In this document: positions 1-64,000 of the stretch, piece by piece
How positions within the stretch are numbered: position 1 is the stretch's first letter
Layout of the letters: the number at the start of each line of letters is the position of its first letter
From: Eukaryota sp. GEM-RC1
Lineage: Eukaryota
Assembly (NCBI GenBank): GCA_040285855.1
Contig: JAUFOQ010000006.1
Span: forward strand, 496,001 to 560,000
DNA length: 64,000 nt
Reading direction: 5' to 3'
The notes under the pieces: generated by a model
Databases searched by the model: none
The model's input: the letters and a program-made list of their open reading frames with translations, nothing else
Told to the model about the DNA's origin: nothing
Translations under genes and position numbers: made by a program

Positions 1-12
1 ATTTGAGTTCTT

Positions 13-1328
13 CTATTTCTGAGTGTTGTTGATTGATGACATGTTGAAGGGCTCTACTTTCTTTTCCATTGATTTGTGTTTTGATTTAAAGAGTGCAATC
101 AATTCTGATTGTGATCTTTCTTGATTGACGTATGCCTTGAGTGTGGATTTTAACTGCTTCAATTGTTCATTTAATTCCACATTGGACTCCATCATCTCCT
201 TGATTTGACCTTCAGCTTCCGTTTTCAACTTGATTGCTGAATACATTTCTGACTGACACGTAGACAATTCCGATTGACACGAGTTCAATGATTGTTGCAC
301 CTGCTGAAGTTCTTTGAGGGTCGTCGTGGTAGTCGAAAATTGATCAGACAGTGATTGCTTAGATTCATTTCGTTCTAATCTCAACAAATCATTTTCTTCT
401 TTTAACTCTTGATTTGACTGTTCTAGATCGAGTAATCCTTGTCGTAAAGAGTCAATTTCCTTTTGAACCGATCACGAATCTTTTCGAGCGAGTTGATTTT
501 GGACTGATTATCAGAAAGTTGATCGGAGAGGCTACTGATTTCAGCTTTACATTTGTTACATTCTGTTTCAATAGCAAATTTCTCTCTCTTTGCTTCTGAA
601 ACTTCATCACGAAGCTTGTCACACTCACTATCAATTGATAGCTTTTGTTTGTTAATTTGAGAAAATTCATCGTTTAACTGTGAGATTTGATCTTCTAATT
701 TTGAATTTTGATTCAAAAGCTCACAATTGGTTTCCTTCTCCTTCAGCAACAAGTCATTCACCTCGTCATTTTGAGCTAAACTAACATCACGTTCCCGAGC
801 AACACGTGTGAGCTCTTCTTTGGTTTCACTCAACTGATGGATGACGTCATCAATCCTAGTCATCAAATCATGACATTCATTAGTTTTAGCAGAGGTCTCT
901 GCTTTAGACATTTCAACAACTTTCTTGTGTCCTTCATTTTCGAGCTCAAGGTTGTCAATGACACGGCGTTGTTCCTTTAGTTGGGTGGTTAGCTTTGAGT
1001 TTTCCCTTGATAGATGAGCAATGGTGCGTTCATTTTCAAGGAGGAAGCGTTGTTGGCTATTGATAGAGTCAGACTTAGCTAAGACAGCAGCATCGCGTTC
1101 AGATTTGGAGGTTGCAAGTGAGGCTTTGAGATCGCTGATGTCTGATTCTTTTTGAGATAGGTGATGTTGGAGAGTAGAGAGAGAATCTTCTAGTTTAGTG
1201 ATTTCTTTGTCTCGAGCTTCGATGACACTGATGTTGTGAACAAAATCTGATTCTAGTTGAGATAGTTTTTCTTGTAGAGTAAGAAGATCTTCATTAAGCC
1301 GAACAGCTTCTCGGCATCCACAACTCAT
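13..1328 (-). CDS. Long coiled-coil protein (ORFs 423-1328 and 13-387 probably one gene, frameshift near 420)
   Basis: Heptad-like E/K/L/Q/S-rich sequence in two consecutive same-strand ORFs; no family recognised. Confidence 0.55.
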
Positions 1329-1432
1329 TCATAAGAAGATGTATGAGGATGGAAATTCTTTGAATTCTGTCCATCACTGTTGTGTATAACTAGTCTCGTC
1401 TGTATTTCTTCTGTCTATATAAACAAGTAAAT

Positions 1433-1879
1433 ATGTATGACCATAATGATAGTCATGATTGTGAAGCAATGGATAATAGCTTTCTTGATTCTGATGACAG
1501 TCTTGCCTTTGACGAGTCAATAATGGCTCCTTCATCTAAGAACGAATACATCCTTTGGGAAGGGCGTCCCAATGTTGGCATATTTGGTTGGGTTTGTTTT
1601 GGTTTCTTCTTACTGTAGCCACTTCTGACCTATCGTTACATGTTAACAAACAAAATGTTCATAGCCAAAACTGGATGGCTCACACGATCTTACTCTGTTT
1701 TCCCCATTTCTCACATTGCTGGTGTTGAGATGGAATTACGATGTTGTTGTAATGGATCAGCCAACATCATTGTTTTCACAGTATCTCGTCGAAAACAGTA
1801 TCTCGTTATCCGTCGGGTTCGGAATCCATTACATGTTTTTAAATTATTCGAGAAAGCGATTTCAACGCGTACTGTATAG
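1433..1879 (+). pseudogene. Small PH-like (bPH_2-like) protein, frameshifted paralog of 21579-22020
   Basis: ILWEGRP...YRYMLTNKMFIAKTGWLTRSYSVFPISHI motif shared with the 21579 copy; frame break near 1610-1620. Confidence 0.5.
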
Positions 1880-2942
1880 TCGAAAATATTAATGGATCTT
1901 TAAACCATGTAGGACAAGCTGAGTTGTTTAAGATTGCAACAATGTTCACTAATTTGAAAACTGGTTCAACCCCTTTACTTTTCTTTTAAGACTTTCTTTT
2001 CTTATTTTACAGTACTACAGTGTAGCAAGTTGCAACAACAGATTCTCTGTGTTATATTGAACATATTGTCATTTTCATTGGATTTTTGGAAACAATTATT
2101 GTTAAAATCGGTAGTATTCTATATTTGTCATTGTAAGTAAAAGACCTTTTTTATTGTGGGTTCACTAAGTTTTTGATACTGTAAGTCCTCTAAATTCGTT
2201 GGAAAAGCAGGGTTGTCGTAACCAATATACGTGTTTTGGTGTCAGAATTCTTCGAGTGGTGTCATTGTTTTCGACAATCTTATTTGATAGAAAACATAAA
2301 CTGAAATAAGAAGAGACATCAAAAATATATTTATTCAAACATTTTACAGTTTTGTAATGAATATACATACTACTACATGTACTAGTAGTAGTATATTGTA
2401 GTTTTAATTTAAAACTATCGTTCATTGTCAACATGTGTTACATGTAACTGATAAACACATACCCAAAGCAATCCTAAAATGTACTTTTTAAATCAAGCTG
2501 AAAGTGTCACTATAATGTAGTTCCATTTGCCTTTTCAATTTTTGGTAACAATGACCTAGCCAGTTCATAAATACTGAATGATTTTGAGGGTGACTTCTAA
2601 TAGACAGTTTGTTATTGGCTATTGCGGTATAAATTGTATTTTCCCTCAATAGAAGCGTTTCCAAAGAGTTAAATTTATTCTAAGTTTTCTAGGGACAATT
2701 CCCATTGGGACATTTGCGCCTGTATTCATTCGCTAACATTCAGCAAATGTAAGAAAAGACATTGATGAACTCGTAAAACCAGTCGTAGTTGAGTATTTTG
2801 CACTGATTCACACTCTGGTTTTGTACGAATAAATCAATTGTTTCAAACAAATCAGCGATTTTTGGCAAATGGAGAAGTAATTATTATCATTAAATTATTT
2901 TCACAAAAAATTACATGATTACTTCATGATATAGCATTCGAT

Positions 2943-3155
2943 TAAGAATGCCGGCCGAACAGGCTAAAGCTCTGGTATCCATGACTATCGATTCAGACGG
3001 AATTCTGCATGTTGAGGTTGAAGATCAGCATGATAAATCCGATACTGCTAAAATTCGAATGGAAAAGTTGAGGAACCAGTTTCGATCCGCTAATAGTAAC
3101 GTACAAGTTGTTGGATACAGAAACATCATACGCAGCTTGTTTGCTCCACTTAGAC
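2943..3155 (+). pseudogene. Hsp70 C-terminal fragment (third partial copy)
   Basis: MPAEQAKALVSMTIDSDGILHVEVEDQHDK matches the C-terminus of the 12659-14289 Hsp70. Confidence 0.85.
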
Positions 3156-3343
3156 GATGTTTTTTTGGTATGTTAACAAAAAATTGCCAAGAAATTTCTG
3201 AGCACATGTCTTGTAGATAAATTGCACTTCTAGTTGGAACTGTTTTTATCGGTACTCAATGTTATAGCAATTTGTCACCAATCTATTTGCACAAATGTTC
3301 AGTGTGTGTTGTTCTTACAAGAGTATTGAAAAGTAGGTCAATT

Positions 3344-4751
3344 AAAAAAGAGAGAGATGTTTATTCGGCACCCAATAAGGTAACCTTCTACAAACTATGA
3401 AATTGTAAAAACAAACAAATAATACTAAGATTAAATCCAAACGACTTCATCACCACCCGGTAAAAGATTACGTGTATCTACATGAACCTTCACACCAAAC
3501 TTGTACAATTTCTCAATTAATCTAGAGAAATAGAAAGGCATATTCCGATATATGGAAAACACTATACGGTTTTTCCATTCAGCCATTCTAAACTTACGCT
3601 TCTTTTCTTTACACAATTCTTCGAAATCCTTGAAAAATTGATCACCAGCAGGACTAATAGATCCAAAAAGAGAAACAGCAAAGGTTGAAACACATATTTG
3701 GAATATGAGTTTCTATTTAATTCTTCTACTTGAGAGTCATACTTGGTGTGTTTGAGCTTTTCAGCTGCTGTTAATGGATTAAAAGAAGAATCTAATATCC
3801 TACTAACACAAGATTTGTTACATACATCTACTGTAGTAAAATTCATTAATGATTGACTCGATTTAAGCCACGGAGTATGTAGATCCCCTCGTTTTTGATC
3901 AGTAAATTCATTTTCTGAAAGATGATTCAAAACTGGTTCAACTTTAGAGTGAACACCATGTGCTTTAAACATGGAATAACAAGAATCACGTACACCATCA
4001 TGAATTACTGCACGGAGATGAATAAAATAACGACAATTAATTAAATGACGAAAAACACCATTAGCTCCACAAGAGCACGTTGAATAGTTTAATAAATTTG
4101 CAGGCCAAATAGCCAAACGAAGACGCATATTGATCATCCAAGCTTCATCAGATAGATGTAATCCATACACCTTTGGAATTTGAGAAATAAATCCAGAAGC
4201 TCCACTATTACAAAGATCGATTAAAAAAGCAGCGAACTCGGGACTATTAGTTTTAGCCAAGCTAATACGATTATTAAAGTCCAAGAGTTCAAACTCCTTG
4301 TCAATTTATTTTGCAGCTTACATACAGCAGATGGTAGAGATGAAATATTTTTAAAGGAGTCTCCTTCAAATGAGCAGGGAACAAAGATTCCCACATTTCA
4401 GGAGACAAAGATGATACCAAATCTTTAGCAGATTGAATCCAACGGCAATTACTGGAATTCAACAGATTGATTCCATCCAAGGGAAACCGTTTCAAAAATT
4501 CAAACATAAAATTCTTAACACCTCCTAAAAGAGCAGATTTTCTAATGATTTTTGCATGGGTAAACCTACTCCTGCGAATTCAGAAGAATAAAAAGCATGA
4601 AATGGAATCTTAGACTCATCAATTTCAGCCAAGTTAGAGAGAAAATTTGTTCTAATAGAATTAAATTTCTTGGCAAATGTTTCAGTAAGGGAATAGTCTA
4701 ATGAACGTAAAAAATGATTAATTTTCCCGGAAAAACAGACCTGAAGCATAA
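3344..4751 (-). mobile_element. 5'-truncated non-LTR retrotransposon with restriction-like endonuclease (CRE-like)
   Basis: CSCG..HLINC zinc finger, then HDGVRD, RGDL and AEKLKHTKY RLE motifs; 9-bp direct repeat AGGTCAATT at 3335-3343 and 4752-4760; empty site in the paralog at ~12470-12500. Confidence 0.85.
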
Positions 4752-4846
4752 AGGTCAATTTGTTTTTGTTTTTGAAAATATTCGAACATATAAAATAACC
4801 CTTTAACTACTAGTACTGTATTTACTACCAATTGAAGTGTTTGATC

Positions 4847-6608
4847 CAGTGATGCGAAAAAATTAATTTAATTATAATTAATTGAATTAATTCCCTGAGA
4901 ACTAATTAATTCTAGATGCTTAGAATTATAATTAATTAATTGTTACACCTTAGAATTAAAATTAATTAACGGAAATTAGTAGAATTAATTGTATAATTTC
5001 TTGTCAGCCATACTGGGTTACATACATGTAGTTGCAAAATACACGGACAAAAAAAATAATACAATACAGAATACAAAAAATACAGAATACAAAGATACAA
5101 TACAGATACAGAATACCAATACAATACAGAATACTGTATTAAGTGTATTTTTGATCTTGTAATTACAAGTATTACACTAAGTGTATTGAGTCCAACAATT
5201 GTAAACGTGATTGATCTTCAGGGTTATCAGGGTTTACCTCTTCAGTACGCATTCTTTATATTTATCAACCCAATTGCTCTGTCGATTCTAAAATGCACAG
5301 ACGGTTCAAATGTTCATTTGATCCACGGAAAGAACTGACGTGGAGTTATACAGTTATACAATGTGACTTTGGACACTTTTTGTCTCGTACATTAGTTGTA
5401 AATCGGCTTAATATACCGCTTGTAGGTTAAAAGGTCTAAAGTCGAAATCATAGTCTACAAAGACAACACATACTAGTACACCTTCAAAACAGGATCAATC
5501 TGAGTGTCGTGTAGCTCGTCTCATCATGGTTTTGAATCTTCATCACTCACTGACAGTAGTGAAACTAGATTGCACAACTTCAACTTTACATGGTTTGGTA
5601 TTTTTCAATTCTTTAGAACGAACATTATTAAGCGATTCTAAATATTTGTTACTTGACTTTGATCGGTGTTTCACTTTTTAGTCATCTAGCATGTGCTGCT
5701 GACGTACTGTACTGGAACATTTAGAAAATTCAGCAGACGATTGTACTAGTATTTCTGACAGTTGTTAAAATAATACATGGCCCAATTGTACCAAACAATA
5801 GCATAATTGATCAGCAAGATTCGCTGTCGAGTTTTTCGCTCATTTACTTCAGTCATTTTCATCAATGAACGGGATTTTCGGGCTGATAAAAAAATACAAA
5901 AAATACAAATACATAATACACTTTTCCCAGAAAAAATACAATACATAATACAAAAAAAATACAGAATACAAAAAAATACTGTATTTTGTATTTTACAACT
6001 ATGCTGGGTTATCGTCTCAATATTCAACAAGAAAGCATTGTCTATTTTTACATGTGTCGAACCACGATCTTCTAGTGCACATGAGAACCTTACAACTACA
6101 TAGTTTGATAGTGTTACAGTGGATACTTTTCAAACCTGGACTGCTAAATACCAGTAAACTGACGATATCATCAAACTTGCTTAGTTTACGAGATTCAAAA
6201 CGCAAACAAACTCCAAAACTGGACAATATAACTCGTTCCTGGTTTATTGTCATCATAATAGCATGTTATAGTAACTATGGGAATCATTCAGTTCTCTAAC
6301 GAAGCAATATTCCACCTCTGGAACCTGTTTTTCCGTACTTTGATGTAGTCAAATCAATTCTTTTAGGAACTGTCATAAGACAACGGTATCGAATTCACTA
6401 CCATTCACTTAAGATGGTAATTATGATTGATAGTATGTTGTATGTTATCGTATTGCTACTAAAGAATTTATTGCAATTAATTGCAATTAATTAATTGTGG
6501 GACCGGGGAATTAACATTAATTAATTTTAGGCCATATGAATTAAATTTAATTAATTGAGGGTGTCAAGAATTATTAATTTAATTTAAAATAATTTCTTCG
6601 CATCGCTG
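4847..6608. mobile_element. Non-autonomous hAT-type element
   Basis: TIRs CAGTGATGCGAAAAAATT / CAGCGATGCGAAGAAATT; 8-bp TSD GTTTGATC (4839-4846, 6609-6616); AATTAATT-rich subtermini; single GTTTGATC at the paralogous empty site ~12387-12394. Confidence 0.92.
5021..6003. mobile_element. hAT-type MITE nested in 4847-6608
   Basis: Perfect 8-bp TSD CTGGGTTA (5013-5020, 6004-6011); TIR CATAGTTGYAAAATAC, left copy interrupted by CATGTA; AATACA-type subterminal arrays. Confidence 0.88.
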
Positions 6609-6886
6609 GTTTGATCCCCAAAACATCGATGTCATCGTTTGAGTACTATATGTATTTAATTTTAGTGGTACTGTACTTCTGTTTTATTGGTTCTTTTACT
6701 AGAAACGTATTTATTGACCACAACAACAACAACACACGTTTTATTGGTCACCTTTAAGGTACCTCAATTACAGTATGTTACATCTAAAGTGGTCCAGTAC
6801 AGTAGTTCTGCATTGCGTCTTCTAAGAAACTACTGTACTACAAATAGCAGCAGTTTAACAAAAACGCGATTATTCTCTTTAACATC

Positions 6887-8716
6887 ATGGATTGTATCAT
6901 CTGTTTGGAACCATTCAATCTGTCTTCACGGCTTCCTCTGCTTATCTGTAGCGAAGGTCATACAGCCTGCGCTCAGTGCGCGTCCTCGTTGACAATATGC
7001 CCTCTTTGTCGAAGTCCTTGTTTAGCAGACAAAAAGCCGAACTTCGCTCTGCAAGATCTGATCAAGGCATCTCGTGACGGTGATCTATGTCCTCAAATTC
7101 CCTCGGATCAGATCCTTCTGGGAGAAAAAATCGCTGAAGGAGGATTTGCTATCCTGTATGCTGCTAAATGGATCGATATGCCTGTTGCTGTCAAGATGGT
7201 CTCTCTTACAGAAAAGGAAGGATCCGACTGCAATTGGAAATGAATCTTCTCTTCAATTTACAACATCCGTCCATTCTCCGCGTTTTTGGTCTCTCTTTCT
7301 TTGATGATACCATCGGCATTGTTATGGAAAAGGCGTCGTCTTCCCTCCCCCTCCCCAAGTTCTCTCTCCCCATTAACCTTGAGATACGCTAAGGAGTTGT
7401 GCTTAGCTGTTAAGTTCCTCCACCTAAAGTCCGTAGTTCATGGTGATTTGAAACCACTGAACATTCTTCTTGTTGATAACCAAATCAGAGTTGCAGATTT
7501 TGGGACTTCAAGAAACCTTGCCGCCACAAGCAGAGTAACCAGATCCAATGCTATGACTCCTAAGTATGCTGCCCCTGAGCAGTTCGATGCACCCCCTGGT
7601 CCTTGTAGTGATATTTACTCACTTGGATTGGTTTTGTATGAAGTTTTGACTGGAAAGGAAGCTTTTGATGGGTATCCAATGGTACAGTTGTATGGAGCTA
7701 AAGTGCAAGGAAAACCACTAGCTTTTAAATCATCAACTCCAAAGTCTTTGAAAGTCGTAATTTCAAACTGCTTGCATCCAGAACCTGCATTACGGCCTAA
7801 AATCAATGAAATAATTGACATTTTAAATAATCTTGATGTTGCCCAAGGCTCTGACAATTTAGCCTCAAGTAATCCTCCAACTAGTGAAATTGCAGAATAC
7901 AAGCGTCAAGTTGCAGAATTGTGTCTGCAAAATGAACAGTTGCAATCTGAAATCAATCATCTCAAGTCAGAATTCCTTAAATTGAATATTGCTAAGCCGA
8001 AGCAGAAGAAGTTAAAACAAAATGATGGAATCAATTTAAAAAATGTGGTAGATTTTAATCTTTTAACATCTCAGGTTAAAAAGGTTTTGCTTGGAATTGA
8101 ACAAAATTTAATTACAACAATAGATCTAGATAACTTTGGTAATGATGATCATATTGGTGATGATGGTGCAATTGCATTGGCTACGTTGTTGAGACAGAAC
8201 TATTCAGTTACTGGGATTGATCTTGGATGTAATTCTATTACATCTCGAGGTGTAATTGCTCTAGCAGAATCATTGAAAGTGAATTCTTCAATTACTGAAA
8301 TTAATCTTGGTTATAACTCTATTACAGCCGATGGAGCATTTGCTCTAGCAAAAATGTTGAAAGTGAATTCTACGATAACTAAAGTAAATCTAGAGAAAAA
8401 CTCTATTGGACCTGAAGGGGCAATTGCTTTGGCCGAAGCCTTGAAAGTTAATTGTTCTCTTCTTTGGATCAATCTGTGGGATAACTCAATTGGGAATCAA
8501 GGTGCTATTGCCTTGGCTACAGCTTTGAAAATGAACTGTACTCTGACTGAGGTACATCTATGGGATAACTGTATTGGAACTGAAGGTGCTATTGCGTTAA
8601 CTGAAGCTTTAAAGGTTAACTCTAAAGTTGCAGTGATTGATTTAGAGTTTAACACCATTGAGTTGGATATTCAAAAATACTCAAAGAAAATCTCACATGG
8701 CCGTATTAGGTTTTGA
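6887..8716 (+). CDS. RING finger - protein kinase - coiled coil - RNI-like LRR protein (~609 aa after correcting two indels)
   Basis: CIICLE..C.EGHTACAQC..CPLCR; VAVK, HGDLKPLN, DFG, APE; 28-aa LRRs NSIG.EGAIALAEALKVN; indels near 7215 and 7350 are absent from the second copy. Confidence 0.9.
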
Positions 8717-9565
8717 TAATTTGTGTTTGATGTAGAATATATTATTGTCTATCTATTTGTTGTAATTCAATTCTAATCTAAGTTACCGAGTACGGACTCG
8801 CATTTTGAACTGTCATTTTGGAGTACATTCTACGTTTACTAGTACATCATTGGTGCTAGCATCATAATGATACTTGTAACTCGGAAACATAGTAAGGTAC
8901 ACAACACACTGCCACACTTGTGTCACACGGATTACCTTTTGCCACACCGTGTGTTTGCATTAGACGTTTTTGAGTGAGGGTTTTTATCTAAGCTTTTTAA
9001 CTTACGAAGTCAAATGATTATCTCTAAAAGCTAAAGTAAACGGTTGAATTTGTCTGGACCAGACTAACAGGTCATGATATAAATTAGTCTGGATTTTGGT
9101 TTGGGAAAAGAATCATAGCAAACTCATATTCTTCATCATTATGCATCTCTAACATACTCATCATCACTATCTACATCACTTTTGGGCCAAATATCAGACT
9201 TTCTACCATTTCAATTATTGTTGATGGTTTGCAACGATTTCCTGTAGCTCAGGCTTCAACAAGTTGAACGGCAGGTATGTACACAGTAATGAGCAATAGG
9301 AGTTATCAAGCCGACGCGTGGACCTGCAGTTCGGCCCAGAACTAGATTGGGTCAAATTCTGCTGGCCGGAAGTTCATAACCGAACAAAGAGTAAATAATG
9401 GAAGGTCGGGACCCAGATGGTGGCATAGTGAATTATATCCAAAACCAACGTTTCATTCTTATTAAAAGTGCACTAAACCATTGATTTTTTTATTGTACAG
9501 AAATGCTACTATCACCAACGTTCTGAATCATAATTATATTTCACGATATTTATAAAAACAAATTA

Positions 9566-10288
9566 CAGTCACTACTACTAGTAGTATCAGGTTCCTGTAA
9601 TTTCAACCCCCATAATTTCAAGGTCCCAAAATGTTACACCCTTTTGATACCTCTAACATCAACTTTTCTCTAATATAACTGCTATCAGCTTCTAGAACTA
9701 CTTAAGTGCATCTTCTGGAACGTCGATATGAGTCTGCATGGAATTTCCTGTTTTCGAGCCTTTAGTGTTCTGATAGATATCTAAGTACTTTCTAGCTATG
9801 CTGATGATTATAGAGTCAGTTTGATGTTACATTGTGTGTCATAAATCGTGTTTTCGCGTTTGCCTGCGTTCCAACTGGTGGTTTTCTTCCACTCACTTAC
9901 ATCCCAAAATGAGCAACTATGAATCTCCAACGTCTTCTTCGTTGTTTTGGTAGTACTGTTGGTTACTTTTTTCCGCAAATCTTGCTAAACGTGGTCTGAA
10001 ACATGCAAAACTCAGCTCTACACGTTACGTTGATGAAGTCCACGGAAAAGGACATCATTGACACCCTTACGGACGACAAGATCAACGAGAAATCAACACT
10101 TATCGAATCAGTGCGATTCATGTGAAGGACTAAGCAATACAATGAAGAATTGGTGTTTTATTAGGTTACACAGAGACTACAGAGCGTATCATGAGTGAAA
10201 GTAGTTGAAAAGATGGAGAGATACTATAATTTCAGGGTTCCTGTAATTTCAGAGTCCGGATAGGGTTGAAATTATAGGAACCTGACTG
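9566..10288. mobile_element. Tc1/mariner-type MITE inserted at the TA after the stop codon of kinase-LRR copy 2
   Basis: TIR TCAGGTTCCTRTAATTTCAACCC at both ends; CAGT termini (left one interrupted by a TACTACTAGTAGTA palindrome); TA at 9564-9565, TT at the right end; flank TAATTTGT resumes the copy-1 3' UTR. Confidence 0.75.
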
Positions 10289-10290
10289 TT

Positions 10291-12118
10291 TCAAAACCTA
10301 ATACGGCCATGTGAGATTTTCTTTGAGTATTTTTGAATATCCAACTCAATGGTGTTAAACTCTAAATCAATCACTGCAACTTTAGAGTTAACCTTTAAAG
10401 CTTCAGTTAACGCAATAGCACCTTCAGTTCCAATACAGTTATCCCATAGATGTACCTCAGTCAGAGTACAGTTCATTTTCAAAGCTGTAGCCAAGGCAAT
10501 AGCACCTTGATCCCCAATTGAGTTATCCCACAGATTAATCCAGAGAAGAGAACAATTAACTTTCAAGGCTTCGGCCAAAGCAATTGCCCCTTCAGGTCCA
10601 ATAGAGTTTTTCTCTAGATTAACTTTAGTTATCGTAGAATTCACTTTCAACATTTTTGCTAGAGCAAATGCTCCATCGGCTGTAATAGAGTTATAACCAA
10701 GATTAATTTCAGTAATTGAAGAATTCACTTTCAATGATTCTGCTAGAGCAATTACACCTCGAGATGTAATAGAATTACATCCAAGATCAATCACAGTAAT
10801 TGAATAGTTCTGTCTCAACAACGTAGCCAATGCAATTGCACCATCATCACCAATATGATCATCATTACCAAAGTTATCTAGATCTACTGTTGTAATTAAA
10901 TTTTGTTCAATTCCAAGCAAAACCTTTTTAACCTGAGATGTTAAGAGATTAAAATCTACCACATTTTTTAAATTGATTCCATCATTTTGTTTTAACTTCT
11001 TCTGCTTCGGCTTAGCAATATTCAATTTAAGGAATTCTGACTTGAGATGATTGATTTCAGATTGCAACTGTTCATTTTGCAGACACAATTCTGCAACTTG
11101 ACGCTTGTATTCTGCAATTTCACTAGTTGGAGGATTACTTGAGGCTAAATTGTCAGAGCCTTGGGCAACATCAAGATTATTTAAAATGTCAATTATTTCA
11201 TTGATTTTAGGCCGTAATGCAGGTTCTGGATGCAAGCAGTTTGAAATTACGACTTTCAAAGACTTTGGAGTTGATGATTTAAAAGCTAGTGGTTTTCCTT
11301 GCACTTTAGCTCCACACAACTGTACCATTGGATACCCATCAAAAGCTTCCTTTCCAGTCAAAACTTCATACAAAACCAATCCAAGTGAGTAAATATCACT
11401 ACAAGGACCAGGGGTGCATCGAACTGCTCAGGGGCAGCATACTTAGGAGTCATAGCATTGGATCTGGTTACTCTGCTTGTGGCGGCAAGGTTTCTTGAAG
11501 TCCCAAAATCTGCAACTCTGATTTGGTTATCAACAAGAAGAATGTTCAGTGGTTTCAAATCACCATGAACTACGGACTTTAGGTGGAGGAACTTAACAGC
11601 TAAGCACAACTCCTTAGCGTATCTCAAGGTTAATGGGGAGAGAGAACTTGGGGAGGGGAGGGAAGACGACGCCTTTTCCATAACAATGCCGATGGTATCA
11701 TCAAAGAAAGAGAGACCAAAAACGCGGAGAATGGACGGATGTTGTAAATTGAAGAGAAGATTCATTTCCAATTGCAGTCGAACCCTTCCTTTTTCTGTAA
11801 GAGAGACCATCTTGACAGCAACAGGCATGTCGATCCATTTAGCAGCATATACGATAGCAAATCCTCCTTCAGCGATTTTTTCTCCCAGAAGGATCTGATC
11901 CGAGGGAATTTGAGGACATAGATCACCGTCACGAGATGCCTTGATCAGATCTTGCAGAGCGAAGTTCGGCTTTTGTCTGCTAAACAAGGACTTCGACAAA
12001 GAGGGCATATTGTCAACGAGGACGCGCACTGAGCGCAGGCGGTATGACCTTCGCTACAGATAAGCAGAGGAAGCCGTGAAGACAGGTTGAATGGTTCCAA
12101 ACAGATGATACAATCCAT
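10291..12118 (-). CDS. Second, inverted copy of the RING-kinase-LRR gene
   Basis: Near-identical to 6887-8716; its frameshifts (near 11415 and in the 5' region) are at different positions from copy 1. Confidence 0.9.
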
Positions 12119-12658
12119 GATGTTAAAGAGAATAATCGCGTTTTTGTTAAACTGCTGCTATTTGTAGTACAGTAGTTTCTTAGAAGACGCAATGCAGAAC
12201 TACTGTACTGGACCACTTTAGATGTAACATACTGTAATTGAGGTACCTTAAAGGTGACCAATAAAACGTGTGTTGTTGTTGTTGTTGTGGTCAATAAATA
12301 CGTTTCTAGTAAAAGAACCAATAAAACAGAAGTACCACTAAAATCAAATACTTATAGTACTCAAAAGATGACATCGATGTTTTGGGGATCAAACACTCCA
12401 ATTGGTAGTAAGTACAGTACATTTGTACTAGTAGTTGAAAGGATTATTTTATACGTTCGAATATTTTCAAAAACAAAAACAACGTAGGCCTACTTTTCAA
12501 TACTCTTGTAAGAACAACACACACTGAACATTTGGGCAAATAGATTGATGACAAATTGCTATAGCATTGAGTACCTAAAGAAAGTTCCAACAAGAAGTGC
12601 AATTTATCTACAAGATATGTAATCGGAAATTTCGTGGCAATTTTCTCTTAAAAAAACA

Positions 12659-14289
12659 TCATCTAAGTGGAGCAAACAAGCTGCGTATGAAGTTTCTGTA
12701 TCCAACAACTTGCACGTTACTATTAGCGGATCGAAACTGGTTCCTCAACTTTTCAATTCGAATTTTAGCAGTATTGGATTTATCATGCTGATCTTCAACT
12801 TCAACATGCAGAATTCCGTCTGAATCGATAGTCATGGATACCAGAGCTTTAGCTTCTTTGGCCGGCATTCTTGGAAGATTACTGATTCGGAATGATCCAA
12901 GAAGTGTGTTTAATGAGACAATGCTTGCATCACCCTGGTAGACATCAATACTTAGAACAGTCTGATTGTCCTCCGTCGTTAAGTAAGTTCCACTCTTATT
13001 GTTTGGCAACGGAGATTGGCTTGGAATAAGAACACTCATAGTGTTTACTTCAGCAAAGCGGGATTGAGACTTTACTTTAATGCCCAAGTTATGGGGAGTA
13101 ACTTCGTGCAGGATGTGGTGATAGTAGCTAGCAGCCCCCGCTGCAACACTTTCATCCGGATTTAGAGTCTTTCGCAACTTTCCTGGAAACTTTCGCTCTA
13201 AGTATTCTTGAACGATAAGAAGTCGAGACGAACCACCAACGAGTTGAACAAAATCAATGTCAGAAGTTTGAAGCTTCGTTAACTGAAGAACTTCATCAAT
13301 TACTGAGAGACATCTGGCAACATATGGTTCGCAAATGGCATTCAAACGGGACCTTGTAAGAGAATACTCAAGATCATATACTTTAGCTCCATCAACTACA
13401 TACGATTCAACTTCAATATCAGCCTTTTTTTGGGTTGTAAGAATTTTCTTTGCAGTTTCAGCAGCAATTCGGAGTTGTGCTAGCTTTTTCTTCGAGGGGG
13501 GAATAACATGTATGGTCAGCCTTCCAGTTCTTTTTTAACGTTGTCTACTATTGCTTGATCGATATTAGATCCACCAAGGTCAGTATTACCGTGAGTTCCT
13601 ATCACAGTCACATCATCTGCTCCGATTTTAACAATAGAAACGTCAAAAGTTCCACCTCCAAAGTCGAAAACAAGAACTTTCTTTCCTACAGTGTTCGGAT
13701 CTTCTTCCTTGAGAGAGAGTGCCGCAGCAGTAGGTTCATTGATTAGCGTAACTTCATGAAATCCTGCAAGTTGAGCTGCTCGTTTGGTGGCCTGGCGTTG
13801 ATCGTCATTGAAGTAGGCTGGAACAGTGATGACAGATTTAGTTACAGGAACTCCAAGAACTGATGTAGCATTGTTTTTGATGTGAGTTAGGATTTTGGCA
13901 CCGATTTCTTCTGGTTTGAACTTAGTTTGGTTTCTGTAGTTCACAACAAAAGCAGGATCATCATTCCCTCCATCAACGATGTTGAAGTCATAAGTTGAAA
14001 GAGCGTTTTGCACCACTTGATCTGTAAACCTTCTTCCAATGAAACGCTTTGCATCGAATACAACGTCCTCGGGATACTTTCCTCTTTTGTTATGAGCATT
14101 TAAGCCAACGTCAAAGTCTCTGCCTTTAAACCAAACCGCTGACGGAACAGTTTTAGTTCCAGAATTGTAATCGGTCAAAACTTCGGTGAGGAAAGGTCCG
14201 AGACGTCCATCAGGATTACGTTTTTGACGACGAATTGCAGCACAAGAGTTAGTAGTTCCCAAGTCGATTCCAAGAACAAAGTCAGACAT
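12659..14289 (-). CDS. Hsp70-family protein lacking helical lid and EEVD, copy 1
   Basis: VLGIDLGTTNSC, TVPAYFND.QRQATK.A, INEPTAAA, VFDFGGGTFDVS, LVGGSSR, NPDESVAAGAA; one indel in the A-run at ~13535. Confidence 0.9.
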
Positions 14290-14327
14290 GAGGAAGAATT
14301 TTAATCCATTTTTCATTTGCTCTCCCA

Positions 14328-14505
14328 ATGTTATATGTTGTTATCGATCTCGGATCCTTTACGATCACAGTTGCCGTACAGAAAGATTTAAAGCGAGATT
14401 GTTTGAGTGACTGCTCTCTCTGAAATGTTATTCTTCACGACTATGACCGATACGTTATCGACGAAGGTTTATTCAAAATAAAACAATATGCACGAAACTG
14501 TTTTG
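14328..14505 (+). pseudogene. Truncated 5' copy of the divergent Hsp70-like gene
   Basis: Matches the reverse complement of ~16580-16754; CGA>TGA stop at ~14421. Confidence 0.8.
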
Positions 14506-14689
14506 AGTATACTGTGGATTTTATTTCTTGGATTTTTTCAGTATGCAGCATGCAGCATGAGATTGAATTAAGCAAGTAAAAATTGTATGGTTTCATTTTG
14601 GTGTATTTACTATTAGTTAATACTATTTAGTCAAGGTTGTGTGGAAAGTTGTCCATTTTGTCAGTTTCCATGTTAAATATACATTTTGG

Positions 14690-14880
14690 GTCTATGTATA
14701 AGTCTCCAATTAAGATATTTAGCTTATCAATACGGTGAAGTCGTTTGATTTTTTCTCTGTCCCGAACGAAGCCCAAATTGATTAAGTCAATCCTTATATT
14801 TGTGTAAGAATTGTGGTGCTGTCGAACAGGAATAATCTTCCGTGGTAGTACTAGTAGTGTCTCGCAGATCATATTTTGAT
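14690..14880 (+). mobile_element. CRE-like LINE 3' fragment
   Basis: Nucleotide similarity to 28945-29110 (FNLSIWHNRLIFSLFR region). Confidence 0.55.
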
Positions 14881-15200
14881 ATTGATTGATGTCCTATTCA
14901 TGTACAGTCTTTAATTCAGAATCTGTTTGTTTGTTTTGGAAACAAATATTTGGTTGCAAAAATAGCAGGAGAATACATTATGAATCAGTTGTATAGAATT
15001 TAATTTCTACCAAGTACACATGTGAAAAGATCACCTAATTGATTCACGATCCTGCTAGTTCTTTAACACCAGAACAGTTGTGGGGCTTCAGTTACATGAC
15101 ATTATGACTGATCACCTACTACAGTATTAATAGTCCATATGAAAAGATTAAAACAAATTACATTCTAGTTTATGATCCAAAAAAATCTGCATACATGTGT

Positions 15201-16754
15201 TTACTTTTTACTGGAAACATATTGAAAAGGGATAGTTTTCCAACGAATATGAAGTTCACACTGCGGTGTCTTATGATGAATAAAAGGAAGATCATTCAGC
15301 AATTTGATAGATCCTACAGCATGATACATCTCGGATGTATGAAACGATAACGCTAGACCATCCTCGACTACAAACTGTTGAGATCCAGCCCACGGAACAA
15401 ACCTGAACACACATTTTTTAGGACATGGAACAGAAGAAAATTCAAATTTACGACGACCATCAGGTGAAAAAACTGAGCATTCCAAAGTTAAATCGTTATT
15501 ACGCTTGGATAACAATGGAAACGTAACAATATCAACTGTTACTTCCAACTGAAATTGGTCAGCAAGAGATTGGTGAATCGATACCTCATCTAATTGCTGA
15601 ATATCTTGCTTCTCCTTTTGAAGTGATCCACTGGACTCCTTTTGAAGTGATGAACTTATAACATCCAGAGCTCCAAGTGCTACATCAGTTTTGGGATCCA
15701 ACGGTGTCTGTATAGATACATTAAACACAAGAGATGCAGCAGTTCTAACAGCCTCCAAACTAGCAATACCACCTACAGGAATAAGACGTTTGATGCGACG
15801 AGAACGATCCAACTTCGACTGAAATTCATACAGCTTTGACTGTAAAGCGTGGCAGAAGTCATGTAAAACAGTATTAGGGATTTCAAACTCAAAGTCAGAT
15901 AAATGTCCCACCAAATCATCCACAGTAACAGTGAATGGAACCTGACGTTTAGCTTTAGAACAAGCATTTAACAACTTCATATTAGAACGATGATTCATTT
16001 TCTCTCTTATATCAGGAGGGATTTGGGACAAACAATACTCAAACATCATTCTATCTAAATCTTCCGCTCCAAACCACCATTCTTGGGATTCGAGGTTAGC
16101 CCCTGTTTTGCTATCAAAGATTACCATTTTAGTGAGTAAGTGGCCAATATCAATTATACCAAAATTGTAAGATTTAGAAGATGGACGAACTTTGAAAAAG
16201 TATGCAGCAATGAGAGCATCGTCAACTGAAATGACTCGTTGTGACAACGGCATGCCACAGTTAGAAAAGGCTGTGCGCAACAGATCAACATGATTATTAT
16301 CTTGAAGTGATTTTGGTAAAACGATGGACACATCAAAATCGCCAGTCTCCAAATTCATCTCCAACTTCTGTTTCAGATGGGATATCAAAGGCATCAAGAG
16401 ATCCAGTTGCTTGACTTGGTCGCTTGACTCAGGATCTTCGGTCTTGGTGTGGACAGAGAAAACTAGATCACCATCCTCTTTGCGTTGAAAATTATTGCAC
16501 TGAGAAGAGCTTGAAGGGAGGGGTAACGAGGAGCTCCAAGGGAGGGAGGAAGAAGATAACAGATGAGTAACAGACAAGAAACAGTTTCGTGCATACTTTT
16601 CCATTTTGAATAAGCCTTCGTCGATAACGTATCGGTCATAGTCGTGAAGAATAACATTTCGGAGAGAGCAGTCACTCAAACAATCTCGCTTTAAATCTTT
16701 CTGTACGGCAACAGTGATCGTGAAGGATCCGAGATCGATAACAACTGTGAACAT
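15201..16754 (-). CDS. Highly divergent Hsp70/actin-fold ATPase-like protein (517 aa)
   Basis: VVIDLGS, GIIDIGH, FGAEDLDRMM, CSKAKR, PVGGIAS and DPKTDVALGA align with Hsp70 NBD motifs; C-terminus unrelated. Confidence 0.75.
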   Translation of the reverse strand: MFTVVIDLGSFTITVAVQKDLKRDCLSDCSLRNVILHDYDRYVIDEGLFKMEKYARNCFLSVTHLLSSSSLPWSSSLPLPSSSSQCNNFQRKEDGDLVFSVHTKTEDPESSDQVKQLDLLMPLISHLKQKLEMNLETGDFDVSIVLPKSLQDNNHVDLLRTAFSNCGMPLSQRVISVDDALIAAYFFKVRPSSKSYNFGIIDIGHLLTKMVIFDSKTGANLESQEWWFGAEDLDRMMFEYCLSQIPPDIREKMNHRSNMKLLNACSKAKRQVPFTVTVDDLVGHLSDFEFEIPNTVLHDFCHALQSKLYEFQSKLDRSRRIKRLIPVGGIASLEAVRTAASLVFNVSIQTPLDPKTDVALGALDVISSSLQKESSGSLQKEKQDIQQLDEVSIHQSLADQFQLEVTVDIVTFPLLSKRNNDLTLECSVFSPDGRRKFEFSSVPCPKKCVFRFVPWAGSQQFVVEDGLALSFHTSEMYHAVGSIKLLNDLPFIHHKTPQCELHIRWKTIPFQYVSSKK

Positions 16755-16792
16755 TGAGAGAGCAAATGAAAAATGGATTAAAATTCTTCCTC

Positions 16793-18422
16793 ATGTCTGA
16801 CTTTGTTCTTGGAATCGACTTGGGAACTACTAACTCTTGTGCTGCAATTCGCCGTCAGAAACGTAATCCTGATGGACGTTTCGGACCTTTCCTCACCGAA
16901 GTTTTGACCGATTACAATTCTGGAGCTAAAACTGTTCCGTCAGCGGTTTGGTTCAAAGGCAGAGACTTTGACGTTGGCTTAAATGCTCATAACAAAAGAG
17001 GAAAGTATCCCGAGGACGTTATATTCGATGCAAAGCGTTTCATTGGAAGAAGATTTACAGATCAAGTGGTGCAAAACGCTCTTTCTACTTATGACTTCAA
17101 CATCGTTGATGGAGGGAATGATGATCCTGCTTTTGTTGTGAACTACAGAAACCACACTAAGTTCAAGCCAGAAGAAATCGGTGCCAAAATCCTAACTCAC
17201 ATCAAAAACAATGCTACATCAGTTCTTGGAGTTCCCGTAACTAAATCTGTCATCACTGTTCCAGCTTACTTCAATGACGATCAACGCCAGGCAACCAAAC
17301 GAGCAGCTCAACTTGCAGGATTTCATGAAATTACGCTAATCAATGAACCTACTGCTGCGGCACTCTCTCTCAAGGAAGAAGATCCCAACACTGTAGGAAA
17401 GAAAGTTCTTGTTTTCGACTTTGGAGGTGGAACTTTTGATGTTTCTATTGTTAAAATAGGAGCAGATGATGTGACTGTGATAGGAACTCACGGTAATACT
17501 GACCTTGGTGGATCTCATATCGATCAAGCAATAGTAGACAACGTTAAAAAAAAACTGGAATGCTGACCAATCATGTTGTTCCCCATCGAAGAAAAAGCTA
17601 GCACAACTCCGAATTGCTGCTGAAACTGCAAAGAAAATTCTTACAACCCAAAAAACGGCTGATATTGAAGTTGAATCGTATGTAGTTGATGGAGCTAAAG
17701 TATATGATCTTGAGTATTCTCTTTCAAGGTCCCGTTTGAATGCCATTTGCGAACCATATGTTGCCAGATGTCTCTCAGTAATTGATGAAGTTCTTAAGTT
17801 GACGAAGCTTCAAACTTCTGACATTGATTTTGTTCAACTCGTTGGTGGTTCTTCTCGACTGCTTATCGTTCAAGAATACTTAGAGCGAAAGTTTCCAGGA
17901 AAGTTGCGAAAGACTCTAAATCCGGATGAAAGTGTTGCAGCGGGGGCTGCTAGCTACTATCACCACATCCTCCACGAAGTTACTCCTCATAACCTGGGCA
18001 TTGAGATAAGGTCTCGATCCCGCTTTGCTGAAGTAAATACTATGAGTGTTCTTATTCCAAGCCAATCTCCGTTACCAAACAATAAGAGTGGAACTTATTA
18101 TACTTCTGAGGACAATCAGACTGTTCTAAGTATTGATGTCTACCAGGGTGATGCAAGCATTGTCTCATTAAACACACTTCTTGGATCATTCCGAATCAGC
18201 AATCTTCCAAGAATGCCGGCCAGAGAAGCTAGAATTCTGGTGTCAATGACTATCGATTCAGACGGAATTCTGCATGTTGAGGTTGAAGATCAGCATGATA
18301 AATCCAATACTGCTAAAATTCGAATTGAAAAGTTGAGGAACCAGTTTCGATCTGCTAATAGTAACGTACAAGTTGTTGGATACAATCAAGTTAACAGTCA
18401 AAACTCATCACATGATGATTAA
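16793..18422 (+). CDS. Hsp70-family protein lacking helical lid and EEVD, copy 2
   Basis: Same motifs as copy 1; homopolymer indels at ~17550 and ~17583; ends VGYNQVNSQNSSHDD. Confidence 0.9.
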
Positions 18423-18904
18423 GCTTAGCTCTTTTCTTCATCTTGTAAATATCATCAATTCTTTTAAACTGGAAACTCTGATTTAACCAAAATAAATGGT
18501 TTTGTCAAATACAATCCTTTTTTATACTGTAGCGAAAAAGAATGCTTCAGTCCCTGTTCAGCTGTTACTGATTTAAACGAAGCATCCTATATTTCTGAAC
18601 GCATTTTGCAACTGCAGAGTTGTGCATTAAGTATAGCTCCGTTGTTAATATTGATGAAGATCTTGATTGTATGATTAAATTAAAGGCATTTAAGTACAGT
18701 TGTATCTAATGAATTCTAATGAAGCTTTATCTATAATCGTACCATATTTAATTTTGCATCGTTATTCCACACAGGAAACGGAGAGACGTTTCAAACAATA
18801 GTGTCATCTACTACGTACACTCCAGGAAACATTTAGTCTCACTGCAGATTCTGTGTTCGAAGACACGCGTGGACACGTTTGGACACGAACACGCAGACTT
18901 GTAG

Positions 18905-19055
18905 TGTTGAGATGGAATCACGATGTTGTTGTAATGGATCAGCCAATATCATTGTTTTCACAGTATCTCGCCGGAAAATCGTTATCCGTCGGGTTCGGAA
19001 TCCATTGTATGTGTTTCAATTATTCGAGAAAGCGATTTCAACTCGTACTGTTTAG
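18905..19055 (+). pseudogene. 3' fragment of the PH-like gene family
   Basis: Aligns with 1723-1879; starts a direct duplication running to ~20930. Confidence 0.75.
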
Positions 19056-19488
19056 TCGAAAATAATAATGCATCCTTAAACCATGTAGGACAAACTGGGT
19101 TGTTTAAGATCGCTACAATGTTCACTTATTTGAAAACTGGTTGAAAACCGTGAATTTTCTTTTAAGACTTTCTTTCCAGGTTTTACAGTAAATTGAACAT
19201 GGGGTCAATTTCATTGCATTTTTAGAAACAATTATTGTTAAAATCGACAGCATTCTTTATTTGTAACTGTTGAGTAAAAGACGTATTTATTGTGTATTCA
19301 CTAAGTTTTTGATGATGTAAGTCCACTAAATTCGTTGGATAACAGGGTTGTCATGCGCTATACGTGTTTTGATGTCAGAATTTTTCGAGCGAGATGTCAT
19401 TGTTTTCGAAAATCAAATTTCGTTGACAAAATACACTGAAACAAGAACATCAAAAATAATATATTTACATTTTTACAATTTTAATGTA

Positions 19489-20373
19489 CAGTAAACTCTC
19501 TCTAATTGCAACCCCTGTAATTGAAAACTCTCTGAAATTGCAACAAAAACCCATGCCACCGAGTAAAACAATACCAAATTGAAAATTGCAACAATTGCAA
19601 CAGCTTTTGAGACCTAATTGAAACATTGAAGTCAACATTACACTGTATTCTGGTTGTCGCATCTATAGCTAGCTGCCATATATTGATGTTAGTGTGAAGA
19701 AAGAGGAAGACGTTGTTGTGTTTCATAAATCCTACAGTAATCTTCTGGTTTTTCCCATCATCAACTTCAATGTCCCGTACACAGTACTGAACATCAACCA
19801 AAAGTCAAATACAAATGCATGCTCGTCAATATTTTGAAGATGAAGAAAATACAGAAACTGTAACTGCAGAACCTTTCCTCAAAAAAAAGAACTGAATCAT
19901 TGTTTGAGAATTTTCTCCAATCGTGTTGAAATACATTAGTTTAATGACTTCACTGCTCTAAATCAAGTGATGATAGATCTTCCAGTAGTGCTGGGGGAAA
20001 AGAGGGAGAAAAGATTGGTTCATTTTTTGTCACCCTTACGAAATATCAAAGAAACACTTACTACTAGTATGTACCATTGTGTAAAGAGTACTGTCGATAG
20101 TAAGTAAAAGTATTTTTGAAAAGCGGGATGATTAATTTGAGCCATGATAATAACATTTGTTTAAGTCCAAGCATTCATGGTAGTTTTATTGTGGATCAGA
20201 CTTGTTAATTTGCTCTTGCAGACTAATTAATAACATATTTGATGTTCTGGAATAAATATGGATGTTGTATTTAGTTTAGAGTAGCTTTATAGGAACTCTC
20301 TGTAATTGAAAACTCTCTGAAATTGAAACGAAACTCCATTCACCAAGTCGTTTCAATTAGAGAGAGTTTACTG
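19489..20373. mobile_element. Tc1/mariner (pogo-like) MITE
   Basis: Perfect 20-bp TIR CAGTAAACTCTCTCTAATTG; TA on both sides; absent from the paralogous site ~2360-2400. Confidence 0.92.
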
Positions 20374-21578
20374 TAGTTTAAATTTCAACTATCATTCATT
20401 GTCAAAATGTATTAACTGATAAATGAATCTAGATACATGTGCTCAAAGCAATCCTACAGTTGTATAATATTTAGTTAAAAGAGCTCATTACCATGTACTG
20501 TAGTTCTATTTCAAATTTTGGTAACAATGACCGAGCCATTTCAAAATTATTCAATGATTTTGACCGTTGGAGACTTCTAATAGACAGTTTGTTATTGGCT
20601 ATTGCGGTATAAATCGTATTTTCCCTCAATAGAAGCGTTTCCAAAGAGTTAAATCTATTCTAAGTTGACTAGAGACAATTCGCGAGTCGTTGGGCCAATT
20701 GCGGCTGTATTCAGTCGCTAACAGTCAGCAAATGTAAGAAACGACATTGATGAACTCGTAAAACCAGTCTTAGTTGAGTATTTTGTACTGATTCAGACTC
20801 TTATTTAGTACGAATGAATCAATTGTTTCAAATATATCAGTAATTCCTGGCAAATGCAGAAGTAATTAACATACAAATGTTTTCAAATAAATTTGTATAT
20901 ACTTCCTGATATAGTACCGTATTAAAAATGGCTGAAACGCAAATCACTGAATAATGTCAAAATAGTGACATGACTTTAGTTGATGCAATTATATTTATCG
21001 TCGGTTGAGCTTTTTTTATTAGGTCAGCCAACAATAGCGACACACAAAATGCGTTCTCAAAAGGACACTCTGCCCTTGCAAACTACTGAAACATGAAGGA
21101 TAGCAAAAAAATAGAAATACGGTAAATATATCTAGAACTAAGCATACCTAAAAAACTTATAAGAGTTCTTCATCAAATAGAAGATCAAATCAATTAATGT
21201 TCTACTACATGTTGAACATAATTCAGTGACAACCAGAGCCACAAAGGCACTTGCTAAAAGAATCTTACCCGTAGGGGATGTTCTAAACATAGTGAAAGGT
21301 TCTCTTGAAGAAAGAGTCTCAATTTTGTTGAATGATATTCTTGATCATTTACCCAATTTACTAGAACGACAGTCTCCTTCGATCCAACGTTTCCTTCAAT
21401 AAGTCGTGTGCTCTTAAATGACGCATTATCAAGGGTGGACTGTATAATGCAAATAATCATTCGATACAATACAAGAATTACCCGACACACGAGACTCGGT
21501 GTATTGTTTTTGCAAGGATTGGAACTCTGTGATGAAATTAATTAAAATTTCAACCCTCTTCTAAACCAACTTCAAGGA

Positions 21579-22020
21579 ATGAATTACGATAATCAAAACC
21601 ATCACTCTGAAGCAGTGTACAGTAGTATCCAGATTCCTGATGACAGTCTTTCCTTTGACGAGTCAATAATGGCCCCTTCTTCTAAGAACGAGAGCATTCT
21701 CTGGGAAGGACGTCCCAATGTCTCTATATTGGATTGGGTTTGTTCAGCTCTTGTTCTTACCGTAGCCATTGAACACCTATCGCTACATGTTAACAAACAA
21801 AATGTTTGTCGCCAAAACGGGATGGCTCACGCGATCTTACTCTGTTTTCCCCATTTCTCACATTGCTGGCGTTGAGATGGAAGTAGGTTGTTGCTGTAGT
21901 GGGTCAGCTAATATCATTGTTTTCACTGTATCTCGCCGAAAAATCGTTATTTATAAGGTTCGGAATCCGTTGCACGTTTTTAAATTATTCGAGAAAGCGA
22001 TCTCAACTCGTACTGTTTAG
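21579..22020 (+). CDS. Small PH-like (bPH_2-like) protein with one TM segment
   Basis: ESILWEGRP, hydrophobic stretch, YRY.LTNK, KTGWLTR, I..VRNP; frameshift near 21770. Confidence 0.55.
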
Positions 22021-22331
22021 TAATTCTCATTGTCTCAATTTTAAAGCAAACTTACAGTCATGGCAAAATAGAAGTGTTATTCAAAACAGAGTTCTTGATA
22101 TGAATACACACGTGTGTAACTTAACACATTCTAAAGTGGAATATCTATTGTCCGGAATTAATTTATACAAATTTCAAAATCATGTGCGAAATGACAGTGT
22201 CGTTTTCCGCACAGAGTGATAGTACTATAGCAAATTAACACACTTCAATGCAGTATGCAGATAGATGTAAATATATATTATAACACGATGATAATCATAC
22301 ATCTTCAACAACGAGTTTATTTACAAAAGCC

Positions 22332-23138
22332 TCACCGTAGAGTATGGCCCGTTCCTTTAAAAACCGACTCTGACTTAGACTTCTGTGGTCTTGCACTTTG
22401 AACATCATCTGAAGGCACTTCAATCTCTTCCCCGAATCCACGAATGTTATAACCAAACTGTCTAACCCAAACAGGATCATCATCCTTCACAACCTGCTTA
22501 GACGGAACTTCTGGCTCCTTATAACCAACAGGTGCTTCAAACTCTGTAACCATATCTGTTTCTATTAGAGACACTGCATTAGCTGGCTGCAGTTCCAGTA
22601 CTGCTAAATCAAATGTCTTGTTCCCAAACTTTATCCTGGGAACGTCTCCGACTGTGAATGTTGGGTATTGCCGAAGAAGATACTCTAACACTGCTTTTGG
22701 TTGGTCAATCTCAAGAAATTCTACTGACTGTGGTTGGAATTTGACATAGGTTCCCTTTGGTAGATTAACATATTCAACATGAACATGATCTTGAACGTCT
22801 AGAAGAAGGTTTTCCATCATCCAAAAGGGCATCAGACATACTCCCGGACTCGATGAGAACTCAGCTACTCCAGCATGTGTCTGATTTCCAGTCCTGGGGT
22901 TTGTAAGTCTGAACATGTAGGGATACTGTAGATCCATTTGACCAGAGGTGAGATTCAGCTAAAGAGACATACTGAGTTTGTGAAGAGCTTCTTCAGGTAG
23001 TATGATATTTCCGGTGAATTCATACTGTTCTTTTCCTGCAAAAGCCACAGGATTTGCATTATAAGTTGCACTAAAAGGAGCACCACGACGACGCTGATGA
23101 TGGGATCCGATCGAAATATGAGATAATCTGGGGTCCAT
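22332..23138 (-). CDS. UFD1: Ubiquitin fusion degradation protein 1, one 30-nt intron at 22943-22972
   Basis: GNIILPEEAL, YPYMFRL, THAGVAEF, PFWMMENL, LPKGTYVKFQP, EFEAPVGYKE, C-terminal FKGTGHTL SHP box. Confidence 0.93.
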
Positions 23139-23199
23139 AGATGAGAAGGAAAAATTGAATCTCCAAACTACACTAGCAGCTAGATTAGATTGCTGTTTG

Positions 23200-24820
23200 A
23201 TGCCTTCTCCCCCACCTACAATAAATCCTCCTGAAGGACATTACATCATCAATGAAGGTTCTGCTGCAGTTATCGCAAGTAATTCTGTTTTCTTCAACAA
23301 AGTACAAACATTTAACCGCGACATCACTCTCCTGGCCATTCATGCTTTCAACAATATGCGTGTCAAGCAATGGAAACGTGATGTTCCTCCTCGTAAACTC
23401 CGCATCCTAGAAGCTCTCTCTGCTACTGGTCTCAGAGCCATTAGGTTTGCAAAAGAACTCCCATCTGAGTCTCTGGGTGAAGTCATAGCAAACGATATAT
23501 CCCCAGCAGCATGTGAACAAATTCTCCAGTCCATTGGAAGCCAACAACTTATCCTCATCGGTTATCTGCACTTGTTCTGATGCCAATCTTCTCATGTACC
23601 TAGCTTCCAAAGGAATTTCTCTTAATGACACTATTTCCATCAAACCTTTTTCCCCAGAAACCTCCTCCCTCATCCCTTCTACTTCTCCCTCTACTTCTCC
23701 TTGGGATTCCTCCTTCTTCGACGTTGTTGACATTGATCCTTTTGGTTCTGCTTCCCCCTTCGTTGATGCTGCCATAGCCGCCGTTAGACCAGGAGGACTC
23801 CTCTGTATTACTTCCACTGACCAAGCTGTACTTGTGGGCCAGTACACTGACAAATGCTTCACCAAATACCAATCTGTACCAATGCACACTTCTTGTTGTA
23901 AGGAGAGTTCTGTTAGATCTCTGTTAACTTGTGTGATGACTGCTGCAGCTAAGGTTGATCGTATAATCACACCTTTATTGTCTCTTAATGTTGACTTTTA
24001 TGTGCGGTGTTTTGTACGTGTTGATAGAAGAGGAAATCCGAAAGTAATGGCTCGACAAATGATTCGAACCGCTTTCTGCAACAGTTGTCACTCCTTCTTC
24101 AATGAGAATCTTGTTGAACCAAACAATAGTAACAGACTTCTCCCAGGTCACCGTGAGCACAGCGTCTGTCCAGTGTGTGATGGAAAGTTAAGAGAAGCTG
24201 GGCCTTACTGGGGAGATGTTGCTCATAGCTCAGACTTTGTACAAGAGATGTTGAGGGTTGTAGAGGATCCAAAATGTGGGGAGGGGTTTCCTTATGTTAC
24301 CACTACAGATAGAATTAGAGGTATTCTTACCATGGCTAAGGATGAACTTGAAGTCAAGACTCCTTTCTATTACTCCCTCGATAGAATGTGTTCTGTCCTC
24401 AAGATCTCATCACCTCCTTCAATTGATGCTAGGTCTGCTCTGCTTAACAAGGGTTTTCTTGTGTGTCAGTGGCATGGAGATCGAAAGGCCTTCAAGACCA
24501 ATGCTCCGTGGAAGACTGTGTGGTCTATGGTAGTATCCCATGGGAAAGAGTTTTTAAAGGGAGTTGAGTGGGATGAGAAGGATGCAAAGTATCATAAGAG
24601 AGCTATTATCTTCTCTAAAGATTGGGAAAGTGATTGGGATTGGAGTAGGAATGATGGAGCTCTATTATCCAGTAGAAAGACCGGAGTTAAGAAGTTTCCT
24701 CAGAATCCTGAGCCTTATTGGGGTCCTGGATCTCTTCCTACTAATGATAAGAAGTTGAGTGACAGGAAAAGAAGGAGTAGTGAGGATTCTGAAGAGAAAA
24801 AGCTGAGGGAAGAGGAGTAG
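23200..24820 (+). CDS. TRM1: tRNA (guanine26-N2)-dimethyltransferase
   Basis: VFFNKVQTFNRD, ILEALSATGLRAIRF, FDVVDIDPFGS, GGLLCITSTD, DFYVRCFVRV, NPEPYWGP; indel at ~23530. Confidence 0.95.
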
Positions 24821-25069
24821 TTGTTTACCTTAGTCTAGTATATTTAGAATTTTTCATTTTTTTAATTCTTGATCATTTTAATTACCTATGATTGGTGTTA
24901 GTTTTGGTTTAACACAAGGGATTACTGAATAGTAAAGTAATATTCAACGCTTTTTAAAATTCAGCGTGTTAGATTACCAAAAAAGATTCTGATTCATGTA
25001 AACAGTCCAGTTTAACACCATCCATTGGTGGTCTGAATATGTCTCCTGAGTCTGAAAGCTAGTAAAAGA

Positions 25070-25904
25070 CATAGTTGTACTTCACAAATCACACTGTGAT
25101 CCGTGATCACAATTGTTCACGCCAAACTTGGGTGCTATCTTGTTTATTTATCAGATGTTAGTCAAATATATGGAAAAAAACACAACGTGTAATCCATTTG
25201 TGTTGTTTACTGAACCGAGTACATCATATGAATAGAGAAAAGTGAATTTATAGCGGTTAAAATGAGGCAAATTACACTAACAAGAATCGGAAAAATAGAA
25301 AACTTACTCCCTCCTTCATTCCTCTATCTAAATGTTGTCATGTCTGAGTGGCAGATTCTCATTCTGAACCCCAAGAATTAGTTTTATTTGTTTTTTTTTG
25401 TTTTTTTAGATTTTTGTTTGTTTGATTGTTTGCAGGCTAGTAAATATGTCTGATAATCATTTAGATGATGTTTATGGAGTTTATTTTATCTATTGGAAGC
25501 AAGAAGAAAGAAATCTGTATTTCGCGCAACTTAAAACATTTTTAGAAGAAGATATCAACCATTTTGTGCGTTGTGTGGTTGACTCAGACGAAGATGATGC
25601 CAATGTGGAAGAAATAGTGAATTGTCCAACAAAAAAAACTAGCAGTAATAATAAGTAGATTATTGATGAAATAAAGTAGAAATAAACATGTCTTCTTTAA
25701 GTTTGTGATAAATTAGCATTTGTATCACTGTTGTTTGAGATCAAATCGTCGGAAGCTAAGTCACAATAGGATAATTCTTCACATCATTACACTTTTCATA
25801 CTGGGTGTGATTGTTGTGATCGATCATTGTTATCACACTTTGTGATTGTGATTTGTGATCGCAAATCACAAATCAGAGCAAACTTGTTGTGAAGTACAAC
25901 TATG
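25070..25904. mobile_element. hAT-type MITE
   Basis: 18-bp perfect TIR CATAGTTGTACTTCACAA; 8-bp TSD GTAAAAGA (25062-25069, 25905-25912); TGTGAT subterminal repeats. Confidence 0.93.
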
Positions 25905-26209
25905 GTAAAAGATGAATTCTTAGTCTTGTTGGGTTTGTTTTGGGTACGTTACTCAATCAATCAAAATTGATTGATTCTGTGGTTTGATAAAAACTTCTAT
26001 GACTATAGGAATAATGGAATTGAGTTTCATAGACTAATGTGATGGTGATTAAAATCTTGTGCGAGAGACTCGAACTATTTTTTGAAGTCCAAAATCCAAC
26101 AGATCCTTGATTTTGAGTGTGACTTAATCTGCTGTTGTTGTATGCTAGATACTATTGTTGCCAGTGTGCAGTCAGTAGCTTAGATATTTGATCACATGAC
26201 TCTATGACT

Positions 26210-26506
26210 TTATTCTCCAAGATCTTCTTCTTCCTGTATCAGTCTTCGTTTGTAAGCTCTCTTTACTTTACCTTCTACGTGTCTAGGTCTCATTCTATTC
26301 CCTTTACAGTGTTTGCTTACTATTGAAGCCACAGCAGATTCTTTAGGAATGATTCCATGATATCTTCGCGAAGCAAAATGTTCTAAACAACTCAATGTTT
26401 CCTCGTTTGCCACGTCATCACCCCTTTCAAGCCTCTTAATTGTTGGGATCCGTCTTTCATTATTCAACTTTCTTTCTAGCTCTTGTCTGTCCTCCATTGG
26501 AAGCAT
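26210..26506 (-). CDS. Hypothetical protein
   Basis: 98-aa ATG-initiated charged ORF; no motif recognised. Confidence 0.3.
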   Translation of the reverse strand: MLPMEDRQELERKLNNERRIPTIKRLERGDDVANEETLSCLEHFASRRYHGIIPKESAVASIVSKHCKGNRMRPRHVEGKVKRAYKRRLIQEEEDLGE

Positions 26507-26603
26507 TTGAACGAGAGTAGAATTCTTGAATTGTCTAGCAGATTTCTATATCAATAAAAACAAGATATCAATAGTTGCTAACTTTTATTTAAAAACGCTT
26601 ACA

Positions 26604-27140
26604 ATGCACAAACTTCTTTGCACTACAATCCTTATAATCTTGATTCAATCAACGATTGCCACCAGAGACTGTGATCTCTGCAAACGTGGTGTTAACGGGT
26701 TAGTTCCACCAGTTGTTCGCAACAAGTTCTTTGCTGAGTTCTTCATGAAGATGGCTTGCGATAGAATTCTTCAGTTATCTCTTACGGAGCGGACCCAATG
26801 CAAGCAGTATGTACATAAGAACTTGGATCATTTGATGACGTGGATAAAAGAACGTCAAGCAGCAGATAACATATGTAAGTTTGTTCGAAAATGCGAAACT
26901 ACACATTCTGAAGAATTTGAAATATCTAAGAAAATTTTGCCAAAGATAATCGAATTTGTACCTGTCGTTGCTCAAAATCCAGAGTTTAACAGATTTGTAA
27001 AACATTTTTGTAAAGATCATGCAAAAGACTTAGAGTTGGACAGAGCTAGATGCAAGGACTTTGTTTTCAAAATGAGAGATCACGTGTTAAAAATGGACGA
27101 TATAGAAGGTTTCGCATCATCACTGTTAAACGGATTCTAA
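26604..27140 (+). CDS. Secreted saposin-like protein (one full SapB plus a partial second domain)
   Basis: Signal peptide; CDLC...C...CKQYV...ICKFVRKC six-cysteine saposin spacing. Confidence 0.8.
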   Translation: MHKLLCTTILIILIQSTIATRDCDLCKRGVNGLVPPVVRNKFFAEFFMKMACDRILQLSLTERTQCKQYVHKNLDHLMTWIKERQAADNICKFVRKCETTHSEEFEISKKILPKIIEFVPVVAQNPEFNRFVKHFCKDHAKDLELDRARCKDFVFKMRDHVLKMDDIEGFASSLLNGF

Positions 27141-27158
27141 ATAAAAACATTGATTACA

Positions 27159-27722
27159 TTAAATCAGAATTAAGTAAATGCAATCAAATCTGATTGATTC
27201 TAAATTAGATAGACAAATCGATATCAGAATATTCTTCCTCTTCATTTGGAGGTAATTCGATGGCTGATTCAGCTGTAGTTTTAACTGGGGGGAGAATCCG
27301 TGGGGAAAACCAATGAAAAGAAGTGATGTAGGATCGTAAAGGCGTTGTTCATCAATATCAGAAGCAAATCTGACTCGACGCGAAGCAACGCTAGAAGATG
27401 ATATAGTTTTGTTTGGGGATATAGGACGTAGAAGTTGCTCGTCCTTTTTTGAAGAGGGTGTTGTCGTGGAAGGTGCAGTGGAGCGGGATATTTTGGATGC
27501 ATCATGAGAAGATTTACCAGGTTCAAGAGTATACTTTGTGATAGAACTTTTTGAAGTGAGAGATAGTTCAACCTGTAAACGACTTAGATTTGCAAACTCT
27601 TGAAGATCTTGAAGTAGTCGCTTCCTCCGATGTTCAAGTTCTTGGTGCATTCAACCAAGAAAAATAAGAATGTTGCACCCAAAGAGTGTGAAGACTTTGA
27701 TTGACAAACAGACAAGGACATG
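27159..27722 (-). CDS. Hypothetical protein (frameshifted)
   Basis: ORF 27159-27650 with Ser-rich centre and RRVRF motif; start and end uncertain. Confidence 0.35.
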
Positions 27723-27744
27723 TTGAAGACTGAAAAGCCAAAAA

Positions 27745-27816
27745 TTCGCATACCGGGAATCGAACCCGGGTCTAATATGTGAAAGACATTAATGCTAACC
27801 ACTACACCATATGCGA
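27745..27816 (-). tRNA. tRNA-Glu(TTC)
   Basis: Acceptor stem TCGCATA/TATGCGA, D-arm GGTGTAGTGGTTAGCATT, anticodon loop CTTTCAC, T-loop GTTCGATTC, followed by a T5 Pol III terminator. Confidence 0.95.
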
Positions 27817-28429
27817 TTCCTTTTTTTTAAGTTATGGTGCCTAACAAATACAGTATATCTATAATTCATAATAATGTTAATGTCTTCTATCGGAATGCAG
27901 ATCAATCTAAATTCGTGTGTTCACTGTCTACCATTGTGTCAATGTTTTTTCGTTAGATGTGAATAAACATGTTTCCTTTGCACTGCTTCAGGTGTGAATG
28001 TCACTACATTATTCGACTATTCCGTAACTGAAAGATTAGAAATGTAATTATGATAGAATAGAATATCACTGAATAGAGACACCTCTGTGCTATCACTGTA
28101 AACTATTCAGAGGTTAGACTGTAGTTTTGATTTGATCTTAGTTTCTATTCATTGTTTATGTAAATTCATACTTTTGTGGAAAAATTTTGGATTTTGGTAC
28201 TGAATCGAGCATCTATCTACTTGTATTGATCGCAATTTTTGAAGATTCGTATTTAGAACATTATTATGGTTTTAGTCAGCTCTTGAAAATCAATTTGTTC
28301 TCAGACAAAGTCAGGGGAGTTAGTGTTTCCACGTTCGAAAAAATGTTTTGGACATGTTCGACATTTTTGGTATCGTACTATACAAATAGTACTGTGTACA
28401 TAAATCAATCTGATAATTTCGGTTCATCC

Positions 28430-29110
28430 ATTTAGGAGATTTGCTGGACAATTCTGAATGTGTTTGTAGTCATCGTCGCATTGCAACTTTTAGATATGTA
28501 ACTACTAGTAATTGGCCCAAATTTATTCAATTTCGTTCAGTTCTTCATAATGCTGTCAGAGATGCTACATTTGAAATGTTTAAAGCTCATGGATTTCATG
28601 CCAAAGTTAAACCTTTATTTAGTAAGTTGGGTCTTGAGTAAATGAATAATTATCGTCGAGGTGACTTACATGTCCGTTTATTGACTCTAGTCATATTATC
28701 CTTGATGTTTTAACAGTAGATCCATGTGCTCAAACATATGTTTAATGGCTTGAATTCAAAGGGTTTCAATGAACTAGAAACAGCTGAAAAACGTAAAATT
28801 GATTTTTATTCCAAAGATGTTGTTAAACTCAATCAAGATAATTTGATATTCAAAATTTGTATTTGTTCCATTTGCTATTTCTATTTTTGGTAGTACTGGT
28901 GAACTTTTTTCTAAGTTTTTAACTGATTTTCGATCTACTAGTATGTGAAAGTCTCAGAACAAGAGATTTAACTTATCAATTTGGCATAACCGTTTGATTT
29001 TTTCTTTGTTCCGTTCGATGCCTAATATTTTTATATCAATTTTCACAAAGTTGTATAAAAACTGTGGTACTGTTGACCAGGAATTTTCGGTGTCTAGTGT
29101 TTCATAGCTT
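28430..29110 (+). mobile_element. Degraded CRE-like LINE 3' part
   Basis: HNAVRDATFEMFKAHG, RRGDL, LETAEKRK and WHNRLIFSLFR parallel the 3344-4751 element; many stops. Confidence 0.8.
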
Positions 29111-29593
29111 TTATTATTATATGTATTTTTGTACCCTCCATCAATAAACTGATTTATTCTATTAAGCAATTTTAAAATTTGTTTGAATATTTGTGTTCAG
29201 AATGTGGTAAGAATTGTAACAGATTGTACTACCTGGACAGAAGAGTTTTTTGCCTTTCCAATTTTTAAGTACAGTATATGTATAGATATGTTGATTCCAT
29301 TTTGTTCAAGTTGTTTGGAGGCTACTACTTTTCAGAATTGGGCAGTTCGTTTGATAATTTGTTGTAATAGTGTGTATTAATTTTTTGTTGTTTTGTTGTG
29401 TGTTTTTCTCCGTACATAATTCCGTTTTTCAATCAAATGTTGCAAGTAGAGCTATTTATTTAATTGTATTAAAAGAAACATTCGTTAACATTTGACAACA
29501 AACAGACACTGTGTCCATTGGTCAATAATGGCGGTCAACAATAAGTTTTTTTTTGCAGTTTCCAAATTCGGACTCTTCATCACTTCATTCCAA

Positions 29594-30400
29594 ATGGAAG
29601 ACATAATCCTTGCTATAGTCTTGTTCTTTATAGGCGCCTTTGCATCATTTTTATCTGGTCTTCTTGGAGTTGGTGGCTCAGCTTATCTTTTACCTCTGAT
29701 TTTGTACGTTCCTCCCCTGTTTACCAATGTCACGATCGATATGTCAGATGCCACAGGTCTCAGTATTGGAGTTATTTGGCTTAGTAGTCTGAGCGCTTCC
29801 ATATCGCATCGCAAATCATTAGTTTCACCAAAAGTAAAGCCCCTTATTATTGCTCTAGCCATTCCTTGCAGTTTCTTTGCTTTCGCTGGAGGATTCTTCT
29901 CCCAATATGTGCCAGATCTATCTCTGAAAGCTCTATTCAGCGTTCTAGCGCTGTTTGGTGGACTTCTCATGTGCAAGAAACCCAAATCTGATGAATGGCA
30001 CCCTCTTTTGGATGATCTGCACTTCTCAATGGTTGGTGCTATCATCGCTGCTTCAATCGTTGGTATCTTCGCAGGATTAGTGGGTGCTGGTGGTGCTTTC
30101 CTTCTCAGTCCAATCTGTGTCTACATCCTGAATATCCCTACAAGAGTAGTCATTGCCTCTTCAATGGTCGTTGTATTTGCTTCTTCTACTGCTTCCTTAA
30201 TTGGAAAGGTTTTGGCCCACATGGTTGACTATGAAAGACTGCTGTGGTTGGCTCTGCCTACGATTCCTGTAGCTAAGTTAGGGGTTGTTGTTGGAAAGAA
30301 AGTAAAGGCTAAATCGTTAAGGAAGTTGTTGGCTGTGCTTACTCTTGGTATGGCTACTAAGATGGTTTATGAGGTGATTTATGAGTTCGAACATCGATAA
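29594..30400 (+). CDS. TauE/SafE (TSUP) sulfite exporter family protein
   Basis: Two repeats GLLGVGG / GLVGAGGAFLLSP, about 8 TM segments. Confidence 0.88.
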   Translation: MEDIILAIVLFFIGAFASFLSGLLGVGGSAYLLPLILYVPPLFTNVTIDMSDATGLSIGVIWLSSLSASISHRKSLVSPKVKPLIIALAIPCSFFAFAGGFFSQYVPDLSLKALFSVLALFGGLLMCKKPKSDEWHPLLDDLHFSMVGAIIAASIVGIFAGLVGAGGAFLLSPICVYILNIPTRVVIASSMVVVFASSTASLIGKVLAHMVDYERLLWLALPTIPVAKLGVVVGKKVKAKSLRKLLAVLTLGMATKMVYEVIYEFEHR

Positions 30401-30656
30401 GAAATGAAGACTATCCAGTCAACCAGTTCTAGTCTTCTTTTAATTTATTTCTGCTACATGTAGAATTTCGTCATGGTTCGTCTTCAATTATTGAACTCGA
30501 TTGTACCGATGTATACAGTGTTGTTGAAAGAGGTGTATTTTATACACTTATTTCAACAACTCTTCCTGCTCTGTAAGTCGTATAGTGGGGACTGAATTTT
30601 GCAAAGAATTAAGTCCACTAGCAGTATAAAATTGGTTGTAGTTTTTTTCTGACAAA

Positions 30657-31049
30657 ATGTCCTCTCCATCACATTCACCTTCCACTAAATCTGCTCGTAT
30701 ACGCTTTGATGAACAGAATCTCTCTCACAACGAAGAGCAATTCAAAGAGCTAGAAGACTTCTTTGGTCCATCCAGAAGACGGCTAAATGAGCTAGAAGAA
30801 CCCAAAACCCCTTACCACTACAGTTCTCACTCTGAATCCGAACCAGACCACCAGTCCGACACCCATACCCAATCTACCGCTGAAAAAACAACAGCAGAAC
30901 ATGCCAAGGAGTTGGAAAGTGCTGTTACTCAAGCATTTGATACTCACGTCTCCCTGCAGCCATCAATGGCTCCTCAGTCCTGTTCTTTTGAGCAGAAGAG
31001 GAAGTCCCATTACAAAAACATTGGTCATTTATTGAAATCCCAGCATTAA
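30657..31049 (+). CDS. Protein phosphatase 1 inhibitor-2-like protein
   Basis: RIRFDEQNL, EPKTPYH and FEQKRKSHYK IPP-2 motifs. Confidence 0.82.
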   Translation: MSSPSHSPSTKSARIRFDEQNLSHNEEQFKELEDFFGPSRRRLNELEEPKTPYHYSSHSESEPDHQSDTHTQSTAEKTTAEHAKELESAVTQAFDTHVSLQPSMAPQSCSFEQKRKSHYKNIGHLLKSQH

Positions 31050-31188
31050 GAAGGATCTGCATCAACTTCCCCATATACTTTTTTCTTTCCTTTTCCACTG
31101 TCTATAATACAATTAACAAAAACTACTGAACTCTGTCAAAACGGCTCAATATTCTATGTACATCAAAAAATACAATATTTTAAATTTC

Positions 31189-34100
31189 TCAACGGTGACT
31201 AGTATCCGGCCTTTGGTTCTTACTTTCAGTTGCAATTGAAGGTTGTTTTGGATTCTCCATCACTCTATTTTCATCAATAAAAACAACAGGTTGCATTAAA
31301 GGCGAATCAAACACATTATCTTGTTCTCTAAACCTTGTCTGTGCACAACAATGATCAAACAGTATCGAAACCGAGTCATTAGGTGGACAACTACCTTGGT
31401 AAATCAAAACTCCATCTAGATAACAATCAAATTCGTTAACACCTCGACAAGGTGTTTTAGAGTAGTTGTGGAGTCTGATTACAGCGAGAGAGATAACAGT
31501 TGATAAGGAAAAAACAACATTGTTGAAGGTGTTTTGTGGTTTGAAATGAGCAAGCCATGAGTGTTTACCAGTACTGTCGTTATACGGTGGAGAAACTAGA
31601 TTGGAAACCCTTCGACAATCAGCACGATCTATATAGGAAGGCGGGTCTTCAATCACAGTCATTTGATCCCCACTTAGAACACCATGAGGCGTCAGAATCT
31701 CAATCCCATTAAGTCCAATGTAATGCTCATCTCCATGGGTAGACCTGGAAACAAAAGGACAGGACCAAACCCATTGGGAGATGAGGTGTTAGATACATTT
31801 GTCTACTTGGTTTTATGTACTTTGGGCGGGGAACTGAGGTTGTAGTTAGTGAGGAGAGCAGTTTAGGTAAGTTGAGTGGGTTACGGTCGGAAAGACGACG
31901 ATCAAAAATGATTACTTGCCCAAAATCAAAAGTGGCGACTCCTGGTGGTTTAGCTATTAGAAAACCATCTTCTGGGGGAAACTAGGCGATCCTTATCATC
32001 GACAATCACCATGTTTTTGACCGACCGGCACACGTCATCAGCTGATTTGTTATATCCATACACTAGAAATCCAATAACAGGGAATGAAGATGAGAACTTC
32101 ATCAAAAGGTAGTTAACCTCATTGTTAGAGTGGAGTCTGCGGGAAAGCCACATCTTGTTGTCATTAGTGGTTGTTGATGTTAAATTTTTTAAATTTTTAG
32201 GAGATCGATGGTCGACAAAGCGTTCTAATGAAGGATTGATACAAATCTCAATGTTATTTGGATTCAGCAATGCCACACTATCTTTGGTTTTAATTATAGG
32301 AATTAGTGTGGTCAAACCAATATAGTTAGAATCACCGTAGTTTTGAGTTAGATAGAACATCAATGATGACGTTTCAACGACTAACGAGTGATTGGATATA
32401 GAGCTCAGCCATGACGAAATGATTGCCTTAGTTTGATTGTTGATTGAGTGTGATTGGCTTTGAACAGTTTCGGGGTCTACAGTTTTCCTGGGTGTCGAAG
32501 CTTGTGAACGGCTCAATATCTGATGTGTGATTGGCCTTGACTTCGAGGGACTTCTCTTCGACTGAGCCCTACTAATAGGAACCTCAAAATCAGGAACTGG
32601 ATCATTCTCAGCCAACAACTGAATAATATCTGGATTCTTTGTCAACAGAATCACTTCCGCCAACTCCTTTGCTCCCTCAATCTTACCTTCCCCCTGAGTC
32701 ACTTCACCAGAGAAAATGAGCTCCTCGTTTAACAAGATCTTAAGTCCACGAACCCCTCTGGTAGAGTGAATTCTGGATGAGTTGTAGTTCCATATGCGTA
32801 CGAGAGAGATGTCGAAATCTTGTTTGAAGGTGATAAAGATTTTGTTGGTGCCAGTGAAGGGTGCAAGCCATTGGTGGTAGATGCTTGTGGTTCTTGGACA
32901 ATCATCAATCAAATTGATTGGTTTGCGAGGGTCTGATTCGGAGACACAGAAGGGATCAGCGTCGATTGAGTCAATCACGATCTTCTTTCCAAATTTGTCG
33001 AAAACTTCAATCCCTGCAAGTCCAATCCAATTATCATCACCCCACGTTGACAACAAATGGAAAGTGATGACGTTTCCCACTGGCAAAAGAGGCAAGTCTA
33101 CAGATGATAGCGCTGAGGAAGATCGACTGGAAATAGCAGGCATTGAATCAAATATAGCTCTAGACAACGTCATATCCATTGATTGCCGAGTGTCAATCAC
33201 TACGTCATCAAAAGTAACACTCTGCTTAAAACTCTGAATCAGTTCATTCTCAATACTAGATTCACTCTCTTTCTCTTTCTTTTCTTCTTCAATGACACTG
33301 TTCTCTTCAACCTTCTCTTCTTGGTCCATCTTCTTCAACTCAAACTCAACTGAATCTCGAACTGAGACCAAGGATTCCAGCCAGATTGGTCTTTTTGAAG
33401 CCTCTTGATTCCACTTGTTAGTTACAGGAACCTTGCTCACAGCTCTATCCTCATCCACGTCATCAGTCACGTCATCAACTCGAGGCTGTTTCACTTCTAC
33501 AACTTTCCGAGTTCCTCCTCTACTAGCTGACCTTACTGCTTGAGCTAACATCTTTCCAAAGGGATTAATAGAATTAGGAGTGGGTGAACGGAAAAGTGAA
33601 TCCTCTTTGATAGAGAAAGACTGAGTCACGTCATCTGATTGAAATGATGGACTGATCTCTTCAGTAATTGATTCATCAATCAAAACAGAATCATCCTGTT
33701 CGAAATCACTAGACGGATAATAAGAAGGAGAGTTATCAAGTGTTGGAGAATCATCTAAAGAAGGACGAGGTGAAAGAGGAGAAGCAGGAGGAAGAGATGA
33801 ATCTGCAGGGTTATCGTCCATGAAATGATCAGACTCTTCATGGTCAGAATGAGTAAGTGAAGAGATGAATGACCGCACGTCTTGAAGTTGAGCTTCACTG
33901 AGATTGTGTAAACGTGATATGACGTCATCTAGAAGAGGGTTTGATTGGTTTGGGGCTTGTTCTGGGTCGAATAAAGAGTCATTTCCTCTTGGAGTGACTT
34001 TGACTGCATCTCCATCACTGGTTTTAATAACAAGAGATTGTTTTGGGAGATTGCCCCATTTAGAGCGAGTTTCTTGCTCAGAAGGCGGTTCAGGACTTGT

Positions 34101-34310
34101 GAAAGTAGATTGTGCAGTAGTGCGTGAGGCATTAGCACCTCCAAAGTAGAGATCAAAGTTTTTGGGTTGTAGTTCACGTTTTTTTGAGGCAATGGTACCT
34201 TTAGAGTGCTTCTTGGCTTCCATTCGCTGAAAGAGTTTGTTTCTTTCCTCGAGAAGTGCCTTATACTGTGCATTTGTATGAACCAGGTCTTTACGTCGAG
34301 GGTTTGGCAT
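31189..34310 (-). CDS. KATNIP: Katanin-interacting protein (KIAA0556/DUF4457 repeats), frameshifted between 31660 and 31970
   Basis: Repeated STWGD..IGL.GIE, WLAPF, IRIWNYN, RGV motifs. Confidence 0.85.
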
Positions 34311-34381
34311 GCTTTCTTAGGTTCATGAGTTATGCAGATTGGAAGTGTAAATGAAATTGTCCCACTAACACTGCATTCTTT

Positions 34382-34790
34382 ATGGATACACTTATTGACT
34401 TTTCAGACCCTAATAATCTTTGGCATGAAAATGATGCTGTCTACAAGTCAACTGTGACTGTACTACTAGAACCTCCAAAGAATCCTTTTCATACAGACTT
34501 CGCTGCACATCTTGAGCAACAGCAACACCAAAGACAAGCAGTTCCTCTATCTGCTCTTATTCCTACATCTGAACAACCCAAAACTACAGTTCGTAAAAGA
34601 AAAGTTGTTGTATCTGGTCAATCAAAACCTGATCTGGGAAATCTATCGTATGCTCAGAAAGACGAAATTCATAAACGTAAAGTTGTTCCCGAAACCCCTC
34701 CAGAAGAACCTAAAAAGAAGAAGAACCACTCAAACCACTGACGAGGAGTGCAACCGGGGACATGCCGCCGCCAAAGAAAAGCTACAATGA
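34382..34790 (+). CDS. Hypothetical basic protein
   Basis: ATG-initiated ORF head-to-head with KATNIP; probable indel near 34715. Confidence 0.45.
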
Positions 34791-35286
34791 CGATGATAAC
34801 TATGACTTTTATTAGGGAGTTGATTGTTGATCTTTTTGTTTGACTAGTTCGTGCCCTTCTTCCGAACTCTTAAGCCTTATGATTGTGCTATACTTTCAAG
34901 TTGTTTTTACAAAAGGCTTGATTTGATACAGTTGATATCATTGGTTCAACGGGTGGTCAATCTTTGATACAAAATCGTTTTCAGGTATTGGTGATATTTT
35001 TTATTTTTTAGAAGTTGATTTTTCATTTACTTTGTGATCTTTTAACATCAAATAAATGAAAATACGTTGCCGAGACTGGTGGAGTTTTGGTTGTAACATG
35101 TGTTCTGTCACCCAAAGTTGCATATAATTTACAAAATGTAATCACTGAATTGATGATTCACAGTAAGTTAAAGCTCTGTGGATTTCTGTTAAGGTCTTGA
35201 CCACAATTAGTTTGAGTACAAAATTAGTCAGATTCCGACCGACTTTGTGAACTGAAGAGTCCATACGAAATTCAATTTTGTTTTGA

Positions 35287-36090
35287 ATGACTTCCCCACC
35301 TCAAAAACGTTCACGTACAGATAACATTCCAATCCAACAACGTGTAACCTCTGTCTATGTAACTAATCTTCCTTCTGATGTCACTGTTGATGAACTTGTC
35401 TCTTTCTTTTCCAAGGCTGGTGTTGTCCGTCGTAATGAAGAAACTGGTGAACACCTCGTCCGACTCTATACTAAAGGCGATGCCAAAGTCACTTTCCTTC
35501 GCCCAGAGTCAGTCTTCCTTTGTATACAACTCCTCGATGACACCCCCTTACGCCCTAATACTCCAAACATCCACGTAGAAGAAGCTTCATCTGAGCCCAA
35601 GCCGAAACAGTCTTCTTCTTCTGATCCTAAAGAGCCCAGACCCTCCCGTGCTTCAACCATTTCTGCAAGAGAACGTAGAAGAAGATTCAAGAAGCAATAC
35701 CAACAAGCTCTAGGTTGGGGTGACCCCACCTCTACTCTACCACCTGGACAACGTGTCGTCGTACTCAAGAACATGTTTACATTGGAAGAAGTTGAAGAAG
35801 AATTAGGCTTACTCTCTGAAATCAATGACGAGGTTCTCCAAGAAGCCTCAAAGTACGGTGATGTAGAGAAAGTCACTGTCTATGGAGAGAATCCCGAGGG
35901 AGTGGTGACTGTGAGGTTTAAGGAGGGTTCAAGTGCAACTCAGTGTGAAGGAGTGTTTGATGGGAGAGTTTATAATGGGCATTTGGTCAAGGCGTATCTT
36001 TGGGATGGTGATGAGAAGTTCAAAAAGAAGAAGACGATTGAGGAGGATGACGATATTGAGCGTTTTGTTAATTTTGAAACAAAAGATTAG
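35287..36090 (+). CDS. HTATSF1: HIV Tat-specific factor 1 / Cus2 U2 snRNP factor
   Basis: RRM SVYVTNLP..FSKAG..KGDA..ESV.LCIQLLD plus UHM VVLKNMF..EASKYG..NPEGVVTVRF..WDG. Confidence 0.9.
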   Translation: MTSPPQKRSRTDNIPIQQRVTSVYVTNLPSDVTVDELVSFFSKAGVVRRNEETGEHLVRLYTKGDAKVTFLRPESVFLCIQLLDDTPLRPNTPNIHVEEASSEPKPKQSSSSDPKEPRPSRASTISARERRRRFKKQYQQALGWGDPTSTLPPGQRVVVLKNMFTLEEVEEELGLLSEINDEVLQEASKYGDVEKVTVYGENPEGVVTVRFKEGSSATQCEGVFDGRVYNGHLVKAYLWDGDEKFKKKKTIEEDDDIERFVNFETKD

Positions 36091-36210
36091 ATTGTGGTGA
36101 CTAGAACGTGTTTTTATTGCTTTCAACTTCACTAATTCGCTTCTTTCCTATTTCGTTAGGTCTGATTATTGTAACGCTGGGTATATTTAAATGACGTGAG
36201 ATTCTGTCTC

Positions 36211-36238
36211 AGGATTCTATCTAATTAGATAGAATCCT
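36211..36238. repeat. Perfect 28-bp palindrome
   Basis: AGGATTCTATCTAA|TTAGATAGAATCCT. Confidence 0.95.
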
Positions 36239-37105
36239 TGACCTCTGTTAGACGTTTTCTTGATTTCATTTCATCATTTAGTTTATATTGGGTGACTTTA
36301 AGGATATCTCTGAGTAGTCAAGGGTTTGAGTCTGTTCTCCATCAATCAAAAGTTATTGATTGAATGATCAAGATTGAGACTATGTTCTCTTGTTCATTCT
36401 TATTAGAGTGCTGAATTAAATCTGTTAATCTATCCATTAGTGCGAGCATTGGTGTTCGAGGTGTATATTCATTTTGATTGGGGTTATTTTGTTCCACTGT
36501 TTGTTAAACAATCTTTATTTAACATCCATACTTTCTAGGCTTGGGACACAGGAAAGGACAAGAATGGCAAAACCCGGTTCGTTTTGTTCTTCTGTATTGT
36601 CTTTATTTTAAATTGTCTAATAAAAAAAGCGGATTTATGTGCGGAGAAAAACACACAACAAGAAAACAAATATTAATAGAGACTATTAAAACAAATTATC
36701 AAACGAACTACCCAATTCCGAAAGGTAGTTACCACCAAACAATTTGGACAAAATGGAATCAACAAATCTATACATAGACCTAAAAATCGAAACAATATTA
36801 TCTTTTCAGAAAATTGTTGCGTCTATTCTGAAGACTTATACAGTAGTTCTATTGTTTAGGTATTTTGATTCGACTTTGAACCGTCTTTTTGCAGTGAGTC
36901 ATGAACTTGAGATGATGTAGAGGTATTGGTATCTTTGATGATGATCTTGATTAATATGATTAAATTAATGGGGAACTGTACGATTCAGAGTTTGAACTCA
37001 ATCTTTGGCATACGCATTGATAAACAGTAATGTATTGACCACTACACTAGTTTGTCCACATCACAGTTAGGCAGTTACCAATTTACTTATCAAATTCTTT
37101 CTCTC

Positions 37106-37579
37106 ATGAAAATAGCAATTGGATGTGATCATGCTGCTGTAGATGCTCGAACACTGGCTATTTCTACTGTTGAACGCTTAGGACATTCTGTTATAGCAAT
37201 AACTGGACCCAAAACTTCTTCTGAAAAATACGACTATCCTGATGCAGCCCATGAAGTAGTTGTTGCTCTACGTGGTCTTACTTCCGATAATACACTTCCT
37301 GATCCTACTGAAGCTGTAGGTATTGTGGTATGTGGATCTGGAATTGGTATATGTATGGCCGCCAACAAACATTCTGGTGTTAGATGTGCTCTTTGTCATG
37401 ACCACTACAGCGCTAAAATGTGTAGAGCACACAACAATGCAAATATCTTAGCAATGGGGGCTCGGACAACTGGTCCAGACATCATTGTTGAAATGATTGA
37501 AACATTCTTATCCACACCATTTGAAGGAGGTCGTCACCAAGGTAGACTTGATAAGATTATGTCTTATCAAAATGCGTAG
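37106..37579 (+). CDS. rpiB: Ribose-5-phosphate isomerase B
   Basis: MKIAIGCDHA, DYPD, CGSGIGICMAANK, AHNNANILAMGAR, FEGGRH..R. Confidence 0.95.
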   Translation: MKIAIGCDHAAVDARTLAISTVERLGHSVIAITGPKTSSEKYDYPDAAHEVVVALRGLTSDNTLPDPTEAVGIVVCGSGIGICMAANKHSGVRCALCHDHYSAKMCRAHNNANILAMGARTTGPDIIVEMIETFLSTPFEGGRHQGRLDKIMSYQNA

Positions 37580-37698
37580 GCTTCACCAACATTGTTTGTT
37601 TGTTTTTGCTGTTGAAATCTTACATTCGTACAGTATTAATTTATTAAGATCAACAGATATGATACATGATGAGAAAGAACTTGACAATAAATAAATGT

Positions 37699-38223
37699 CT
37701 AAACCGTTCGTTTCGTTTTTAATAGATAGGCTCCTAGCCATTCAAGTGCATTGAAGGAAGAATCAGGATTCTTGATTAAGTTTTTGCGTTCAACTATCTT
37801 TAATAGTTCTTCCAATGCCGGACTAACAACCTCAAGAATATTATCTACATATAGACGGTTTTGAGTGTCTACTAAATGACACAGATTGGTGTTTTGTTGT
37901 GTTGGTTTTGCTAAATCATCAAAAACAAACTCCAAAACATCATTAATTTGAGTTGAAGGTATGGCAAAAGCAGATCCAGGGAGTTCTGGTAGAGTTTCTG
38001 TTTCTTCGCTCTTGACAAGCAGGAATTCAATAGGATATTTATCCATGGTATCATTGAGAGAATTCAGTAGAGATTGTTGAGATAGAAAGATAAACTGAGC
38101 ATCCTTGGTTGAAAGAAGAAGGGTTTTGCGAGCTGATATGATGTATCTGTTTGTAAGTTTCAAACATTCTGTGACTTCAAAGCTACTCGTAACTGAAGGA
38201 ACAACGACTATCGATGTGTCCAT
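37699..38223 (-). CDS. Hypothetical protein, possible C-terminal Dpy-30/RIIa-like motif
   Basis: VSPALEELLK...FNALEWLGAYLLK. Confidence 0.5.
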   Translation of the reverse strand: MDTSIVVVPSVTSSFEVTECLKLTNRYIISARKTLLLSTKDAQFIFLSQQSLLNSLNDTMDKYPIEFLLVKSEETETLPELPGSAFAIPSTQINDVLEFVFDDLAKPTQQNTNLCHLVDTQNRLYVDNILEVVSPALEELLKIVERKNLIKNPDSSFNALEWLGAYLLKTKRTV

Positions 38224-38330
38224 TTTGTGTAATTGCTTCTATTCAGGTAAGGCACTTGGGATCACTGAACTTAGACAGTAGATTTCTTCAACATTTCATT
38301 TCAACAACCCAATATTGGTACAATCCACTA

Positions 38331-39465
38331 ATGGGACAATCATCAAGCTCCCTCACTATCCTCCCTAAACTTCCACGTAGTCTTACACGTCTCGCGCTAC
38401 AATGTAATTCGCCCGTCTATGAACTTCTAGCGTTTCTGGGGTCCGAAGTGATCTCTTCCTGGGTTTCTCATTCCTACACCAATAGACATGAATGCTCATC
38501 TCCTTCGAATTCCTCTAGAAAACGTATGCCTTCGTCATCCCACGAACAAACATCAGATCCCTCTGACGGAGATGTGAGTGATGCGGATGAAACAGACGAC
38601 GATTTCCCTGTCATTACGCCTTATGCCCTCATCCACTACTTCCGTAAACGGTCCGTTCTCGCTTCCTTCCACCCTAAACTCTCCAGTCGTGTAGGCTACA
38701 CCTCTAAGGCCACTGACCTTGGCACTGACGTAGAAGCCATCATCGGTGCTCTCTCAATAACCATGATTTCCGAAAAGAACGAAAAGTCATTCATCTCCGT
38801 GATACTCCCCCTATTCTGCTTCCTTAATGAGCTCTTTGGACAGGTGGACATCCCACCTTTCTTCATCCCTGCCACTCACTCTGATGTCCGCCCTCTCTCA
38901 TCTCCCCCTTTCTGTAGCTGGACCTCCCAATAGGTCATTTAATGACATACTGAAGAGAGCAAATGTACGGCTTGGATCTGCACCCGCACTGAAGGACTTT
39001 CATGAATTGACGATATCGGAAGCTACTGCGTCCTCACTATTACTACAACATGCCGTAGCTTCATCAGTCACTCATTTGTTTTCATTTGTGCTGCTTTGTC
39101 AGAAGACTCTCAAACAAATTGGGGTTAAAAGATTCAATTGTCAACATTTTAAAGTTTTGTCAGTTATTCATTTAACGTTGTCGGCAATGCCTGAATGTTT
39201 AGATTATCTGTCTACTGTATATATCGCATTGGATAACAACAATAGTAGTCATTTTATTGAGCTTTTGCAAGATTGTTCTAGGTGTAAGTTCGCAGAGAGT
39301 GTTGTAAGTTCTGTTGATCAACTAGCTAGAGATTTCAATGATGACGTGATAATACGTGGACCACGGCGTTATGGACTACCAAATATGTTCAAAGGGAAAT
39401 TGAAGAAGTTGTTTTCCATGGAGTCATGGGTAGTGTGTGTTTTTTGTATCTTTCGAATTTTGTAA
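38331..39465 (+). CDS. Hypothetical protein (two ORFs joined by an indel near 38905), MGQSSS possible N-myristoylation start
   Basis: Overlapping same-strand ORFs 38214-38933 and 38827-39465. Confidence 0.5.
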
Positions 39466-39790
39466 ATACTGTAAATTAAGTCTGGTTAAGACTGAGTGTT
39501 TTTTTGACAACAATTATGTGTTATATGCAAGGGTCGGGTGTGATTGAATTTCACTCTTGCTTTTTTTGAACATTTTTGACGGATATTTTGTAGTTTTTTT
39601 ATAAATTTATTATACATGATGTTTGACTTTGAAGAAATATTCAATCTTATCATTCGTATACCACAGTTGACGTTGTTCGCAATGGTTAAAACTGCTTTCA
39701 AAAGCAGGGTGGATCACGTGGATGAATTCTGAAAAGAATGAAGGGGCTATGGAGATATATCTCTATATAGGGCTATACAAAGAATTAGAT

Positions 39791-40189
39791 TAAAGTAAAA
39801 TATGAAATTGAAGCCCCTCCACGTAATAGTGGCCCCCACGCAATAGTGGCCGATTTTTGGATGGGGCTTATACGGAGAGGCCTCACCACGTAATAGTAGC
39901 CCCTGGTTATAAAGAATTTATAAGTATCGATCTTCGAGGATTTGGCCATATTGTGTGAGTTAGAATTGGGTGAGTCACATGTGGAAGTTGTTGATGAGTA
40001 ACTGTTTTTATTGTTTTTGACAGTGAATCCACTACATGCGACACAACTGAGACTTCAGAACATGATTTGGTAAGGGGCTTATAGAGAGAAGCCCCACCAC
40101 GTAATAGTAGCCCCCACGTAATAGTAGCCGATTTTAAGATGGGGCTTATACGGACAGGCCCCGGGGCTTCAATTTCATATTTTACTTTA
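39791..40189. mobile_element. 399-bp MITE
   Basis: Perfect 27-bp TIR TAAAGTAAAATATGAAATTGAAGCCCC; five CCACGYAATAGTRGCC units; terminal TA may be the TSD, and GAT also flanks both sides. Confidence 0.9.
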
Positions 40190-40217
40190 GATGATCTTTT
40201 TGTCTTCTTGTCTACCA

Positions 40218-40553
40218 ATGCAGGTTTTCCTTTTCATTTTGCTGATTGTTGTGTTTGCCAACTGTACTATCCATCAGGTCCAAGTTCACAATAGGTCTCC
40301 TTATACGCTAACACGAACCTTGATGTCAACTGCTGGTCGTTTTGAATCACATCCTGCAAGGACTCTCTATCCACTCATGTGGACTACAATGGCCATAAGT
40401 GGTGATCAAATTTCTTTCAATTCTCTAAGATACACTGGTAATCGACAGTCTGGTTATATTCGATTTGGAATAGATGGGTGTACATGTGAGGGATGTGACT
40501 GCCGTGTTGAAACTGTTTCCTCTACTTCTTGGAAGGTTTATTTCTCTTGCTAA
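40218..40553 (+). CDS. Small secreted Cys-containing beta-rich protein
   Basis: Signal peptide MQVFLFILLIVVFA; VQVHNRSPYTL...HPARTLYP. Confidence 0.6.
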   Translation: MQVFLFILLIVVFANCTIHQVQVHNRSPYTLTRTLMSTAGRFESHPARTLYPLMWTTMAISGDQISFNSLRYTGNRQSGYIRFGIDGCTCEGCDCRVETVSSTSWKVYFSC

Positions 40554-40963
40554 TTCTGTAATATGTGTCGTTTCTTTTTTTGTAAAGTTTTGTTTTCACA
40601 TCAATACTGATTTCTTAATTCTCTTTCGGGTTAATTCACAGGCCCCCAGGTTTGATCATGTTACAAATATTATACATATAGTCTTGGTAGTAATGTAATC
40701 ATAAAAGAGGGTGTGGATTATATTGTTTCCTTTCGTTATGTCACGATGATCTTAAAAGAACAATGGCTTTGAAATAGAACGACAATCAAACAGTATCTCG
40801 GGGAATTAATTCAATTAATTAAAAATATATTAAATTTTTCACATCACTGCTATAACCGAACCTTTTTCTTTGTAAGATCCCCAGAATTCCACAATGTAAA
40901 AATGATATAAAACACATGATGATATAATTGGAAACAATAAACATAAAATATTATCTAGAAAGA

Positions 40964-41857
40964 CTAATTATACAAGAAATCTCTAACAAATTTCTTCATA
41001 TTTTCTGGAATTGGAGCTTTCCATAAGGCAACGTAATCAACATTATACTTTTTGATCAGTTCAAAACGATGAGCAATCTCTTCCTCAGTCAGGAACTTTC
41101 CTGTGTTAGGATCAGTACTCATAATACCTATACAAACTTTCTCCAAAGGCATGGAGTTGACAATCTTGAAGAAGGCGCGGTCCCAAGCGTCTGTGTGAGA
41201 CGAAGCATCTAGAGTAAGAAATTCAATAGGGGGGAATTGAACATACACTAAAGTGAGATAAAGAATGAAGAAGGACATACAGTATCCATGGTGCAAATCT
41301 TGTCTGCTTCACAAGTACCAAGTAGTTTAAAGTCAGCGAAAGCCTTAACCCAAGAAGCAACTGCCAGGACAACTTTTTTCCCTCTCTTATGCATTTCTCT
41401 GCTTAAAAGGTTCACAAAATTGATGTATCCATGGATTTCTTCAGGATTAGTCCATGAGGGTTCAATATCTACTTGGATACCAGCATATCGTGTAGTATTA
41501 GCAACAACTTCATTGATGAAGGGCATAGGGTTGGCAAGTAGTTCTCGGAACCATTCGGTGAGCTCACGTCGTTCAGGGGGGATAGCTTGAGATCATTGGA
41601 AGTGCAGGAAGAGAGACTTTGTCATAGAAGTCTGATGGATCTGATAAGTCACCTTCAGAATCACGAATAAGGGTTGAATTGGGTCCTAAGTTAAACAACT
41701 CGAAGCTAATCACAGAAAAGAGGTCACGATTTTGCTCAACTTGTTTCATTAAAGCAGGGACATCATCACCACAGCGTTCAAGACAGTGCCACGGTTGGAA
41801 TACTTTGGCCGCATAGATAATGGTAAAGAAAGCCGCAAAGACAAGGAATCGGGACAT
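40964..41857 (-). CDS. Secreted GH18-like glycoside hydrolase; intron 41248-41280, indel near 41578
   Basis: Signal peptide; GIQVDIEP (DxE catalytic end); MDT; YVALW. Confidence 0.65.
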
Positions 41858-41893
41858 TTTGGAGACAACTTTTCCAAAAGGAACACCACTCAT

Positions 41894-42916
41894 ATGCGTA
41901 CTTCTATTCTGTTCCTTCTTTCTGTATTTGTAGCAATATCGATATGCTCTCCCCCAAGTCCTCTTCGAAACACCATCTTGATTATTCATGATTCATCGAT
42001 CGATGAAAGTGATTTTGACACTCTTCAAGGCATCCTTAAAGGATACACTCTCGATTTTGCAATTCCTGACGATGAGGTCCAAGTAAAACACTTAGGATCT
42101 CTGGTTTACGACTTCATTGTATTTGTCTGCTCCGAGTATTCCTCACCTGCTGCTAATCTCGATTGGGACCAAATCCCTGATCTCATTGAAGAGGGCGTCA
42201 GTGTCATGTTCGTGCTTTCTGAGGACATCGATGACGAGCTCGAAACCACTCTCCTCGATATTGGATTCTCCGTTCCCGATGAAGAGATTGAATCCAAGGA
42301 GTTCGCCTTGACATCTCTCCCCGCGCGTGCCTTGTTGACCAGACGATCAAAGAACCGCCTCATTGTTCTTGATGACGTCAACGTTTTGACCCATCCCAAG
42401 TCCGATGATGAGTACAGTGATCTTAATGAGTTGTTCGATTTCTTTACTCAAGAGAAGCATCATTTCTTGGTCTCTTCCGATATCCACATCTCCCCCCAAC
42501 AGGACAACTACAAGGTTGGTGATGAAATTGAAGTTTGTTGCCTTGTTCAAGCTTACGACGGTGCCTCAGCCAACTACAAGACTGTCTCCGACGACAGCGT
42601 CTTTGCGTCCTTGAAGCTTGTTGAAGAGTATCTCCGTGTTCCAATGAAGTTCAATGTTGATCTTGGCAAACACTGTGGAAAACTAACTCTCCCCCAGAAG
42701 TATGGTGTCTTTACTCTTAATGTCGAACATGATGATGTTTTCGATGGTCAACACTTGGTTGAGAAGTCATTTAAGCTGTTGCCTGTCCGTCCATTACGTC
42801 ATGATGAGTATGAACGATGGATTCTTAAAGCATATCCTTATTATGCTGCAGTGTTGGTGGAGATTATAGTATTTATTGTATTTGTTGTGTTTTTGTTGTA
42901 CACAAATCTGCAGTGA
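41894..42916 (+). CDS. WBP1: Oligosaccharyltransferase 48-kDa subunit (shortened)
   Basis: Signal peptide; YKVGDEIE, LPQKYGVFTL, VRPLRHDEYERWILKAYPYY, C-terminal TM. Confidence 0.9.
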   Translation: MRTSILFLLSVFVAISICSPPSPLRNTILIIHDSSIDESDFDTLQGILKGYTLDFAIPDDEVQVKHLGSLVYDFIVFVCSEYSSPAANLDWDQIPDLIEEGVSVMFVLSEDIDDELETTLLDIGFSVPDEEIESKEFALTSLPARALLTRRSKNRLIVLDDVNVLTHPKSDDEYSDLNELFDFFTQEKHHFLVSSDIHISPQQDNYKVGDEIEVCCLVQAYDGASANYKTVSDDSVFASLKLVEEYLRVPMKFNVDLGKHCGKLTLPQKYGVFTLNVEHDDVFDGQHLVEKSFKLLPVRPLRHDEYERWILKAYPYYAAVLVEIIVFIVFVVFLLYTNLQ

Positions 42917-43210
42917 AACAGGATTAAGAATAAAGTAGACTTTATCACTTTCTATCTGGCCTTCTGTTCTAGTGTAGCATGGCTGTATTCCCGTATTCAG
43001 TATTGGGATGTTGAACACTGACGTAGAAAAGAATACGTACTGATTGCATAAAGTCTTGAACATCACAGTGGTGTACGTCTATGCCCCTGGAACGCGAAGT
43101 ATCGATTGTCAATCATGACTGCGATGGGTGTGCGAGTACACACTCCAACAACAAATTTTTGTTATTTTCTCAAACCAGACTTCCGTTCCAGTCTATTCTT
43201 CTGATTATAC

Positions 43211-43780
43211 ATGTCTCTTTCAGAGAGTTCTACGCCGGTTAACTCTCCCAAGCGAAGCAGGTCATCTTCTTGTTCTAAACCTGGAACTATCTATGCTCCC
43301 TCTTTCATCCATAAGAGCAAATATAAAACCGAGATCTGTCGGCAGTTTTTGGAGAGGGGGACTTGTCCCTATGGCGTCAAATGTCAGTTCGCGCATTCCA
43401 TACATGAGCTTCAGTCTAGTCCGAATTCACATAGGTACAAGACTGAGGTCTGCCGTCAATTTGAGCTTACAGGGCTATGTCAATATGGATCCCGTTGCAG
43501 ATTTCTTCATCCAAGGAATAGCCTGACTCCAGCTGGTTTGTTAAACCGATTCCGTCTTACTCTAGATGATGAGAAGGTCGTTATAGATTTGGTAGACACG
43601 CTTTCTGTTTCTCAGCGATCGAAATCTATGTCTGAACCATCTGTCACATCTACTTCTCAACCGCCGTCTTTCAGGCGAAGATCATATTCTTGTCATGCCA
43701 GTATCAGCACACCTGATCGTCTACCGATCTTTCGAAGGCTTACTCTTGGCAGTACAGACCCATTAAACAAAACTCATTAA
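43211..43780 (+). CDS. Tandem CCCH zinc-finger protein (tristetraprolin/ZFP36 family)
   Basis: [22 protein letters not shown] and [23 protein letters not shown]-terminal [11 protein letters not shown]1-binding motif. Confidence 0.93.
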
Positions 43781-43886
43781 CTTTTGTTTTGTGTTCTCAC
43801 TCTCACTAACTTATTACTTCGTATATTTTTTTGTTTTCGTGTATAGTTTTTCTAGCATATTTCCGGATAAAATTATTTTATTTTGA

Positions 43887-44538
43887 CTATTTAGATTTCA
43901 AACACAATGTCACTAAATTCGACCCTTCTTTGCCTCCATATTTGAAAGACTGATGCTTGCCTTCACAGTGGAGCTCAAACAAATCATTAGAACAGAACAG
44001 TTCTATCACTTCAGTTCGAGTCAAGTTTGAAGTGGTTATTATAAAATATCCATCTTTTTCAAAATATCGTGAATAGTGAGCACATACTTCAGCACGGGTT
44101 CTAGTGATCCTGAAAGCAATATAGCATCGAGAGTTCCCTTGTCATGTACAAGGTTGTAGAACTTTTCGTCAGTTGTGAGTCTGTTATATCATCAAGGTAA
44201 ACTTTGGCCGGTATTGATGAATCCTTCATTCGTTTTAAGGTTAAATCTACGGATTCTTTAACATAGTCCGTTCCTGAAAGTTGCGTAAAGTCCATGTCAT
44301 GCAAATTGATAAGAAACTCTCCATTTCCAGTTCCTACGTCGAGGATTTGACAATCCGGTAAGAGATTGAGAGTGGTGATGATGTCAAGAACCACTCTGAC
44401 CGCAGTTGCGTACCAAATTTCCATAACATCGTCGTTTTCAGCAATATAGCGTGACTCGGACTGATAAAATGTACTCCAATAGTCTTGAGTTCCCAAAGAG
44501 GAAGGCTTGAAGAGCTTAATAGACGGTAGAACGGTCAT
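43887..44538 (-). CDS. EFM4: eEF1A lysine methyltransferase (EFM4/METTL10)
   Basis: PSSLGTQDYW, EIWY, ILDVGTGNG, GTDY, C-terminal FKYGGKEG; indels near 44160-44100. Confidence 0.88.
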
Positions 44539-44959
44539 TGTCAAAAATGATTGGATTGTTTGTTTGTTGGAGAATTGTCAAAGTTGGCTCTCTTTCTTTA
44601 GGCTATCTACCAAGAGGATGCTATCTACTGAACAACCAACTAAAAGTATCTAGTGGTATTGGTGTTTACAAACCAAGTACACTATAATAATTGATGAAGT
44701 TCACACATTGCTCTGCACAATCAATCATCCTGTAAAATGCAGACGGATATACTGTACACGGACAAATAATGATGTATTATTTTTGTTGTTATGGTCAAAA
44801 CACATTAAAACAAATGATGATAGGGAACAACAGTTATGATCAATAGTCTTCTCAAAAACTCGAATAATAATGTTGGATCACACTTACTCCGAAAAAATAC
44901 TAAAATACACAGCAAAAAATACACATAAATAACAATTCTAATGAATCCTGGCAAACATA

Positions 44960-45507
44960 TTATACAACCAATCCAAACTCACTAAATCCTCGGACACTCA
45001 AGTTAAACTCGACACTAAGCCATCCGTTTGTTCTTGTTCGAACCATTTCCCGATGATCGTTTTTCCCAGCCCAAAGAGGATCTGCTGGGTGAGGAAGATA
45101 GCCTGTAGCCCATGCTGTGATACCTTCAATTACAGAGGTTGGAACTATTTGAAAAGAGGTATTGTTTGAATAGTTGAACCAGGTTTTAACGGTAACACAA
45201 TTGCACCGTATCCAACATGCACCTCACGGTCAAGCCAATCTTTTCCAAAGATCTGGAACACAAGTCTAGGCCAGCCATGAACAGAAGAAGATTCGAATGA
45301 AATAGAGAGAGGAATTGCCCATGTTGCATAGGAAGAATCTGTGTCATTGTAGTGAGATTTGGTACAAGTATGGGAAACTCCTTCTAATGTACCAGAATAT
45401 TGCCAGTTGGAACCAAAGAACCATTGGTACTTAAGAGTCAAATGGTCATGTGAGAAGACTGTCCCTGTTCGAATCTGACCAGAGACAGATATAGTGAAGC
45501 TGCTCAT
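44960..45507 (-). CDS. B9D2: B9 domain transition-zone protein
   Basis: GQI, EGVSHTC, WAIPL, HGWPRL, GYG..LPLKPG; indel near 45150; ends RGFSEFGLVV. Confidence 0.8.
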
Positions 45508-46936
45508 GAAAGGTTTGAGTGCTTCAAAATGTTACAAAGTCAAGTCCTGGGGTTTTCATTTGTTTGGTGTTCAAAAATTTTTCACCACCAACAGAATACT
45601 AGTATCATATGCCTCTAGCTTTTCCCTTATTAATAAACGGCTTTGATGTTCAGAAACTTTCTTGTCATGCATCCAAATCTGCAACTAGATTCTTCAACAC
45701 CCTTTATTACCATAAATAGCTACTTAATGCATGCCATAAACAAAAACACACCTCATATGTGGACAAGATCTACGACAATTGAAGACAAATTCATCAGAAG
45801 ATGTTCGTGTTCGGGCCGTTTCTGCCTTTTTGGTCATGTTCAGCAACACAAAAGCAAGATGCGGAACAGCATTTGGTCAGTCAATCCATTCTTAGCCGGT
45901 GGTTTTCTTCAACCTTCGAAGAAACAGTTGTGACGGCCACACAAGTCAGTGGAATATTGTCTGATGACGAAATTCAACAGCTTAGACACGTTGTGGAAGG
46001 AGATCCACATGTTTTGTGAGGCTTCGAAAAACATTTCCATCCCAAGTCTCTCTAGACTTCTTACAACTCTTTGTTACTCTCATAGAAAGTGTCAGTTTAA
46101 CATAGTCAGTGGTGATCAGGACCAGTAGTATTTTTAAACCATGTATTGTGACCTTATTTATGTAAATATGTTATTCTTTCCGTGCTTTATTACCACTAGA
46201 ACCCTACAGGTGGGAGATTGTTTAGTAACAATTGATTATAAACACATTTCTGGTAAATGATTGGAGGAGAACAACAAAGAGGTTCATGTGTGTAAGAAGG
46301 AGCAGAAACATGTAACGTGTGGATAATGAAGCAGAAGATATTGGAACAATGATGCTTGGTGTCTGTGAAGAAAATTCTTCAGCGGCAACAACATAACCAG
46401 AGAAATGCTGAACAAGAAGGACAATGCCAAGGTTTTCAAGATGTTGATATCAAGGTGTTTTACATTAAGAAAGCAAACATGTTATTGAGAAGACATGTTC
46501 AAGTGAAGACACTATTGACTTGAGAAGATCTACAACTTGATTAAGAAGTGCCTGGTAGGCATTAATAGTAGTTTCAGTCATCAGCAAGTGGCTTATTTAT
46601 GACAAATGCTTCAAGGATGTCCTTCAAAGGGCACAAAGTAATAAAGACACTCAAGGTACAACAATGTACAACAAGAAGAAGTGGGGGTGTAAGAAGAAGT
46701 TGGTACTACTGTAGTATTAGTATGAAGGAGAAAAAAATGAAATTGAACAATAAATCAAAACGAAACGGAATCCAATGGAGGGGAAGGTGATGACAATCAC
46801 ATTACCGACATTGACTATTCTGGTTTCATGGTTCCTCACAATGACTCTGAAGATACACGTGGTTCCTTGGCTTCACACCCAACTCTTGAAGGTGTGGACC
46901 CTTCTTTGACTTGACCTACACGGGAAAAGTGCACTA

Positions 46937-49900
46937 TTGCAAATGACTGCACTTTCCCAGTATGCTCCTCAAAACTACCTTGTGTCAATTGCTCTCTCCT
47001 TAATTGACTTAGAGACAGAGTCTATTGGTTCTTCGTTCTACTTTTCTTGGGACTGTTTTATTCCACCATCTCGTGACTCCCATTGCTACCACTTTGACAC
47101 TGAAGCAACAATGATACAGTTTTTCATTGATTTTTTAGTAGCCACGAAACCTCAATTATTGATTTTTTACAATCATGAATTTGAAATGTTTCCGTACTTG
47201 CTTGAACGATGTCAGCTTCTGGATTTGAAATCCAATTTTGAAATTTCAGATTACATACCTGACATTCCATTGTGGTTCCGTCGATGGTGTTCCCCAACAA
47301 AATTTGGTCCGTTTGTTGCCCTCAATCTTCAAAACGTGGTCAGGGATACATACAAAATTAAAGGAGGGAATGACCTCGAAAATGTCATCGAAAAGCTGCT
47401 AATGCCAAATTTTGTTATGGAGTTCTTGCTTTCTGAAGAAGAATTGAAAAACTTCTCAACAGAATTTAAAAGAGTTTTATCTTTAGACAAAATTCCTGAA
47501 AAAATGATGACCAAGTTTCTACTGTGTGCTAAAGACTCTAAACTGTCAGTATTGTTGTCATCTGCTGGTGGACAGACTGTATTGAAAAACCACATGTTTC
47601 TACAGGCCACTTATCTGATTCAATTATTTAAATTTTATAACACGACTGAGATTCAAAAACTGGTAGGAAGGCCTCCCATGAAAGTGGTGAAAATGGGGTT
47701 ACAAAAGGTGTTGAAAGATCAATCCCATATAGAGGTTATTGAGGATTGTGTGATCAGGACACATCAGTTAGTTGTTCGTGGTACTGGGTTCCTTAAAAGC
47801 TTCCTTTTACACGAATTTGAAGAAGCTTCAGATCCAATTTGTTCTATGAATGATGAGACAAATTGTGTTGTTCCAGAATCGATGGAATCTTATGACATTG
47901 ATGCTGTTCCCTACTACGAACTCCGTTCAAGACAACGAAATATTGTAAATTTAAAAAACTATCTAGGTCATCATGAATTACGTCAATTGCTGCGACGAAT
48001 GGGAATCAAAAAATCTCAGAAATTATTCAGAGATAACCCATGTTCTGATCTTGAGTTTATCTATCGAGAATCTGGTGATTTTCTGTCCAATCATTTTGTC
48101 CAAGATGCTGAGTTCATGTTTGTTCAATACTATTTTGACCATTACATTCCAATTTTGAACAATCTCAGTACTACTATGGGTGAAGAGGTTGTAACAATTC
48201 CTTCTTTGCAGTACCTTCCAAGAATTCTTGATTATGCTGCGAAACAAATCAAAACAAATTATGAAAACAACATGTCTCTTCATTTTCACGAACATGTTTT
48301 TCGATTGTACAATCTTGTTCTGGACAAAAAAAGAAGGCTGAAACTGCTGGGTAAATCTGCTCGTTTAAAATTGTTGAAGAAAATGAATTCTGTTCGAGAC
48401 ATGATTGTTAAAGGGGATTTTGAGAACATACCTTTTAAAGATACTGATGTCTTTCCAAATCCAACTTCAGAAGCTACACTTTACTTTCTAGCTTATCTTA
48501 AATTTAATCTTTTCCCTATCCTGACTTCCGACAAAAATCTTTACTATTGTCAGAAAGCAGATCCACTGACATACGTGAGCCATGCAATTTATTTGGCGAA
48601 AATCACCCAAAGTTTCTTTTTCAATGATGATGGTATTCCAGTTTCTGCTGCTAATCCTTTTCCATCCAGTAGGTCTTTGATTCCTAAAAGTATAAGACTG
48701 GACACAAACTGGATTAATGAGCGCTTTGTTCAATTAAAAGGATCTGCTGATCAGATGAGGAAAACAGTTTTTGCATCCGTAGTAACAGATGAAGTGTTAC
48801 AAGATAGTACTTCGTATGTTGTGAAGTGCTCATCTATCGTTACTGACGGAATATCATGTAGTGTACTCATGATAAGAAAAGACCTTGTAGACTTAGAAAC
48901 AGGTAATGAAAAAACAGGCTACTCTGCAGTTCAAAAATTAACTGAAGTAGAAAGTTATATTGATTGTCTATCAAAAAAGACATCGAAAAATTAAATTTAA
49001 AAAACCGAAGAATCATCGCAGTTGATCCTAATCAACATGATTTGATGTACTGTGTTTCTGAGAAAACAGTTGAAGAAAAAAATTTAGAAAAATTTATTGA
49101 GAACGGAGAAAATCCACTCAGAAAAAGAAAAACTTCAGAAGTAAGAAGTAAAAAAAAGAGGTGGTATCAAAAAAAGAAAAAAACAGTTAAAAAAATGGAG
49201 TACTTCAGATTTTCCCATGGTCAAGCTCAAGAAGAAAGATCAATGGAGTGTTTTTAGATACACTGCAGGGGAACGAGCCTTCGATCGCCGAGGCAAACAA
49301 TTCGAAAAAACAGAAAAGAAGAAAATTTTAGAATTCCAACCTCCAGGAATTGCTGCAAATGGAAAAGAAGTTCATGACTGGTTTTCCTCAGAAACTGCAG
49401 AAGGAGAACGCAAGTCATGCTTTAACTCAAAATTCACTGAGTATCTGGTCAAAAAGAGTTGTATAATGCTCTGATGTCTCCTCTGTATTCTCAACCTTGG
49501 TTCCGAAAGAAACGGTTTCTGCTCTACGGAAATAACCAGCGTTCTGAGAAGAACATGGCGGAGAGACTCAAATTGACCTTTGGTAGCCCATCCGAGACAG
49601 TGATTGCCTTTGGTGATTGGAGTGGCAAATCAACTGGAAGAAGAGGAAAGGCTCCAACTATTAAAGGGCTTGCCATGCGAACAATCCTGCGAAAACATGG
49701 TTTCCAAGTGTTCTTAACAGATGAATACAGAACAAGTAAGTGCTGCAGTGCCTGTGCTTCCAAGGGCATTGAAGGAGTGTGTTCGAATGTAGAAGAGGTC
49801 GACGTGAAATACAAACCGAAAGTATTACGAAACTTGGGGTATCAGAAAGCTAAATTGCGGAACAAAATCAGAAGGCACAATCGCCGCGATTCAGTCAACC

Positions 49901-50428
49901 GTAGAAGCTTTCCAGAAGAGTGGCAGCTATTGAAAGGGAATCTTCTTGAAGATGAAGAAGTAGAAAAAAAAGACTCCGTGGGGGTTAGTAAAGTGCAATC
50001 ATTGTGGGATGTTCTGGAACAGGGATTTAAACTCTGGTATCAACATTTACAGGATCGCTGAAGCAGCTATACGTGGTGAGAGCAGACCAATAATTCTTGA
50101 TAGATCGAAATATGAAAAAGATCATGATGAGGATTCAAGTTCTGGTCAAGCCAGAAAGCGAAGAAGCTCCCAAAACAAATGTGGGTTCTGTGGTGAAATC
50201 GGCCATACCAAACCAAAATGTCCCAAAAACACAGAACCAACGATAAGAAAGTGTGGCACTTGTCGAGAACCAGGACACACCAAAAAAAATTGTCCAAACA
50301 AGAAGAATGTTCCAGAGACGGACGCTGGAAGAAAGAGAACAATGAAGTCTGATGAAAGAAGAGGTCAGACATCCACAAGAATTAGCCCGCCTAACAAACG
50401 GTGTGGCAGCGCTGAAGCGTATCTGTGA
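46937..50428 (+). CDS. Fanzor1 RNA-guided endonuclease with N-terminal PolB exonuclease-like domain and two C-terminal CCHC knuckles (~1160 aa after correcting four A-run indels)
   Basis: RuvC-I IIAVDPN (D 49024); FRYT; FRKKRF..Y.NNQRSE; IAFGDWS; TDEYRTSKCCSAC (E 49723); GLVKCNHCGMFWNRDLNSGINI (D 50024); N-lobe motifs ILDY..IKTNYENN, PFP...IPKSIRLDT, TDGISCSVL. Confidence 0.92.
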
Positions 50429-50493
50429 AGTAAGTAGTGGAGAATCATTTGATCGAGGTGCAAATCTGGTCTTATCTAGATCTAGATCTAGAT
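50361..50493 (+). ncRNA. Candidate Fanzor omegaRNA (scaffold plus putative guide)
   Basis: Expected position overlapping the ORF 3' end; 9-bp stem 50361-50369/50465-50473 (3 G-U) enclosing CCACA/TGTGG, TTAG/CTAA and CGC-TGAA-GCG stems; by-eye fold only. Confidence 0.35.
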
Positions 50494-50554
50494 GCATTCA
50501 AAATGAAAACCACAGTCCCAACTTTTGTCCAACCAATTCAAACCATCTTCACTT

Positions 50555-52199
50555 ATGTCTGTTTCTCTCTTTGGAAGCCGTACTTCTGGCGCTGAATTAC
50601 GTAATCAAAATGGTAAGGTCTTCTTGTTCCCATCTCATTAAAGTCACTGCCGCACTTGCAATTGCTAACATCGTCAAAACTTCTCTCGGTCCTTCCGGTC
50701 TAGATAAAATGATCGTTGATAATGTTGGAGATGTCATCATCAGCAACGATGGTGCTACGATCCTTAAACAAATCGAAGTAGAACACCCAGCAGCAAAGAT
50801 CCTTGTTGAGCTTAGTGATATGCAAGACAAAGAAGTTGGAGATGGGACCACATCTGTCGTCATCATGGCTTCTGAACTTCTCAAAAGAGCTAACCAAATG
50901 ATCCAGCAAAAGATTCACCCAACCTCTATCATGGCAGGTTATCGGGCTGCTTGTCGCCGCGCCGTTCAATTCTGCTCCAAAAATGTTGCTGTCGCCGTCA
51001 CTGAAGACGATAAGGACATCCTCCGCAACATCGTCAGGACAACTCTCTCTTCCAAGATCGCAGGGGTTTCAATGGAACTCTTCCGAACCATCCTCGTTGA
51101 CGCTATTCTCTCCGTTAAAACCTACAACGAACGCGGTGAACCCCGATTCCCCGTAAAAGCCATCAACATCATGAAAGCCCACGGACGATCAGTCGCCGAC
51201 TCTACTTTAATCAAGGGTATTGCTCTTAACTGTGTACGTGCATCTGACGCTATGCCACGTCACTTGAAGGACATTAAGATTGCCTGCCTCGACTTTTCTC
51301 TCCAACGTTTGAGATTAAAGATGGGTATTCAAGTAATCATTGACGATCCTTCTAAACTCGAAGGTGTACGTGAACGCGAAGTTCAAATTGTGAAGGAACG
51401 CATTGAAAAGATCTTGGCCGCTGGAGCAAACGTTATTCTATGCACGGGTGGTATCGACGATACTTCAATGAAGTACTTCATTGAGTCTCAAGCCATTGCT
51501 ATCCGTCGTGTAACTAAGGAAGATCTTCGCAGAATTGCTAAAACTACGGGTGCTCAAGTAGTTGTTAACATGGCCGACATGGAAGGAGAAGAAGTCTTTG
51601 AGAAGGAATGGTTAGGATCAGCTAAGGAGATTGAGCAGGTTCGTATTGCTGATGATGAGTGTATCATGATCAGAGAGCCAGCTAAGTCTTCTGCTTGTTC
51701 CATCCTTTTACGTGGACCTAACGAGCAAATGTTGGACGAGATTGATCGTTCAGTGCATGATGCTTTGTGTGCTCTACGTCGAGCTTTGGAGTCTAAGAAG
51801 ATTGTTCCTGGGGGTGGGTGTGTTGAAGCTGCTCTGTCTATTCATTTAGAACAAATAGCTCATGAAATGAGTACTAGGGAGCAAGTGGCTGTCATGGAGT
51901 TTGCTGAGGCTCTTTTGGTTATTCCCAAGCAATTAGCTTCTAATTCTGCTTTGGATACCATTGAGCTTGTGGCTAAACTAAAGGCTGTTCATCATTTATC
52001 ACAAACCGATGAGTCTAAAGCTGATTATAGGTTTTATGGACTTGATTTGCGTAACGGAACTCTGAGAAACAATCTTGAACATGGAGTTTTGGAGCCCGCT
52101 TTGGTTAAGCTCAAGGCTTTACAATTTGCTACTGAAGCATGTATTTCTATTCTTCGCATAGATGATATGATTAAACTTGAAAAATTGGAACAACAGTAA
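50555..52199 (+). CDS. TCP1: Chaperonin CCT subunit alpha; 31-nt intron 50613-50643
   Basis: MSVSLFGSRTSGAELRNQN|VTAALAIANIVKTSLGPSGLDKM, EVGDGTTSVV, IHPTSIMAGY, FATEACISILRIDDMIKL. Confidence 0.97.
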
Positions 52200-52517
52200 A
52201 TATCATTTTATAAACAATTGTTTTGCTTTTTACTACATTAATAAATATAAATGCGTTTAATTTTAAACAAGAGATCATGAAACTCTCATACAATGCCAAA
52301 AACATAACAAGAGCTTCACATCCAAAGTAATTTGTTGTGTTCTATTTCTGTCACTTCTATTCCAGGACCTACTACAACTACAGTCTTTGTAAACTGTCAA
52401 CTACATGTAGGAACAATAAAGTAGGAACATCAAAGTAAGGCACAATATCTGAAATGAAGACCAAATTGGGAGCAACAAGAAACAATTAATAAACCAAAAC
52501 GTCAAGAACTAAGGAAA

Positions 52518-55500
52518 TCAGATTGAAAGTCGCTCTTTTAACAGTTTGGCAACAATTGGTGTTGCTTTACCAACAGTATCGAATTGTTCCTGTGAATGTG
52601 GATTCCTGAATTTAAAATATTGTCTAAAAATCGCCAAAAACGTCAAATCATTCGATCTGCTTAATTGTTGACAGAAATAAGCCAGAAAAACAGCTGACAA
52701 GTACCGTTCCTCACTTCTTAAATCCTCAAGTCTAATAGCAGCAAGTTGCTCAAACAAAAAGTCTTGGGACTTCTTCTGAATCCACATGAATTTTGAACCA
52801 CTAGCCAGAGCTAAAAGACCTCTGTAATCACGTAATCTAACAAAGCACTGATACAACAGATACTGTAGATTAAATTCGGAGAAAAACTCATTAATTCCAG
52901 CTGGTTCAACAGTATCCACAAGACTTTTAGAACCAACAAATGTCAATCGTGGTGCTGTCTTAGTATGATTAGACACAGATGCAATCGAGCTCACGGTCTG
53001 CCTTAGAATCACGATTCCAGATGGAAAAAGATTAATCATAATTAACTTGAGCACAACAGTTTTAACATAGAAACTGAAACAACTTTCTTCATTAGTTAGA
53101 ATATTTCTGATATCTGGAAACTCTTCTAAGAATCTAGTCGTAGTTACTGAAGGATTATCATTCAGAAACAAGAGAACTGACCTTAAAAAGAGAAGAACGG
53201 GGTCAATAAAGCTTAAATCTAAGAAATTTAAATATTTGTCTAATGGAGAACGTTCGGCTGGTGTTAGTACTAAGGAGAAACTCGTGATCAGTAGAAACAA
53301 CCAATAAGAAAACTTCCTAAATGAAACAAGAGTCTTGACATTGGGATCATTCTTATAATCAGATTTAAAATATTCAATCAGAGGGTCAACAATCACAGCT
53401 AAAATATCCAAAAAGTTAGAATTTGGCAGAGCAAGGAACGGAAGAAGTCCTACGAAGTCCTCAATCACGATTCCACAGTTTCCAGACGGTTTATTACTCC
53501 ATGGCAAGAGATACGTTCGTTTGTGAAGTGATAATAGCCAAATGCAGTTTGCTTCAAAGCTTGAAACCAGGCAGTTAACGTCATCTTTTAAAAATCTGCA
53601 ATCAAGATTTGATTTCGCAATAATGTTCAAGATTGTTTTTGATAGAGAAAAATACTTTGCGAAACCGGAAACTCCTAAATCATGATGTTCAAATGATTGC
53701 TGATTGAAACTTCTACTTTTGGAAAAAAGAAACAACTGTGAAGCTGCACGGTCAAACAGACGGTAGAAGTAGTGGGTTACAAGATTGAGAAGTCGTAACC
53801 AAAAATTTAAATTATTTGGAAAATGAGATATAGCAGTTATAGCCGAGGTATACGCACTCTCAAAGTTAGATTGAAGCTCTGCAGATATCATATAAACACA
53901 TGCAATGTTAATGTTTTGGTCAATTGAATTCAGAGGAAAACTAAGCTCAGAATCTCCACTTAAGCCAATCATGAGCTTGTTATAAATACCCTCACTTCCA
54001 CGTGATGGTGATCTCTTCTTGATTGAAGCAATGACATTATCAATCAAAAATGATAAACGCTCCGTTTTCATTGTTGATTTAGATATAGTTGACTGTGTGA
54101 TTGATGACGTGCACTGATTGAGTGTACGTGATAGGTATTTGATGACAGAATCAAGAAGCAGTCGATGAAGGAAATCCGAATGATGGGAAGGTTCCAAACC
54201 AAAATCATCAGAATAAATATCATTTTTAAATACTTCACAATTAGCGAGGAAAGAATAAAAAACAAGACAATCACGGGAACAAATTCTAAATTTCAAGGAA
54301 TATTCTAATAGTGTATCCACTAAAGTTTTAAAATTTGGTGGTAGATCAACGTCTGGTTTCTTAAAACGACAACAATCAATCAATAAACGTGATGTTAGGT
54401 CAAAAGGGAAAGTCTATTCTTTGGTCCTAGAGTAGGCAATAGAAAACAAAATAATTGGGAAAATTTAGAAATTAAGGAGATCCAATTATCTGTCCGTTCA
54501 GCAGCAAAATTGTATAAAGAAAATCCCAGCCATTGTGTAAGATATTTGCTATTTTTAAAATTCTTGAAATTTGGAATAAATGATTGTCCAACTGGCAGAA
54601 CTGAAAGCGCTTCAGAAGAGGAAGGTTGGAAAATCAATGAGAAACAACAAACAAAATCAATCAAAACTTGATTGCGTATCATTGGACGGGAAAGATTGCC
54701 AAGACTGTCATGGAAAAAAGACAGCAACTCAGAGGGTGGATAATTAAAAAATAGGGAAAAGAATTTACACAATATTGAATAATCAGGAGCGTTATCAGGA
54801 GAAAGTTGAGCGAGAAACAATAGAATTGAGCTTGATAACGATTTGATTGAAGTTGAGTTAAATTTTGAAAAATAGGATAATAATTCAACAACTTGTTTTC
54901 CAGTATAACCCGATATTAAACTGAAATGAGGTAAAAATTCCAATTTGTCGTTATCCAATTGACTTAAGTTATTTAAAATATTTAATATATTCAAATTAGT
55001 TGGATGGAAAACAAATGTTAGTCCAACGGAAAGCATTAGTCGTAATTTTGAAAACGGGCAATCCGTTTTTCCATCAAATGCATGATAATTTTGAAAAATT
55101 TTGAAGGGAATTTCTGTAAATTTGGCTAAATTCTTTAAATTTTTAAATTCTGTTGTACTAAAATCAGATAATAAGGATATTACAGCACAATCAGAAAGCA
55201 TAAGACCAGTCACTGGAAATTCAAAGACCAAGAGATCAATCACTGAATGATGACAGTCAAGAAACCCATCAATCACAGTCAGAATGGCTCCCAGACACTT
55301 TCGGCCTAAACTTGATCTCTTTTCCATTGCCTTCCAAATTGAGTGATTAATGAAGCTCAACATTGCCAATAACAGTGATTTACCATGGTAAACGTCATCA
55401 AATTCACAAAACTGACTTCCATCAAAGAAATCATCTTGAGTTAAGAACGATTGTGAATCCTCCTCAAACGAATCAGGCAAGTCAAAAACATCAACAATCA

Positions 55501-56157
55501 ACTCAACAGTCGAAATCACTTTCTTTGGTATCACATCACCTTCAAGAGAAGTCTTAGAAATCTTTAAAGGTCTTTCCAAGTTCGTTCTTTTACTCAATCT
55601 CTTAGTTCTACGTACTTGGGAGGAATCCTGAGAGGAATCTACCTGTGAAGAAGAAGAAGATGGGAAGTAGAGAAGGCATGAAGAGTGAGATGAAGAAGTG
55701 AAGAAGTCGAAAAGAGATGATGGTGAGTGATAGTTAGCTATTGATAAAGGGGAAATAGTAGAAGCGGTGGAGTTGAGAGACTTTATGGATGCCACTGAGG
55801 GCTTTGGTAATCCATTGGAAAGATATTGGTGGAAAAAAGGAGGAAACGATGTGAGTAATGGTAGCAGAAATTGTTTACTGTAGATTGTGTTACTATCAAG
55901 TTGTAGTAATTGAAAAGATAGGAAACGAGAGTTCTGTTTGTGAAAGATGATAAATTGGATTGCAACTTTGTGGTAAAAAATTTAAGAAATAGACGAGGAC
56001 AAACATCATGAGGTTTAGAAGGGTTATTCAAGAATGAGATGAAAGCAACTATTGCAGAAGCTAATTCCTCATCAGATGAAAATGTTGGAGTATTGGAAAG
56101 TAGAACCATCTGTGCTTCAGTAAACTGTCCATTAATTATTAAGTCAGTAAAAGACAT
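52518..56157 (-). CDS. Large hypothetical helical protein (~1200 aa; three ORFs probably one gene)
   Basis: Abutting same-strand ORFs of 124, 466 and 621 aa with uniform L/F/S-rich composition. Confidence 0.6.
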
Positions 56158-56248
56158 TTACCCGAAGGAAAAGTTCAAGAGATGGATATGGTTAATTGGT
56201 GAGAATCTGAATTTCAAAAGAAAAAGAACATGTATTTGACTTCATCAA

Positions 56249-57380
56249 ATGGGTCACATTATAGACTTTCTAGATGTTCCTCCTTCATCACATTCTTCTT
56301 CTGTTGGAGATTCCCATTCACATGTTCTTTTCCTTGGAATGTCAAAGTCTGGTAAATCCACCCTCAAGTCTCTAATTTCTTCATCCACACAAATGAAATC
56401 TGCATTTGGTTTAGATTATTCAGTGTCGCGTAAGGCCATAATGAATACTGTTCATAAAACCCACTTTTGGGAATTTGGTTTCTCAGCTTCATCCAAAAGT
56501 GACTACGACCTTCTACATACTCTTTTGTCCAGAACAATTACTCCGGACAATCTCCTGAATCTCAGTGTGGTAATCACATTTACTCTTCCTGATCTAAATG
56601 CCTCTGAATCTAATACCGCTGCTTCTCCAAAACCTCTTTTCAACCTCATTCGTCTTCTTCATCTAGTCAAAACTCGCATTCGATCAGTTACAAAGTCTCT
56701 TTCGGATGACCAAAAGAAGATTCTATCTGACCGTATACACCGTGGCCCTTCCTACTGGTACTCCCCTCCTCCCCCTCCCAAGGTCCCCTGAAACAGACAA
56801 CTGTGGGATCCCCATCTTTCTCATTGGTTCTTTCTTCCTTCCCTTTGACTCAGTTGTTGGTTCTCCCCGTACAGCTCTTGTTAGATCCTACCGATACCTA
56901 GCCCACACTGAAGGCTGCTCGCTCTTCTTTTGTGACTTCTTTCCCGAGTCTCATCAAGAGCTTCAGACCAATGTTTCTGTCTTAGCCCACACTCTCAAAG
57001 CTCTAATCTCTGGAAGAACTGTAAGACCAGTGAAATCTATTCTAAGTGACGATAGTCCTGTGTTAGTTTTGAGTGGGTCTGATTCGATGTCTGAGATTGG
57101 TACGATTAGTGATTCAAGTCTTGCCGAATCTGCTAGGAAAGAGCTCAGAAACTCGTTGCCTTGGAATGATGGCTTACGTAATTGGATTGGTGGATTAATG
57201 AACATATTTAGTGGATATCAGAATAGTTTTTCTAAAGGGGAAGTAGCTGTTCCTTTGGAAATGTTGGATGATGTTCCAGAACAATTTAAAATATCGCAAA
57301 AAGGTGTCGATGACCGGATACGGGTGTTTTTGAGTGATTTAAAGGATCAAATAGGGTTTGATTCTGTAGTTATTGGATGA
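56249..57380 (+). CDS. DYNC2LI1: Cytoplasmic dynein-2 light intermediate chain
   Basis: P-loop GMSKSGKSTL, GLDYS..R, HFWEFG, IPIFLIG, RYLAH..G, GSDS..IG; indel near 56745. Confidence 0.75.
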
Positions 57381-57836
57381 TTGGAGTAGTTTATTTGATC
57401 CTTCTCTTTTTAATTTATTTAAATGTGAATCTTTGTATTTTATTGTTGTATTTGTAAAGTTTCTATCCTTTTTTTTGTTTGAACCGTTAATTTGTAGAGT
57501 ATAATCTCCCCGATTTGCACTCCTCACAATGCTAAGTTACTTTTACTACCATCACATATAGTGTATAAAGTTTGTTTTTGATTAGACTCCCATGTCTCAC
57601 TCATTATCTCTACTTGGTGATTACTTAACATTTCGAAAACTTTAAAGTAGGAAAGATAAGTTCAGATAGAGCTGTTAAACGGTTCGGCTCAAGCCGTAAA
57701 CCGAACCAGTTTGGAATTTTACAAGCCAAACCATTCTGCTCAAATTGTTGATTGCTCTAAGTGCAGATCAATAAAACTCACATGAACTGAACTAATTAAC
57801 ATTCGTACTTTCAATCCATTTTCATCATCTCCAATT

Positions 57837-58330
57837 ATGACTGATTCATTTTCTGAAGACCAAGTCCATGAATTACAAGAAGCATTCGAACTTTTCGATG
57901 GTGATGGTGATGGTTCTATCAACACAAAAGAATTACGATCCGCCATGCGTTGCTTGGGTTTGTGAACAATTTTGGCTCATTGTCAGGACAAGACCTTACT
58001 GAGGATCAACTCGATGGTTTATTAAACAAGGTTCAGGTTAAGGAAAATGAAACCATAGACTTTCGACAATTTATGACTATAATGGCTATCAGAATGGATG
58101 ATGATGATGCAGATGATGATCTTAGCGCCGTTCTCAGTGTCTTTGAACATAAGGGCTCTGTCACTTTTGCGGAACTCAAAAGGCCATGCAACTTCTTGGA
58201 CACACGTTCTCGTATGTTTTTACATCTAACTTTTACTTCAGTGATGAAGAAATTCACGAATTGGTAAGACAATACCAGACTTAGTTCTTTTTTCATTACA
58301 CATCGTGTACATTGATCTACACTAAAACTG
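57837..58330 (+). CDS. Calmodulin/centrin-like EF-hand protein; introns 57958-57986 and 58212-58241; 3' end uncertain
   Basis: [49 protein letters not shown]. Confidence 0.85.
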
Positions 58331-58934
58331 TGACGAAATCTTAACATTTCAATAACGGTAATAAATTGTGAGGCTGACTAAATTGAACAATTTACCAATC
58401 AAGATTGACTATAAATTACCTGTTGCCTCTACTTTGTATCTATCCTCCAGACTTATATGTATGAGACATGTGGTAAGTCGAAGTGTATGGAATAATGGAA
58501 TTGGTTCCTATTAAAATCTGTGGCCTAAACGACCGCTTCTCTCTCTTCGAGTTCCTAGTTCTCTTGGCAACAGGTGTTTTACTAGACAGTTCTGAGCTAG
58601 ATACTCTAGTAAGACGGAAAAGCTTCCTAGGTTTGTGGACTTCACTATCAATACTTTCTAATTTAATAAACGACACAATAAACTTTGGTATTGGAAATAT
58701 CCTTGCTGGGAACTGATGAAGTGTCACCACGGTACCACAACACAGTACAGTGTTCACCATCGGGAGTATCAAAGCGGTCAAGTATATCAAGGACGATATG
58801 TTCTTGGGAATGACCTGATTCAAAAGCCTTATGGAAATTGGAGTCGTCGGGTAATTCTGAGAGACAGATCTTACATACGTAGACAGAAAGAAATTTCATA
58901 AAAATAAAATAAAAAAATATAAATTTATATTTCA

Positions 58935-59621
58935 ATTTTTTGTAATATTGGTCCAGCCGGTTTGAAGTTTTTCAGTGATTTTAGTCTTTCATGTCGTTCT
59001 AATGGCAAGGTGTTCAATAGCGCTGTATGGATTAATCGAATTATGTTCGCTCATTATAGAAGCATTGTCAAATATTTATGTTCTATATAATCGAAGTTGT
59101 ATAGGGACAATTCTCGTGTTGATGTGGAGGATTTAACTTCTTTCATTTTCTGAATTAGTATTTGTTAATTTATTGTTGTAAAAAACTCTTAATAAGTATT
59201 TATTTTACAGTGTCAGTGGATGTTTGTAAAAGACATCTTTGAAGAAGAACGCTTCGTCTAAAACTTCTCCTTTAGACATTTCTGAACAGGCCAAACAGAA
59301 TAAGTACAAGAAACCATTGATGGCTTCCAAAAAATGTAAAATATGTTGAGTACGAATTATGCCTCTTTGCTGTTTCCAATTTACGGACGTGTAGGAAAAA
59401 GTGCATTGAATTTCTTTAAAGACTTCGGAAACATCGTTAAAAATAGGATGAGCAAACGTTTTGATCATATTTTATGGTTGAGTCGGATCGTTTTTACTGT
59501 TTTTGAAACAGTTCCCCTAATCATCTACAAAGCTATATTAGCAGTAAGTTCCTTTTATGAGGACAAAGCTATTGTAAAGTTTGATAGCGACGGGTGTTGT
59601 TTTAATGATATCAAATTTTAG
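58935..59621 (+). mobile_element. Two tandem CRE-like LINE 3' fragments
   Basis: IGPAGLKFFSDF..WINRIMF and SEQAKQNKY..GRVGKSALNFFKDF..WLSRIVF match the CRE C-terminus. Confidence 0.7.
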
Positions 59622-60335
59622 TTGTTTGATCTATTACATTTATAATAAAGATGTCATTTTAGTCATTTATGCCAAAAAAATTATATTTATTCTCTTCTTT
59701 CTGTTGACATGACCAGTAATCGGATACCTGATTGACATTGATGAATGAAAATCAACTGACGTTACCAGGAATGGTCCAGCATAACTACCATGTAGCTTAA
59801 ATGTCTTTGTCTTCTGCAGTACGATATGACATATCTTGAACAGGTTACTTTTGTTGTTTTCACGAGGGGGCTTACTTGTTTGAGGAGTTTCTGCCTGTTA
59901 TCGCTTATTGGTTAGTCTTTTGAGTTATAGAGCGATATATTTTACGAGTTGAATCTCAGAGCGACTTTGTCCAAATGCATTTAGTATGTTTCCTGGAATT
60001 GTGTAACCAAAGAAACAAAATCCCAAAATATCAAACACTAAACCACATCATCCTAACAGAACTACACTGTAACATTGCTAGTAGTATCAATTATATCCAT
60101 ATTATTTTGTCTATGATGTTCCTTGATATCTTCTCCTTTTTCCTCACGCATAATAAATAAACACTATTATAACAAATTATCAAACTAACTACCTAATTCC
60201 GAAAAGTAGCTGCCTCCAAACAACTTGGACAAAATGGAATCATCGTGTCTTTACATCAGGGCTGTGAAAAAATATTAATATTTAAATAACGGCAATAAAT
60301 TATTCAGTATGTCTATTTTTAAGAACACAGGATAT

Positions 60336-60947
60336 CATACTTGTAAAATACACGAGTTTTCATTTGACAAATACATAAATACATAAAATACAAAGTAAAA
60401 TACAAACATCCACGTCAGTCAATCTTCATCTTCAATTTTCCTGCAGTTGGTGACACCGTATCAAACATTAGTGCATCGTCATGGATCCCCACTAACTCAC
60501 CAATTCCATCGTCTTCAACTTGTACAAATTCCTGATTTTCTTGTTCAACATCAGGAAATTCATAAAATAGGTATAGTTTGGATTGATGGAATAGATTGGG
60601 AAGACAAGTCATGAAGGAGGGTCTGGTGAAAATTATATGTTGAACTTTTTTTGTTTCATTTGTTCATCATCTATTCTGGATTTGACTCTGTGAAATGCAA
60701 TCAGTTCATAAACAAACGATCTCTCAAACCAAAAAAGAACGACAATCTCTATCTAATCGACTCATTTTACATCAAATCTGTGCCAAAAAAGCACTTGGGA
60801 TGTGTGTTTGAAAAATACATAAAATACATAAATACATAAAAAACGGGGTTTATGATCAGTCAGTGAAATAAATGCATTTGCAGAAGTTAATAACTAACAG
60901 ACACTAACTAATACATAAAATACAGAAATCTTTATTTTACAACTATG
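60336..60947. mobile_element. hAT-type MITE (CATAGTTGTA family)
   Basis: TIR CATASTTGTAAAATA; TSD CAGGATAT/AAGGATAT; AAATACAT arrays. Confidence 0.8.
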
Positions 60948-61020
60948 AAGGATATACTAACTTAATGTCCCACATCAATTCACACCACAAAAACTATGAT
61001 GCTGAAATGGCTACTGCAAC

Positions 61021-62015
61021 CAGCCTTCACTAAAGTAGACCAAAATTCAAAATTAAAGCACAGTAAAGTACTTTACTTCACTTTAAGCTTTACTTTACTG
61101 TGATAAATAAAGTTACTTTAAGGACATTAAAGTTGGATCCGATCTCAATTCCTCTCCCATACATTCTCTCCTGAAAATTGAAAATAGATTTCCATGACAT
61201 TCCTTCCTTCCAAACAGCTCCTTCAAATCAGTTCTTCGACTGGCATCCAGCAGAGGAAGTGGTCTTTGTTTTTGAGGATGATGACCAAAAAGTGTCTGAT
61301 GAAGATCTAGAAGAGAATGAAGAAGATGTGGTCCAAGTTGATCCATAGTGAAAATCAGTGTACGGAAAATTTCCACCAGGACGCCACCCGGGTGGTGGGT
61401 GGAACTGGGTGGCGTCTGGGTGGTGTTCACTTCTACCCGGGTGGTCACTGGGTGGCATTAAAGAACGAGACATAAGTTTTGGTGCAATAACTACTTTATA
61501 CAGCATATACGATGAAACTTAAAGTACTTTAGCAGTGTGTGATATAAAATAATCAACAATGAAGAACTTTGTACAGGTTTGGGATTAAAACAACCCTCTG
61601 AAAAATAAATAAATAAGATGATATTAGCGTATCCGAGCCTAGAAATAACTTCCGTTAAAATAATTGTATTCAGGACACGTTGAACAACGAAGTATGTATT
61701 CAAGAAGTCATGGATTGAAGATGATGGTAAGACAAAAATTATCCACCCAATACCACCCAGACGCCACCCGGGTTGTTTTCAAACACTGGTGAAAATGATA
61801 TATTTTTAAGCGCTCACCCATTGCCCGCTCCATATTTACATTCCAGTTTTTGGTGAGTTTCTACAATAAAACATGTACAATAGTGTACTTTTGGTGTCAA
61901 AGAGTTATTTACTGTGCTCAGAAAGCAAAATAAACAAGATTGAGGTTTGTTACTTTAGCGTTCCGAAATATCAAAGTAAAGTCACTTTATCACTTTACAA
62001 CTTTAGTGAAGCCTG
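61021..62015. mobile_element. hAT-like MITE
   Basis: TIR CAGSCTTCACTAAAGT; TACTTT subterminal repeats; TSD degenerate. Confidence 0.7.
61356..61788. mobile_element. Innermost hAT-type MITE with CCACCC subterminal repeats
   Basis: CAGTGT termini; perfect 8-bp TSD GTGAAAAT (61348-61355, 61789-61796). Confidence 0.85.
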
Positions 62016-62286
62016 CTTCAAACGGTGATATTCCCATTACTACTTATGTAAAACGCAATCCACAACACAGGGCTCAAGCGAGTGATTAAAAAACAGTTCA
62101 GTGCATCTTCATCATGTTGTGAAACAATAAAAATATTTAAATCATCGCAATTGTTTATTTTTGTATTGCAAATACGGCACTTATTATTTATTCTAGTGTA
62201 CTAAAATACGGCAATTATTGATTTTGCTTTATTCAGAGTGCATTAATGTATTAAAATCATTTTTAAACAGCCCTGCTTCAAATATC

Positions 62287-62690
62287 CTAAAAAAGCACCC
62301 TCACGCAAATACCGAGCTTAGGAAAACCCAATTCCACCAATTTTAGAGCTGCAAATGAAGGACGATGAATGGAAAGCTTTTTCGACTCTACCAGCTCTGA
62401 CAAAAACTCTGTACTCAAAGAGTTAAAACGACGACAAAGATCTACCGTGAGCTCAGGAGGTAACCCAAGTAAAAAATGATTGACTTTACCTGCAAAACAA
62501 ACTTGCAAAGTGGCAAAGGATAATTGTTTACCTACATTCAAATTTAACACATTTCTCAACTTTTGATCAAGAGAATCAATTTTTTCTCCAGCATACTCAT
62601 AATTTGAGAGCAATAACCAATAAAGTTTCCAAAAACTTGATACATACCGAAAATAGAAGTTAAAGATGAGACATACATAAATACTGTATA
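62287..62690 (-). mobile_element. CRE-like LINE fragment (post-RT region)
   Basis: LQVCFAGKVNHFL matches LQVCFSGKINHFL of the 3344-4751 element. Confidence 0.75.
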
Positions 62691-64000
62691 AGTTGTGGCA
62701 TCATGTACCAGGGCTATCATACACAAGTACAGAACAACACCGACCAGAGAGACCATCATTTCGATGGCAATCAATTGTTGGTGAGATCAGGGGATGTTTC
62801 CAATTTTTCCTTCCATCATGCGTCTCCTTCTGGCTCTATTGTGTCTTCTTGTGGTCTCACAATGTGCCCTGTATTAAGTTCAGATACACAATCGTTCAAT
62901 ATATCCCATGAACTACATAAAGTCAGGTACAACATGTAAATCAAACAAGCTTTAAATTTACAACAGGTTCCTGGGAAACGCGTCCCGATCAAACTATCCA
63001 AAGATTGAGGTATTCCAACGCAGCCAGTACAGGATCTTTTACTTCGATTACGTATATGGGTAATCAGAGGACGGCAGTGATCCGGTATGGGGATTATGGC
63101 ATCGCGTGTGATGGATGTGGTTGCACAATTGTCCCTGTGTCATCCACCTCTTTCAAGTTGTACTTATCTTGCTAATTTCGTGTTCATACATTGTTCATTT
63201 TTTCTCATCTTACAAAGAGTGTTTCAACATGATTGGGAATGGTTGTGGACATAACCATCATTTAAATCTTTAAAAGACTCATATATGGTTAGCTACTCAA
63301 TTCAGTTTTTTAATCCAACAGAACCGTTTTAAACAGACTATTCTTTTCCAATGCGTTCTTGAAACAAGAAATGGACTTAGACCTGGACTGTTGCGCCAAA
63401 ATCAATTTTAGAAATGCCATGCCCGATGGTGTATGGATTCTGACCGGATTATACACTGGAACTAACAACTTTCTGAAGAGTTTGGTCAACACTTGCATTT
63501 TGTGAAAGACTTAACGTAGTTGTTCATTTGACGTATTCAGTAAATTGAATGATGCCAACAACTGAAAGAGCAAGGATCGTCAGTTGAAATGATATCTACA
63601 AAACTCAATTTTATGTGATGTTATTGTTGTGATATTTAGCATCACAAACACTACTAGTAGGAATGTTAATTAGTTCAGTTCACAAAAATGTTAACTGATC
63701 TGAATCAGTTCATATACTTCCATGAACTGAACTGTACCACACAAACAAATGTTCGTTCCGGTATTGTATTCTATCCGTCTTGATAACCATGTCATATATT
63801 GTTTGATCACATATAATTAGTTAGCCATTGATGTTTGGACATTCATCCAGAGTGTAATCAACAATGTAAGCAAACAAATGATTGGAACATATCTTTTCTT
63901 GGATTGGTACTAGTACGACATGAATCTCATTCTCGACTTGGTTTCCATATGTACTGATACGACTGTTCTGAAGACAGTAACAATATAAAGTGTTTTGTGA

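Follow-up and report, generated by a model that had tools for sequence, protein, structure and literature searches.

A Fanzor1 nuclease gene with a degenerate PolB-type exonuclease domain and two zinc knuckles, in a probable inverted-repeat element of a compact eukaryotic genome

The Fanzors known so far are stand-alone nucleases of ~400-700 residues. Their hallmark (PMC10530073) is a Gly or Pro at the canonical RuvC-II site together with an alternative Glu ~45 residues further on, and the homing model and end geometry followed here are those of PMC13565253 and PMC10432273. By sequence, the nearest relatives of the present gene outside the skoliomonads are the giant-virus Mariner/IS630-Fanzor1 elements (PGv-1 type, PMC3627910). 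Among 160 viral/metagenome Fanzor loci, 57 had an IS630/Mariner-like transposase close by, in most cases on the same strand and upstream of the Fanzor. A complete frame was present in 96 of these loci, none of them longer than 700 residues, and an exonuclease, knuckle or 2A motif was found in 0 of the 160. The giant-virus elements carry their extra enzymes as separate genes, and their ends start with TACACC, unlike the ends described below.

The locus compared here lies in the window, a 64,000-nucleotide stretch from a compact, intron-poor flagellated eukaryote, with genes for TCP1, B9D1, HSP70, UFD1, TRM1, OST48 and RING-kinase-LRR proteins. Five plus-strand pieces, read by coordinates with an X at each break, form one protein of 1160 residues with 0 internal stops. 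The first-pass annotation had described a protein of this size with the same motifs and without substitution-type stops, and both observations held. The start is the ATG at 46943; position 46937 is a TTG, an unlikely eukaryotic start. The first piece encodes a degenerate 3'-5' exonuclease domain of the family-B DNA polymerase type (residues ~1-240; 46943..47660) and, in the same open frame, the Fanzor1 WED/REC half (47661..48978). Piece 2 (48979..49157) carries the RuvC-I Asp694 (codon 49024-26), piece 3 (49157..49455) the FRYT motif, and piece 4 (49456..49971) Gly890 at the old RuvC-II site, the relocated Glu927 (49723-25), the TS pair and the first CxxC. Piece 5 (49970..50428) contributes the second CxxC, the RuvC-III Asp1027 (50024-26), two CCHC zinc knuckles at the C-terminal end (50180-221 and 50252-293) and the stop codon. 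The reconstructed protein includes D694 (IIAVDPN), G890 (IAFGDWS), E927 (TDEYRTS), TS930, both CxxC pairs and D1027 (NRD).

Each of the first four pieces ends in an A-run (A6 48973-78, A8 49150-57, A5 49451-55 and A8 49964-71), in line with the earlier placement of all four breaks in such runs. The second break had been put at ~49190 and was moved ~35 bases 5', to 49150-57, because the relatives P0003 and P0008 read SKK[RK]GSLKK...DW...FRYTAG, which matches the third piece from 49157. Two breaks are repaired by adding one A, as expected of single-base indels; at the other two the repair is uncertain, either one A fewer or two more. Genuine slippage mutation also prefers homopolymer runs.

The identification as a Fanzor1 with all three RuvC catalytic residues is supported by sequence comparison and by modelling. 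Piece 4 matched three known proteins, all Fanzor1 (PpFz1, E 2e-9; SpuFz1, 3e-7; GtFz1, 0.06). The D-X(125,275)-[TS][TS]-XX-C4-X-RD motif (PMC3627910) was found, with a D694-T930 spacing of 235, both CxxC pairs and the RD. Gly890 and Glu927 align with PpFz1 and SpuFz1 and are 37 residues apart, compared with 35-37 in seven relatives. The zinc ribbon contains an insertion common to the intact relatives, which stretches TS to RD to ~95 residues versus 44-51 in five short relatives. A structure model of piece 1 built from 108 sequences had a mean pLDDT of 57, with REC helices above 90 and the first 340 residues below 50. In the fold search with this model, the seven best matches were all Fanzor1 chains (E 6e-5 to 1e-3; next match 0.85), at a TM by query of 0.19-0.28, which is low because half of the model is unreliable. 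Neither Fanzor2 nor TnpB appeared among the three sequence matches or the seven best fold matches. Folding from a single sequence was uninformative (pLDDT 37.5), and for the exonuclease part (pLDDT <50 even with 108 sequences) the model did not confirm a fold. The Fanzor1 signature proposed in the first-pass annotation, including the Gly at the RuvC-II position, the relocated Glu and the C4 zinc ribbon, was thereby borne out, and the structural comparison with known Fanzors that it had suggested gave the same answer.

Neither the exonuclease domain nor the CCHC knuckles had been noticed in the first-pass annotation, which also missed the family and the probable ends of the element. The exonuclease domain was recognized by PF03104 (E 1e-4 with piece 1; 4e-5 with the first 288 residues of that piece), and as a lead only, 10 of 10 Atlas feature rows on the N-terminal domain were PolB at 0.87. 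The Fanzor WED strand begins near residue 243. DEDDy exonucleases of the PolB type are characterized by the motifs ExoI DxE, ExoII NxxxFD and ExoIII YxxxD. The window copy begins one strand past ExoI, its ExoII reads YNHEFEM with Met in place of Asp, and ExoIII could not be aligned. Because the ExoI strand is absent and the ExoII Asp is replaced, the exonuclease of this copy is dead, and its domain could only have a structural or DNA-binding role. Upstream of the window Fanzor, no leader, ExoI strand, 2A motif or protease was detectable, and none of the six reading frames across the window contains a 2A motif.

The wider family was examined as gene models. Of 88 matches to piece 1, the 21 best (E up to 1e-10) were all named NCBI proteins of Eukaryota sp. 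records: GEM-RC1 (17), TZLM3-RCL (2) and TZLM1-RC (2). These records probably correspond to the skoliomonad metamonads of bioRxiv 10.1101/2023.05.03.539051, whose assemblies were built from Nanopore reads and corrected with Illumina data; the window probably belongs to the same lineage. The exonuclease part was matched by 9 of the 88, all from skoliomonad-type records. Six unbroken relatives of 1394-1494 residues (P0005, P0091, P0110 and P0115-P0117) have the same exonuclease-Fanzor order and carry GDVEANPGP near the N-terminus, followed by FDVET, GYNCDKFD, YC[VL]ND and the RuvC triad. FDVET, GYNCDKFD and YC[VLA]ND occur in 7 of the 23 tabulated exonuclease-bearing proteins (P0005, P0091, P0093, P0110, P0115, P0116 and P0117). 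The relatives' exonuclease could be aligned with both Pol delta and archaeal PolB; their ExoII is supported by alignment to solved polymerases, and ExoI and ExoIII are assigned by motif alone.

A 2A-like motif, which by itself is no proof of skipping, is present in P0005, P0016, P0020, P0091, P0100, P0101, P0110 and P0114-P0117. In P0016, P0020, P0100 and P0101 a protease comes after it that most resembles SENP8 and retains the His and Cys (PF02902, E 2e-4; SENP8, E 0.003), and P0101 spans the 2A motif, protease, exonuclease and start of the Fanzor. The GEM-RC1 copies are fragments, several with lysine-rich ends, and have lost exonuclease acids. A tree of the RuvC half was drawn, with no outgroup, from 33 rows that carry all three motifs and exceed 450 residues; in it the window copy and eight RCL-record rows formed one clade (100/99), to which the six unbroken relatives belong. 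Word-index searches with P0005 yielded P0005 itself and P0110 and nothing else (2 of 4164 candidates in one, 2 of 1918 in the other), giving no indication of the exonuclease donor. No close relative of P0005 was encoded on the viral contigs, nor one of the exonuclease alignment (0 of 43 stretches). In the literature listings searched, no description of such a Fanzor was found. The word "exonuclease" is absent from the available text of PMC10530073, PMC10711439, PMC10432273 and PMC13565253, although figure S1B of PMC10530073, on extra Fanzor domains, could bear on this point; "protease" and "fused" are likewise absent from the available text of PMC3627910. An exonuclease-fused Fanzor family in protists is apparently undescribed.

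The four breaks in the window gene are probably assembly errors. Runs of at least 5 bases make up 5.8% of the gene, and the chance of four random breaks all falling inside them is ~1e-5. Housekeeping genes had been said to show the same indels, and this proved correct: B9D1, the EFM4-like methyltransferase gene (twice), both HSP70 copies, both kinase copies and the DUF4457 gene are broken at short runs. TRM1 also has a break, one that does not clearly coincide with a run. The near-identical inverted kinase duplicate in the window differs from its partner by 4 single-base indels over 1831 columns, each located in a run of 4-5 bases, and its full 609-codon frame was obtained from only 1 of 16 allele choices (three losses, one gain). 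Counted by eye, 14 host genes covering 18.3 kb carry 10-12 breaks. This rate predicts 1.9-2.3 breaks in the Fanzor by length and 3.7-4.4 by run count, with P(4 or more) of 0.13-0.64.

A very recently dead copy, in which at least one A-run change is real slippage and the gene is also shortened at its 5' end, is considered unlikely. Against it, 0 stops were found in 1152 codons (P 0.03 under 2% neutral divergence and 1e-4 under 5%), and essential host genes are broken alike, at a rate predicting four breaks. Recent death would nevertheless fit the absence of the leader and ExoI strand seen elsewhere in the family, the decayed DNA immediately upstream, and the poor correction that near-identical or repeated sequence may have received. 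It would also fit the conservation score: with 51 of 75 conserved columns retained (one is masked by X), the window copy ranks under every one of the 25 comparison proteins (53-75), the intact clade-mate P0005 included (54). Both window pieces that were compared are the sole members of their 90% clusters, a further point in favor of a dead copy, and the sequence gives no sign of recent spread. The first-pass annotation had called the gene likely functional. An intact frame remains a reasonable part of that claim; the case for function is weaker because the leader and first exonuclease strand are lost, the copy is alone in its 90% cluster and its ends are imperfect, and our assessment leans only somewhat toward a functional gene.

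Joining of the pieces by short introns or programmed frameshifting was rejected as extremely improbable. The organism does have introns of ~30 bases, the first break coincides with the end of a 26-base GT-AG stretch, and the A-runs are slippery. Excising that stretch would, however, remove YIDCLSKK, which is conserved in the relatives (YIDDL, YIDSL), four shifts in both directions would leave almost no product, and the relatives are continuous.

The gene sits in a probable ~5-kb inverted-repeat element between two head-to-head host genes, B9D1 (B9-C2 domain; 44960..45507, minus strand), itself split at a short A-run, and the TCP1/CCT chaperonin gene (50555..52199, plus strand), which has a 31-base intron at 50613-50643. 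Real short introns such as this one do not account for the Fanzor breaks. The candidate left end (45544..45561, plus strand) consists of GTCC (45544-47) and a 14-base inverted repeat starting TG (45548-61), of which 13 bases match the right arm; the candidate right end (50501..50518, plus strand) consists of the repeat ending CA (50501-14) and GTCC (50515-18). The ends were compared within this single copy of the element. The 15-base end motif has exact matches only at the two ends in 64 kb. In shuffled sequence, the inverted repeat alone was reached in 98 of 2000 cases and the repeat with a 4-base flank in 1 of 2000, under criteria set after seeing the sequence. Looser alternative ends would begin on the left at ~45535 after TA, with a ~27-base extension matching at 18 of 26 compared positions. 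Each repeat arm lies ~40 bases from the ATG of a host gene, and the repeats could be promoter motifs; the motif was not seen upstream of ~20 other host starts, which weakens the promoter reading without removing it. A flank of GTCC is at odds with an IS630/Tc1 transposase, for which TA is expected.

The left 1.4 kb of the element is riddled with stops, and the element is probably immobile. A possible decayed IS630/Tc1-type transposase remnant (45764..46089, plus strand), with many stops and frame changes, comprises a first helix-turn-helix (45764-45950) and a second (45988-46089) that is colinear and not significant. A frameshift-aware bacterial IS630 profile of 64 pieces scored 29.0 bits at 45767-45902; the best of 90 window controls scored 22.6 and 0 of 100 shuffles reached the score. 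The giant-virus/metagenome profile (34 transposases) scored at shuffle level, with 32 of 60 shuffles as good. A search of the remnant found no catalytic domain, none of the transposase families of Pfam or NCBIfam matched it (Pfam gave only HTH_ABP1_N, E 0.006-0.05), and plasmid comparisons (nothing meaningful) and plain hmmsearch (E >3) added no match. Whether the remnant is a dead transposase is judged from these profiles to be about evenly balanced.

An alternative is a domesticated single-copy gene, with the host using the Fanzor against invading DNA or binding the B9D1-TCP1 promoter region through guide and knuckles, instead of for homing. The position between two housekeeping promoters, the open frame adjoining a decayed stretch, the imperfect ends and the lack of near-identical copies (the nearest listed relative has 73% identity over 100 residues) would be in keeping with it. 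Relatives of 50%-90% identity may, however, be hidden inside the query's own cluster, the RuvC triad is kept, unlike in nuclease-dead repressors, and domestication is not needed, since open Fanzor frames are known in old non-autonomous elements (CMe-1A, PMC3627910). We regard domestication as very unlikely.

Our preferred explanation, considered likely, is a Fanzor1 with three RuvC residues, a decayed exonuclease and two knuckles, its breaks being assembly errors, that acts as the homing nuclease of a probably immobile 5-kb element. Beyond the observed domains, motifs, stop-free frame and family, this explanation proposes steps of RNA production, cutting and trimming. The 86 bases from the Fanzor stop to the right end would give rise to an omega-RNA that runs ~15 bases into the TCP1 flank (predicted span 50429..50533, plus strand, scaffold followed by guide). 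The guide would begin at 50519, which follows from the rule (PMC13565253) that the left duplication is part of the TAM and the right part of the scaffold. Folding of 50429-50518 gave a closed stem with two inner hairpins and an unpaired flank (z -1.83; equalled in stability by 8 of 200 shuffles). With three alternative boundaries z was -0.4 to -0.9, sliding folds were unremarkable here, and Rfam contained no relevant match to the predicted RNA; its stability appears modest and boundary-dependent. The complex would cut chromosomes without the insertion at a TAM predicted to end in GTCC, or in TA with the alternative ends. The element would be restored when the cut is repaired from the filled copy, and this restoration would select for an open Fanzor frame after decay of the transposase. 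In the intact relatives, a 2A-like skip would separate a short leader from the exonuclease-Fanzor. The likeliest task of the exonuclease would be to shorten 3' DNA ends, either at the cut or on the displaced strand; alternatively, it may trim the RNA guide.

A wider reading, offered tentatively and as less probable than not, is that skoliomonads harbor multi-copy Fanzor1 polyproteins with a working end-processing exonuclease, the window copy being an old immobilised member kept open by selection. As part of this same tentative reading, the order would be leader, 2A skip, optional SENP8-like protease, PolB 3'-5' exonuclease, Fanzor and optional zinc knuckles. If it is true, an RNA-guided endonuclease would naturally carry its own working exonuclease for processing the ends it cuts, with engineered nuclease-exonuclease editors as the counterpart of this natural fusion. 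An exonuclease-Fanzor fusion whose catalytic residues are kept in at least 6 unbroken copies would offer a test of whether end processing belongs to Fanzor homing. The 2A-like motif and SENP8/Ulp1-like protease show the Fanzor as the core of a polyprotein gathering cargo as transposases do. The intact relatives KAL0225525.1 and KAL0224747.1, rather than the window copy, are the best proteins for testing. Surveys blind to frameshifts easily lose such genes because most copies in one relative's record are fragments.

Compared with other mobile elements, the relatives resemble the 2A-bearing non-LTR retrotransposons (PMC3708506), in which a protein of the element has GD(V/I)ExNPGP close to its N-terminus. 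Ginger1/Mutator elements (PMC2836005) carry a Ulp1-type protease as cargo, and Ginger has TG..CA ends and 4-base duplications like the candidate ends of the present element. The carrier here is a Fanzor whose frame encodes neither a reverse transcriptase nor an integrase, and the window copy lacks both the 2A motif and the protease. According to PMC2836005, Ginger has TGTNR ends, repeats of 40-270 bases and a Gypsy-like integrase; in the window, the candidate ends read TGGGG and TGTGG, the repeat spans 14 bases and there was no match to an integrase family, and these differences in ends, repeat length and integrase speak against a Ginger element. Further 2A and Ginger comparisons drew on PMC12338488, PMC10045372 and PMC6338049. 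The giant-virus transposase profile did not match the window remnant. In the family-B proofreading exonucleases (Pol delta, archaeal PolB), the ExoII region aligns with that of the relatives (yeast Pol delta, E 4e-4 for P0005 and 2e-5 for P0023; archaeal PolB profile, E 1e-9). The relatives differ in having no polymerase domain and an acidic loop after ExoI, and the catalytic acids are kept only in RCL-record copies.

The closest correspondence is with SpuFz1, GtFz1 and PpFz1 (Bao and Jurka 2013, PMC3627910; Saito 2023, PMC10432273; Jiang 2023, PMC10530073), which share the RuvC D, Gly, relocated E, TS-C4-RD and REC-WED fold. They likewise lie inside inverted-repeat elements, as the present gene probably does, and in SpuFz1 ~80 bases separate the stop from the right end (PMC10432273), versus 86 to the candidate right end here. 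Relative to the known Fanzor1 proteins, with a maximum of 700 residues in the 96 complete viral/metagenome frames, the window protein (~1160 residues) and its relatives (1394-1494) are considerably longer; the window copy has a PolB exonuclease front, CCHC knuckles and a long zinc ribbon insertion, and the relatives carry a 2A-like leader and a protease.

An inverted duplicate of a RING-kinase-LRR gene, whose copies are 99% alike, lies at 6609-8716 and 10291-12394. Within the coding frame, four single-base run-length changes separate the two copies, and the pair is a handy internal measure of assembly error in the window. A second inverted pair comprises HSP70 genes (12659-14503 and 16579-18422, 96% alike), both of which are broken close to the same A- and C-runs. 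Between them lies a 517-residue frame with weak matches to actin-like ATPase/HSP70. Introns of approximately 30 bases were observed close to gene starts, in the chaperonin gene TCP1 (50613-50643, GT-AG) and in an apparent case in UFD1 (about 22943-22972, minus strand); the 3' end of the latter is TG rather than AG, reflecting either an error or a non-canonical site.

A dispersed repeat family, with copies 80-95% alike, was found at 1433-3119, 18198-22021 and 58930-59113. No Pfam match was detected in the frames scanned, and the family is possibly another mobile element. The window also contains a MITE-like element of 400 bases (39791-40189) with perfect inverted ends of 27 bases and internal tandem repeats. 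Copies of a shorter repeat (105-155 bases, about 87% alike) are located upstream of the TauE sulfite exporter gene (29274-29429), upstream of the RpiB isomerase gene (36625-36779) and at 60.2 kb (60152-60256). TauE (29492-30400) and RpiB (37100-37579) represent families common in bacteria, found here within a protist gene cluster.

The predicted omega-RNA of the Fanzor1 gene contains a 20-base perfect palindrome of three TCTAGA units (50474-50493). In the GEM-RC1 relative P0020 (KAL0245310.1), the 2A motif is followed by two tandem Ulp1-like domains, the first with the catalytic Cys and the second with Ser instead. Among the 160 giant-virus and metagenome Fanzor1 loci compared (L164-L323), 57 contained an IS630/Mariner-like transposase (e.g. 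L165:763-5611). Ends of approximately 30 bases starting with TACACC are common to many of these loci, positioned 44-74 bases 3' of the Fanzor stop where measured.

Follow-up and report, generated by a model that had tools for sequence, protein, structure and literature searches.

A Fanzor1 gene extended in frame by C-terminal CCHC zinc knuckles, conserved in one protist lineage

A 64 kb stretch of the genome of Eukaryota sp. GEM-RC1 (hereafter the window) contains a Fanzor1 gene which continues in frame past its RuvC-III motif into a tail with two CCHC zinc knuckles. The fusion is real, is conserved in one protist lineage and is absent from the distant Fanzor1 proteins that we sampled. We propose that the tail is a flexible, basic, non-specific nucleic-acid-binding arm acting most likely on DNA next to the target, and we put the probability of this reading at about one half.

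The pieces of the gene upstream of the tail, all on the plus strand, are Fanzor1. The REC/WED lobe (47678-48994, also covered by tblastn) matches PpFz1, SpuFz1 and GtFz1 in fold (E 7e-8 to 4e-6), and all seven matches at E <= 0.001 to a model of 46943-48991 are Fz1 structures, with no Fz2, TnpB or Cas12 among them. RuvC-I follows at 49018-49032 as AVDPN, with the catalytic D, and conforms to the DP(G/N) pattern. The form given in the available part of Yoon et al. is DPG and the window gene has DPN; among the best 120 of 209 distant homologues, 88 have DPN and 23 DPG, with none called in nine. The next piece (49150-49971) comprises the bridge region, RuvC-II (TDEYRTS, 49717-49737) and the first half of the C4 zinc finger (49741-49755), and finds PpFz1 (E 2.9e-8) and SpuFz1 (E 3.2e-7) as best PDB matches. 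The second half of the finger (CNHC, 49994-50005) and RuvC-III (NRDLN, 50018-50032) are found at 49973-50104, which extends to RPIILDR. Read across one frame break, the series TDEYRTSKCCSAC ... CNHC ... NRD fits [TS][TS]xx-C4-RD, the arrangement with the RuvC-II glutamate shifted beside the C4 zinc finger that PMC3627910 and Yoon et al., in the portions available, describe for Fanzor1. The catalytic triad is complete, with D in AVDPN, E in TDEY and D in NRD, and so is the C4 finger.

The best sequence and fold matches overall are SpuFz1 (PDB 8gkh, 9ceu-9cez), PpFz1 (9cf0, 9cf1) and GtFz1 (9cer). They share with the window gene the split RuvC, with D, E beside the C4 finger and RD, and the REC/WED lobe; unlike it, they have neither a C-terminal knuckle nor an exonuclease domain. 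The window gene measures about 1,160 codons from its exonuclease-like start, whereas 600-700 is usual for Fanzor1 according to the accessible text of PMC11423790. In the TNB zinc-finger region of this clade (window 49800-49960; residues 472-520 of the relative P0164), the two Cys pairs are separated by a helical insert some 60 residues long, which exceeds that of most homologues.

The gene is spread over five frames, and its four breaks all lie upstream of RuvC-III. They were placed at A-runs, one at an A6 run at 48973 and the others near 49150, 49451 and 49964. Positions no more than 6 nt from a run of at least five make up only 16% of the gene, which puts the chance of four out of four at 0.0007, a generous figure, as the break positions were set by eye within wider intervals. 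The window also has conserved host genes that shift frame, several of them at short runs (a B9-domain gene, a methyltransferase, TRM1, HSP70 copies and a kinase). Because these nearby genes are broken likewise, the four breaks are probably assembly errors; the window copy may also be decayed. The first-pass annotation of this DNA was silent on the frame breaks, as it was on knuckles elsewhere in published Fanzor1 proteins.

The ORF that bears the tail (49964-50428, plus strand) includes CNHC, NRDLN and RPIILDRS (50084-50107) and then runs for a further 107 residues without a stop; no frame break separates RuvC-III from the knuckles. Counted from the arginine of RD, the tail has 135 residues. 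It starts with a linker (50105-50179) in which an acidic patch precedes the basic run RKRRSS (50153-50170). Two CX2CX3GHX4C motifs come next, KCGFCGEIGHTKPKC at 50180-50221 and KCGTCREPGHTKKNC at 50252-50293, and a basic segment of 43 residues (20-32 in relatives) containing RKRTMK (50330-50347) fills 50294-50428 up to the stop codon. The run RKRRSS is NLS-like by inspection only. The tail holds 26 K+R against 13 D+E (18-28 against 6-14 in relatives). The initial description, of two CCHC knuckles appended in frame after RuvC-III in about 110 amino acids together with basic NLS-like runs, is thus confirmed.

Both motifs have the CX2CX4HX4C spacing of the CCHC zinc knuckle (PF00098 clan) and are the sole instances of it in the six frames of the window, where about 0.005 occurrences of CX2CX3GHX4C are expected by composition. 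Their scores stay below the Pfam cut-offs: 19.2 bits where 22 are needed for zf-CCHC_6 (E 0.0011), and 16.1 bits against a gathering score of 20.8 for zf-CCHC (E 0.012). The two knuckles, repeated with a period of 72 nt, are identical in 36 of 54 bases and 11 of 18 residues and resemble each other more than either resembles the knuckle of any relative, although the fixed ligand positions inflate these values. Knuckle 2, at an offset of 48, aligns with the single knuckle of the relatives (offset 31-45). Since the knuckles are most alike each other and the second occupies the position known from the relatives, it is likely that the pair arose by local duplication, knuckle 1 probably being the extra copy.

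To find relatives, 1.84 billion representative sequences were queried with the tail ORF by phmmer, and the best 150 of 316 matches were examined. The RuvC-III motif is present in 40 of these 150, and four of the 40 (P0004, P0006, P0007 and P0015) have one in-frame knuckle after it; each of the four is an NCBI protein from Eukaryota sp. GEM-RC1. P0006 represents a cluster of 26 members, 15 of which were listed, and P0004 a cluster of three. The same 105-residue tail is kept in 15 of the 18 listed records from these two clusters; two of the remaining three stop before RuvC-III and one diverges ahead of the knuckle. Three records of 644 residues contain D, E, D and the knuckle within one ORF, and the knuckle-bearing records sit on contigs of nine different sizes. 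Because the in-frame fusion recurs in NCBI records of relatives, it is independent of errors in the window and is not a read error there. A stop codon ahead of the knuckles, which the first-pass annotation had named as fatal to its claim, was found neither in the window nor in these fused relatives.

Near relatives devoid of the knuckle also exist, namely three TZLM3-RCL clusters and one GEM-RC1 cluster, the latter with an acidic tail. For this reason the tail is, judging from these sequences, lineage-restricted and dispensable at the level of the clade. The window gene and the knuckle-bearing relatives share 16-20 of 28 residues in the RuvC-III stretch. Across four lineages (window gene, P0164, P0007 and P0015), 16-23 of 28 residues are common in the RuvC-III core and 7-9 of 16 in the knuckle, always including C, C, G, H and C. 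The linkers of the relatives share just 3-5 of 24 residues with that of the window gene, and linker length varies from 24 to 45 residues across the four lineages. Within the multi-copy family, 16 of 105 tail columns vary, so that five invariant ligand columns are not significant alone. A quick tree of 46 rows, which took every fifth (24) of 120 distant proteins and in which five rows fill less than half of the columns, needs three changes for the knuckle; 39 of 500 shuffles gave a value as low, and the tree is uninformative on origin, a single gain being compatible with it.

For the distant Fanzor1 proteins, a profile search scored the best 7,992 candidates, and the best 120 of 209 longer proteins were taken, a sample that is probably skewed. 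The RD motif was missed in two of the 120, both of which end shortly past a variant motif. None of the remaining 118 has a knuckle anywhere, and their tails after RD measure 28-78 residues (median 45) against the 135 of the window gene, so the C terminus is indeed longer than in Fanzor1 homologues, as had been suspected; SPu-1, for example, ends about 30 residues past RD. An alignment scan brought up ten distant metagenome loci, none of them followed by a knuckle within the next 1 kb. Window pieces used in locus scans matched nothing in viral or metagenome contigs, and word-index searches with single window pieces yielded 0 of 93 and 1 of 304 candidates. The tail is therefore not common in the Fanzors sampled, and the view of it as a rare appended module stands: relatives carry the fusion, while distant Fanzor1 proteins do not.

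In the full-text literature, which takes in few subscription papers, no Fanzor with a zinc knuckle or CCHC motif was found. Nor was a knuckle after RuvC-III found in the accessible text of 10.1101/2023.08.09.552727, PMC10530073, PMC10432273, PMC10691335 and PMC11423790, or in the available portion of the protein file of PMC3627910 (Additional file 3). Knuckle-type motifs do occur elsewhere in the proteins of that file (Bao and Jurka 2013), whose accompanying main text uses neither 'CCHC' nor 'knuckle'. By our own reading, HAgv-1, HAmv-1, PUgv-1, SFav-1, HVav-1 and SPu-3 have an N-terminal CX2CX4HX7C, and the Fanzor1 SAl-2 an internal CX2CX4HX4C. These motifs of the insect-virus proteins, SPu-3 and SAl-2 are single, differ in spacing and are N-terminal or placed before RuvC-I, whereas the window pair follows RuvC-III. 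Since published Fanzor1 sequences already bear N-terminal knuckles, the C-terminal knuckle is, as far as sequence comparison goes, a new position of a recurrent Fanzor1 add-on.

A predicted model of P0164, whose seven matches at E <= 0.001 are all Fz1 structures, has a pLDDT of 85-95 in the RuvC-III helix, below 50 at residues 574-606, about 82 in the knuckle block and below 50 at the end. The prediction is thus of an autonomously folded knuckle that terminates a disordered linker. The residue after the first Cys is G in both window knuckles and G or R in the relatives; an aromatic residue occurs there in none of them and in 306 of 655 non-Fanzor knuckles among the matches listed. An aromatic residue at this site, which stacks on guanine, is a feature of RNA-binding knuckles of the retroviral NC and LIN28 type. 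In every Fanzor knuckle of the clade, K or R occurs at least once in the interval from His to the final Cys. The TAF1 knuckle requires two basic residues there to bind DNA (PMC5854669, available in part). That knuckle (zf-CCHC_6, PF15288) is the best Pfam match, below cut-off, of knuckle 2 and of P0015, and it resembles the Fanzor tail in having basic residues in that interval; it sits, however, in a transcription factor, and the Fanzor tail, whose DNA binding is putative, is not scored as a zf-CCHC_6 member.

A DNA-binding arm is favoured by the ligands C, C, G, H and C, invariant in four lineages despite the drifting linker, and by the basic tails with K/R before the last Cys and no aromatic residue after the first. 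Five of nine non-ligand knuckle positions differ between near-identical copies, consistent with retention of a fold that has no specific surface. We infer that DNA ranks before the guide RNA as ligand. The knuckle would have been gained once in the Fanzor clade; selection would have preserved its zinc ligands as the linker diverged, and in the window copy a local duplication would have followed. The arm may raise DNA affinity or dwell time during RNA-guided target search and cutting; its basic runs might also serve nuclear import, and catalysis would not depend on it. Several observations speak against such an arm. All knuckle carriers come from one organism, and none of the TZLM3-RCL relatives has a knuckle; charge does not distinguish binding to DNA from binding to RNA; the window copy has four frame breaks and is perhaps decayed. 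Moreover, the weak PDB look-alikes of the tail are RNA-binding proteins (a CCHC-domain protein at E 4e-4, LIN28A at E 0.005, also TUT7 and Gag NC).

These look-alikes lead to the strongest rival, already raised in the first-pass annotation, in which the knuckles bind or chaperone the omegaRNA and aid the loading or protection of the guide. RNA binding is typical of CCHC knuckles, and the two in the window, 24 residues apart, recall the pairs of close CX2CX4HX4C units in retroviral NC, LIN28A and CNBP-type proteins, which are weak PDB matches; the tail differs from these pairs by lacking the aromatic residue after the first Cys and any Gag or RRM context. In three Fz1 structures the omegaRNA packs on the RuvC/TNB surface (PMC11423790, in its accessible text), and the tail leaves that lobe. 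Candidate omegaRNA hairpins begin just downstream of the knuckles (50340-50429, plus strand), where they overlap the last 30 codons; the first stem has 7 bp, as it has in three Fz1 omegaRNAs (same source, same portion). The candidate is weak. Its fold has a z of -2.78, matched by 2 of 200 shuffles, and is the best of 21 windows scanned; against a background in which 3 of 213 windows reach -3.2 and 18 of 213 reach -2, it lies in this tail of the distribution. Rfam gave no match at 50340-50429. With the aromatic residue behind the first Cys missing throughout the clade, and close relatives with one knuckle or none, the chaperone reading is not favoured over the others, and we consider it about half as probable as the DNA-binding arm.

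Alternatively, the tail might be a segment for nuclear import or protein docking, its knuckle binding a host or element protein instead of nucleic acid. Every carrier has basic runs on both sides of its knuckle, NLS motifs are frequent in Fanzors (PMC10530073), and in PpFz1 the FRI insertion is a cyclophilin-binding segment (PMC11423790), both as stated in the available parts of these papers. Zinc ligands are, however, not needed for an NLS and no result points to a partner, which makes this explanation improbable.

Slightly less probable still is a functionless passenger, a knuckle scrap of a host gene or transposase fused by stop loss and spread with the element. The motif is short, many close relatives lack it, and MULE transposases can end in a knuckle (PMC3441728, seen in part). 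On the other hand, the ligands are kept in four lineages though the linkers differ in length and sequence, and the frame is kept in most of the listed copies. As to a source, the first-pass annotation had proposed capture from a transposase. The precedent holds: in the Mutator-like transposase VdMULE8, according to the available part of the same paper, a short knuckle ends a mobile-element enzyme as in the window Fanzor, a likeness of motif class only, with no transposase identified beside the Fanzor gene. The capture itself gained no such support, since none of 30 non-Fanzor knuckle matches scanned has a DNA-transposase domain at E <= 1e-4; these 30 matches and ten clusters are generic CCHC proteins, with one Gag and no transposase. 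The 14-residue motif is too short for a donor to be named.

Finally, we give hardly any credence to an assembly indel joining RuvC-III to an unrelated knuckle frame: frame breaks are many in the window and A5 runs lie at 50115 and 50225, but the same fusion is found in independent NCBI records, and the available part of the Skoliomonas genome paper (10.1101/2023.05.03.539051) describes Illumina-corrected long-read assemblies of strains GEMRC and RCL, with which we equate GEM-RC1 and TZLM3-RCL from their labels.

The other end of the window gene is also unusual. In ORF 46943-48994, the N-terminal 245 residues (46943-47677, plus strand), in frame with the REC lobe, resemble a PolB-type 3'-5' exonuclease (PF03104, E 1.1e-4, just under the cut-off). 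The ORF is collinear with P0042 from exonuclease through REC/WED (26% identity over 727 columns), and its exonuclease-like stretch also with P0172 and P0174. These three TZLM3-RCL proteins (1222-1479 residues) pass PF03104 at E of about 1e-12, match DNA polymerase delta chains and have intact ExoI, ExoII and ExoIII motifs; among some 290 proteins compared, they alone show the ExoII pattern. Being NCBI proteins, they are predicted gene models, and the fusion of exonuclease and Fanzor is supported by the same domain order in the window. Of the DEDDy motifs, the ExoI D-x-E was found neither in the window copy nor as a remnant upstream of the domain, and the aspartates of ExoII and of the ExoIII Y-x3-D are unaligned; because these acidic residues do not align, the domain is probably dead in the window copy. 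The predicted model of this part is of low confidence and gave no nuclease match. Upstream of the exonuclease, P0042 (residue 104) and P0172 (residue 113) contain DVEANPGP, which we take to be a 2A-like motif, and P0174 has DVEANLGP; no similar motif was found in the window. Among the publications listed, none concerned a natural Fanzor-exonuclease fusion, as judged by title. Tentatively, and with the odds against it, an undescribed clade of oversized Fanzor1 proteins may exist in soda-lake-type metamonads, in which a C-terminal knuckle arm, as a portable booster of activity, would grip DNA and an N-terminal PolB-type 3'-5' exonuclease would trim the cut ends.

The Fanzor locus lies between two divergent host genes, encoding a B9-domain protein and TCP1; together with the short intron of TCP1, they show a compact-genome flagellated eukaryote. 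The window contains no long inverted repeat around the Fanzor gene and no second Fanzor copy, whereas the family of the relative is multi-copy. A 15-nt inverted pair (45547-45561 and 50501-50515) was considered as terminal repeats and rejected as a promoter-like motif of the flanking genes: AATGAAAAC, at 45560 (minus strand) and 50502 (plus strand), is found 53 nt upstream of both flanking start codons and looks like a promoter element. Upstream of the Fanzor gene, 1.4 kb (45575-46940) with short frames only and one chance-level Rfam match may represent an element gene that has decayed. Three units of the self-complementary repeat TCTAGA (50476-50493), located after the Fanzor stop and before the TCP1 promoter, could mark the right end of the element.

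Elsewhere in the window, kinase-LRR genes (6609-8716 and 10291-12394, 98.5% identical) and HSP70 genes (12697-14503 and 16579-18384, 96%) form inverted duplications, the HSP70 copies shifting frame at almost identical positions. Dispersed repeats that are 79-87% identical (1433-2950 and 18904-22021; 29274-29429, 36625-36779 and 60152-60256) are probably remnants of other mobile elements and are unrelated to the Fanzor locus by blastn.

Fanzors are under engineering as genome editors, and the C-terminal knuckle is a candidate part to graft onto them. The natural knuckle tail and its knuckle-less sister families offer a ready test of how such arms affect the search for targets and their cutting. 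Of greater importance may be the exonuclease fused to Fanzors of this clade, which would influence how the cut is repaired; in Cas12 editors, fusion to exonucleases is being engineered (10.1101/2025.09.16.676532, available in part). Taken with the N-terminal knuckles in other Fanzor1 branches, the tail suggests that such arms have been gained repeatedly.

Follow-up and report, generated by a model that had tools for sequence, protein, structure and literature searches.

A frameshifted Fanzor1 element between divergent B9 and CCT genes and the possible place of an (ATCTAG)n palindrome in its predicted omegaRNA

In a 64,000-nucleotide stretch of DNA from Eukaryota sp. GEM-RC1 (the window), a perfect palindrome lies between the end of a Fanzor gene and the start of a chaperonin gene. 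The first-pass annotation placed a candidate omegaRNA at this gene end and suggested that the element may stop at ~50473, in which case the palindrome would serve as its guide. Does the palindrome belong to the guide, or to the element itself? The account that we prefer, holding it at a little below even confidence, is that a ~5-kb transposon (likely 45547-50515) carries a frameshifted Fanzor1 gene, that the palindrome is part of its right terminal repeat and of the predicted omegaRNA scaffold, and that the guide would be non-palindromic host DNA beyond 50517.

The palindrome and the adjoining Fanzor1 gene

The letters and coordinates of the palindrome, and of the two 9-mers reported to pair beside it (50361-50369 and 50465-50473), proved exact. 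Positions 50474-50493 form a perfect 20-nt palindrome and an equally perfect ATCTAG tandem of 3.3 units; since rotations of the ATCTAG unit are self-complementary, repeat and palindrome are one observation. The palindrome is best accounted for by a hexamer repeated three times in tandem, an array that is automatically self-complementary. Perfect palindromes of at least 20 nt occurred three times in the 64-kb window, this one among them, and Markov simulations gave a mean of 0.08, with at least one in 8 of 100 runs and three in none of the 100. The palindrome is unusual in the window, yet not unique. The longest (36211-36238; perfect, 28 nt) lies ~120 nt past the end of an RRM gene, and another perfect 20-nt palindrome (51465-51484) lies within the chaperonin coding sequence. 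Allowing up to 3 mismatches, we found no second site of the ATCTAG array in the window, so no repeat target was seen there. A degenerate three-unit ATCTAG copy, inverted, is located on the left of the locus at 45667-45690, which weakened the earlier alternative of a repair scar.

The neighboring Fanzor and chaperonin genes named in the first pass were both confirmed by protein matches. The latter is a host TCP-1/CCT chaperonin gene on the plus strand (50555-52199; 537 aa; 31-nt intron at 50613-50643; PF00118, E 1.8e-158). The Fanzor1 gene (46943-50428, plus strand) was pieced together from five overlapping frames (46910-48994, 48964-49257, 49145-49474, 49441-50061, and 49964-50428) on domain, motif, and alignment evidence. 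Its RuvC D-E-D triad is complete and spread across three of the five frame pieces (D 49024, E 49723, D 50024), and the best structural-database match of the RuvC-II piece was PpFz1 (E 2.4e-9), with SpuFz1 at E 3.1e-7. The RuvC-II glutamate stands six residues before the zinc finger (E-Y-R-T-S-K-C at 49723-49743), and a TDG motif is present at 48842; the accessible text of PMC10711439 gives such a shifted glutamate (Ealt) and a TDG in the WED domain as Fanzor1 features. The same text places DPG at RuvC-I "near exclusively" in Fanzor1. Here RuvC-I reads DPN, with the proline kept and the glycine not, as in the whole clade described below and in P0002/P0003; P0002, a DPN protein, matched PpFz1 at E 3.1e-46. 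Two zinc knuckles (50180-50221 and 50252-50293) lie at the C terminus. The truncated N terminus gave a weak PolB exonuclease match below the cut-off (E 1.1e-4); in this copy, the region of the first exonuclease motif is missing and the acidic residues of the other two are lost.

Four frame changes interrupt the gene, two on A8 runs (49150 and 49964) and two beside shorter A runs, and it could be followed across 3.5 kb without needing any in-frame stop by substitution. As assembled, the copy cannot make the nuclease, and an RNA from it would need a paralog, unless the frameshifts are sequencing errors. Word-indexed protein searches returned the window's own protein and two distant Fanzors, and nothing for the C-terminal piece, while an AlphaFold model of the RuvC-II piece was too poor for use (pLDDT 45.7). 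Upstream of the gene, a stop-ridden region (45780-46700, plus strand) is possibly a decayed gene with a helix-turn-helix, judging by weak profile matches (Pfam HTH_ABP1_N, E 0.053; NCBIfam BlaI, E 0.039). A Tc1/IS630-like transposase in this region is a by-eye guess; further protein and profile searches of it found no transposase or DDE match.

Inverted arms and the candidate ends of the element

To the left, the locus borders a divergent host gene with a B9-C2 domain, whose first coding stretch occupies 45148-45507 on the minus strand (ATG at 45507; PF07162, E 8.7e-27). It is followed by a 39-nt flank (45508-45546) ending in ...AAGTC, a candidate TAM, and then by the candidate left end. There, outer arm A (45547-45561, plus strand) matched the reverse complement of right outer arm A' (50501-50515, plus strand), the candidate right end, at 14 of 15 positions. 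Inner arm B (45667-45690, plus strand) matched the reverse complement of right arm B' (50474-50497), of which the palindrome is the inner part, at 19 of 24. Arms A and B are collinear on both sides, spaced by 105 nt on the left and 3 nt on the right, and left arm B was the sole match of its quality in the window. An imperfect 28-nt palindrome (45564-45591) lies just inside left arm A, within the 105-nt gap.

The non-coding flanks searched, with start and stop codons of the adjoining genes as borders, ran from the B9 start to the Fanzor frame on one side and, over 126 nt, from the Fanzor stop to the CCT start on the other. The score of the collinear inverted pair, 48, was reached by 0/600, 0/1500, and 0/2000 real control segments. 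In a further test of three scorings with 300 controls each, the pair score was reached by none in two cases (at +2/-3, the best control had 47 versus 48) and by 14 of 300 at +1/-2. Random pairs 4.9 kb apart reached it in 7, 16, and 9 of 300 draws, under a null that includes the window's real inverted duplications. The p value of the arm pair is ~0.002-0.05, varying with the scoring. For arm A alone, 22 of 600 controls reached the score.

When the likeness of flanks was ranked among 153 gene pairs, the 39-nt flanks came 27th, the arm itself first, and the whole 130 nt third; over -130..-1, the CCT/saposin-like pair outscored B9/CCT. Beyond the outer edge of arm A, the two sides no longer resemble each other in sequence. 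Each ATG is exactly 39 nt away from arm A, the first 9 nt of which recur upstream of a third gene. Being equidistant from both ATGs, arm A could be a shared promoter motif; at the same position, none of the other 16 gene starts examined came close to this match (next-best pair 14 versus 25). ACTTT was present in -60..-1 of 7 of 18 gene starts (background 0.108 per 60 nt), both 39-nt element flanks have it, and it is possibly a core-promoter motif.

Each arm pair is bordered on the outside by TC, and AGTC is repeated at 45543-45546 and 50514-50517. Excision of 45547-50515 would leave 78 nt between the two ATGs, and the other two divergent pairs in the window have 38 and 91 nt. No inverted or direct partner ends at the previously proposed boundary of ~50473, and homology continues to 50515. 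The arms, together with an internal complement at 50437-50469, argue for a right end near 50515 and not at 50473; this placement, drawn from a single copy, has moderate support.

As to the class of the element, its features as a putative TIR DNA transposon are split arms (14/15 and 19/24) and TC or AGTC repeated at the junctions. The TA target duplication of Tc1/mariner/IS630 elements was not found at the candidate ends, which are TC-flanked, and we do not assign the element to that family. Helitrons insert between A and T. A Helitron end was rejected, each CTAG of the array being followed by A and no HUH or helicase frame occurring among the ORFs; Helitron ends read 5' TC ... CTRR 3' in the available part of PMC3627910. 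A 9-bp duplication (45523-45531/50497-50505) was dropped, being one of five such 9-mers between the flanks and coming without inverted ends. The left arm as the ancestral state found no support: with the internal complement, left and right arm paired to the same degree (-12.4 and -12.0 kcal/mol), and the 8-mer that they share has nine occurrences in the window. Among 102 viral/metagenomic Fanzor loci there was no close relative and no match at the DNA level to an end of the element, and viral scans with a single protein or with alignment A3 recovered no locus.

Predicted scaffold, guide, and competing readings

With a frameshifted Fanzor1 gene ending at 50428, an omegaRNA at this place is likely. 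The candidate put forward earlier stood in so far as a structured, omegaRNA-like segment overlaps the last codons of the gene. The predicted scaffold (50347-50515) is on the plus strand, like the gene, and overlaps its last 27 codons. It starts with a 7-bp stem-loop (50347-50370, plus strand; p 0.86-1.0 in all 6 contexts containing it). Next comes a middle domain (50372-50427, plus strand), in which the smaller hairpins noted in the first pass (50385-50407 and 50409-50420) recurred with p 0.92-0.99. The internal complement of the right end (50437-50469, plus strand) would then provide the 5' strand of a terminal stem, predicted to close at 50513, at most 2 bases from the end given by arm A. 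The duplex of 50430-50472 with 50488-50517 had -18.1 kcal/mol, a value reached by 9 of 3970 random segments and by 6 of 1896 with matched GC content; when 50500-50517 alone was used, 129 of 3970 random segments were as good. The fold of 50345-50517 had a z of -2.60 (2/200 shuffles; minus strand, z -1.21) and included the palindrome as a distal hairpin (p 0.63; 0.63-0.78 across contexts). With the guide added, z weakened to -1.57. Rfam gave 4 weak matches over 45500-51000, none overlapping the candidate omegaRNA, and a scan for bacterial promoters and terminators found nothing above shuffles.

By Fanzor1 rules, the scaffold would be followed in the CCT 5' flank (50516-50532, plus strand) by TC, a candidate target duplication, and a predicted 15-nt guide (50518-50532) that lacks self-complementarity and has no second site in the window. 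Since AGTC stands before the guide match at the empty as well as the occupied junction, a 4-nt TAM would permit self-cutting and a 5-nt TAM would not. The prediction offers a corrected, testable scaffold (~50345-50517), guide, and TAM for a deep-branching Fanzor1.

In the course of events that we propose, the element would have inserted where the divergent B9 and CCT genes were 76-78 nt apart, and ~100 nt would since have come to interrupt its left repeat. A transcript from ~50345 is predicted to form the 7-bp hairpin, the two-hairpin middle domain, and the terminal stem of the repeat with 50437-50469, the palindrome becoming either a distal hairpin or part of the terminal stem. By analogy with tested Fanzor1s, the RNA may run ~15 nt past the element end and could direct the nuclease to the empty B9-CCT spacer beside a TAM ending in ...GTC; repair from the occupied allele would then restore the element. 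Restorative homing through the cutting of empty sites has been proposed for Fanzor1s, and their TAMs are described as AT-rich (PMC13565253, available in part); the TC duplication and the GTC-ending TAM are atypical.

The RNA architecture predicted at this locus is a known one, that of the published Fanzor1 plan, and with it the idea of a palindromic guide most likely falls. In the accessible sections of the respective papers, TIR and TSD belong to the Fanzor1 scaffold, which ends in a stem and not in a pseudoknot (PMC10711439); Fanzor1 RNAs share a first hairpin, SL1, of seven pairs, the solved RNAs having 75-150 nt (PMC11423790); and the small RNA over the right repeat extends 14-15 nt into the flank, with loss of the distal stem 2 tolerated (PMC10432273). 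Spu-1 of Spizellomyces punctatus (SpuFz1; PMC10432273; PDB 8GKH) has the Fanzor1 RuvC found here and also the first hairpin, right-repeat terminal stem, and flank guide that are predicted here. Spu-1 is 2.1 kb long and has intact 30-nt repeats, a CATA TAM, and a 75-nt scaffold, whereas the window element has ~5 kb, split and imperfect arms, TC flanks, and a predicted scaffold of ~170 nt. Compared with SpuFz1, the window protein has ~1,160 codons, exonuclease-like and zinc-knuckle additions, and four frameshifts. The 7-bp SL1 of PpFz1 and GtFz1 (PMC11423790; PDB 9CF0 and 9CER) is predicted here too, the extra protein domains occurring only in the window protein; the overlap of the GtFz1 RNA with the end of its gene is 17 codons, compared to 27 in the prediction here.

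In giant-virus and metagenome Fanzor1 loci of the Tc1/mariner type (L001-L102; PMC3627910, available in part), a terminal repeat closes the last scaffold stem, as is predicted here, and the stop-to-end distance is similar. In contrast, the window locus fits neither their TA-ended repeat nor their RNA model, C-terminal knuckles were seen in 0 of 73, and a match to the exonuclease part was seen in none of 102. In 14 ends, picked for similar length from 33 extracted, the last stem is closed by the terminal repeat, and 14 of 22 pairs show compensatory changes. A covariance model of these 14 found 12 of 27 held-out loci and scored at most 3.7 bits in 50000-50700, so the window RNA is not of that RNA family. 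The stop-to-end distance ranged from -1 to 158 nt (median 49) in 47 of 73 distinct loci with a detectable end, compared to 87 nt here for 50515; this range admits all four candidate ends and thus does not discriminate among them.

Folding alone decides little, since borders were chosen post hoc and random regions reach a z of -3.6 when borders are free (20 of 236, with 14 shuffles each and therefore noisy). GTGG at 50437-50440 pairs equally well with 50372-50376, which yields a shorter scaffold, and the shorter fold 50345-50445, using the same GTGG, had a z of -3.00 (2/200 shuffles). It is conceivable, although we doubt it, that the omegaRNA is confined to 50347-50441, consisting of the 7-bp hairpin and a three-way junction closed by 50372-50376/50437-50441, and that the element ends at ~50443 with a guide at ~50444-50458. 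Palindrome and A' would then be CCT promoter DNA, and the arm matches shared motifs or chance. This is the best-folding piece, its 95 nt fall within the 75-150 nt of solved Fanzor1 RNAs, and its closing helix has p 0.86-0.96 when the sequence stops before 50476; the equal distance of arm A from both ATGs would also fit, as would the available text of PMC10432273, where inverted repeats are missing from some Fanzor loci. However, when 50510-50513 are included, the terminal stem displaces the closing helix, and for an end at 50443 neither a partner at the left end nor a duplication was seen. Both collinear arms and the internal complement would have to be coincidences, and at none of the other 16 gene starts examined is arm A matched nearly as well at that position.

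We consider it unlikely that there is no working RNA at all, the element being dead, its end eroded, the palindrome a local product of slippage or repair, and the folds background. Decay of this kind would fit the four frame changes, the lost exonuclease motifs, and the stop-ridden upstream region; moreover, the three long palindromes in the window indicate a background, and the fold scores lie within the tail of random regions. Yet the gene continues for 3.5 kb without substitution stops, all four breaks are at or beside A runs, the RuvC triad is kept, and the array has its degenerate copy at 45667-45690.

A nested insertion seems quite improbable to us. Here, a Fanzor element bounded by arms B (45667-50497) would sit inside a ~137-bp element bounded by arms A, the scaffold would end just past the palindrome, and the right repeat of the small element would be the guide. 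Such nesting would explain why the arms are 105 nt apart on the left and 3 nt apart on the right; each arm pair has TC/TC flanks, with left flanks ending in GTC, and 50458-50469 can pair with 50488-50497. On the other hand, the internal complement spans A' and B' in one register, which is unexpected if A' came from an unrelated host element, and no second copy of such a small element was present in the window.

The pairing of 50361-50369 with 50465-50473, described as full in the first pass, is formally possible, but three of its nine pairs are G-U and it is at chance level: an equally long long-range helix was present in 208 of 600 real 133-nt segments. It was absent from the minimum-energy folds of 50361-50473 (z -0.26; 83/200 shuffles as good) and of 50361-50493 (z -0.97; 31/200 shuffles). 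Its pair probability was 0.18-0.27 at the borders first proposed, ~0.01 for 50355-50500, and 0.000 for both 50340-50493 and 50300-50520; forcing it in 50340-50493 cost +7.2 kcal/mol. The helix is lost with 21 extra 5' bases because its 5' strand pairs in the local 7-bp hairpin (50347-50353/50364-50370). That the element ends at 50473 and the palindrome acts as a guide, self-complementary or aimed at repeats, is very improbable: the helix can form at exact borders (p up to 0.27) and the 45 nt from stop to end are close to the relatives' median of 49, but the helix is displaced by the 7-bp hairpin, 50473 bears no boundary mark, the palindrome together with 4 further bases is matched, inverted, at the left side of the locus, the array has no second window site, and a self-folded guide (p 0.63-0.78) would probably be poorly available.

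Relatives with an exonuclease domain and other features of the window

A search of 1.84 billion representative proteins for relatives gave 86 matches. The 20 of the top 21 that were looked up were all hypothetical proteins from isolates GEM-RC1, TZLM3-RCL, and TZLM1-RC, and in a quick tree (59 rows), one side of a branch with an SH-aLRT of 90 consisted of the window protein together with 11 of these hypothetical proteins (12/12 rows). Like the window copy, members of this clade have a PolB-exonuclease-like domain before the Fanzor core and DPN at RuvC-I; unlike it, the intact members keep three exonuclease motifs and a 2A-like motif. P0006 (KAL0225525.1; 1,473 aa) and P0093 (KAL0227451.1; 1,479 aa) are unbroken and matched PF03104 ahead of the Fanzor core (E 5e-13). 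All three exonuclease motifs were kept in 3 of 55 proteins scanned, a set that comprised 52 members of the family, largely fragments, besides the window protein and two distant Fanzors. P0006, P0093, and P0095 are unbroken or near-unbroken Fanzor1 proteins that combine an N-terminal 2A-like motif with a PolB-type 3'-5' exonuclease in which the three motifs are kept. The 2A-like motif was present in seven proteins, six times as D(V/I)ExNPGP (as defined in the abstract of a paper) and once as a variant, and P0017 and P0110 contain an additional Ulp1 protease domain.

The three isolate names are those of Skoliomonas (PMC11603281, available in part), and the relatives' assemblies were long-read with short-read correction (PMC11316075, whose accessible text does not mention Fanzor). 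In the relatives, comparison of sequences shows Fanzor1 joined to a PolB-type exonuclease, whose function is predicted. The listings, abstracts, and main-text portions covered, including PMC10530073, PMC10711439, PMC6338049, and PMC10691335, described neither a natural fusion of Fanzor with an exonuclease nor a Fanzor from Skoliomonas. Extra domains as such are expected, given that Fanzor N termini are described as variable in the available part of PMC3627910, where DEDDh nucleases are also noted in other transposons.

A more far-reaching reading, which we regard as speculative and improbable as a whole, would make this an undescribed Skoliomonas lineage of Fanzor1. Its polyprotein would have a 2A-like skip, a working PolB-type 3'-5' exonuclease, and sometimes Ulp1, acting as a natural cut-and-resect editor; its omegaRNA would have a long palindrome-capped terminal stem and, at this site, be aimed at the promoter that two housekeeping genes share. 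Should the exonuclease act together with the nuclease, engineered nuclease-exonuclease fusions would have an equivalent in nature, one relevant to how Fanzors steer repair after they cut. The locus thus leads to intact relatives of 1,473-1,479 aa, in which a Fanzor1 is joined to a proofreading-type exonuclease that retains its catalytic motifs.

One relative also touches the predicted first stem. The tail of P0020 (M-S-V-Q-Q-T, compared to K-S-D-E-R-R-G-Q-T in the window) would allow the GUCUG/CAGAC stem of the window, in an unchanged frame; the stem-compatible pattern had 6 occurrences in 54,151 positions, two of them in P0020. This likeness was spotted in hindsight, and common ancestry of the proteins may be all that lies behind it.

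Elsewhere, the window contained a MITE-like element of ~400 bp (39791-40189) with perfect inverted ends of 27 nt and internal 17-nt repeats. Recent inverted duplications involve kinase-LRR genes (6609-8716/10291-12394; 98.5%) and Hsp70-like genes (12697-14503/16579-18384; 96.1%), the two Hsp70-like copies having a frame change at the same place. A 247-aa frame on the minus strand (3562-4305) looked by eye like the C-terminal endonuclease part of a non-LTR retrotransposon and had no Pfam match. Dispersed repeat families (79-87% identity) were found at 29274-29429, 36625-36779, and 60152-60256, and at 1433-2950 and 18904-22021, and AATAC-rich arrays at 5036-5134, 5888-5994, and 60369-60928.
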